A model generated the notes under the pieces. The model worked only from the letters and a program-made list of their open reading frames with translations, was not told where the DNA came from and searched no databases. Below are positions 1 through 28,832 of a DNA stretch of 28,832 bases, piece after piece. Positions within the stretch are counted from its first letter, which is position 1. Each line of letters opens with the position of its first letter. The stretch is from an uncultured Candidatus Sumerlaeota bacterium (lineage in GTDB: Bacteria > Sumerlaeota > Sumerlaeia > SLMS01 > CAYUNT01), in contig CAYUNT010000034.1 of the NCBI GenBank assembly GCA_964446285.1, positions 1-28,832 on the forward strand. The letters run 5' to 3'. Both the position numbers and the translations under genes were made by a program.

Positions 1-459
1 CAGAATCTCCGCCCTCGTTCCAAGATCATAATGCGGGTGCGCCTCGGCCGAAGAGGCGGGGGATGGGGCGGAAGATGCAGGGCCGGGAGACGATGGAGAA
101 AAAGCGGAGATGGGTGGGTCCTCCGCAATTGCCCCGCCGCCGATGCTGAATACCCGGCGCGATGCCACGGCAGCGCCCGCGCCGTCCAGCGCCTCAAATA
201 ACATTCCGAGCGGACGTGGCGGCAGTTCCTCGCCCGGTTTCCAAACGATTTCCGGGACGAGCGGGGCGAGGGCATCGCGGAGGGCGGCGTCGGTCAGATG
301 GCCACGGCCCGTAGCGGCCAAACTCCCATATAGAGTGACGCGAATGCCCGGCGCGCCGGGAAAATCCCTCCGGAAACGCTCCGCCGCAAGGCGCGGCGCC
401 ATGGTGTGGCTGCTCGAAGGTCCAGCGCCGATGCGATAGAGTTCCCGGATTGATTTCAT
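1..459 (-). CDS. sdaA: L-serine dehydratase (Fe-S type), N-terminal part. The gene runs off the left edge of the window, so it has no stop and is absent from the ORF track.
   Basis: Manual reverse-complement translation from ATG at 459 gives MKSIRELYRIGAGPSSSHTMAPRLAAERF...VTLYGSLAATGRGHLTDAAL...RRVFSIGGGAI. This contains the GPSSSHT and LYGSL..TGxGH..D signatures of the L-serine dehydratase beta domain, followed by an S/P/A-rich linker. An AGGAAAGGAAAAA SD-like run lies 4 nt upstream of the ATG. Confidence 0.7.
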   Translation of the reverse strand, partial: MKSIRELYRIGAGPSSSHTMAPRLAAERFRRDFPGAPGIRVTLYGSLAATGRGHLTDAALRDALAPLVPEIVWKPGEELPPRPLGMLFEALDGAGAAVASRRVFSIGGGAIAEDPPISAFSPSSPGPASSAPSPASSAEAHPHYDLGTRAEIL

Positions 460-484
460 TCGGTTTTTCCTTTCCTTGCGCGGT

Positions 485-1378
485 TTATGAACCCGCCTTT
501 TCGCCCGGAGATGGATCGTCAGAATGCTTCGATGGGCCGAAAACATTGATGACATCAAAGGTTCCGTCGCCGCGCCGCAAGCGCACAGGCACCTCATAAC
601 CGCCAATCACCGAGTCGTGCGGAATGCGGCTGAGGTCGCCGTCGAAAATCCAGCGAACCGGTCCGCCGCTGCCTGGTTCGGGAGGCGAGAGCGCGCCAAG
701 CCCCTCTACCGCGATGGCGGGGAATCGCTGTTTTTCATCGGTGGAAAAACGGAATTGAAACGGCGGCCCGATCGACGATTTGCGCCGGAGCGGAACCAGA
801 TAGCGCGGTTTTGCGCCTTTGGCCGGAGAATTGACACCGACGACCTCGCCCGCTTCGCCGCGCTGTGCCTCGCCTCCGGCCGCATAATACGCCAGCGCTT
901 CGAGCAAGACAGCGTCGTTGCGCATCGCCGGAGCCAGGCGCAGGCCGCTGCTCGCCGCGACGCCTTCACTGCCCCCGCCTTGGCTCCCCCCCTCGCCGCC
1001 GCCTGCCGCAGTCTCGGCAAGGTCTTTGTCCATGCGCGATAAAATGCCCGCCAGAGCGGCCATTTCCTCCAGGGCTTGTGTGCGGTCGAGACTGTGGAAC
1101 GTCCGCCGGATAAACGTGAAACTGATTGCCGCGAGGATGATCACCGTCGCGCCAATTACTACATAGGTTTTCCATTCCTCGCGATTGCCGATCATGCTTC
1201 GCGTGGTGGAAATTCCCCCTTCCGTTCCGGCGGGTTTGCCCGCGCCGCCTTTGCCTTGCGGCTTTTTACCGCCCGAGGCGGTGCTGGCGGGCCGTCCGCG
1301 AGGAACCACGATCCGCGGCCGGTCTGGGGAAGACGCCTGGCGCTGGAAAAACTGCTGGGGAGGGCCTTTTCGTGACAT
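485..1378 (-). CDS. Hypothetical bitopic (type II) membrane protein. It has a Gly/Lys/Pro-rich cytoplasmic N-terminus, one TM helix, and an extracytoplasmic domain of unknown function.
   Basis: ORF 485..1498. I chose the internal ATG at 1378 (MSRKGPPQQ...) because the region upstream is low-complexity. There is a single strongly hydrophobic segment, WKTYVVIGATVIILAAISFTFI. The gene ends 26 nt before the sdaA start, which suggests an operon. No motif I can assign to a family. Confidence 0.4.
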   Translation of the reverse strand: MSRKGPPQQFFQRQASSPDRPRIVVPRGRPASTASGGKKPQGKGGAGKPAGTEGGISTTRSMIGNREEWKTYVVIGATVIILAAISFTFIRRTFHSLDRTQALEEMAALAGILSRMDKDLAETAAGGGEGGSQGGGSEGVAASSGLRLAPAMRNDAVLLEALAYYAAGGEAQRGEAGEVVGVNSPAKGAKPRYLVPLRRKSSIGPPFQFRFSTDEKQRFPAIAVEGLGALSPPEPGSGGPVRWIFDGDLSRIPHDSVIGGYEVPVRLRRGDGTFDVINVFGPSKHSDDPSPGEKAGS

Positions 1379-1543
1379 TGGAGGAACAAACCCCGAAGTC
1401 GAATGGGAATGCGGCAGAACAGTGGCGAATTCAAACGCCATACTGAACAGGAAAAATCTTACCCGGAACCTGGTGACGCTTTCCAGCCCGATTCTCAAAC
1501 GCCGATTTCTTTAGGCGTGTCCATCGGCGGGTGCGACCTTGCG

Positions 1544-2170
1544 CTATTTGGGAAAAAGCGAGTCTATGGCCCAGCGTCCGCCGCCGCGGCGCAAGACCCA
1601 TGCCGCCGCGCAGATCAGCGCGGCATTGCGGGCCAGCGAAGGCCATCCCACGGGACCCTGGCCGAGCGCGCCAAAACATCCGCAACTAATTGTCATGCCG
1701 CTCAGCACCGCCCAGGCGAGGGCGCCCGTGAAGGCGGCGAGCAATCCTATCGCAACCAACGCCGCCGCGCGCGAAAAAACGCCCAGCGCCAGGCACGCTC
1801 CCGCCACAATTTCCTGCCAGATAAAGAAAAACGCCAGTGCTGCCACCCACGAAGTCGGAACCATCCCAAAGGCGTCTATCGAAAGCGCGAATGCCTTGGG
1901 CGAACGCATTTTCAGCGTTGAGGCGAGCAGCAGCGATCCTCCAACGGCCAATCGGCACAGCAAAAGCGCCAGCGACGATTGCGCCGCGAGCAAAATGCAG
2001 CTGAGCAACCCCTTTCGCTGTTCCCCGTGCCGCGAACTTTGGTCCTGCGGACCTTCATTATGGGGAGCCTGACGCCGCTTAAGTTGATCCTCCGAGGGCA
2101 GAGGCGGGGCCTTGGATTTTGCCGATTCCTCCGCGCCCTTTCGCGGAGATGTTTGTGGAAAATCCTTCAT
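1544..2170 (-). CDS. MauE/DoxX-family integral membrane protein (CGCFG motif)
   Basis: The ORF has four hydrophobic helices and the ISCGCFG motif typical of MauE/DoxX-like proteins, followed by a conserved W near the C-terminus. The start is uncertain. The ORF reaches a TTG at 2254, and ATGs lie at 2233, 2221 and 2170. I used 2170 (MKDFPQ) because the upstream part is low-complexity. Confidence 0.5.
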   Translation of the reverse strand: MKDFPQTSPRKGAEESAKSKAPPLPSEDQLKRRQAPHNEGPQDQSSRHGEQRKGLLSCILLAAQSSLALLLCRLAVGGSLLLASTLKMRSPKAFALSIDAFGMVPTSWVAALAFFFIWQEIVAGACLALGVFSRAAALVAIGLLAAFTGALAWAVLSGMTISCGCFGALGQGPVGWPSLARNAALICAAAWVLRRGGGRWAIDSLFPK

Positions 2171-2384
2171 ATTATTTGAATCACGAGATCCGTTCAGCAG
2201 AGATAACCGCGCTTGCCGCATCGCCGCCTGCATTGCGGCCAATCGCCAAGCCAAACGGCTTTCTAGGAAATCTGCTCAGCCGCCGTCAACCCCAGCCGAG
2301 CAAAAGGCACATGGATGCCAATTATTTCGCCCCTGTCTTTTTCCGCTCACGCGCTTTGGTTGGGTGCATTCTGGCACTTTGCGG

Positions 2385-2594
2385 ATGGCCCACGCAGGGG
2401 GGAATGTGTTGCGCAAGAAGTCTGAAGGCAGGAGGTCCGAAGGTGAGAGGTCCAAAGGCAAAAGGTCCGAAGGGCCGGTTTCAATACAGCCCAGGTCGGA
2501 GCGAAGCGAAGGCCTGGGATTGGGCAAATCCTCTATGAATCCGAGCTCCGAAGGAGCGGATTCAAAACGTGGCGAAATCTCTTGTCTGTTTTGA
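2385..2594 (+). CDS. Candidate small highly charged protein with (R/K)SEGx pentapeptide repeats. Speculative.
   Basis: Frame-0 ORF from ATG 2385 (MAHAGGNVLRKKSEGRRSEGERSKGKRSEGP...). It lies in the ~560-nt gap between the MauE-like gene and prfB. The underlying 15-nt DNA repeat varies mostly at Gly wobble positions (ggc/ggt/ggc/ggg) in this frame, which is the pattern expected under coding constraint. There is no convincing SD. Confidence 0.25.
   Translation: MAHAGGNVLRKKSEGRRSEGERSKGKRSEGPVSIQPRSERSEGLGLGKSSMNPSSEGADSKRGEISCLF
2417..2555. repeat. Degenerate tandem repeat, about 6 copies of a 15-nt unit approximating AGGTCCGAAGGNNNN
   Basis: Read directly: gaagtctgaaggcag / gaggtccgaaggtgag / aggtccaaaggcaaa / aggtccgaagggccg / ...aggtcggagcgaagcgaaggcc / gagctccgaaggagcg. 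Confidence 0.5.
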
Positions 2595-2816
2595 TGCCGC
2601 TTGCCCTTCCGCTCCTGGGGGACACCATGTACCTGTGTATTACCTGAATTGCCGGATCGTTGTCTTGACGTTTCGGCGGGAGAGGGAGCACAGTAATTGC
2701 TTGTGCCGGGGCAGCGAATGCCGCGCGCGCCTGATTGAACCCGATTCGCCGGAGCGTTTTACTCGCTTTTTTCGCTTGTCCCAGGCGCGATTCCAAATCC
2801 GAAATGAGCCGTTCCC

Positions 2817-3930
2817 ATGCTATCCGATGCCATTCAGATTCTTGCCGCGATGAAGACGAAAACCGAAGAAAATCGGAGGTATCTTTGACCTCGATAGCCG
2901 AAAATCGCGCCTTCAGGAACTTGATGCACTGACGCAGCAACCGCAATTCTGGGGTGATCAGACGGGCAGCAAGGCGGTGATGAAAGAGATTAAACGCCTG
3001 AAATCCGTGATCGGACCTTGGGATGCGCTGGCGAAAAACATCGGAGACACGTTGGAACTGGCCGAGCTCCTTAAAGAGGAAGGGACTCTGGAGGGGCCGG
3101 ATGTGGAACAGATCGAGCGGGAGGCGCGTGAGATTGAAACACGCGCGCATGATCTCGAATTCCGCTCGATGATGAGCGACGAAGCCGACATCCTCAACTG
3201 CTTCATAAACATTCACCCGGGCGCGGGCGGCACCGAGTCGCAGGATTGGTCGCAGATGCTCCTGCGCCTGTATTTGCGCTGGGCGGAGCGCCACGGCTTC
3301 GAGGTGCATGAACTCGATCTCGACGACGGCGAAGTCGCTGGGATCAAGAATGCGACAATTCATGTCATCGGGGAATATGCATATGGCTACTTGAAAGGCG
3401 AAACGGGCGTCCACCGGCTGGTGCGCATTTCGCCATTCGACGCCAATGCGCGCCGCCACACGTCGTTTTCGGCCGTGTATGTGTCGCCCGAGGTGGATGA
3501 ATCCATCGAGATCGAAGTTAACGAAAAGGACATCCGCCTGGACTCATTCCGCGCGGGCGGGAAGGGCGGCCAGAAGGTCAATAAAACCACAAGCGCCGTG
3601 CGAATCACGCACTTCCCTACAGGCATTGTGGTGCAGTGCCAGAACGAGCGCTCGTGGCATCAGAACCGCGAGATGGCCTTCAAGGTTCTCCGCTCGCGAT
3701 TGTATGAATATGAGCTAAAACGGCGCCGCGCGGAACTGGACAAACTTGAATCGCAAAAGGCCGACATCAATTTTGGCTCGCAAATCCGCAACTATGTTCT
3801 GCATCCATATCAGCTTGTGAAAGACCTGCGGACGGACGTGGAGACGTCAGACACGCAAGGCGTTCTCGACGGCGAAATCGACGAATTCATCGAGGCGCTG
3901 CTCAAGCAAGGGATGAAGTCGGTTAAGTAG
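2817..3930 (+). CDS. prfB: Peptide chain release factor 2. It is encoded in two frames joined by a programmed +1 ribosomal frameshift: 2817..2885 in frame 0, then 2887..3930.
   Basis: Frame 0 from ATG 2817 reads MLSDAIQILAAMKTKTEENRRYL and then hits TGA at 2886-2888. The +1 frame continues DLDSRKSRLQELDALTQQPQFWGDQ...SPFDANARRHTSF...GGQ...NKTTSAVRITHFPTGIVVQCQ. This is the RF2 domain organisation with the GGQ motif. The track ORF 2977..3930 is the downstream part only. Confidence 0.9.
2875..2889 (+). promoter_or_regulatory. prfB autoregulatory +1 frameshift site: internal SD-like GGAGG, then 3-nt spacer (TAT), then CTT TGA C
   Basis: The sequence GGAGGTATCTTTGAC at 2875-2889 almost matches the E. 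coli prfB frameshift cassette (AGGGGGTATCTTTGAC). The in-frame UGA is followed by C, which is the weak-termination context. Confidence 0.85.
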
Positions 3931-4032
3931 AGTTGTGAATTTTGGGTTGCGAGTTGTGAGAAAGAAAGTGGGCAGTGACCAGTGGCAAGGGGAAAGTTAT
4001 GAGTTGCGAGTTATGAGTTGCGAGTTGCGGGC
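3931..4032. repeat. Purine-rich (GAGTTGY)n heptad tract between convergent prfB and sensor genes. The minus-strand transcript here is C-rich and G-poor.
   Basis: Sequence: gagttgtga..ggttgcgagttgtgag aaagaaagtg ... atgagttgcgagttatgagttgcgagttgcggg. I count about 8 C in the first 100 nt of the plus strand. A related copy lies at 19654-19715. Confidence 0.55.
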
Positions 4033-4051
4033 AGCGGATTGGGAAAACGGG

Positions 4052-7000
4052 TTAGGAGTGCGATGCCTTGGGATGACTTTGCAGTTGGGCATTTATCCAT
4101 AGTTCGATTTCCGGGGCAGGCGCTGGTTTCTGGAAGTAGAAGCCCTGGACAAAATCACATCCAAGATGCCGCACTTTTTCGAGCTGGGCTTCTTCTTCCA
4201 CGCCTTCGGCAATAACTCGCAGGCCAAGATTGTGGCCCAGCGAGACGACAGAACGCACGATTTCCATGCTCTTTGACTCTTGTTCGATGCCCAGGATCAG
4301 GGAACGGTCGATCTTGAGCGCATCGAGCGAAAACTGCCGCAAATACGATAGCGAAGAATACCCGCTCCCAAAATCGTCCACAACCAGGCGCACGCCCAGC
4401 CGGTGAAGAACTCCCAGCACTTCCGTGGTATATTCAGGGTTTTTCATAAGGGAAGACTCGGTCAATTCAAGCCACAACATGCCTGGTTCCGTGGCGGCCT
4501 CGCCCAGCGCCTTTTGCACCTTATCCACGAGCAGGGGGTCCGTGAACTGGCGCATGGAAAGATTGATGGCGATTGATATTGGGCAATTGGCAGGCAAACG
4601 CTGGCGCCATGCACGCAACTGTTTGCACGATTCTCTGAGCACCCAGGTTCCCAGAGGGACAATCAGGTCCGTATCTTCCGCGATGGCTATCAGCTCGCCC
4701 GGGGTGAGCAGGCCCAGTTGCGGATGACGCCACCGCAAGAGAGCCTCCAGCCCGATTTCATTGTGGCCATTGAGCGGCATGATTGGCTGGTAATGCATTT
4801 CGAGTTCGCGCCCTTGGAGGGCGCGGCGAAGACCGCTTTCCAACTCGAGCTGGTGGATTGTCTGCTTGTGCATTGCTTCATCGAAAATGGCGCTTAATCC
4901 CCGCCCGAGAGCCTTGGCTCGATACATGGCAATTTCCGCGTTGCGAAGCAGACCCTCAGCCTGTTCCTCCTTGGGGGATCCGAAGGCCACTCCGACGCTC
5001 GCGGTCACATGCAGACTGCGTTCCTGAATCCAGAATGGCTGTTCAAGCACCTCGTGGATTCGGTCGGCCAGGCGCAACGCGGCGCTTTCGCCAGGGATGT
5101 CGTCGAGCAGGATAACAAACTCATCCCCGCCGGGGCGCGCGATTGTATCGCCGGGGCGGAGAAGCGAAGCAAGGCGGTGGCCAATTTCCATCAGCAAGCG
5201 GTCTCCGGCGGAATGGCCCAGGCTGTCATTCACATTCTTGAAGCGATCCATGTCCGCCAGGAGAATGGCGAATTGATATTTCTCGCGCCCTCGCGCCCGC
5301 TCCAGGCATTGCCCAATGCGGTCCATCAAAAGAGTCCGGTTGGGCAAATCCGTCAGGCTGTCGTGGAAAACATGGCGGACGATGCGTTCTTCGGCCTGTT
5401 TGCGATCTGTCACATTGCGCACAATCGCAAGAACGCGGTTCTGGCCGCATGGAACGACCCGGGCCTCAAAATAGGCCAGCTTTCCCCGAATGCGCAGTGG
5501 ATATTCGATAACCTGCATTTCCCGGGTTTTCAAGGCGCGCTCCTGCGCCAGCGCATGAATTCCCGCCAGGCTTTCTGGAAAGATTTCCCGGAAGTTTTTG
5601 CCCAGAAACGACTCGGCTGGCATGAGGAGGTCCTCTTCGTTGCGAGCGTGATAGTCCAGGAATACGCCATCCGCGCTCATTAAAAACATCATGTCCGGCA
5701 GGGCATGGAGCAAGGCGCGGTTTCTTGCCTCGCTCTCACGCAGGGCATCGTCCGCGCGCGCCGCGTCCAGCGCATTGGTCAGTATTTCTCCGACAATTTT
5801 CAGCAGCGCCACCACATCGTCCGGCCATGTTTTCTCTCTGCGAACCGCGTCGAATCCCAAAAATCCAACCAGGTTGCCGCGCGTGATCATTGGCACAGCA
5901 ACCAGGGAATGCACACCTTGCGCTTCGAGCATTGCTTTTTCCGTGCTGGCCTCCGCGGGCATTTGCGGCACGCGCGGAATAAGGATGATTCTGCCTGAGC
6001 GCAATTGGCTCATCCACCAGGGAATGGATTTTACCGGAATATCCTGAAGATTTTCTTTTTGCGGCTCGATGCCTTCCGCGCACCATTCGTGCGTGTTGCC
6101 GATAGATTCTCCGCCAGGCAGAATGTCAAAAATATAACTCCGATCCGCCTGGACAAAGGCGCCAATTTTCGCGAGCGATTGTTCGATTTCCGCATCCAGT
6201 TGCTCCTCGGGAACGGAGATGAACCGGGTGGAAATAGAGGTAATTAAACGCTCGAATTGTATTCGGTAGCGAAGGGCTTCTTCCGCCTTTTTGCGGTCGC
6301 GGTCCTCAATATGCAATGCAATCAGGTCGGCAACAGAGCCAGCGAATTCCTGCTCCGCCAGGGTCCACTTGCGAGCGGGTCCGATATGTTCATGGCACAC
6401 AACACCCACAACACGCCCGCCAATTCGAATCGGCGCGTCCATGAGGGCGCCGATTCCCAAAGGTATGAGATAATCAGCACTGAATTCCTGAGTTCGCGGA
6501 TCGTTTGGCGCATCCGAAGCCACCAGAGCGCGTTCCGATTCCAGCGCCTTAAAATAGGTGGGGAAAGAATCCACTATCAGGTCGGGCGCATGGGTGTGTT
6601 CCTTGACTCCGGAATCGAACAGGTCCCTGCCAACAAGACGGGTGTGATCGTCTGAAAAGAACCAGACGCCAACTCGCTGCACTTCGATGGTGCGGGCGGC
6701 CATTTCCGTGAGTTGATGAATAATATCATCGAGGTTGCCGCTTTCGCGCAGCGTGCGCAGGGAAAATTCCGCCAGGGCGGGGACTTGGCGGCGCAGACGG
6801 TCGTCATTCTCCCGCATGGTCCGAACTTCCTCGCATTCGAGGCGCGCTTCTTCCAAACCCTGCAAAGTATGATTTATGGATTCGCCCAGTTGGCCCAGTT
6901 CATCACTGCCTTCCGCTTCTACGCGGCCAGAAAAGTCGCGCTCGCGCGCGATGCGTCCCAGACCCTCGCTCAGGCGCGCCAGGCGCGCGAGCACGAGCCG

Positions 7001-7927
7001 TTCGAGCAGCCCAATTCCCAATACTCCAAACAGCACGCCAATGGCCGCCAATAGAAGGAGGTAAGACCAGAAGGTGGTCCGGCCTTCTATGTAAATGGCC
7101 GGAGTTCTGCTGGCCATCAGCAGGAGGGCGGGCTTGTCCTCCACGTCGCGAATTACACCAAACCCGCTCACCTCATTTGGCGTTACGGGAAGGATAAGGA
7201 TCGATTCGCGCCCTTTCAGCCGGTTCAAAATTTCCTCGTCCATATTCAATGGCGGGCTGGCGAAAGGAAAACCCCGGAGCGATATCCGCATCGCCTGGCC
7301 CGCGCGCTGAACCTCATCATCGTCCACCCATCTCCCCATGACAAAAATACCCCGGGGCGGCCCCTTCTTTTTGGAGGTCAGAATCGGGCAGGCGGCTAGC
7401 ATCGCCGTCTTGTTGTGAACAGATAACAAACCAGAAAATGCGTTGTTGGCTGCCCCCTTGGAGCGCCGCAAGAGCGCGCTATGAACAGCGCGAATGATCG
7501 CTTCCTCCGCCTCTTGCGGTTCTCCTTCCCTGGTTGCGCTATCGAATTGAAGCGCTCGGACGCTTGCGAAGGATTGGTCGAAAAGTATCACGAAATTGAC
7601 ATGGAGGTCCAGAAGCGTTGCGCCTGAAAGGTTGGATTGAATAAACGTTTCATCCCGGCTTTGCAAAAATGCGTAGGTATCGTCCCAGTTGGCATAGTCC
7701 TTTGTCGTAGCCATCAGGTTTTTCTGTTCGATAGAAAAGTATTCAAATACCTGCCCTACGGCATATCGCATCTCCTGTTCTTCCAGGTTGGCGAAACTGC
7801 CCAGCAGAACTTGGCGGGAGATAAAATACAGCCCCACGCCCAGAATGGCCAGGGCCGCAACGAATATCACGAACGTTTTTCTGCGCAGACTCACAACCGG
7901 CGCCTCCGCCTGTGTCCGGTGTGCCAA
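4052..7927 (-). CDS. Membrane-bound c-di-GMP signalling protein. Order of parts: TM, periplasmic sensor domain, TM, HAMP, two GAF-like domains, PAS, GGDEF (intact GGDEF and RxxD I-site), EAL (intact EAL and DDFGSG).
   Basis: 1291-aa ORF. TM helices at about aa 18-37 and 284-304. HAMP-like segment aa 305-360. Sequence ...LLRPGDTIARPGGDEFVILLDD at aa 924-940. Sequences EALLRWRHP (aa 1061) and VVDDFGSGYSSLSYL (aa 1182). The annotated start is a TTG at 7927. A better-supported start is the GTG at 7891, which is preceded by GGAGG plus an 8-nt spacer. Confidence 0.85.
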   Translation of the reverse strand: MAHRTQAEAPVVSLRRKTFVIFVAALAILGVGLYFISRQVLLGSFANLEEQEMRYAVGQVFEYFSIEQKNLMATTKDYANWDDTYAFLQSRDETFIQSNLSGATLLDLHVNFVILFDQSFASVRALQFDSATREGEPQEAEEAIIRAVHSALLRRSKGAANNAFSGLLSVHNKTAMLAACPILTSKKKGPPRGIFVMGRWVDDDEVQRAGQAMRISLRGFPFASPPLNMDEEILNRLKGRESILILPVTPNEVSGFGVIRDVEDKPALLLMASRTPAIYIEGRTTFWSYLLLLAAIGVLFGVLGIGLLERLVLARLARLSEGLGRIARERDFSGRVEAEGSDELGQLGESINHTLQGLEEARLECEEVRTMRENDDRLRRQVPALAEFSLRTLRESGNLDDIIHQLTEMAARTIEVQRVGVWFFSDDHTRLVGRDLFDSGVKEHTHAPDLIVDSFPTYFKALESERALVASDAPNDPRTQEFSADYLIPLGIGALMDAPIRIGGRVVGVVCHEHIGPARKWTLAEQEFAGSVADLIALHIEDRDRKKAEEALRYRIQFERLITSISTRFISVPEEQLDAEIEQSLAKIGAFVQADRSYIFDILPGGESIGNTHEWCAEGIEPQKENLQDIPVKSIPWWMSQLRSGRIILIPRVPQMPAEASTEKAMLEAQGVHSLVAVPMITRGNLVGFLGFDAVRREKTWPDDVVALLKIVGEILTNALDAARADDALRESEARNRALLHALPDMMFLMSADGVFLDYHARNEEDLLMPAESFLGKNFREIFPESLAGIHALAQERALKTREMQVIEYPLRIRGKLAYFEARVVPCGQNRVLAIVRNVTDRKQAEERIVRHVFHDSLTDLPNRTLLMDRIGQCLERARGREKYQFAILLADMDRFKNVNDSLGHSAGDRLLMEIGHRLASLLRPGDTIARPGGDEFVILLDDIPGESAALRLADRIHEVLEQPFWIQERSLHVTASVGVAFGSPKEEQAEGLLRNAEIAMYRAKALGRGLSAIFDEAMHKQTIHQLELESGLRRALQGRELEMHYQPIMPLNGHNEIGLEALLRWRHPQLGLLTPGELIAIAEDTDLIVPLGTWVLRESCKQLRAWRQRLPANCPISIAINLSMRQFTDPLLVDKVQKALGEAATEPGMLWLELTESSLMKNPEYTTEVLGVLHRLGVRLVVDDFGSGYSSLSYLRQFSLDALKIDRSLILGIEQESKSMEIVRSVVSLGHNLGLRVIAEGVEEEAQLEKVRHLGCDFVQGFYFQKPAPAPEIELWINAQLQSHPKASHS
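4103..4840 (-). other. EAL (c-di-GMP phosphodiesterase) domain of the sensor protein, roughly aa 1030-1275
   Basis: Residue counting places the EAL domain here. EAL, DDFGSG, ELTE-like and EGVE motifs are all present. Confidence 0.65.
4898..5374 (-). other. GGDEF (diguanylate cyclase) domain of the sensor protein, roughly aa 852-1010
   Basis: Located by residue counting. GGDEF motif at aa 933-937 (nt about 5117-5131). The RPGD I-site ends 5 residues upstream. Confidence 0.65.
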
Positions 7928-8052
7928 TTGGCCAAAGGGAAATGTCTGAGCGAGGGGGAAGCCGGGATCCTTTCATAGATCCATCTCAAATCATGCTTAT
8001 AAATCACTGAGGGGGCGCCACGCAAGACAGGATACATTCAATTCCGCGAATT

Positions 8053-8081
8053 TTGCAGGAATTTTATCTTTATGGCATATT
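8053..8081 (+). promoter_or_regulatory. Candidate sigma70-type promoter for the symporter gene: TTGCAG, 17-nt spacer, CATATT
   Basis: Lies in the only AT-rich stretch of the divergent sensor/symporter intergenic region. Hexamer match is modest (4/6 and 4/6). Confidence 0.2.
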
Positions 8082-8252
8082 GGGGAACCCGCAAAAACGC
8101 GTGGCAGGCTCTTTTCTTTCATCTTGCGTGCCTTGTGCCGCCTTTCCCGTTGACGCCCCCAGGCGCGCCCTCTAGCCGTTTTGAGTGAAACGGCCTTTGC
8201 GCCTGACCGTATCGATTTCCGCGCGCCTGGCGGCGCCGCTTAATGGAAAGGG

Positions 8253-10109
8253 ATGCACCTCGTGGAACTCAATTGGATCGACTGGGTGGTCATCGTTGCC
8301 TATTTTGTGATCTCGCTTGCGGTGGGTCTGTATTACAGCAAACGCGCCGGATCGAGCCTTGTGGAGTATTTCATTTCGGGACGCTCACTGCCCTGGTGGG
8401 TGGCGGGCACCTCGATGGTGGCGACGACATTCGCCGCCGACACGCCGCTGGCCGTGACAGGCCTGGTGGCCAAATTCGGCTTGGCGGGCAACTGGTTCTG
8501 GTGGGCGATGGCCGTCGGCGGAATGCTGACTGTGTTTGTGTTTTCGCGCCTGTGGCGGCGCGCCGAGGTGCTCACCGACGTGGAATTGATCGAGATGCGC
8601 TATAGCGGGCGCCCCGCGGCTTTCCTGCGCGGATTTCGCTCGATTTATCTCGCTCTGCCCATCAACTGCATCATCATGGGCTGGGTGACGAGCGCGATGG
8701 TAAAGGTGCTCAAGGTGACGGTATTTGCCGGTTCCGCCGCGGCGGCATCGGGAGACAAAGACCTTCTCATCATCGCCGCCTGTCTGATCGTCGTGGGGAT
8801 TTACAGCGCGCTTTCGGGGTTGTGGGGCGTTGCCATTACGGACTTTATCCAATTCATCATGGCGATGGGCGGATGCATTCTGCTGGCGGTTCTTGCCGTG
8901 CGGCGCGTTGGGGGAATGGAAGCGCTGCAATCGCAAGTGGCCACGAATTTCGGCAGCGGCGATCAGGCGTTTCGCTTTTTCCCCGATTTCTCCCAATCCG
9001 GGGCATGGATGCCGCTTCAGATGTTTCTGATCTATCTGTTCGTGATTTGGTGGGCCTCGTGGTATCCGGGCGCCGAGCCGGGCGGCGGCGGATACGTGGT
9101 GCAGCGCATGGCGTCGTGCAAGGACGAACGCCATTCGCTGCTGGCCACCTTATGGTTCCAGGTGGCACATTACTGCGTGCGCCCGTGGCCGTGGCTTCTG
9201 GTAGCGTTCGCGGCGCTCGTGATGCATCCCGAACTGCGAACCAACTGGATCAAGGACCCCGGTTACGATCCGGGAATTGGCTTCCCGATGCTGATGCGCG
9301 ACCTGCTTCCGGCGGGGTTGCGCGGATTGCTGCTTGTGGCGTTTTTTGCGGCGTTTATGTCCACGCTGGCCACGCAGATCAACTGGGGCGCATCGTATTT
9401 GGTGAGCGATTTTTACAAACGATTTGTGCGGCCGGACGCGAGCGAGAAACAGCTGGGCAAGATGTCGCGCTGGGCCACAGTGCTGATGCTCGTCTGCGGC
9501 GGCGCCACTGCGCTGTGGATGGTCAAGGCGAACGTCTCGGTCGATGCGGCCTGGAAATTCCTGGCGGCGCTCGGGGCGGGCGCGGGGGCCGTGTTTATCC
9601 TGCGATGGTTCTGGTGGCGCATCAACGCCTGGTCCGAAATCGCGGCGATGGTGGCCTCACTCGTGTATTTTGTGTTTTTCAAGGTGCTAGGATTTGTTTT
9701 GGTGAAAATTGGCGGTCCGAAAGCCCTGCCCGCGGTGCTGGCGACCGATGAGTATCTGCTGGCGCTTGTGGCCGCGCTCACCGTGCCTACGTGGCTGGTG
9801 GTTACATTCGTTACGCGCCCCGAGCCGATGGAGACTCTCAAACAATTCTTCCGCAAAACGCGCCCCGGGGGGCCGGGATGGGGTCCGGTGGCGCGCCAGC
9901 CGCCCGATGCGAAGGGCGACCAAAACCTGGGTCTTTCGATTGCGTGCGCTCTGCTGGGCATTGCGCTTGTGTATTTTACCCTGCCCGGCCTTGGGTATTT
10001 GCTGTTTGGCCAGTATGGAAAAGCGATCGCATGTCTTTGTGGTTCTGTAATCTGCGGCGCGGGGATTGTGTTCCTGCTCAACCGCAGTTGGAAAGAAATC
10101 GCGCGCTAG
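8253..10109 (+). CDS. Sodium:solute symporter (SSS/SLC5 family) permease
   Basis: 618-aa polytopic ORF. The N-terminal region ...YFISGRSLPWWVAGTSMVATTFAADT... fits the SSS family signature. A GGAAAGGG SD-like run lies immediately upstream of the ATG. Confidence 0.85.
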   Translation: MHLVELNWIDWVVIVAYFVISLAVGLYYSKRAGSSLVEYFISGRSLPWWVAGTSMVATTFAADTPLAVTGLVAKFGLAGNWFWWAMAVGGMLTVFVFSRLWRRAEVLTDVELIEMRYSGRPAAFLRGFRSIYLALPINCIIMGWVTSAMVKVLKVTVFAGSAAAASGDKDLLIIAACLIVVGIYSALSGLWGVAITDFIQFIMAMGGCILLAVLAVRRVGGMEALQSQVATNFGSGDQAFRFFPDFSQSGAWMPLQMFLIYLFVIWWASWYPGAEPGGGGYVVQRMASCKDERHSLLATLWFQVAHYCVRPWPWLLVAFAALVMHPELRTNWIKDPGYDPGIGFPMLMRDLLPAGLRGLLLVAFFAAFMSTLATQINWGASYLVSDFYKRFVRPDASEKQLGKMSRWATVLMLVCGGATALWMVKANVSVDAAWKFLAALGAGAGAVFILRWFWWRINAWSEIAAMVASLVYFVFFKVLGFVLVKIGGPKALPAVLATDEYLLALVAALTVPTWLVVTFVTRPEPMETLKQFFRKTRPGGPGWGPVARQPPDAKGDQNLGLSIACALLGIALVYFTLPGLGYLLFGQYGKAIACLCGSVICGAGIVFLLNRSWKEIAR

Positions 10110-10123
10110 GCGGCGGCAAATCT

Positions 10124-10156
10124 GCTGTCAATTATTGAGCACTTGCAGCTTTTTTC
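10124..10156 (+). terminator. Candidate intrinsic terminator after the symporter gene: imperfect 7-bp stem (gctgtcaa / ttgcagc), 11-nt loop, T6 tract
   Basis: Read directly: gctgtcaattattgagcacttgcagcttttttcgg. The stem has a 1-nt bulge. It sits at the left edge of the lower-GC island. Confidence 0.3.
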
Positions 10157-10167
10157 GGAGAAGTTTT

Positions 10168-10578
10168 ATGGCCGACGTGTTTTCTAAAAGAAAACGCTCG
10201 CAGGTAATGTCGGCCATCCGGTCGAAAGGCAACAAGGACACTGAGATTCGGCTCGCCGCCATTTTTCGCGCCCACAAGATAACTGGCTGGCGGCGGAGCC
10301 AAAATCTGCTTGGGAAGCCCGACTTTGTATTCCGAAGGGAACGTCTAGCCGTATTTGTGGATGGCTGCTTTTGGCACGGCTGCCCCAAACACGGCCGGAA
10401 ACCGGATTCCAACCGCGACTACTGGCTTCCCAAACTTGAGCGCAACCGCAAACGGGACGCGGAGGCGGGTCGCGCGCTTCGCAAGAAAGGCTGGCATGTT
10501 TTAAGGATTTGGGAGCATGATCTTCGGCGGGAAGAATGGGTGGCCGGGCGAGTGCGCCGGGCACTGAATGCAGGCTGA
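10168..10578 (+). CDS. vsr: Very-short-patch repair endonuclease (Vsr), a T:G mismatch nicking enzyme
   Basis: Internal ATG at 10168 gives MADVFSKRKRSQVMSAIRSKGNKDTEIRLA...LLGKPDFVFRRERLAVFVDGCFWHGCPKHG...DYWLPKLERNRKRD...GWHVLRIWEHDL. This tracks E. coli Vsr along its whole length (FVDGCFWH, PDFV, WE motifs). SD GGAGAAG plus a 4-nt spacer precedes it. Confidence 0.85.
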   Translation: MADVFSKRKRSQVMSAIRSKGNKDTEIRLAAIFRAHKITGWRRSQNLLGKPDFVFRRERLAVFVDGCFWHGCPKHGRKPDSNRDYWLPKLERNRKRDAEAGRALRKKGWHVLRIWEHDLRREEWVAGRVRRALNAG

Positions 10579-10622
10579 GGGATGCGGCAGATTATCATGT
10601 TCTGATGTAGAGCGAGCAGCCA

Positions 10623-11609
10623 ATGAATTTTTCGGCAATCGAGATTTGCGCTGGCGGTGGCGGCCAAGCCCTTGGTTTGGAGATGGCCGGTTTCTGCCAT
10701 GAAGCTCTTGTGGAATATGAACCACACTTCTGCGCCACGCTCCGTGCGAACCGCCCGCATTGGAATGTGCTTTTGAAGGATATAAGAGAATTTCAATGTG
10801 AGGAATATGCTGGCATTGATTTGGTGGCCGGTGGTGTGCCCTGTCCTCCGTTCAGCATCGCAGGCAAGCAGCTGGGCGCGGAAGATGACCGGGATATGTT
10901 TCCGGCGGCGCTCGACATCGTTGCGCGAATCCGCCCGCGCGCTGTTATGTTTGAGAATGTTCCCGGACTGGCGGCGGCGAAGTTTGAAGAATACCGCCAA
11001 AACCTGATGGCCCGGCTCTGCAGGCTCGGATATAGCCCCGCATGGAAAGTACTTCAGGCCGCGCACTATGGCGTCCCGCAGCTCCGCCCGCGTTTTGTGC
11101 TGGTGGCGCTCCGTACGCGCGAGGCCGAATTCTTCCGGTGGCCCGCGCCATCCCTGGCATTTCGCACAGTTGGCGAGACTCTTGTGGATTTGATGAGCGC
11201 AAACGGCTGGCCCGGAGCGGGTTATTGGGCGCGCAAGGCGGCGGGAATCGCGCCAACTCTTGTTGGCGGATCAAAGAAGCACGGCGGGCCAGACCTTGGC
11301 CCCACCCGAGCCAAGCGCCAATGGCGCGAACTGGGAGTGGATGGCATGGGCATTGCCGACAAGGCGCCGGACAAGTCGTTTCCGAAGGACGGACTGCCCC
11401 GCCTGACCCTGCGCATGGCCGCTCGAATCCAAAGCTTCCCCGATACTTGGGCTTTTATGGGCGGCAAAACGATTGCTTACCGCCAGATTGGAAACGCGTT
11501 CCCGCCGTTGCTGGCCAGCGCGATGGGTATGGCCTTGCGGCGGGCGCTTGCACACCAAATCTATACGGCTGTCGAAAAAAAGGTTTTCGCGGGAGTTAGC
11601 GAGCCATAA
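10623..11609 (+). CDS. DNA (cytosine-5)-methyltransferase, Dcm/Type II C5-MTase class
   Basis: Motif I IEICAGGGG, motif IV GVPCPPFS (PCxxFS), motif VI ENV (VMFENVPGL), and motif X QIGNAFPP near the C-terminus. 328 aa, which is the size of monospecific type II C5-MTases. Confidence 0.85.
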   Translation: MNFSAIEICAGGGGQALGLEMAGFCHEALVEYEPHFCATLRANRPHWNVLLKDIREFQCEEYAGIDLVAGGVPCPPFSIAGKQLGAEDDRDMFPAALDIVARIRPRAVMFENVPGLAAAKFEEYRQNLMARLCRLGYSPAWKVLQAAHYGVPQLRPRFVLVALRTREAEFFRWPAPSLAFRTVGETLVDLMSANGWPGAGYWARKAAGIAPTLVGGSKKHGGPDLGPTRAKRQWRELGVDGMGIADKAPDKSFPKDGLPRLTLRMAARIQSFPDTWAFMGGKTIAYRQIGNAFPPLLASAMGMALRRALAHQIYTAVEKKVFAGVSEP

Positions 11610-11630
11610 GCATGACTGTGGGGGATAACA

Positions 11631-12203
11631 ATGCAGGGAAAGAAATCCTCAAAAAGAAAAATACTGGAATTCCTGCTCGCCAACAAGGGACGCGTCATTG
11701 AAAGCCGTGAAATTCAAGAGGCATCCGGATGGGTGGCGGAATGGGCACGGCGTGTCAGAGAACTCAGGGATGAAGAAGGCTATCAAATCTTGTCACATAA
11801 GGATCGAGCTGACCTGAAACCTGGCCAGTATTTAGTTGAAACGGAAAAGCGCCGTCCATCTTTTCATCGCGATATTTCCAAAGAAACGCGAGCAGCCGTT
11901 TTGGAGAGGAACGGATACACCTGCCAGATGTGCGGGGTGGCGGCAGGGGATCCGGACCCGTATCATTCGGGCCGTTCGATACGTCTGACAATGGGGCATA
12001 TCATCGACAAGTCCAAAGGCGGAGATGATTCCCTGTCGAATTTGCGCGCGGTTTGCACAAACTGCAATGAAGGGCTGCAAAACGCGGCCCTTCCCAAGCC
12101 AGACAGAATCTGGCTCCTGGCTCAGGTCCGCCGCGCGACGATTGACGATCAGAAGGCCGTCCTCGACTGGCTTCTTCGCAAATTTGGCGGCGGGCAAAAG
12201 TAA
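11631..12203 (+). CDS. HNH-family nuclease with an N-terminal winged-helix-like DNA-binding domain. Candidate restriction endonuclease partner of the adjacent MTase.
   Basis: C-terminal ...ISKETRAAVLERNGYTCQMCG...TMGHIIDKSKGGDDSLSNLRAVCTNCN. This shows two CxxC zinc ligand pairs, the catalytic His in GHIID, and the Asn in SNLRA, which together form the classic HNH bba-Me zinc finger. The N-terminal 85 aa (KRKILEFLLANKGRVIESREIQEASG...) is wH-like. Lowest-GC gene in the window, judged by eye. Confidence 0.8.
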   Translation: MQGKKSSKRKILEFLLANKGRVIESREIQEASGWVAEWARRVRELRDEEGYQILSHKDRADLKPGQYLVETEKRRPSFHRDISKETRAAVLERNGYTCQMCGVAAGDPDPYHSGRSIRLTMGHIIDKSKGGDDSLSNLRAVCTNCNEGLQNAALPKPDRIWLLAQVRRATIDDQKAVLDWLLRKFGGGQK

Positions 12204-12357
12204 AGCCGCTCCATCACCTGCGTGATTTTGTTCGATTCGCATGGCTGATCTTGGTCCGCTTGCCAACCTTCCGCCCGTCATGCTAGTCAGTAAGGGAGTG
12301 GGGAGCGGAAAGGGAAGGAATACGCCAAGGCGTTGTCTTTGGAGGGATTATAGAGGC

Positions 12358-13674
12358 ATGAAGGTCTTCAACAACAGGTGGATGCGCAATTCTCTCAGGT
12401 CCTCTTTTGCTCCAAGGCGGCTGGCACAAGGGGCAATCGTTGCCGCTATGTTCGCTGCATCTTTGCCGGCTTCCGCGCTGGGACAGCAAGCGATTGGGGG
12501 GCAATCCACAATCTCCGCGGCCGCCCCGTCCTCTTCCGCCGCCCCGTCCTCTTCCGCCGCGCCTTCGACCGCCGCTTCTTCCGCCGCCGTTTCCGCCGCC
12601 TCCTCCTCCGTTGCCCCCGCGGCTTCGAATGCCGCTTCCAATCCCTCCGAAGATGCCGCTGCTGCCTCCGCCAATCCGCGCGAAGTGCTTTTGCAAAACG
12701 GCATCAATTCCGATACGGCGGCTATGCTGGCGTTTCTCGAACGCGGCTACAGCGAAGCCATGCTCGCGCGCGGACTCCCCGCCGAACCCCGCACCCGCAC
12801 GCAATTGATCAACTACATCCTCCAGATTTTTGGAGAAACCCGCCCGCCCGAGGTTGTCGAACCGGTCATCCGCCTTGCGCGGCGCGAATTCCCCGCCGGT
12901 GTGCGCCAGGTGATCCGCATGGACACGGACGGACTGGATGCGACAATGATTATGCAGGAGCGCGAGCGCCTCGAACGCGTCGTGGTTTTCAACGCTGTTG
13001 TGGCCTTGGGCTGGATTGCCGACTCGCGCGCCATCCCCGCCATTCGCGAGGTGATGCAAAAGGAATCCGCCAGCGGCTTCACCACGCAGGGTGCCATCGC
13101 GCTGGCCATGATGGGCGATTCGGGCGGGTTGCCGGGCGTTGTGGAACTCCTGCGCAAGAGCTCGCCCGACGAACAGGCCGGGGCCGCGCGCGCGCTTTAT
13201 ACGATCACGGGCCGCTATTATCCATTTTCGCCTTCGATTTCCAAGGCCCGTGCCCGCGCCACGCTCAAGGACCTCGATGAGTGGTGGAAAATCGCCGGCG
13301 TGGATTACAAACCGATTCCGGCGGAGGTTCGCGCTCGCCGCGCCGCTCCATATCCGCCGCCCCAGCCCGCGCCCGATCCAAACAGCATTCGCGCTCTGCT
13401 CGTGGCGGCGGCGGACATCGAAGGGGATTATGCCACATCATTCCAGGCGCGCCAGTTCATCGTCGAGCGCGGCGGCCAGGCGCTCCCCGAACTTGAAACC
13501 GTGGCGCTCGATCCGATGGAGGATTTGCTGATTCGCCGGACGGCCATGCGCCTTCACGTGTATATGGCGCGCCAGGATTCGAAGAAACTCTTGCGCAAAC
13601 TCAAAAGCGACGAGAATCAGCCAGTGGCCGATCTTGCGCGCTCACTTCTGAAGAGCATCGAAGAAAATCGGTAG
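12358..13674 (+). CDS. Secreted HEAT/PBS-lyase-like repeat protein with an N-terminal signal peptide and a Ser/Ala-rich low-complexity linker
   Basis: ATG 12358 (alternative ATG 12382) gives MKVFNNRWMRNSLRSSFAPRRLAQGAIVAAMFAASLPASALGQQ, a signal peptide. An AAPSSSAAPSSSAAPSTAASSAAVSAASSS linker follows. The C-terminal half has HEAT-like repeats (VVALGWIADSRAIPAIREVM..., GAIALAMMGDSGGLPGVVELL..., EQAGAARALYTI). Confidence 0.65.
   Translation: MKVFNNRWMRNSLRSSFAPRRLAQGAIVAAMFAASLPASALGQQAIGGQSTISAAAPSSSAAPSSSAAPSTAASSAAVSAASSSVAPAASNAASNPSEDAAAASANPREVLLQNGINSDTAAMLAFLERGYSEAMLARGLPAEPRTRTQLINYILQIFGETRPPEVVEPVIRLARREFPAGVRQVIRMDTDGLDATMIMQERERLERVVVFNAVVALGWIADSRAIPAIREVMQKESASGFTTQGAIALAMMGDSGGLPGVVELLRKSSPDEQAGAARALYTITGRYYPFSPSISKARARATLKDLDEWWKIAGVDYKPIPAEVRARRAAPYPPPQPAPDPNSIRALLVAAADIEGDYATSFQARQFIVERGGQALPELETVALDPMEDLLIRRTAMRLHVYMARQDSKKLLRKLKSDENQPVADLARSLLKSIEENR
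12520..12555 (+). repeat. Perfect 18-nt tandem duplication (gccgccccgtcctcttcc, 2 copies) encoding AAPSSS twice in the HEAT-protein linker
   Basis: Positions 12520-12537 and 12538-12555 are identical. A partial third copy (gccgc) follows. Confidence 0.6.
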
Positions 13675-13692
13675 GCGAGGAACGGATTTTAC

Positions 13693-13750
13693 CACGAAAA
13701 ATACGAAAAGAACGAGCAATGGGGAATCCAATTTTTCGTGTTTTTCGCGG
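13693..13750 (+). terminator. Candidate terminator between the convergent HEAT-protein and PEBP genes: 10-bp perfect inverted repeat (cacgaaaaat / atttttcgtg) with a 28-nt loop, followed by TTTTTCG
   Basis: The inverted repeat is read directly. The stem is AT-rich and the loop is large, so stability is questionable. Confidence 0.25.
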
Positions 13751-13773
13751 TAAAAAACCCGCCTTGTTGCCCG

Positions 13774-14370
13774 CTAGCGTTTGCGCCCATATTTGCCCAT
13801 GATCTGGCCTTCGCCGGCGATGCGTCCTTGCATGGCCTTTAATAAATCCGCCTTTGTGGCGCCGGGCGCGAGATCGAGCATCTGGTTTAGCGCGTAAACT
13901 TTGAAGAAGTAACGATGCAGGGTTCCAGGCGGCGGACATGGCCCCCCATAGCCGATTCGCCGGAAGTCGTTTGTGCCCTGACGCGCGCCGCTGGGCAGGG
14001 TTTTTTCGGGCGGCACGTTTTCCGCCAGATTGCGCGCGTCCGCGGGCAGGTTCCACAGCACCCAATGAACCCAAACGCCCACGGGCGCGTCGGGATCATC
14101 CACGATCAGGGCGAACGCGCGGATGGATTCCGTGGACGGAACGTCCCAGGCCAGGGGCGGCGACACATTTGCCCCATCGCATGTGTATTTGGCCGGAATC
14201 GTTTCGCCCTCCTTGAATGCCTGGCTGGTGACTGCGATTTTCATAGGTTCCCCTTTCCGGCGCTCAGCGCCTTGTGGAACGCCCGCCCATACGCAAACCG
14301 CCGCTGCCATTAACACCGCGAACGGCGCTGAGGCTGACATTGCTGTCCGGACGATTTGCCTGCGGTTCAT
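13774..14370 (-). CDS. Secreted PEBP-family protein (YbhB/YbcL-like, Raf kinase inhibitor-like)
   Basis: ...KYTCDGANVSPPLAW...DDPDAP...WVHWVLWNLPA...GYGGPCPPPG.LHRYFFKVYAL... are PEBP/YbhB signatures. The internal ATG at 14370 gives a signal-peptide-like N-terminus, MNRRQIVRTAMSASAPFAVLMAAAVCVWAG. SD GGGAG plus a 9-nt spacer precedes it. Confidence 0.8.
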   Translation of the reverse strand: MNRRQIVRTAMSASAPFAVLMAAAVCVWAGVPQGAERRKGEPMKIAVTSQAFKEGETIPAKYTCDGANVSPPLAWDVPSTESIRAFALIVDDPDAPVGVWVHWVLWNLPADARNLAENVPPEKTLPSGARQGTNDFRRIGYGGPCPPPGTLHRYFFKVYALNQMLDLAPGATKADLLKAMQGRIAGEGQIMGKYGRKR

Positions 14371-14596
14371 GGCCAACCGCTCCCATTTGAAAATACTGCA
14401 CCACGCCAATAGATATATTCCCATAATTCGCCGTGCGTGTAAAGGAATGTTTTTGCGCGGCGGATGACTCTGGAAGAGTCAAACCTGTTCTTCACCAACT
14501 TTCCCTTCGCGCGTTTCAGAGCCACCGAACGCAGCGACACGCCCAAAATGCGCCAGGTTCCTCTTCTTGGGGTGAAACGACCTGCCAGTCATTCTA

Positions 14597-17500
14597 TCAT
14601 GGATAGCAATTCCATGTAAGGGAAGCCTGGGTTGGGTGTTCGGGATACAGGGATATTCCCCAACCTCCTCCTGGCAGCGGAGAGCGGAACAGCGGACCGG
14701 ATCCAACGCTGTTGGAAGAAACGATCTGGCGATCGCCCGAAAGCGGATCAATGCCAATGACCGTATTGTTGCCTGCTGCATATAGAGTGCCGTCATATCC
14801 GATTTCGACATCGCTGCTGGAAGGCAGGGCAGGCCCGCTCCCACGACCGCCTGTGAATGCTCCCGAGACCAGCGTCACAGCGCCCGTCAGCGGATTCACT
14901 TGATAAAGAGCCGGATAATCACCAGCAAGCAGATAGGCCAGGAGCATGTTATCCCAGTTAATCGCCAGCCCGGAAAGATTATAAAGCGAGGCGATCAGGG
15001 TGCGGTTTCCGGTTGCAGGATCCACAAGCATAGGTCCCTTGCTTGAGGCCACGTAGATCGAACCGGTTGACTGAACGGCCGCATCAAGACCGGAAATGGG
15101 TGTTGGACCGGTTCCAATGATGTCAGAGGAAATGATTTGCCGGTATCCCGTTGCCGGATTTAGGAGAATAACCTCCGACAGGCTCGTGCTGGGGAAGACA
15201 AGATTGCCGTTTTCGTCCAAATCAGCGTGCCTGGCGTTCTTCCATTCCGGTCCCAACCCGTCGTTGGTGGCCGCGATGATGGTCCGATTACCGGTTCGAA
15301 TATCCACGCGGAAAATTCGACCGGTTTCGATCGTCGGAGCATCGAAGAGATACAAAGTATCCGGGGCCTTCCAAATCAGCCCGGCGGTGCAAAAGAAAGG
15401 AGGTCCTTCTCCGCGCCGCCAATCCGAAACCACGGCTCGGTTTCCGGTCACGCGGTCCACGCATAGAATACCGAGTCCATCGCTTATGCAGATCGAATTG
15501 CCCCATTGGTTTTTGTTAATCACGTTGATATGACAGTGATTTCCTGTAAGCGACTGGCTATCGGCGGTTACGGTGAAGGAGAATATATCCTGAGCGTTCG
15601 AGAAGCCCGCATGGCGATAGGAGATGCGCCCCATATTAATATCCTCCTGGGTAAACGTGTTATCCAGGGTGGTCATTGCCGTTCCGTTTCGCATAAGGGT
15701 TCCGTGCAAAGGCAGCGCGACAATCGAATACTGGATGGCAGAAGGCGGCGTGTCACTATCGAGAACATGCAGCTGCCGTTGCGTAAGGGCGGCGGATTCG
15801 CCGCGAAGGACAGTCAGGTCTTCATTTTCCGTCAGGGTCGGGGCCGCCAGTCCTCCGTTAATCCACACCTGGCATCCGCTTCCATACGGCTCGGCAATAA
15901 ACAGGTCGGGAGAGAGGTCACCATTCAAATCGCCGCATGCAATGTCGATGCCCCCTGCAACCGGCGGAAGGAACAGGGAGAAATTCCCCGATCCGTCGTT
16001 GAGCCATATCGTGCTTCGCGCAGAGGACGAATAGGTAACGGCAATCAGGTCCTCATCGTCATCGCCATCGATGTCCTTGAAGAGAACATTTTCGCTTTCC
16101 ACGGAACTGCCCAGGAACTGGCTCGATTCGGAAAAGTTGCCGGTTCCGTCATTGATCCACAGGAAAACCGGCTTTTGGAAAGCCGCGCCGCCCAGGGCAA
16201 CGTCCAAATCACCATCGCCATCCACGTCGCCCATGGCCACTGCTGTGGCGCTATAACTTCCCAGCACCTGGGCGCCGGCAGAGAAGTTGCCGGAGCCGTC
16301 GTTTATCCATACATCATTGTGACCAGACGAGGTGGCTGCGACGGCATCCATATCCCCGTCGCCATCTACGTCGCCAAGGGCCACAGCGTTGCTGACTGAA
16401 TTCCCGAGGAGCTGGTGGACAGAAAACACTCCATATCCGTTGTTGAAATACACGATATCCGGGCGCGAGGTACCAGGACCGATATTGGCCACATAAGCAT
16501 CCAGGTCGCCGTCATTGTCCAGGTCTCCGAGCGCCCCGTCGGACCCGCTCTGATTGCCCAGGTATTGACCGGAATCTGCAAAATGGCCTGTGCCGTCGTT
16601 GAAATAGACTCGATTGCCCAGCCCGAATCCGTTGATTTCAAGGGCATCGGGGAAGCCATCGCCGTTCAGATCGCCCAGCACAACCCGGTTCGCGGCATTG
16701 GATCCGATCGCCTGGCCGCTATCGGAAAAGAATCCGTTCCCGTCGTTAAGCAGAACCCGATTGGGAGGATCATAGCCGCCAGCCAGGCAAGACAGGAAGG
16801 CATCCAAATCTCCATCCCCATCAAGATCCGCCAGAGAAACGCCCGAGACGTTGGATGTGCTCAGGCGTTGCCCGCTGTCTGCAAATCCAGAAAATGGCCC
16901 GGCGCTTGAACCGATCACTTGCACCGGCAGGAGACGCATGACCTGCTGAGTTTCTGAACTGGAAATTTCGCGGGCCGATGCCGTTACGCGCAGACAAAAA
17001 TCATAAGGATTGCCGAAGGGAGGCTTGATGGCCAGCCCCGCCAGGCTCGATGAAGGGATTTCATACGCGCCAGGCCCCCCCGGCGTGCCTGCGTTGTGTT
17101 GGGCTCCGGAAGGTATGCCATCGATCGTAATCGTCAGTTGCTCCGAGCCATCCGTATCCTGCAATGAGGCCGTGATAGACAGCGGAATAAACGTATCCAT
17201 CGCACCCGAGGCGGGAGAAACCGCGAGAAGCGGGGCGTCCGTTACCGGGCTGATCTGGACAGAAACTGTTGCGGATGCGCTTGGGCTGTTTCCGTCAAAG
17301 GCATGATAAGTGAATTGAATCGTTCCCGAGTAGTTCGCGGCTGGCACGAGGTTGAATGCCCCGTCACTGTTCAATTGAAAGGACCCAACCGGAGAGGGCG
17401 GCGTATCCAGGATGGCTTGAATGGAAGAATTATCCGGATCGTGATCATTGCTCAAAACCCCTGGAGCGGCAACGCTGAGAGGCTGATCTTCCGTACCTGA

Positions 17501-19498
17501 ATAGGAGTCGGCCTCCGCCACCGGCGGGTCATTGATGGCCTGGACTACGACAGCTCCCGACGCGGTCCCCTCCTGGGTTCCAGCCAGCAAATGAGACAAT
17601 ATGCAGCTAATGGTTCTTGTGTTCTGGTTGGGGTTATTGGTTGTGTGCTCGTAGGTCAGATGGGTCATCACGCTTTGCACCGCTTCCAGAGATGCATTAT
17701 CGGACGTAAAGTCTATTGTCAGCGGAGTGCTATAGTTGCCTTCAGAGAAGGTTCCGATTTCGACCCCGCCGTAAGTAATGACGCTCCCAGAGATGCCCAA
17801 CTGGCCCGGCCCGGCGCCTTCATTGCGAATTGCCAGGCTGTCGCCGGTTTGGCCGTTGGTTTGAAGCGAAACCGTCAATCGCCGGTTCCTGAGGTTTGTT
17901 TCATCCCCGTCCGTTATGGTTGCGCTCAGGAACAGCGTGACAGCACTGGAATCCTCGACATACGTGGGATTTGCCGCAACGGCGGAAAAGGCAGTTGGCT
18001 CATCATCCAGGGCGAGGACGAGTTTCTTCGTATTGTAATCGACGTCGATGATGTCCAGGTCGCCGTCGCCGTCGAAATCGGCCATGGCCGCCACATAGTT
18101 GGTGCGGTTGGGCAGGTAGGAACCCTGGAAGACCAGGTTTCCCGCGCCATCATTTCTCCACGCGGTAAGCGGAGTGTTCGTGAACGCATTGATAATCAGA
18201 ACGTCTGGATAGCCGTCGCTGTTGAAATCGTCCGACATATATTCAAAAGGCTGGTAATTACTGGGAATGATGCTGCTGTCGGATTGCGTGAAGGCGCCGG
18301 CCCCGTCGCCCTGATACACCCGCATGTTGAGATTGGGAGAGTTAATGACTCCCATGTAAATATCGGCGTTTCCGTCCTGCTTGGCATCCGCGGCGGCAAA
18401 ACGCTGGACGATATTGTAATAGCTTCGGGATAGCTGGGTAAGCGTCCCATCCCCGTTATTGGTAAAAACAAAGAGATCGGTGCCGCCTTGAGCCAGGACA
18501 TCCAGTTTGCCGTCGTTGTTCACATCCTCGAAAAGCGCGTATTGGCCATTGCTGGAAAGGCTCTTGGATGTGAGGAGTGAAAACGAGTTCGATCCATTGT
18601 TGCGATAAACATAAACAGCATAGCTGGACGATCCCGTAAAAGCAAAGTCCAGGGCGCCGTCTCCATCGAAATCCCCAACGCTCAATTCTTTGGGTTCTGC
18701 CGTCGTGGTGGAACTGCTCAGCAGCGAGAAGACCCCCGAGCCGTTGTTCCGGTAAATATCCACTCGATTCGGGCTTTTTCCCGCAACCATCACATCCAGA
18801 TTGCCGTCGCGGTCAAAGTCAGCCGCTTCCAGCCGGCCCGATACGCTTCCGAGATTGAAACTGCTCACATTCTCGGTAAATGTCCGATCCCCGTTGTTGT
18901 GATAGAAAGCCAGTTTGTAAGTCAAGTTGCCAAGGATGGCCACAAAATCCATCTGACCATCGTGATCGAAATCACCCGGAATCAATTTAACAGGATCCGC
19001 ATAAGCCGAGAAATTGCGGTATTCTTTCCAATCCATGCGGCCGGCTTCGGAAGCCGTTCCGATTCGATACTTATACTGGTAAGGAATGAGCGGAGTATCC
19101 AAATGGTCTTTTACGCCAGCCAGCAAAGCGACGGTGACCACTTCTCCGTAGTTGAAATTCCTGTCCGGGTGAAGTGTCACAGTTTTTCCCGCCGCGTTGT
19201 AAAGGAATGAACTTGAAGATACGACGCCTGTCAAACTTCCATGCACGAGAATGTTCGTGTTGTTCAGCGTCGGAGTGCTCATATCATCGCTGAAAGTAAT
19301 CGCGATATCCGCACTCGGCGAAACGTGATTGGCCATTCGTGACGGAACGTGAGAGACAACAGAAACAGCAGCCCCTGCCAGGGGGATGCAGGCCAGCAGG
19401 ACAACGGCCAGGCCGGCGAAGATTTCGCGGGTAAAACGGCGGCGATTTGCACACTTTCCAATCACTTTTCTTGCTCCCAAATGAATTCTTTTCCTCAC
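14597..19498 (-). CDS. Giant secreted or surface protein. Order of parts: N-terminal signal/anchor, Ig-like domain, FG-GAP-repeat beta-propeller, VCBS/cadherin-like domain, second FG-GAP propeller, cadherin-like domain, C-terminal 6-bladed beta-propeller.
   Basis: 1633-aa ORF. More than 15 FG-GAP/Ca-binding repeats ([46 protein letters not shown]...). A cadherin-like VCBS block ([39 protein letters not shown]...[14 protein letters not shown]). The C-terminal region carries a motif repeated six times: (V/I)DPxTGNRxxI(S/A). The start is a GTG at 19498. An alternative GTG 33 nt downstream is preceded by GGGAG. Confidence 0.85.
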   Translation of the reverse strand: [1633 protein letters not shown]

Positions 19499-19653
19499 AG
19501 AGTCCTAACAAACGACTAGGTTAATGTTGGGAGCCATTCAACTGCAAGTCAAACGGATTAATTTGGGTTTCGCAGAATTGGGCGCGAATCGAATTGGCTC
19601 ATAATTTAGGCTGCCTGTGCAAATACAAGCGTCCATTCCCTGAGGGAAAATAG

Positions 19654-19715
19654 CAGTTGTGAGTTGAGAGTTGCAGGTTGGAAGAAAGAAAAGTGATCAG
19701 GGAAAAGGAAACAAA
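19654..19715. repeat. Second copy of the purine-rich GTTGTGAGTTGAGAGTTGCAGG...GAAGAAAGAAAAGTG element. It lies just downstream of the minus-strand sugar-nucleotide operon.
   Basis: Sequence agttgtgagttgagagttgcaggttggaagaaagaaaagtgatcagggaaaagg shares the GAGTTG heptads and the GAAAGAAAGTG..CAG block with 3931-4032. The plus strand is C-poor here, with 5 C in about 80 nt. Confidence 0.45.
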
Positions 19716-19732
19716 AACTTGCCGCTATTTTA

Positions 19733-20554
19733 TTAGGCACTGGCCGTCCGTTCGCGCGCGTTTTGATTCGCCAAGTCGAAATCCGCCGGGCGTCCGATGT
19801 CGAGCCAGCGTCCGCCATGCACAAAGGAGCGCACCATTTCCCCGCGCTCGAGCAGCGTCAGAATAAGGTTGTCAAAACCGAAATGCTGACGCGGCGGAAT
19901 GTAGCCGAGGCAGCGGCGCGAAAGCACATACACGCCCATCGACACGTCGTAGCGGATGACCGGTTTTTCCTCGAAGGCGCGGACCACGCGCGATTCGGGA
20001 TCGTATCGCAGAACGCCAAAATCAATCGGGACCTCGCGCCGGCAGGTGGCCACGGTAAGCGCTGCGCCGGATTGCGCATGGTCGTGATAGAGCGCGCGAA
20101 GGTCGAGGTCCGTCAGCACGTCGCCGTTGAGCACAATGAATTGCTCGCCCAGCCCGTCGATCAGCGCAAGCGGTCCGATCGTTCCCAGCGGCGTATCTTC
20201 GACCGCATATTCTATTTCAACTCCCCACTTCTCGCCATTGCCGAAAAACGAGCGGATCAATTCCGCCAAATGCCCCACGGAAATCGTGATGCGGCGCAAC
20301 CCGGCCTGGCGAATCCATTCAATCACAATTTCAAGAATCGGGCGGTCGCCAATCGGCATAAGGGGTTTGGGCAGCACGGTTGTGTAGGGCTGCAGGCGCG
20401 TTCCCTTGCCGCCCGCGAGGATTACAACACGTGTGTCCGGCGGGATGGCGGGCATGGCTTGAGCGGCGGAGGTTGATTGGGAAAAATTCTCAGGCAGCGG
20501 CGTGGGCTGCGGCCAGGATGACGGTGGTTTGGAAGGAGGAGGAGTTGAGGTCAT
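19733..20554 (-). CDS. Sugar-phosphate nucleotidyltransferase (NDP-sugar pyrophosphorylase, RfbA/RfbF-like) with a Pro-rich N-terminal extension
   Basis: VVILAGGKGTRLQPYTTVLPKPLMPIG is the NTP-transferase G-loop. The ATG at 20554 forms an ATGA overlap with the upstream epimerase stop. An alternative ATG at 20455 would remove the TSTPPPSKPPSSWPQPTPLP extension. Confidence 0.8.
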   Translation of the reverse strand: MTSTPPPSKPPSSWPQPTPLPENFSQSTSAAQAMPAIPPDTRVVILAGGKGTRLQPYTTVLPKPLMPIGDRPILEIVIEWIRQAGLRRITISVGHLAELIRSFFGNGEKWGVEIEYAVEDTPLGTIGPLALIDGLGEQFIVLNGDVLTDLDLRALYHDHAQSGAALTVATCRREVPIDFGVLRYDPESRVVRAFEEKPVIRYDVSMGVYVLSRRCLGYIPPRQHFGFDNLILTLLERGEMVRSFVHGGRWLDIGRPADFDLANQNARERTASA

Positions 20555-21615
20555 TGTGTGTATTCGCTGGCGCGGAATAACGCGGGATTGGCGCGAACCC
20601 ATTCGATCGTTCGCAAAAGGCCCGTTTCCAGATCGACCTCGGGCCGCCAGCCCACTTCGCGCTGGATTCGCGCATTGTCGCTGTGCAAAACCCGCACCTC
20701 ACTCGCCTCCGGGCGCACGCGCGCCGGGTCTTGCTCGATGGGTTTTTCGACTCCCGCCAGTTTCAGAATCAGCCGCGCCTGTTCGCCGACCGAAACGGCA
20801 TTTCCCGTTCCGAGATGATATAAATGCCCGGCGACGGTTTGCACAGGCGCGCGGGCCACGCACATATACGCACGCGCCGTATCGGTGACGTAAGTGAGGT
20901 CGCGCACGGGATCAAGCGCGCCCAGGCGGATGACGCGGCAGGCCGGATCGAGGGCTTGGGCGATGATCGTGGGAATCACCGCGCGCGCAGACTGGCGGGG
21001 GCCGTATGTGTTGAACGGGCGCAGGATTGTTACGGGCAATCCAAAGGCGCGGTAATACGATTCCGCCAGTTTGTCCGCCGCGATTTTCGTTGCGGAATAA
21101 GGGGATTGAGCCTGGAGCGGGTGCGCCTCGTCCTGCGGAGTATATTGGGCGGAGCCAAGCGCCTCGGAGGTTGATGTGTGCAAAACCCGCGCCACACCCT
21201 CTTCGCGGCAGGCTTCGAGCAGGTTCAGCGTTCCGCCGATATTGACATTCAGATACGACTGCGGCGCGGTGTAGGAATAGGGAATTCCGATCAGCGCCGC
21301 CAAATGAAATGCCGCATTCGCCCCTCGCACAAGGCCGCGCATACAGCGGGAATCCTGCACATCGCCCGCGCGGATTTCCAGCCGCCCTTCGCGAAACCAT
21401 GCGGCGCCCGATTCGCGTCCGGCGCGTTCCACCTCGTCCAGATTACCGCGCCGCCCCAGCGAATTGTAGTGCACGAGCGCGCGGACCCGATAGCCTTCCG
21501 CGAGCAGCATTTCCACCAAATGGCTGCCAATAAAACCGCCCGCGCCCGTTACCGCGCAAAGCGCATCGCGCGGCAGTTCGGACGAGGAATCAGCGGCGGA
21601 GAGGTTTGCTGGCAT
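20551..21615 (-). CDS. NAD-dependent epimerase/dehydratase (extended SDR family), nucleotide-sugar modifying
   Basis: Rossmann GxxGxxG in VTGAGGFIGSHLV. Catalytic YxxxK in SPYSATK. 354 aa. Translationally coupled to the downstream nucleotidyltransferase gene. Confidence 0.85.
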   Translation of the reverse strand: MPANLSAADSSSELPRDALCAVTGAGGFIGSHLVEMLLAEGYRVRALVHYNSLGRRGNLDEVERAGRESGAAWFREGRLEIRAGDVQDSRCMRGLVRGANAAFHLAALIGIPYSYTAPQSYLNVNIGGTLNLLEACREEGVARVLHTSTSEALGSAQYTPQDEAHPLQAQSPYSATKIAADKLAESYYRAFGLPVTILRPFNTYGPRQSARAVIPTIIAQALDPACRVIRLGALDPVRDLTYVTDTARAYMCVARAPVQTVAGHLYHLGTGNAVSVGEQARLILKLAGVEKPIEQDPARVRPEASEVRVLHSDNARIQREVGWRPEVDLETGLLRTIEWVRANPALFRASEYTQ

Positions 21616-21731
21616 GGAACAACGATCTAAATAAGCGGAATTGAATGCGAGGGCGGCGGACCGCGTATCCGGCGGAACGTGCCGCGCGAATCACACCGAA
21701 CGCCGCCCCTGCGAATGGCCTCATGGCCGAA

Positions 21732-22538
21732 TTACTTGGCGCGGTATTCGATCGCGGCGGCTTCCTCAAATACCTGGAAGGTAAAGGATTCCGCGATATA
21801 GAGCGAAACCGAATCGCCCGCCGCGGCCGAGAATCCGATGGCGAAATCCTGGCCCACGGTGAGTTCGTAGTTGCCTTCGCGCCGCGAGAAAAGCAGCGCC
21901 CCGGCCACGGCCGGACTCCAGCGAATCTCGCCTCCGTGCAGAAGCGATGTGATGCGCTTTGCCAGCGGATAGCCCTGTTCGACGCCGCCCATCACCACCT
22001 GATACGCGCTCGAACCGAGCACGAGCTCGAACGGGCCGCCCAAACCGGACTTCTGAATGGCAATGATGCCCGATTCGACCGCCTCGGGATACCCATTCGC
22101 CGTTTTGGGAAGCGCGAGAGGCGCGTGGGGCGTCGCCTTGGCCATGCCCTGGATTCCGCCCTTTTCGTAGCCGAAATAGATCGCGGCTTCCTCGAAACAC
22201 GCGATCTTGGCGGCGGCCTTTTTAAGCGGGTCCAGATTGGGGGTTTTATAGCCGCGGCTGATCGCATCGAGTTCCGCGACACTCAGCGCGAAGGGAACCT
22301 GCACCTCGATCAGCGGCAGAACATCGCGCGCTCCGCAGAGCAGCTCTTTGTCTGCGCCGCTTGGCTGTAATTTGACTGTGCCCAAATTGACCGCGGCAAA
22401 TTGCGCGCCGTGCGGACCGCTAAAATTCACGAGGCTGCGCGCCGAGAGGTTTCCCTTCAGCGTGCGCCGCGCCTGTTCGTCGATTTCCTTCCACGCTTCA
22501 TCTGCGATGGGGGCGAGGGAACGTTTGAGTCTATCCAT
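21732..22538 (-). CDS. Family 1 encapsulin nanocompartment shell protein (HK97-fold, linocin M18-like)
   Basis: Start at internal ATG 22538 gives MDRLKRSLAPIADEAWKEIDEQARRTLKGNLSARSLVNF.GPHG. The protein is colinear with T. maritima encapsulin throughout (PLIEV...ELD...RG, GPFELVLG, YPLAKR...LHGGEIRWSP, ELTVGQDFAIGF, SFTFQV). SD GGAGA plus an 8-nt spacer precedes it. Confidence 0.9.
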   Translation of the reverse strand: MDRLKRSLAPIADEAWKEIDEQARRTLKGNLSARSLVNFSGPHGAQFAAVNLGTVKLQPSGADKELLCGARDVLPLIEVQVPFALSVAELDAISRGYKTPNLDPLKKAAAKIACFEEAAIYFGYEKGGIQGMAKATPHAPLALPKTANGYPEAVESGIIAIQKSGLGGPFELVLGSSAYQVVMGGVEQGYPLAKRITSLLHGGEIRWSPAVAGALLFSRREGNYELTVGQDFAIGFSAAAGDSVSLYIAESFTFQVFEEAAAIEYRAK

Positions 22539-22616
22539 GGTGAGAATCTCCTTTGTATGTGCTTTCTGCGGCATTGTCTTTCGCGAAATTGTTTTGCGGG
22601 AGCGATTCTATCCGAA

Positions 22617-22982
22617 CTACTTCATGTCCTTGATGCCCAGGGAAGGGGATGCGCCGCCTTCGGCCTGCGCGCCATCCGCCGCCGCCTCTTCGCCTGCTGC
22701 CTCCGGATGCAAATGGATGGGGCCGGACTTGAAAAGATAGGCTCGAAGCTCTTCATCGAATTTCGGAAGCCTGCGCCGCAGCCATTCGAGGGCCATCGCG
22801 GCGTGTTCGATTTCCTCATCGCGATGATGTTCGAGGATGGCGTGGAGGTCAGCATCCTTTGTGACGTCCATGCGCTGATGATACCAATCGACTGCTTCCA
22901 GTTCCTCGATCAGCGTCGCCAGTGCGCGGTGAACGTCTTTTGTGTCTTCCGAGAGTCCTGATTCATGGTAAGTTGTGCTCAT
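22617..22982 (-). CDS. Encapsulated ferritin-like cargo protein (EncFtn) with a C-terminal encapsulin targeting peptide
   Basis: ...LIEELEAVDWYHQRMDVTKDADLHAILEHHRDEEIEHAAMALEWLRRR... is the EncFtn ferroxidase signature with its E/ExxH ligands. An Ala/Gly/Glu-rich linker and a C-terminal ...GGASPSLGIKDMK resembling SLGI-type family-1 targeting peptides follow. It lies 78 nt upstream of the shell gene. SD AAGGAGG plus a 9-nt spacer precedes it. Confidence 0.85.
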   Translation of the reverse strand: MSTTYHESGLSEDTKDVHRALATLIEELEAVDWYHQRMDVTKDADLHAILEHHRDEEIEHAAMALEWLRRRLPKFDEELRAYLFKSGPIHLHPEAAGEEAAADGAQAEGGASPSLGIKDMK

Positions 22983-23263
22983 AATGCAACGCCTCCTTGC
23001 CGCGTCGTATTGGCCAGTTTGAGGACGGCGCAGGATGAACTCAAGAGGAACCCTCGCCGCCGTATCATTTCCAGGTTGCCTGGCGGTTGCCTCTCGGCAT
23101 TTGTCGGCTTCGCCTTGACTGCTGGGGGCGTATGCATTGTCAGTTGATGGGAACCAGCGCCCAGCGACGCGGGCCTGATTTTCCCCCGAACGACCACGGG
23201 AGGATTTTTGCGGCTCTTTTCACTGCATTTGCATTTCGCCCCAGATTCCACAAGGCCCACGAA

Positions 23264-24628
23264 ATGAAAGCCCCCACCTACGTTCTCATCAATTACGGCT
23301 GCCAGATGAACGAGCACGACTCGGAAATCATGGAGGGACTGCTCGTGTCGCGCGGCTGGGTGCGGGCAGGAGCAAATGGGACTGAGGACGCGGGGGGACG
23401 CGGCGCTTCGTCGGAAGATCGCGCCGATCTTTATGTCCTGAACACATGCTCCGTGCGCGAAGGGGCGGAGAACCGCGCGCTCGGGCGTCTCGAATCGCTT
23501 CGCAACATCAAGCGCCGCTGTCCATCGACTGTCATCGTGTTGTGCGGATGCATCGCGCAGGAATATAGTGCCCGCCTGCTCGAACGTTACGACCATCTCG
23601 ACCTCGTGATTGGCACGCGCGACTACGTCAAACTGCCCGACCTGGTTGAGTTGCGGCGCAACGGCGGCGAACGCATGGCCGTCATCGACGACATCGACAA
23701 GCCGTTTTCGGTCAACGTGGTTCCAGTGCGCCAGAGCGCGCTCAAGGCCTATGTGACGATCATGTATGGGTGCGACAACCTGTGCGCTTTTTGCATCGTG
23801 CCGCAGACGCGCGGACATGAGTGGAGCCGCCCGCTTGCGGACATCGTGGCCGAAGCGCGTGCGCTCGCCGCGGGCGGATACCGCGAAATCATGCTGCTTG
23901 GCCAGAATGTGAATTCCTACCGCGATCCGGACGGGCGCGATTTCGCCGATGTGCTCTATGCGCTCAACGAAATCGACGGTCTTTGGCGCATCCGTTACAC
24001 GACATCGAACCCGAAGGATTGCAGCGACCGCCACATCCGCGCCGTGGCCGAGTGCGCTAAAGTATGCGAAAATCTGCATTTGCCCGTGCAGTCCGGCAGC
24101 AACTCCGTTCTGGCGCGCATGAGGCGTTCCTACACGCGCGAGCGATACCTCGAACAGGTGGCAATTTACCGCGAGGGGAATCCCATTTCGAGCCTGACGA
24201 CAGACCTGATTGTTGGGTTTTGTGGCGAGTCGGACGAGGAATTTGCCGATACGCTCGATCTGGCCGAGCGCGTGCGCTGGGATTCGGCGTTCATGTTTGC
24301 CTATTCGCCGCGCCCCGGAACCTATAGCGCCACTCACTTGCCGGACGATGTGCCGCACAAGGTGAAACTCGATCGCCTGGCGCGGTTGATCCGGCGGCAA
24401 GAGGAAATCGGCCTTGAACTCAACCGCGCGGAAGTGGGCCGCGTCCACGAGGTGCTTGTGGAGGGTGCGGCGCGGCGCGGACGCGGCTGCATGATGGGCC
24501 GCACGCGCACGGACAAAGTTGTGGTTTTTTCCGGCGGCGATTCGCTAGCGGGCCAACTCGTTCGCGTTAAAATCACTGAAGGCCAGGCGCATACGCTGTT
24601 TGGGGAAGTTATCGGGAACGGTTCATAA
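23264..24628 (+). CDS. miaB: tRNA-i6A37 methylthiotransferase MiaB (radical SAM MTTase with TRAM domain)
   Basis: N-terminal MTTase cysteines (YVLINYGCQMNEHDSE, LNTCSVRE). The radical-SAM motif CDNLCAFC. A C-terminal TRAM-like region (GRVHEVLVEG...VRVKITEG). Start ATG 23264 is inside track ORF 23087..24628. Confidence 0.9.
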   Translation: MKAPTYVLINYGCQMNEHDSEIMEGLLVSRGWVRAGANGTEDAGGRGASSEDRADLYVLNTCSVREGAENRALGRLESLRNIKRRCPSTVIVLCGCIAQEYSARLLERYDHLDLVIGTRDYVKLPDLVELRRNGGERMAVIDDIDKPFSVNVVPVRQSALKAYVTIMYGCDNLCAFCIVPQTRGHEWSRPLADIVAEARALAAGGYREIMLLGQNVNSYRDPDGRDFADVLYALNEIDGLWRIRYTTSNPKDCSDRHIRAVAECAKVCENLHLPVQSGSNSVLARMRRSYTRERYLEQVAIYREGNPISSLTTDLIVGFCGESDEEFADTLDLAERVRWDSAFMFAYSPRPGTYSATHLPDDVPHKVKLDRLARLIRRQEEIGLELNRAEVGRVHEVLVEGAARRGRGCMMGRTRTDKVVVFSGGDSLAGQLVRVKITEGQAHTLFGEVIGNGS

Positions 24629-24629
24629 T

Positions 24630-26798
24630 ATGATTTTGCCTCCCAAACGCCGATTCTGGATTCAGGCGCTTGCCTGGTTTGCCGCAGCCTTTGCGGTGCG
24701 GCTGGTCCACTTGGCGTTTGCAGCATCATCACCACTGTTTCGTGTTCCAACGAGCGATGAATTCGAACTGATGCGTCTGGCCCGCCACCTGGCGGGCGGC
24801 GATTGGGCGGGTCTCGATTGGGGAGCGTTTTTCCGGCCCGAACTTTTTTCTTATGTGCTGGCGATTTTGCTCAAAATCACCGGAGGCAGTCTGACGGCGA
24901 TTCATGTGATTCTCGCCGCGATGGACAGCGCCGCCGTGGCTTTGATGTGGGTGCTGGCGCGCCAGATTTTCTCTCGCCGCGCGGCGTTTTGGGGCGCTCT
25001 GGCCTGCCTGGCGTATTCCTCCGCGGTGCATTTTTCCGCTACATTCTATATGGAAAGTTTCGCGCTGCTTGTTCAGGCCGCAATGCTCCTGGCGGCAGTT
25101 CGCGCCGTGCGGCTTCTCTCGCAAAATGTCGCGGGCGGCGGCAACGGCGGCAGTATCGGCGGCGGCAATGCGCTTGTCGTTCCGCGCGAGACGGCTTGGG
25201 CCGGATTCCTTGCCGGACTGATGATCCTCACGCGGCCCACGGTTCAGATCACAGTTCCGTGGATGGCGGTGTGCCTGTTTGCGGCGGCCTGGGTTTGGCG
25301 GCGGGCTGCCCGCGGCCGCGCAAATGAACCTCCCAAGCCGGATTCTTTGGACGCGCCGGATTCCTCGCCCACGCCTGTGGATTCTCGCGATTCGCGCGGT
25401 TCCTGGCGCACCTTTCTGGCTGCGCCTTTGCTGTTTTTGGCGATGATCCCCGCCACGCTTCTTCCCAACGCGGCGCGCAATTATCTCGCCTCCGGACAAT
25501 GGATTTGGGTCGGAAGCAACGGCGCGGTGAATCTGTATTTCGGCAATAACGACCGGGGTTTATCGCCTTTCACATGCAGCCCGGGTCTGGAGTGGCGTTT
25601 GTTTGTGGATGCGCCTGCCGTGGAAGATGGCATCGGGGCGGATCGCGCGGCGCGAATGGCGTGGTGGCAAAAGCGTTTTCTCGAATATGTCCGCCGCGAT
25701 CCGCTGGGTTTCGCCGGGCAATACGCGCGCAAATGCATTCAGACACTCAATCGCGAGGCGGTCGCCATCCCATGCAATATCCGCGAGGGCGTGCGCATTT
25801 CGCCTGTTCAGCGCTTTCTGCCCGGGTTCGCGCTTTTAGGAACCATCGGCCTCGCGGGCGCCATTCTGTTTGGAGTGCGGGCGTTTTTCTTTGTGCGAAA
25901 AACGTTTTGGCGCAACGCCTCCGCAGAAAACAGATTCGCTCTTCTCCAATTTTCTCCCGATGGTTGGCGGGCAGACCGCGTGCTTGCGAGCATCATGCTG
26001 CTTGGATATGCGGTATTGTATCTTGCTGGGGTGGCGCTGGTTCACGTGACCGAACGCCACCGGATGCCCGCCGCCTGCGTATTGTTTTTATTTGGCGGCG
26101 CTTATGTTTCTGAATGGCTCATTGCCTGGCGCGCCAGGCAATGGAGTCTGGTGGCGGCGGGCGCGTTAGCGCTCGCGATTGTGGCGGCGGGAATCACTTG
26201 TCCTCCCTTTCTTGGCGCATGGCACGAACGCCAGGAAGACTTTTGGACGCGTGTCAATCTCGGGACGGCGGACTTGGGTATGGCGGGCAAAGACGCCCAG
26301 CCGGATTCGAAATGGCTCAAAGAAGCGCGCGGGAATTTTCTGGAGGCGCATCTTGCCGCCCCCAACCGCCTTGAACCTATCAACCAGCTTGCGCTTGTGG
26401 CGTCGCGCCGCGAGCGGTCTGATGAGGCATTGCGCTGGAACGCCATGCTTCTGCGGCTTTTGCGGCGCGATTATCCGCGCCATCGCGATGTGATTTCGGA
26501 TGAATTGGCGCACCGCGCGCTGATTGCGTTTCGCGCCAACCAGCCGGAAATCGCCGAACAGGCTGCGCGCGAGTTGGTCGCGCTGCTGCCTGGCGATCCG
26601 CGCGCGCATCATTATCTCGGCGTAGCGCTCATGGCGCAGGGCAAATACCAAGCCGCGCGCAGCGAATTCCAGATTGTGCTTGGCCTCGATCCCACGCAGA
26701 CCGCCGCGCGCGAAAATCTTCGCCAGATCGAAAAGGCCCTTGCCGGCGAGCCTCAAGAAAAGCCCCCGGAAAGTCCGCCCGAAAAGCCGGCAGAATAG
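24630..26798 (+). CDS. GT-C fold glycosyltransferase-like polytopic membrane protein (GT39/ArnT/PMT-like N-terminal half) with C-terminal TPR repeats
   Basis: ATG 24630 lies 1 nt after the miaB stop. An 11-or-so TM N-terminal domain has a DE motif in the first extracytoplasmic loop (PTSDEFEL) as in PMT/ArnT enzymes. C-terminal TPR-like helices (...DPRAHHYLGVALMAQGKYQAARSEFQIVLGLDP...). Confidence 0.7.
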   Translation: MILPPKRRFWIQALAWFAAAFAVRLVHLAFAASSPLFRVPTSDEFELMRLARHLAGGDWAGLDWGAFFRPELFSYVLAILLKITGGSLTAIHVILAAMDSAAVALMWVLARQIFSRRAAFWGALACLAYSSAVHFSATFYMESFALLVQAAMLLAAVRAVRLLSQNVAGGGNGGSIGGGNALVVPRETAWAGFLAGLMILTRPTVQITVPWMAVCLFAAAWVWRRAARGRANEPPKPDSLDAPDSSPTPVDSRDSRGSWRTFLAAPLLFLAMIPATLLPNAARNYLASGQWIWVGSNGAVNLYFGNNDRGLSPFTCSPGLEWRLFVDAPAVEDGIGADRAARMAWWQKRFLEYVRRDPLGFAGQYARKCIQTLNREAVAIPCNIREGVRISPVQRFLPGFALLGTIGLAGAILFGVRAFFFVRKTFWRNASAENRFALLQFSPDGWRADRVLASIMLLGYAVLYLAGVALVHVTERHRMPAACVLFLFGGAYVSEWLIAWRARQWSLVAAGALALAIVAAGITCPPFLGAWHERQEDFWTRVNLGTADLGMAGKDAQPDSKWLKEARGNFLEAHLAAPNRLEPINQLALVASRRERSDEALRWNAMLLRLLRRDYPRHRDVISDELAHRALIAFRANQPEIAEQAARELVALLPGDPRAHHYLGVALMAQGKYQAARSEFQIVLGLDPTQTAARENLRQIEKALAGEPQEKPPESPPEKPAE

Positions 26799-26826
26799 GG
26801 GCGCCCGCAACGCAGGACCGCTAGCA

Positions 26827-27120
26827 ATGCAAACTCAATGGCGCCGCATTCTCTTTTGCCTCTCGGATCCGCAGTGTGCGCAGCCAGCGGACGAGGTGCT
26901 GGAAGCTGGGGACATCGAGGTTTTAGCTGAAGAAACAGGCGAACGGTTTTCGGCGCGCGTGCGAGTGGCGCCCTTTGTGACGGGCGCGTTTGGCGAAGGA
27001 TTTCTGGCATTCTCTGACTCCGCCGCGGAAATTCGCATCCCGGCGGGCGCCCGGCTCGAAATTTGGCGCGAAGGCGTGCTCCTGGCGCGCTGCACCGTGG
27101 CGGATGCAGAGACGGAATAA
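26827..27120 (+). CDS. Hypothetical small protein (97 aa)
   Basis: ATG 26827 inside track ORF 26674..27120. It is in the same orientation as the upstream GT gene, 28 nt downstream of it. No recognisable motif. PilZ was considered and rejected. Confidence 0.35.
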   Translation: MQTQWRRILFCLSDPQCAQPADEVLEAGDIEVLAEETGERFSARVRVAPFVTGAFGEGFLAFSDSAAEIRIPAGARLEIWREGVLLARCTVADAETE

Positions 27121-27164
27121 TCCAAATTTAAAGTATTTTCCTTATCTATAATTGCCGAATGCGC

Positions 27165-28601
27165 CTAATCCTGCATGGCCTTGACGGCGCGGTCCATGAG
27201 CGCCTGCGCGTCGGCGGCAGTCGGGGCTTCGGCTGTCATGCGGATAATCGGCTCCGTGTTCGAGGGACGGATGTGGAACCAACGGTCGGCCCATATAAAC
27301 TTGATGCCATCCTGGCGATTCATCTCCGCGGCGCCGGCAAAGGCATGTCCGGCTTTGGAAAGCGCCGTTTTGAGCGGCATAGCCCCGAGAGGCTGTTTGC
27401 GGCGAATCATCACATAATTCGGAATGGTCTGGTTGAGTTCCGAGAGCGGCATTCCGGCGCGCCGCAGCGCGATCAAAATCCACGCAATGGCCGTGGCGGC
27501 GTCGCGTCCGGCATGAACCGCCGGGAAAATCACGCCGCCGTTCCCCTCGCCGCCCATTTGCGCGCCGTGTTCGTGCATTCCCGCCACGACGTTGGCTTCG
27601 CCGATCGGCGTTCGGATGATCTCGACCCCGTGGCGGCGCGCCACCTCGTCGTTGGCAAGGCTGCATGACAAATTGACCACATAAGGCGAGTTTTTCGCCG
27701 CGCCCTTCGCCATAGAGAAAAATGCGTCGGCGGCCAGCACCAGCGTTCGTTCCTCGCCAATGGGGCGGCCTTTTTCGTCAACTACACCCAGGCGGTCGGC
27801 GTCCGGGTCCATCGCGAATCCGAGATCGGCTTTATGTTTGCGCACTGCGCGGCATAGCGCGCCTAGATGCTCGGGAAGCGGTTCCGGTTCGCGCGGAAAA
27901 GGCTTTGTGGGATCATTGAAAATAGGAATCACTTCGCATCCCAGGCGGCGGAGCAATTCGGGGGCGATCACGCATCCCGCGCCATTGCAGCAATCGACCA
28001 CAACGCGGAGTTTTTTCGGAAGCGCCGCGCCGCGCCCGCTCTTTACGCCCTTCGCGCCCTTCGAGTTCTTCGCGCCGGATTTTGCGCTTCCCGCGCCCAT
28101 CGCCGCCGCGCCCAGCGTCTTCATCACCTTTTCAATATGCCATTCCAGCCACTTCGGTTCCTCGGTCACGCTGCCGATTCCATCCACGGCCGGATTGAGC
28201 CAGGCTTGGCGCTTGAAGATGTCGATCATGCGGGCATTGTCTTCGTTTGTGAAAAACTCGCCCCCGGAATGGAAAAATTTCAGCCCGTTGTATATGATAG
28301 GATTGTGGCTGGCCGTAATGCAGATGCCCCCCGCGGCTTTCAAGCGGCGGATGGAGAGTCCGACCGTCGGCGTCGGGCAAATGCCAAGATGAAACACCTG
28401 TTTTCCCGAGGCGACGAGCGCCGAGATCACCAGCGGAACGAGCCATTCGCGCGAGGGGCGCGAGTCGCTTCCTACTATAACGCGATCGCCTTTGATGGCC
28501 GCCGCGAAGGCCCGAGTGTAAGCCAGGGCGGATTCCGGAGTCAGCGAATCGCCGATAATTCCTCGAATCCCCGACACGCTGACGATCAACGGACTGCTCA
28601 T
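27165..28601 (-). CDS. Alpha-D-phosphohexomutase (phosphoglucosamine mutase / phosphomannomutase family) carrying a Gly/Ala/Lys-rich insertion
   Basis: Start ATG 28601 (SD GGAAAGGA plus a 7-nt spacer) gives MSSPLIVSVSGIRGIIG. Active-site Ser loop CITASHNP. Metal-binding FAMDPDADR. Sugar-binding GEANVVAGMHE.G...GGEGNGG. The insertion is GAAAMGAGSAKSGAKNSKGAKGVKSGRGAALPKK. Confidence 0.85.
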   Translation of the reverse strand: MSSPLIVSVSGIRGIIGDSLTPESALAYTRAFAAAIKGDRVIVGSDSRPSREWLVPLVISALVASGKQVFHLGICPTPTVGLSIRRLKAAGGICITASHNPIIYNGLKFFHSGGEFFTNEDNARMIDIFKRQAWLNPAVDGIGSVTEEPKWLEWHIEKVMKTLGAAAMGAGSAKSGAKNSKGAKGVKSGRGAALPKKLRVVVDCCNGAGCVIAPELLRRLGCEVIPIFNDPTKPFPREPEPLPEHLGALCRAVRKHKADLGFAMDPDADRLGVVDEKGRPIGEERTLVLAADAFFSMAKGAAKNSPYVVNLSCSLANDEVARRHGVEIIRTPIGEANVVAGMHEHGAQMGGEGNGGVIFPAVHAGRDAATAIAWILIALRRAGMPLSELNQTIPNYVMIRRKQPLGAMPLKTALSKAGHAFAGAAEMNRQDGIKFIWADRWFHIRPSNTEPIIRMTAEAPTAADAQALMDRAVKAMQD

Positions 28602-28721
28602 AGCAAAATCCTTTCCACATAACTTCATATTGACCGCCAGCAGGCGCGCGCGCCGCGGCGGAATGAATAATGCGATTTTGCGGCGGATTTTCCATCGCCA
28701 GAATCGCCGCACTAAAGCTGT

Positions 28722-28750
28722 ATTGAATGCCCCCTGTTTGCGCACGTCAA
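28722..28750 (-). promoter_or_regulatory. Candidate sigma70-type promoter for the phosphohexomutase gene: TTGACG, 17-nt spacer, TTCAAT on the minus strand
   Basis: Reverse complement of 28722-28750. Only a hexamer-level match. Confidence 0.2.
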
Positions 28751-28832
28751 CCGGACAGTGCATTATCGCTTCTGGTCCCCTAATCCGTCACCCCCCTGGC
28801 GTGGTGTGTTTTGCGGGGGTTGTGTTGCACGG

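What the first reader, a model, noticed from the sequence alone, without database searches (positions are those of the whole stretch)
10110..12240. Compact lower-GC island: vsr, C5 cytosine methyltransferase, wH-HNH nuclease, inserted between a symporter gene and a secreted HEAT-repeat protein gene
Three co-oriented genes sit in about 2.1 kb whose base composition looks clearly less GC-rich than the flanks. This is most obvious in vsr, the 5' half of the MTase gene, and the HNH gene. The gene set is a 5mC methyltransferase, a deamination-repair nickase and an HNH nuclease. Together these are the signature of a horizontally acquired Type II restriction-modification module that carries its own anti-mutagenesis function. 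No integrase, transposase or flanking direct repeats are visible, so how it was mobilised is unclear. The small monospecific MTase is 328 aa with a short target-recognition domain. Its target specificity is not identifiable by eye.
Basis: partly seen in the sequence, partly recalled or inferred. Interest (0 to 1): 0.6.

Follow-up and report, generated by a model that had tools for sequence, protein, structure and literature searches.

The report
Restriction-modification module with Vsr repair nickase
This is an ordinary three-gene bacterial defence cassette: a cytosine methylase closely related to the gonococcal M.NgoMIV (target GCCGGC), a small HNH nuclease that very likely cuts the same site when it is unmethylated, and a Vsr nickase that repairs the mutations 5-methylcytosine causes; the one mildly new point is that the nuclease belongs to a widespread family I found no cleavage data for.

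Summary
The three co-oriented genes are real: vsr 10168-10578, a C5-cytosine methyltransferase 10623-11609 and a winged-helix-HNH nuclease 11631-12203.

The "low-GC island" is weak. GC is 0.569 against a window mean of 0.58, and pooled codon usage is host-like. Only the HNH gene is low.

The Type II restriction-modification reading is supported:
- In 80 genome loci from more than 10 phyla, HNH homologues (73-82% identical) have a methyltransferase immediately upstream in 79. It is this C5 type in 33 and an SPPY-motif (N4-cytosine-type) enzyme in 46.
- Vsr occurs only with the C5 type (8/28 against 0/37).
- Flanking genes differ in nearly every genome, and DNA homology stops at the cassette's coding ends. 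The module is therefore horizontally spread.
- Synonymous sites are saturated, so the acquisition is old and ameliorated.

New here: the methyltransferase is 60% identical over its full length to the methyltransferase encoded directly upstream of R.NgoMIV. Its plasmid relatives pair with NgoMIV- or NaeI-family nucleases. The predicted target is therefore GCCGGC, with the HNH enzyme as a third, non-homologous nuclease class for that site.

An empty-site test could not be run, and nothing was tested biochemically.

The parts
10110..10167 (+). 58-nt spacer between the symporter stop codon and vsr, containing a GGAG ribosome-binding site at 10157-10160.
   Evidence: Sequence read directly. No promoter-like or terminator-like site is called in this spacer; the nearest terminator-like hits lie inside the symporter or vsr coding sequence and are at chance level. 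No repeat is shared with the downstream spacer beyond chance. The spacer lies outside the block homologous to other loci, which starts at 10168.
10168..10578 (+). vsr: very-short-patch-repair T:G mismatch nicking endonuclease, 136 aa.
   Evidence: TIGR00632 119 bits (cut-off 97.9) and PF03852 70 bits. Aligns to E. coli Vsr (PDB 1CW0) over residues 2-125 at E 4e-17, with the GCFWH block conserved at residues 66-70, nt 10363-10377. It is 59-68% identical to the Vsr genes placed upstream of the methyltransferase in 6 other loci of this module.
10623..11609 (+). C5-cytosine DNA methyltransferase, 328 aa; an M.NgoMIV orthologue with predicted target GCCGGC.
   Evidence: PF00145 203 bits. Motif I AGGGG (residue 10), motif IV PCPPFS with the catalytic Cys74 (nt 10839-10856), motif VI ENV (111), motif VIII QLRPR (153) and motif X GNAFP (290) are all present and invariant in 35 family members, as is the target-recognition block GGSKKHGGPDLGPTR. 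It is 60% identical over its full length (E 6e-138) to the N. gonorrhoeae methyltransferase directly upstream of R.NgoMIV.
11631..12203 (+). Winged-helix-HNH nuclease, 190 aa; the predicted restriction endonuclease of the module.
12204..12357 (+). 154-nt spacer between the HNH stop codon and the called start of the HEAT-repeat protein gene.
   Evidence: Public gene call, sequence. No terminator-like site or repeat of note. It lies outside the block homologous to other loci, which ends at 12189.

Best explanation
The three genes form a vsr-M-R Type II restriction-modification cassette.

Inferred mechanism:
- The methyltransferase, an orthologue of M.NgoMIV, puts a C5 methyl group on a cytosine in GCCGGC on host DNA.
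- The 190-aa nuclease reads the same site through its N-terminal winged-helix domain, probably as a homodimer. Its zinc-stabilised HNH (H-N-N variant) active site cuts the site when it is unmethylated, which destroys incoming phage or plasmid DNA.
- 5-methylcytosine deaminates to thymine. Vsr nicks 5' of the T in the resulting T:G mismatches so that short-patch repair restores the C. This offsets the mutational cost of the methylase.

Shown here:
- gene identities and intact motifs;
- orthology of the methyltransferase to the enzyme encoded next to R.NgoMIV;
- near-universal methyltransferase-HNH linkage across phyla;
- restriction of Vsr to the 5mC versions;
- different chromosomal contexts in different genomes.

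Inferred, not shown:
- that the nuclease is methylation-sensitive and GCCGGC-specific;
- dimerisation and cut position;
- co-transcription of the three genes.

The cassette reached this lineage by horizontal transfer, inserting as a bare gene block with no mobility genes. The host-like codon usage suggests this was long ago.
For: Gene identities and motifs.

Linkage of methyltransferase and nuclease:
- 404 species genomes encode a relative of the nuclease. The best 80 loci are 73-82% identical and come from Verrucomicrobiota, Acidobacteriota, Planctomycetota, Chloroflexota, Bacteroidota, Patescibacteria, Proteobacteria, Nitrospirota and one archaeon.
- 33 loci have this C5 methyltransferase and 46 have a PF01555 methyltransferase with an SPPY motif directly upstream. 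The remaining one is cut off by a contig end.
- More distant homologues (31-37% identical) in Rhodococcus, Sphingomonas, Halorussus and Pandoraea plasmids, and in Arthrobacter phage Soondubu, also sit beside C5 methyltransferases, often with Vsr.

Vsr association: 8 of 28 judgeable 5mC loci against 0 of 37 N4-type loci, p = 6e-4.

Specificity:
- The methyltransferase is 60% identical, target-recognition region included, to the one upstream of R.NgoMIV. That downstream ORF matches PDB 1FIU at E 1e-188.
- Plasmid homologues at 53-63% identity are followed by NgoMIV-family nucleases or NaeI-family nucleases. Both are GCCGGC enzymes; NgoMIV G|CCGGC is cited from PMC4081073.
- No NgoMIV- or NaeI-type nuclease occurs in the window or in any of the 86 HNH loci.
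- GCCGGC occurs 12 times in the window against 30.8 +/- 5.3 expected.
- An HNH plus GCCGGC-protecting 5mC methyltransferase pair was reported in Aeromonas prophage PhiO23A (PMC5446998).

Selection and age: against the nearest homologues, pS is 0.74-0.91 (saturated) and pN is 0.13-0.19 for the nuclease.

Horizontal spread: flanks are unrelated in nearly all loci, and DNA homology is confined to 10168-12189.
Against: - No biochemical or methylome data exist for this copy or, as far as I could find, for any member of this HNH family.
- The closest solved relatives of the HNH domain are modification-dependent enzymes (ScoMcrA, EcoKMcrA, TagI), although only at E about 1e-3.
- The alternative N4-type partner is 47% identical to M.Pac25I, whose target is CCCGGG. 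The family as a whole may therefore not have a single target. The two clades differ at three winged-helix positions: L15F, D47N and G65N.
- GCCGGC depletion is not unique. In the window, GCATGC and GGGCCC are more depleted, and several palindromes are similarly depleted in the host loci.
- Composition and codon usage give no sign of foreign origin.
- No empty site was found.
Confidence: 0.75

Rival explanations
1. The HNH protein is a modification-dependent (Type IV) nuclease of the McrA or winged-helix-HNH kind. It would attack foreign methylated DNA and merely sit next to an independent Dcm-Vsr pair.
For: - The best PDB sequence matches are ScoMcrA, EcoKMcrA and TagI, and PADLOC Type IV models hit weakly.
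- Winged-helix-HNH fusions of 224-283 aa have been characterised as 6mA-dependent Type IV enzymes (PMC11037411).
Against: - Those Type IV fusions lack a neighbouring methyltransferase in 87% of cases (PMC11037411). Here a methyltransferase is immediately upstream in 79 of 80 loci.
- That methyltransferase is replaced by one of a different chemical class at the same position, rather than being lost.
- No SRA, PUA/EVE or McrA-type sensor domain is detected.
- PADLOC Type II nuclease models score higher than the Type IV models: 48 and 40 bits against 21 and 19.
Confidence: 0.07
2. The cassette is a decayed remnant. The methyltransferase and Vsr work as an orphan epigenetic and repair pair, and this copy of the nuclease is inactive or unexpressed.
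For: Orphan 5mC methyltransferase plus Vsr pairs exist: E. coli Dcm-Vsr (established knowledge), and Caulobacter ScmA with a Vsr-like protein (PMC12907096). Codon usage is host-like, which suggests long residence. No expression data exist.
Against: The window copy keeps every residue that is invariant in 50 homologues, including the zinc ligands and H123, N137 and N146. The ORF is full length, with a purine-rich GGGG run (11621-11624) six bases upstream of its ATG. Family-wide pN is 0.13-0.19 with saturated synonymous sites, which shows strong purifying selection on the nuclease.
Confidence: 0.08
3. The HNH gene is a selfish homing-type endonuclease that has invaded next to a Dcm-Vsr pair. It would be functionally unrelated to methylation.
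For: HNH nucleases are common as free-standing homing genes in phages. Many weak phage hits are annotated simply as HNH endonuclease.
Against: A homing nuclease would not keep a fixed position downstream of two unrelated methyltransferase classes in 79 of 80 genomes. Only 3 of 2.9 million viral contigs carry a close relative. No intron, intein or disrupted target gene is present.
Confidence: 0.03
4. The methyltransferase is DruM of a type II Druantia system, and the locus is a Druantia fragment.
For: The PADLOC DruM2 model PDLC00029 matches the whole protein at 480 bits, E 8e-145.
Against: No DruE, DruF or DruG candidate exists. The neighbours are a symporter, a HEAT-repeat protein, a GGDEF/EAL sensor and an FG-GAP/cadherin protein. 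The same protein is 60% identical to M.NgoMIV, so the DruM model simply captures this methyltransferase subfamily.
Confidence: 0.01

Closest known systems
NgoMIV restriction-modification system of Neisseria gonorrhoeae (G|CCGGC)
   Same: The methyltransferase is an orthologue: 60% identity over 313 aligned residues, including the target-recognition region. The gene order is also methyltransferase then nuclease, and the predicted target is the same.
   Different: R.NgoMIV is a tetrameric PD-(D/E)XK Type IIF enzyme (PDB 1FIU) with no detectable similarity to the HNH protein. No Vsr gene is adjacent in the gonococcal locus, where the downstream ORFs are a PurK-like ATP-grasp protein and a GNAT acetyltransferase.
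NaeI restriction-modification systems (GCC|GGC), e.g. on Rhodococcus opacus pROB02 and a Loktanella plasmid
   Different: NaeI cuts with a PD-(D/E)XK domain, and its winged helix is a C-terminal effector-binding domain. No sequence or profile similarity to the window protein was found, so common descent of the two winged helices is not shown.
ORF48 (HNH) and ORF49 (5mC methyltransferase) of Aeromonas prophage PhiO23A (PMC5446998)
   Same: It is an HNH nuclease gene next to a C5 methyltransferase. That methyltransferase was shown experimentally to protect GCCGGC from PdiI. The authors proposed that the pair is a restriction-modification system.
   Different: The nuclease was not assayed. I could not obtain its sequence, so homology to the window protein is untested. 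No Vsr is described.
Characterised HNH Type II restriction enzymes (KpnI, Hpy99I, PacI, SphI, MnlI and others)
   Same: They share the beta-beta-alpha-metal HNH catalytic fold with Cys4 zinc sites, and several are small Type IIP homodimers (PMC4081073; PMC2441816).
   Different: No sequence match to Hpy99I or PacI structures was found in the PDB searches. Their recognition modules differ, and none is reported for GCCGGC.
EcoKMcrA, ScoMcrA, TagI and the winged-helix-HNH 6mA-dependent Type IV enzymes
   Same: These are the closest solved HNH domains by sequence, at E about 1e-3. The winged-helix-HNH architecture matches the haloarchaeal enzymes in PMC11037411.
   Different: Those enzymes need modified DNA and are mostly stand-alone. 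Many of them, including EcoKMcrA, TagI and the PUA-wH-HNH fusions, also carry a dedicated modification-sensor domain. The window family is tied to a protective methyltransferase.
E. coli Dcm-Vsr
   Same: Vsr is homologous (E 4e-17 to PDB 1CW0). The logic of pairing a 5mC methyltransferase with T:G repair is the same.
   Different: The E. coli pair has no linked nuclease and targets CCWGG (established knowledge). Here vsr precedes the methyltransferase gene and is separated from it by 44 nt.

Membership tests
Orthodox Type II restriction-modification system | Separate, adjacent methyltransferase and endonuclease genes. | tested here: met
   The methyltransferase gene (10623-11609) and the HNH gene (11631-12203) are 21 nt apart on the same strand. 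The adjacency holds in 79 of 80 homologous loci.
Orthodox Type II restriction-modification system | The endonuclease cuts the same sequence that the methyltransferase modifies, and is blocked by that modification. | not testable with these tools
   This needs cloning, cleavage assays and methylome data. The indirect support is replacement of the partner methyltransferase by another class at the same position.
C5-cytosine DNA methyltransferases (PF00145), M.NgoMIV subfamily | Conserved motifs I, IV (catalytic Pro-Cys), VI (ENV), VIII, IX and X. | tested here: met
   PF00145 203 bits. AGGGG, PCPPFS, ENV, QLRPR, RIQSFPD and GNAFP are present and are invariant or nearly invariant in 35 relatives. 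They align motif for motif with M.HaeIII.
C5-cytosine DNA methyltransferases (PF00145), M.NgoMIV subfamily | A target-recognition region like that of the enzyme partnered with R.NgoMIV, implying GCCGGC. | tested here: met
   60% identity over the full length, with near-identity across residues 180-245. The partner ORF of the reference methyltransferase is R.NgoMIV itself. The actual methylated sequence was not tested.
Vsr very-short-patch-repair endonucleases (TIGR00632, PF03852) | Family profile score above the curated cut-off, and the conserved GCFWH catalytic and intercalation block. | tested here: met
   119 bits against a 97.9 cut-off. The alignment to E. coli Vsr conserves GCFWH and the C-terminal GW.VL..WE block. 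Nicking activity was not tested.
HNH (beta-beta-alpha-metal) nucleases | A catalytic His, a metal-binding Asn and paired CxxC zinc ligands. | tested here: met
   PF01844 33.5 bits against a 21.4 cut-off. C98/C101, H123, N137, C142/C145 and N146 are invariant in 50 homologues.
Modification-dependent (Type IV) HNH enzymes | Stand-alone gene with no protective methyltransferase, plus a modified-base sensor domain. | tested here: not met
   A methyltransferase is adjacent in 79 of 80 loci, against 13% for the Type IV winged-helix fusions (PMC11037411). No SRA, PUA or EVE domain is found. Whether the winged helix senses methylation state was not tested.
NgoMIV and NaeI restriction endonuclease families | Sequence membership of the PD-(D/E)XK NgoMIV or NaeI (PF09126) families. 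| tested here: not met
   tblastn of R.NgoMIV and of a NaeI-family protein finds nothing in the window or in 86 loci. Pfam gives only HNH families for the nuclease. It may work on the same site, but it is not a member.
Druantia type II | DruM together with DruE, DruF and DruG. | tested here: not met
   Only the DruM model matches. The neighbouring genes are unrelated.
Compositionally atypical genomic island | GC content and codon usage outside the host range, with mobility genes or flanking repeats. | tested here: not met
   The island's GC is at the 37th percentile of equal-sized windows. Pooled codon usage is host-like. There are no repeats, tRNA genes or integrase.

The most novel reading that the evidence does not exclude
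The winged-helix-HNH protein would represent a third, structurally unrelated class of GCCGGC-specific restriction endonuclease, alongside the NgoMIV and NaeI classes, with no cleavage data that I could find. Its features would be as follows.
- It is conserved at 73-82% amino-acid identity across more than 10 phyla despite saturated synonymous sites, so it is more conserved than its own methyltransferase.
- Its partner was switched at least twice from a 5mC methyltransferase (sometimes with Vsr) to an N4-type methyltransferase (never with Vsr).
- The only clade-specific changes accompanying that switch are three residues in the winged helix.

That would make the family a natural experiment on the mutational cost of 5mC and on how a nuclease re-tunes to a different methyl mark or outer base. 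It might also provide a new cut geometry for GCCGGC.
Probability: 0.4. Interest if true: 0.5.

Novelty: new member of a known kind. Interest (0 to 1): 0.33.

Why it matters
For this genome, it is one more defence cassette, and it says little about the organism.

For restriction enzymology, it gives a concrete, testable assignment. An abundant putative nuclease family has 404 of about 185,000 species genomes and more than 6,000 protein clusters matching. That family can be tied to GCCGGC through its M.NgoMIV-type partner.

The family-wide pattern is clean comparative evidence that Vsr is recruited specifically to offset 5-methylcytosine deamination: 5mC partner with or without Vsr, against N4-type partner never with Vsr.

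It also warns that the PADLOC DruM2 model scores ordinary M.NgoMIV-type methyltransferases very highly.

Tried and rejected
1. Empty-site test. A metagenome scan with the symporter found only relatives at 63% identity or less, with no shared neighbours. A protein search with the HEAT-repeat protein returned nothing, probably because low-complexity words swamped the candidates.
2. Recognition site from palindrome avoidance. This gave no unique signal in the host flanks of 80 loci against 80 control loci, or inside 161 cassette genes against synonymous-codon shuffles. GCCGGC is depleted, but so are several other sites.
4. Names from large protein searches. No hit carried a REBASE-style name.
5. 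Phage carriage as the vehicle. Only 3 viral contigs carry a close relative.
6. The Druantia reading of the DruM2 hit is rejected for lack of partner genes.
7. Flanking repeats, tRNA genes, Rfam families, promoters and terminators. Nothing was above chance.
Full report
**Observation**

The window is a public metagenome contig that appears in four samples. Between a sodium:solute symporter gene (8253-10109) and a HEAT-repeat protein gene lie three co-oriented ORFs:
- Vsr, 10168-10578, 136 aa; TIGR00632 119 bits against a cut-off of 97.9.
- A C5-cytosine methyltransferase, 10623-11609, 328 aa; PF00145 203 bits.
- An HNH nuclease, 11631-12203, 190 aa; PF01844 and PF14279 both above cut-off.

The spacers are 58, 44, 21 and 154 nt.

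Within 10 kb on either side there is no integrase or transposase, no tRNA, no Rfam match, and no flanking direct or inverted repeat beyond chance.

**Composition**

The island's GC is 0.569. The two flanking genes are richer (0.605 and 0.625), but the window as a whole is 0.584, and 37% of equal-sized windows have GC at or below the island's.

GC3 of vsr and of the methyltransferase (0.635) is within the host range. Only the HNH gene is lowest (GC 0.532, GC3 0.565).

Pooled synonymous codon usage of the three genes is indistinguishable from host genes of similar length.

In 68 other hosts, the HNH gene averages 4.4 GC points below its surroundings while tracking host GC (r = 0.75, slope 0.45).

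The "low-GC island" is therefore a local contrast plus a family trait. It is not evidence of recent import.

**What the proteins are**

- *Methyltransferase.* It carries all the C5-methyltransferase motifs: AGGGG, PCPPFS with the catalytic cysteine, ENV, QLRPR, RIQSFPD and GNAFP. These, and a long block in the target-recognition region, are invariant in 35 relatives.
- *Vsr.* It aligns with E. coli Vsr over 124 residues and conserves the GCFWH block.
- *Nuclease.* It has two CxxC pairs plus H123, N137 and N146, all invariant in 50 homologues.
- *Nuclease model.* An AlphaFold2 model has mean pLDDT 74.5. It gives a confident N-terminal domain (residues 1-75, pLDDT about 90) with winged-helix topology, and a less confident HNH domain.

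**Is it a restriction-modification system?**

The nuclease has more than 6,000 matching protein clusters, and 404 species genomes encode a relative.

The best 80 genome loci are 73-82% identical. They come from Verrucomicrobiota, Acidobacteriota, Planctomycetota, Chloroflexota, Bacteroidota, Patescibacteria, Proteobacteria, Nitrospirota, Bdellovibrionales and one Methanotrichaceae archaeon.
- In 33 loci, this C5 methyltransferase (53-76% identical) lies immediately upstream.
- In 46 loci, a roughly 282-aa PF01555 methyltransferase occupies the same position instead. It carries an SPPY motif, which is typical of N4-cytosine enzymes.
- The one remaining locus is cut off by a contig end.

More distant homologues (31-37% identical) also sit beside C5 methyltransferases. 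They occur on Rhodococcus, Sphingomonas, Halorussus and Pandoraea plasmids and in Arthrobacter phage Soondubu.

A published survey of winged-helix nuclease fusions used exactly this criterion. Modification-dependent enzymes are stand-alone in 87% of cases, whereas methylation-sensitive ones need a neighbouring methyltransferase (PMC11037411).

Constant linkage, together with replacement of the partner by another chemical class rather than loss, is what a protective methyltransferase and its cognate nuclease would show.

**Vsr**

Among loci with enough flanking sequence to judge, Vsr is present in 8 of 28 with the 5mC methyltransferase and in 0 of 37 with the N4-type enzyme (Fisher p = 6e-4). 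This fits Vsr's established role in repairing T:G mismatches made by deamination of 5-methylcytosine. N4-methylcytosine does not deaminate to thymine.

**Target sequence**

The window methyltransferase is 60% identical over its full length (E 6e-138) to a 312-aa methyltransferase in N. gonorrhoeae. The ORF immediately downstream of that gene is R.NgoMIV itself, matching PDB 1FIU at E 1e-188.

Other plasmid homologues at 53-63% identity fall into three groups:
- Followed by NgoMIV-family nucleases: E. coli pNORD58_4, Acidovorax pAOVO02, Azonexus, Paracoccus pAES2 and Sulfitobacter.
- Followed by or clustered with NaeI-family nucleases: Loktanella and Rhodococcus pROB02, the latter confirmed by Pfam NaeI at 342 bits.
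- Followed by the winged-helix-HNH protein: Acidithiobacillus pGT2.

NgoMIV and NaeI both recognise GCCGGC. The NgoMIV site is cited from PMC4081073; the NaeI site is established knowledge.

None of the 86 HNH loci, nor the window, encodes an NgoMIV- or NaeI-type nuclease.

The methyltransferase is therefore predicted to modify GCCGGC, and the HNH protein to be a third, non-homologous nuclease class for that site.

Consistent observations, none decisive:
- GCCGGC occurs 12 times in the window against 30.8 +/- 5.3 expected. It is the third most depleted of 64 hexamer palindromes.
- In HNH-carrying loci its observed/expected ratio is 0.60, against 0.97 in control loci. Several other palindromes behave similarly.
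- A paper on Aeromonas prophage PhiO23A reported an HNH gene next to a 5mC methyltransferase that protects GCCGGC, and proposed that the pair is a restriction-modification system. The nuclease was not assayed (PMC5446998).

**A caveat on the family**

The N4-type partner is 47% identical to M.Pac25I. That enzyme is paired with an XcyI-family nuclease, and its target is CCCGGG.

On a neighbour-joining tree of the 80 nucleases, the 5mC-linked forms are basal and paraphyletic. The N4-linked forms make one derived clade plus one stray, so there were at least two switches (no bootstrap).

The two groups differ consistently at only three positions: L15F, D47N and G65N. All three are in the winged helix, and none is in the HNH domain.

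It leaves open whether the N4-linked clade still cuts GCCGGC or has moved to a related CCGG-core site.

**Origin and age**

Flanking genes are unrelated in almost all 80 loci. Only a few close relatives within Pyrinomonadaceae share flanks.

In the complete Pirellulaceae SH449 genome, the two-gene version sits between pheT and an aldose epimerase gene, with no mobility gene.

DNA similarity between the window and other loci is confined to 10168-12189, which runs from the vsr start to the HNH end.

These facts support spread by horizontal transfer as a bare cassette. However, the window copy is only 65-73% identical in DNA to its closest relatives. Synonymous sites are saturated (pS 0.74-0.91), while pN is 0.13-0.19 for the nuclease, 0.16-0.25 for the methyltransferase and 0.23-0.34 for Vsr.

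No sampled donor is therefore recent, and selection on all three genes is strongly purifying. Unusually for a restriction enzyme, the nuclease is the most conserved of the three.

Carriage on sampled phages is rare (3 viral contigs), and close homologues on plasmids are few.

How the cassette inserts remains unknown. The empty-site comparison could not be made.

**Verdict**

This is a new member of a known kind, a Type II restriction-modification cassette with Vsr, and its interest is modest. What is new here is the predicted GCCGGC specificity and the family-wide picture of an untested winged-helix-HNH nuclease with interchangeable 5mC and N4-type partners.

Noticed in passing
window 2874-2889 (prfB, ORF 2977-3930 +): The release factor 2 gene carries the canonical programmed +1 frameshift site, AGGAGG TAT CTT TGA C. 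The downstream PCRF/RF-1 ORF is in the +1 frame relative to the short upstream ORF.
   Followed up: partly
whole window: Two other palindromes are almost absent. GCATGC (the SphI site) occurs once against about 20 expected, and GGGCCC (the ApaI site) occurs 0 times against about 16 expected. Both are more depleted than GCCGGC. This suggests the organism carries, or long carried, other restriction systems with these targets.
   Followed up: no
window 10623-11609: The PADLOC Druantia type II DruM2 model (PDLC00029) matches this M.NgoMIV-type methyltransferase over its full length at 480 bits, with no other Druantia gene nearby. The model is therefore not specific to Druantia.
   Followed up: partly
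L002 3095-4453 (Pandoraea oxalativorans plasmid pPO70-1): A single annotated 452-aa 'Vsr' CDS matches Vsr in its N-terminal part and the winged-helix-HNH protein (37% identity, residues 2-147) in its C-terminal part. It lies directly downstream of a C5 methyltransferase gene. This looks like a natural Vsr::winged-helix-HNH fusion.
   Followed up: no
L171 2466-6325 (Rhodococcus opacus B4 pROB02): One cluster holds an M.NgoMIV-like methyltransferase, a winged-helix-HNH homologue, a NaeI-family nuclease and Vsr. That is two unrelated nucleases beside one methyltransferase.
   Followed up: partly
loci L007-L086 against window 11631-12203: The nuclease is more conserved than its partners. Against the closest loci it is 76-82% identical, compared with 66-76% for the methyltransferase and 59-68% for Vsr, with synonymous sites saturated. 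Restriction enzymes usually diverge faster than their methyltransferases.
   Followed up: partly
window 21732-22574 (-): An encapsulin shell protein gene (Linocin_M18, 252 bits) lies downstream of sugar-nucleotide genes. Its cargo was not examined.
   Followed up: no
window 4052-7927 (-) and 14597-19498 (-): Two very large genes flank the region. One is a 1291-aa CHASE4-HAMP-GAF-PAS-GGDEF-EAL signalling protein. The other is a 1633-aa FG-GAP/cadherin-repeat surface protein with lower GC (0.55) than most of the window.
   Followed up: no
L078 (Methanotrichaceae archaeon MAG): A 74%-identical copy of the nuclease, with the N4-type methyltransferase, occurs in an archaeal bin. If the binning is correct, this is a cross-domain transfer.
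   Followed up: no

What the first reader, a model, noticed from the sequence alone, without database searches (positions are those of the whole stretch)
21732..22982. Two-gene encapsulin nanocompartment operon: EncFtn ferroxidase cargo with a C-terminal targeting peptide, followed by a family-1 encapsulin shell
Both proteins are recognisable by eye. The cargo has the EncFtn metal-binding signature (EELEAVDWY...HHRDEEIEHAAM). It has a flexible Ala/Gly/Glu linker and a short C-terminal SPSLGIKDMK tail that resembles SLGI-type cargo-loading peptides, though it is somewhat degenerate. The shell protein aligns with T. maritima encapsulin from the N-terminus MDRLKRS... through SFTFQV. The operon sits between nucleotide-sugar genes and miaB, divergent from miaB. 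It is a protein-bounded iron-storage and oxidative-stress compartment in what looks like an uncultured-type high-GC lineage.
Basis: partly seen in the sequence, partly recalled or inferred. Interest (0 to 1): 0.55.

Follow-up and report, generated by a model that had tools for sequence, protein, structure and literature searches.

The report
Ordinary EncFtn–encapsulin iron-storage operon
Two neighbouring genes encode a small iron-oxidising protein and the virus-like protein shell that packages it, a well-known bacterial iron-storage nanocompartment, here in an uncultured bacterium and with only a slightly unusual packaging tag.

Summary
On the minus strand, 22982..22617 encodes a 121-aa encapsulated ferritin (EncFtn): PF22277 E 4e-37, and TIGR04535 130.8 bits against a cut-off of 125. 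All ferroxidase-centre and iron-entry residues are intact. The protein ends in a Gly/Ala/Glu linker and the tail SPSLGIKDMK. After a 78-nt gap, 22538..21732 encodes a 268-aa family-1 encapsulin shell. It scores 251.9 bits against the NF041155 equivalog (cut-off 100) and E 5e-66 to the Haliangium ochraceum shell. The AlphaFold model (pLDDT 92.5) matches T=1 shells at TM 0.93-0.96. The 280-aa ORF in the finding starts 12 codons too early.

The cargo-then-shell pair recurs in 64 of 66 related loci, with unrelated neighbours. The miaB and nucleotide-sugar genes are therefore bystanders. This is a new member of a very well-described kind.

Two details are mildly unusual. A Lys replaces the near-invariant Gly after LGI in the tag; T. 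maritima has Arg there. The shell has Asn at position 38, where relatives have Asp, a tag-contacting residue. The host is uncultured and possibly related to Sumerlaeota. Assembly, cargo loading and iron storage are inferred, not shown. Interest is low.

The parts
22617..22982 (-). EncFtn (encapsulated ferritin-like ferroxidase cargo) CDS, 121 aa plus stop
   Evidence: ORF. PF22277 E 4.3e-37. TIGR04535 130.8 bits against cut-off 125. PDB 7oe2/5n5f/5da5 E 1e-27 to 4e-31. 51% identical to H. ochraceum EncFtn. N-terminus MSTTYHE matches the homologue consensus MSTxYHE.
22992..22998 (-). Shine-Dalgarno AAGGAGG, 9 nt upstream of the EncFtn ATG
   Evidence: Read directly from the sequence.
22803..22907 (-). 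Region encoding the metal sites. Entry site: E26/E29/W33. Ferroxidase centre: E27, E57, H60, plus Y34. Outer HxxxEExEH motif: H52-H60.
   Evidence: The residues map to R. rubrum E31/E34/W38, E32/E62/H65 and Y39 through the PDB alignment offset. They are invariant or near-invariant in 120 homologues.
22650..22715 (-). Low-complexity Ala/Gly/Glu linker (about residues 90-111)
   Evidence: Sequence HLHPEAAGEEAAADGAQAEGGA. Homologues have variable Gly/Glu/Ala-rich linkers at the same place. Flexible linkers before targeting peptides are described in PMC10960027.
22620..22649 (-). C-terminal cargo-loading (targeting) peptide SPSLGIKDMK
   Evidence: The LGI core aligns with H. ochraceum 117-GSLGIGSLR-125 and T. 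maritima GGDLGIRK. It is the only ORF tail in the window with such a motif.
22539..22616 (-). 78-nt spacer between cargo and shell genes; no terminator and no significant structure
   Evidence: Terminator scan. Fold z-score -0.41. This is the third-longest spacer among 74 related pairs, whose median is 5 nt.
22548..22553 (-). Shine-Dalgarno AAGGAG, 9 nt upstream of the shell ATG at 22538
   Evidence: Read directly from the sequence.
21732..22538 (-). Family-1 encapsulin shell protein CDS, 268 aa plus stop
   Evidence: PF04454 E 5.8e-75. NF041155 equivalog 251.9 bits against cut-off 100. PDB 7odw E 4.7e-66. AF2 pLDDT 92.5. Foldseek TM 0.93-0.96 to T=1 shells. JGI gene call of 268 aa.
21647..21712 (-). 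GC-rich imperfect hairpin just after the shell stop codon. It is a possible but unproven transcript end, with no U-run directly after it.
   Evidence: The MFE fold contains GGGGCGGCG...CGCCGCCCU, but the z-score is only -1.12. The terminator scan did not call it.
22983..23263 (.). 281-nt divergent intergenic region between EncFtn and miaB. It presumably holds both promoters; none was recognised.
   Evidence: No sigma-70-like site. Only weak repeats. No Rfam family.

Best explanation
This is a classical (family 1) encapsulin iron-storage nanocompartment. The proposed mechanism has five steps.

1. The two genes are transcribed together.
2. The 121-aa EncFtn forms the annular decamer typical of its family. 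Each di-iron ferroxidase centre lies at a dimer interface (E27, E57, H60, plus Y34).
3. The flexible Ala/Gly/Glu linker presents the C-terminal tag SPSLGIKDMK. Leu115, Ile117 and Met120 dock into the hydrophobic groove on the luminal P-domain face of the shell protomer. The terminal Lys121 contacts the polar rim of that groove.
4. The 268-aa HK97-fold shell protein self-assembles around the bound cargo. The most likely product is a 60-subunit T=1 icosahedron of about 24 nm holding a few EncFtn decamers.
5. Fe(II) enters through the shell pores, is oxidised by EncFtn, and is deposited as ferric mineral in the lumen. This stores iron and limits Fenton chemistry.

Shown here: family membership of both proteins, conservation of all catalytic residues, the predicted fold, the presence of a tag, and the conserved gene pairing. 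Inferred by homology and not shown here: co-transcription, decamer formation, tag binding, T number, assembly and iron mineralisation.
For: - Curated-threshold HMM hits for both proteins.
- Strong sequence matches to solved EncFtn and shell structures, best to the H. ochraceum Enc:EncFtn complex.
- The ferroxidase-centre, entry-site and HxxxEExEH residues are all present, and invariant or near-invariant across 120 homologues. Their roles are documented.
- The AF2 model has pLDDT 92.5. Its one confidence dip (residues 181-190) lies in the stretch corresponding by position to the dynamic five-fold pore loop of H. ochraceum (residues 180-196).
- Foldseek gives TM 0.93-0.96 and rmsd 1.5-1.9 A to T=1 shells, against TM 0.72-0.76 to T=3/T=4 shells.
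- The tag keeps the L-G-I core, a third hydrophobic residue and a C-terminal basic residue. These are the features shown to be essential in K. pneumoniae and seen in the T. maritima and H. ochraceum structures.
- The shell keeps tag-site residues R34 and D231.
- EncFtn lies directly upstream of the shell in 64 of 66 related loci, with varying neighbours.
- Both genes have strong ribosome-binding sites and no terminator between them.
- There are no phage genes in the neighbourhood.
Against: - Nothing contradicts the reading; the caveats concern function.
- The Gly after LGI is replaced by Lys, whereas 64 of 74 paired relatives have Gly. A Gly-to-Ala change at that position abolished loading in the K. 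pneumoniae DyP system.
- The shell has Asn38 where 113 of 120 homologues have Asp. [quoted passage not shown]
- The first Gly of GxLGIxxL is Pro.
- The 78-nt spacer is unusually long for this gene pair.
- No promoter or regulator site was recognised.
- No experiment exists for this locus.
Confidence: 0.93

Rival explanations
1. The shell and cargo are genuine, but the divergent tag (LGIK, Pro at -3 from Leu) and the D38N change in the shell tag site weaken or abolish loading. EncFtn would then be poorly encapsulated, or the shell would mainly load another cargo encoded elsewhere in the genome.
For: Lys after LGI is unique among 74 paired tails. G343A at that position abolishes loading in K. 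pneumoniae, and Asp38 salt-bridges the tag Lys there. Asn38 occurs in only 3 of 120 homologues.
Against: The native, structurally resolved T. maritima tag GGDLGIRK has Arg at the same position and loads cargo. Relatives with LGIR exist and keep the paired shell gene. The three hydrophobic residues and the terminal basic residue are intact. No other ORF in the window carries a tag. The gene pair is intact in several independent metagenome assemblies at 99.2-99.97% identity.
Confidence: 0.05
2. The 'shell' is a major capsid protein of a degraded HK97-like prophage, or a secreted 'linocin M18' bacteriocin or antigen as old annotations say, and is not a nanocompartment.
For: Encapsulins share the HK97 fold with phage capsids. 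PF04454 still carries the historical bacteriocin name.
Against: The protein scores 251.9 bits on the curated family-1 encapsulin equivalog model. All top structural matches are encapsulins at TM above 0.9. No terminase, portal, protease or integrase gene lies within the 28.8-kb window. A tagged EncFtn gene lies directly upstream, as in 64 of 66 relatives. The bacteriocin annotation is described as false in PMC8346489.
Confidence: 0.01
3. The unit is larger than two genes. The downstream epimerase/dehydratase and nucleotidyltransferase, or the divergent miaB, would be functionally coupled accessory components of the compartment.
For: The downstream genes are on the same strand, with a 116-nt gap and no canonical terminator. 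MiaB is an Fe-S enzyme, so a link to iron is conceivable.
Against: Three relatives have completely different neighbours: cytochrome bd oxidase and phosphatase; trehalose synthesis and amylase; FeoAB, a TonB receptor and AhpC. A GC-rich hairpin follows the shell stop codon.
Confidence: 0.04

Closest known systems
Haliangium ochraceum Enc:EncFtn nanocompartment (PDB 7ODW, 7OE2, 7OEU; EncFtn 5N5F; Ross et al. 2022, PMC8791618)
   Same: Best sequence match for both proteins: shell E 4.7e-66 with 42% identity and TM 0.94; EncFtn E 4e-31 with 51% identity. It shares the two-gene order, the same ferroxidase and entry-site residues, the linker-plus-C-terminal-tag design and the LGI core. The H. ochraceum compartment has an icosahedral shell holding four EncFtn decamers, and its shell is the best sequence match to the window shell, which otherwise matches the short (about 265-aa) encapsulin protomers best.
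   Different: The tag is PSLGIKDMK-COOH against GSLGIGSLR. That is Gly to Pro, Gly to Lys, Ser to Asp, Leu to Met and Arg to Lys, and the window protein ends right at the basic residue. The shell has Asn38 instead of Asp38. The cargo-shell spacer is 78 nt. The host is an uncultured bacterium, not a myxobacterium.
Thermotoga maritima encapsulin / Flp (PDB 3DKT, 7KQ5; tag GGDLGIRK)
   Same: A family-1 shell (E 2e-46, 35% identity, TM 0.89-0.90) with an EncFtn-type ferritin-like cargo. The tag has a basic residue (Arg) directly after LGI, as the window has Lys, and a Lys at the C-terminus.
   Different: The T. maritima tag is shorter: two residues after Ile, with no third hydrophobic residue. It also forms an intra-peptide Asp-Arg salt bridge. 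The window tag has Ser rather than Asp before Leu, so that bridge cannot form in the same way.
Rhodospirillum rubrum EncFtn (Rru_A0973; PDB 5DA5 and variants)
   Same: E 7.6e-27. The residues shown by mutagenesis to form the ferroxidase centre (E32, E62, H65) and the entry site (E31, E34, W38) are all conserved, as E27, E57, H60 and E26, E29, W33.
   Different: Only sequence divergence and the tag. No functional difference is predicted.
Klebsiella pneumoniae DyP encapsulin (PDB 8U50; Jones et al. 2024, PMC10960027)
   Same: Shell E 1.5e-59, TM 0.95. The tag-binding residues Arg34 and Asp229 are conserved as R34 and D231. The tag logic is the same: three hydrophobic residues plus a basic residue.
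   Different: The cargo is a DyP peroxidase, not EncFtn. Asp38 is Asn in the window shell. The Gly343 equivalent, which is intolerant to Ala in K. pneumoniae, is Lys in the window tag.

Membership tests
Family 1 (classical) encapsulin shell | Shell protein matches the Linocin_M18 / encap_f1 profile above the curated threshold | tested here: met
   PF04454 252.2 bits against 24.3, covering profile positions 1-253 of 253. NF041155 equivalog 251.9 bits against 100, covering 1-260 of 261.
Family 1 (classical) encapsulin shell | HK97 fold (A-domain, P-domain, E-loop) of about 265 aa, without fused or extra domains | tested here: met
   AF2 model with pLDDT 92.5 and pTM 0.88. Foldseek TM 0.93-0.96 and rmsd 1.5-1.9 A over the full length to solved encapsulins. 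This is a predicted structure, not a solved one.
Family 1 (classical) encapsulin shell | Primary cargo gene directly upstream, carrying a C-terminal targeting peptide | tested here: met
   EncFtn ends 78 nt upstream of the shell start and has an LGI-type tail. The same arrangement occurs in 64 of 66 related loci.
Family 1 (classical) encapsulin shell | Neighbourhood free of phage morphogenesis genes | tested here: met
   Pfam content of the neighbours across the 28.8-kb window shows no terminase, portal, protease or integrase.
Family 1 (classical) encapsulin shell | Conserved luminal tag-binding site (K. pneumoniae Arg34, Asp38, Asp229, Ile230 equivalents) | tested here: inconclusive
   R34 and D231 are invariant and present. 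F232 is a common variant (36 of 120). Position 38 is Asn, where 113 of 120 have Asp.
Family 1 (classical) encapsulin shell | Self-assembly into an icosahedral shell (T=1 expected) and selective cargo encapsulation | not testable with these tools
   T=1 is inferred only from the much closer sequence and structural similarity to T=1 shells than to T=3/T=4 shells.
EncFtn (encapsulated ferritin, PF22277 / TIGR04535) | Profile match above the curated threshold | tested here: met
   PF22277 126.2 bits against 27. TIGR04535 130.8 bits against 125, a narrow pass. The EncB-family models are below their cut-offs (61 against 90; 20 against 210), so it is not an EncB-type cargo.
EncFtn (encapsulated ferritin, PF22277 / TIGR04535) | Ferroxidase-centre ligands Glu32, Glu62 and His65, with nearby Tyr39 (R. 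rubrum numbering) | tested here: met
   E27, E57, H60 and Y34 are present and invariant in 120 homologues.
EncFtn (encapsulated ferritin, PF22277 / TIGR04535) | Entry-site triad Glu31/Glu34/Trp38 and outer HxxxEExEH motif | tested here: met
   E26, E29 and W33 are present. H52-H53-R54-D55-E56-E57-I58-E59-H60 fits HxxxEExEH.
EncFtn (encapsulated ferritin, PF22277 / TIGR04535) | C-terminal localisation sequence with the core GxLGIxxL | tested here: inconclusive
   PSLGIKDM keeps L, G and I. The first Gly is Pro and the last Leu is Met; Met is common in relatives. The residue after Ile is Lys, whereas Gly occurs in 64 of 74 and Arg in T. maritima.
EncFtn (encapsulated ferritin, PF22277 / TIGR04535) | Annular D5 decamer with ferroxidase activity that depends on the shell for iron storage | not testable with these tools
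   Inferred from 51% identity to H. ochraceum EncFtn and matches to R. rubrum EncFtn.

The most novel reading that the evidence does not exclude
The window's pair may be a naturally co-adapted variant of the tag-pocket interface. The tag has Lys instead of the near-invariant Gly after LGI and ends exactly at the basic residue, so its free carboxylate sits at the pocket rim. The shell has Asn instead of Asp at position 38. All three Asn38 shells found pair with cargo tails ending at hydrophobic-[K/R]-COOH, against 13 of 67 Asp38 shells. If real, this would be a small, naturally orthogonal loading pair useful for encapsulin engineering.
Probability: 0.12. Interest if true: 0.3.

Novelty: new member of a known kind. 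Interest (0 to 1): 0.15.

Why it matters
It matters little beyond annotation. EncFtn-encapsulin systems are structurally and biochemically well characterised, and thousands are catalogued: 2,383 family-1 operons in 2021, and about 7,900 EncFtn homologues in the search done here.

The locus gives correct names to two genes that public sources leave unnamed. It places an iron-storage compartment in an uncultured lineage, possibly related to Sumerlaeota. It also offers one natural example of a targeting peptide with Lys after LGI, paired with an Asn38 shell. That example could interest people engineering orthogonal cargo tags.

Tried and rejected
1. **Identifying the organism.** I scanned GTDB species representatives with MiaB. 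No close genome was found; the best hits were 47-50% identical Bacillota, because the scan depends on exact peptide patterns. The large protein search did better: unnamed relatives at 70%, and named relatives at 50-60% that are almost all Sumerlaeota. This is a single-protein hint, not a placement.

2. **Cluster look-up for source names.** Both proteins are singletons with no name.

3. **An apparent variant locus (L004) with a 320-aa 'shell' lacking Pfam hits.** This is a scaffold gap of Ns that causes a frame change. It is an assembly artefact.

4. **Promoter, terminator, Rfam and repeat scans of the flanks.** No sigma-70-like promoter, no canonical terminator and no RNA family were found, only weak repeats. 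The hairpin after the shell gene is not significant (z -1.12).

5. **Second cargo in the window.** No other ORF tail carries an LGI-type motif. Two out-of-frame chance matches were ignored.

6. **Co-variation between shell residue 38 and the cargo tail.** Asn38 pairs with a tail ending four residues after Ile in 3 of 3 cases, against 13 of 67 for Asp38 (Fisher p = 0.01). However, n = 3, relatedness is uncorrected, and Asp38 shells also accept such tails. This is suggestive only.

7. **F232 in the tag site.** I considered it unusual at first, but it occurs in 36 of 120 homologues.

8. **Prophage capsid and bacteriocin readings.** Both were rejected (see rival explanations).
Full report
**Observation.** Reading the sequence shows AAGGAGG 9 nt upstream of the first ATG. 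It also shows AAGGAG 9 nt upstream of an internal ATG at 22538 (MDRLKRS...). All PDB alignments start at that Met (query residue 13 = chain residue 1), and JGI gene calls on near-identical contigs give 268 aa. The shell CDS is therefore 22538..21732, and the two genes are separated by 78 nt.

**Cargo.** The 121-aa protein matches Pfam EncFtn-like (PF22277, E 4.3e-37, 126 bits against 27). It also passes NCBIfam TIGR04535 'encapsulin-associated ferritin-like protein', narrowly (130.8 bits against 125). The EncB models are below their cut-offs. Among solved structures it matches:
- H. ochraceum EncFtn (E 4e-31; 51% identity);
- a 140-aa 'encapsulated ferritin-like protein' (33bf);
- Nitrosomonas NE0167;
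- R. rubrum Rru_A0973.

Using the alignment offset to R. rubrum, the residues map as follows:
- ferroxidase-centre ligands Glu32/Glu62/His65 map to E27/E57/H60;
- Tyr39 maps to Y34;
- the entry-site triad Glu31/Glu34/Trp38 maps to E26/E29/W33;
- residues 52-60 (HHRDEEIEH) fit the bacterial HxxxEExEH motif.

The roles of these residues come from mutagenesis and structures described in 10.1101/785121 and PMC11202242. All are invariant or nearly so in the 120 closest homologues. After the helical core comes an Ala/Gly/Glu linker and then the tail SPSLGIKDMK.

**Targeting peptide.** Structurally resolved tags of ferroxidase cargos are T. maritima GGDLGIRK and H. ochraceum GSLGIGSLR. The core motif is stated as GxLGIxxL (PMC8791618; PMC10960027; PMC7925596). 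Aligned to H. ochraceum, the window tail PSLGIKDMK keeps S, L, G and I, and has conservative Leu-to-Met and Arg-to-Lys changes. It differs by Gly to Pro, Gly to Lys and Ser to Asp.

In K. pneumoniae the three hydrophobic residues and the following Lys are essential, and Ala at the Gly after Ile abolishes loading. The window keeps the hydrophobics (L115, I117, M120) and the basic residue (K121), but has Lys at that Gly. Among 74 cargo tails paired with related shells, the residue after LxI is Gly in 64, Ala in 5, Arg in 2 and Lys only in the window. Among the 120 closest EncFtn homologues, four have Arg there. Because the native T. maritima tag has Arg at this position and loads cargo, I read the tag as atypical but probably functional. 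No other ORF in the window ends in such a motif.

**Shell.** The 268-aa protein matches PF04454 end to end (E 5.8e-75). It also matches the NCBIfam equivalog 'family 1 encapsulin nanocompartment shell protein' (251.9 bits against 100). PDB matches:
- H. ochraceum 7ODW, E 4.7e-66;
- E. coli and K. pneumoniae DyP shells, about 1e-59;
- mycobacterial Cfp29, about 1e-49;
- T. maritima 3DKT, 2.3e-46;
- M. xanthus EncA (T=3), only about 1e-4.

An AlphaFold2 model built on 42 homologues has mean pLDDT 92.5 and pTM 0.88. Its only dip (75) is at residues 181-190. This corresponds by position to the five-fold pore loop found to be dynamic in H. ochraceum (residues 180-196). Foldseek against the PDB gives TM 0.93-0.96 and rmsd 1.5-1.9 A to T=1 encapsulins. 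To T=3/T=4 shells it gives TM 0.72-0.76 at 16-20% identity. A T=1, 60-subunit shell is therefore the most likely assembly, by inference.

The nearest shell homologue in 5.8 billion proteins is only 57% identical, against 70% for the cargo. This is a moderately divergent member of the family.

**Tag-binding site.** K. pneumoniae residues Arg34, Asp38, Asp229 and Ile230 contribute to tag binding. In the window shell, R34 and D231 are present and invariant among 120 homologues. F232 is a common variant (36 of 120). Position 38 is Asn, where 113 of 120 homologues have Asp; Asn occurs in 3, Gly in 2 and Glu in 2.

I retrieved the partner cargo genes of the other non-Asp shells. I also used 80 further metagenome loci to pair shells with cargo tails. 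All three Asn38 shells pair with tails that end exactly four residues after the Ile (...hydrophobic-[K/R]-COOH), against 13 of 67 Asp38 shells (Fisher p = 0.01). With n = 3 and no correction for relatedness, this is a hint of co-adaptation and nothing more.

**Unit and context.** EncFtn lies directly upstream of the shell in 64 of 66 related loci that have room upstream. The median spacer is 5 nt; the window's 78 nt is the third longest. In three relatives the neighbours are quite different: cytochrome bd oxidase and a phosphatase; trehalose synthesis and an amylase; FeoAB, a TonB-dependent receptor and AhpC. The miaB gene (23264..24628, +, divergent across 281 nt) and the epimerase and nucleotidyltransferase genes downstream on the same strand are therefore bystanders.

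There is no terminator or significant structure between the two genes. A GC-rich hairpin follows the shell stop codon but has no U-run and a z-score of -1.12, so the 3' end of the transcript is undetermined. No promoter-like site, regulator-like repeat or Rfam family was found in the flanks. No phage genes occur in the window.

**Origin.** The window is 99.9% or more identical to three JGI metagenome contigs, including Ga0255812_10932036 (31 kb). Shorter contigs from three further samples are 98.9-99.9% identical. Both proteins are unnamed singletons at 90% clustering. A scan of GTDB species representatives with MiaB found nothing closer than 50%. In the large protein search, unnamed MiaB relatives reach 70%, and the named ones at 50-60% are nearly all Sumerlaeota MAGs. 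GC is 52-65% per kb. 'Uncultured lineage' is supported. 'High GC' is moderate. The Sumerlaeota affinity rests on a single gene.

**Comparison with what is known.** This is the canonical Flp/EncFtn operon type of family-1 (classical) encapsulins. A cargo gene with a C-terminal tag lies directly upstream of the shell gene, as described for 2,383 family-1 operons across 31 phyla. Flp-type cargos are the second most common class (PMC8346489). Mechanistically it should behave like the H. ochraceum and T. maritima systems: EncFtn decamers tethered inside a T=1 shell, oxidising Fe(II) that is then stored as mineral in the lumen.

**Verdict.** The locus is a new member of a known kind and of low interest. 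The only points worth a specialist's glance are the Lys-for-Gly tag variant and the Asn38 shell residue.

Noticed in passing
window 2817-3930 (+): The release factor 2 gene (prfB) carries the classical programmed +1 frameshift site. A short frame from the ATG at 2817 runs into CGG AGG TAT CTT TGA C (2874-2889), with an SD-like GGAGG just upstream. The PCRF and RF-1 domains continue in the +1 frame (ORF 2977..3930). This is a known autoregulatory feature.
   Followed up: partly
window 10623-12203 (+): A C-5 cytosine DNA methyltransferase (328 aa, PF00145 E 1e-59) is followed 21 nt later by a 190-aa HNH endonuclease. This is probably a small type II restriction-modification pair.
   Followed up: no
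window 4052-7927 (-): A 1291-aa multidomain c-di-GMP signalling protein with CHASE4, HAMP, GAF, PAS, GGDEF and EAL domains.
   Followed up: no
window 14597-19498 (-): A very large (about 1622-1633 aa) predicted surface protein with Big_5, FG-GAP, cadherin-like and Big_9 repeats. It lies just downstream of the nucleotide-sugar genes.
   Followed up: no
window 22425-22427 (-), shell residue 38; loci L091, L092: The shell has Asn38 where 113 of 120 homologues have Asp, a tag-contacting residue in K. pneumoniae. The only other Asn38 shells found (L091, L092) also pair with cargo tails that end right at the basic residue (SLGIGSMR, DLGIGPLR).
   Followed up: partly
L004 3732-4694: A contig from another sample appears to encode a 320-aa frameshifted 'shell' and a 418-aa MiaB. 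The cause in the shell gene is a run of Ns (a scaffold gap), not biology.
   Followed up: yes
P0193 (390 aa): A bacterial-metagenome homologue has EncFtn (PF22277) fused to the shell (PF04454) in one polypeptide and is 51% identical to the window shell. Such Flp-fusion encapsulins are described as archaeal in PMC8346489, so this could be a bacterial fusion or a missed stop or gene-call merge.
   Followed up: no
window 485-1498 (-) and 12241-13674 (+): A 337-aa ORF with no Pfam hit, and a 477-aa protein with only weak HEAT-repeat matches. Function is unknown.
   Followed up: no
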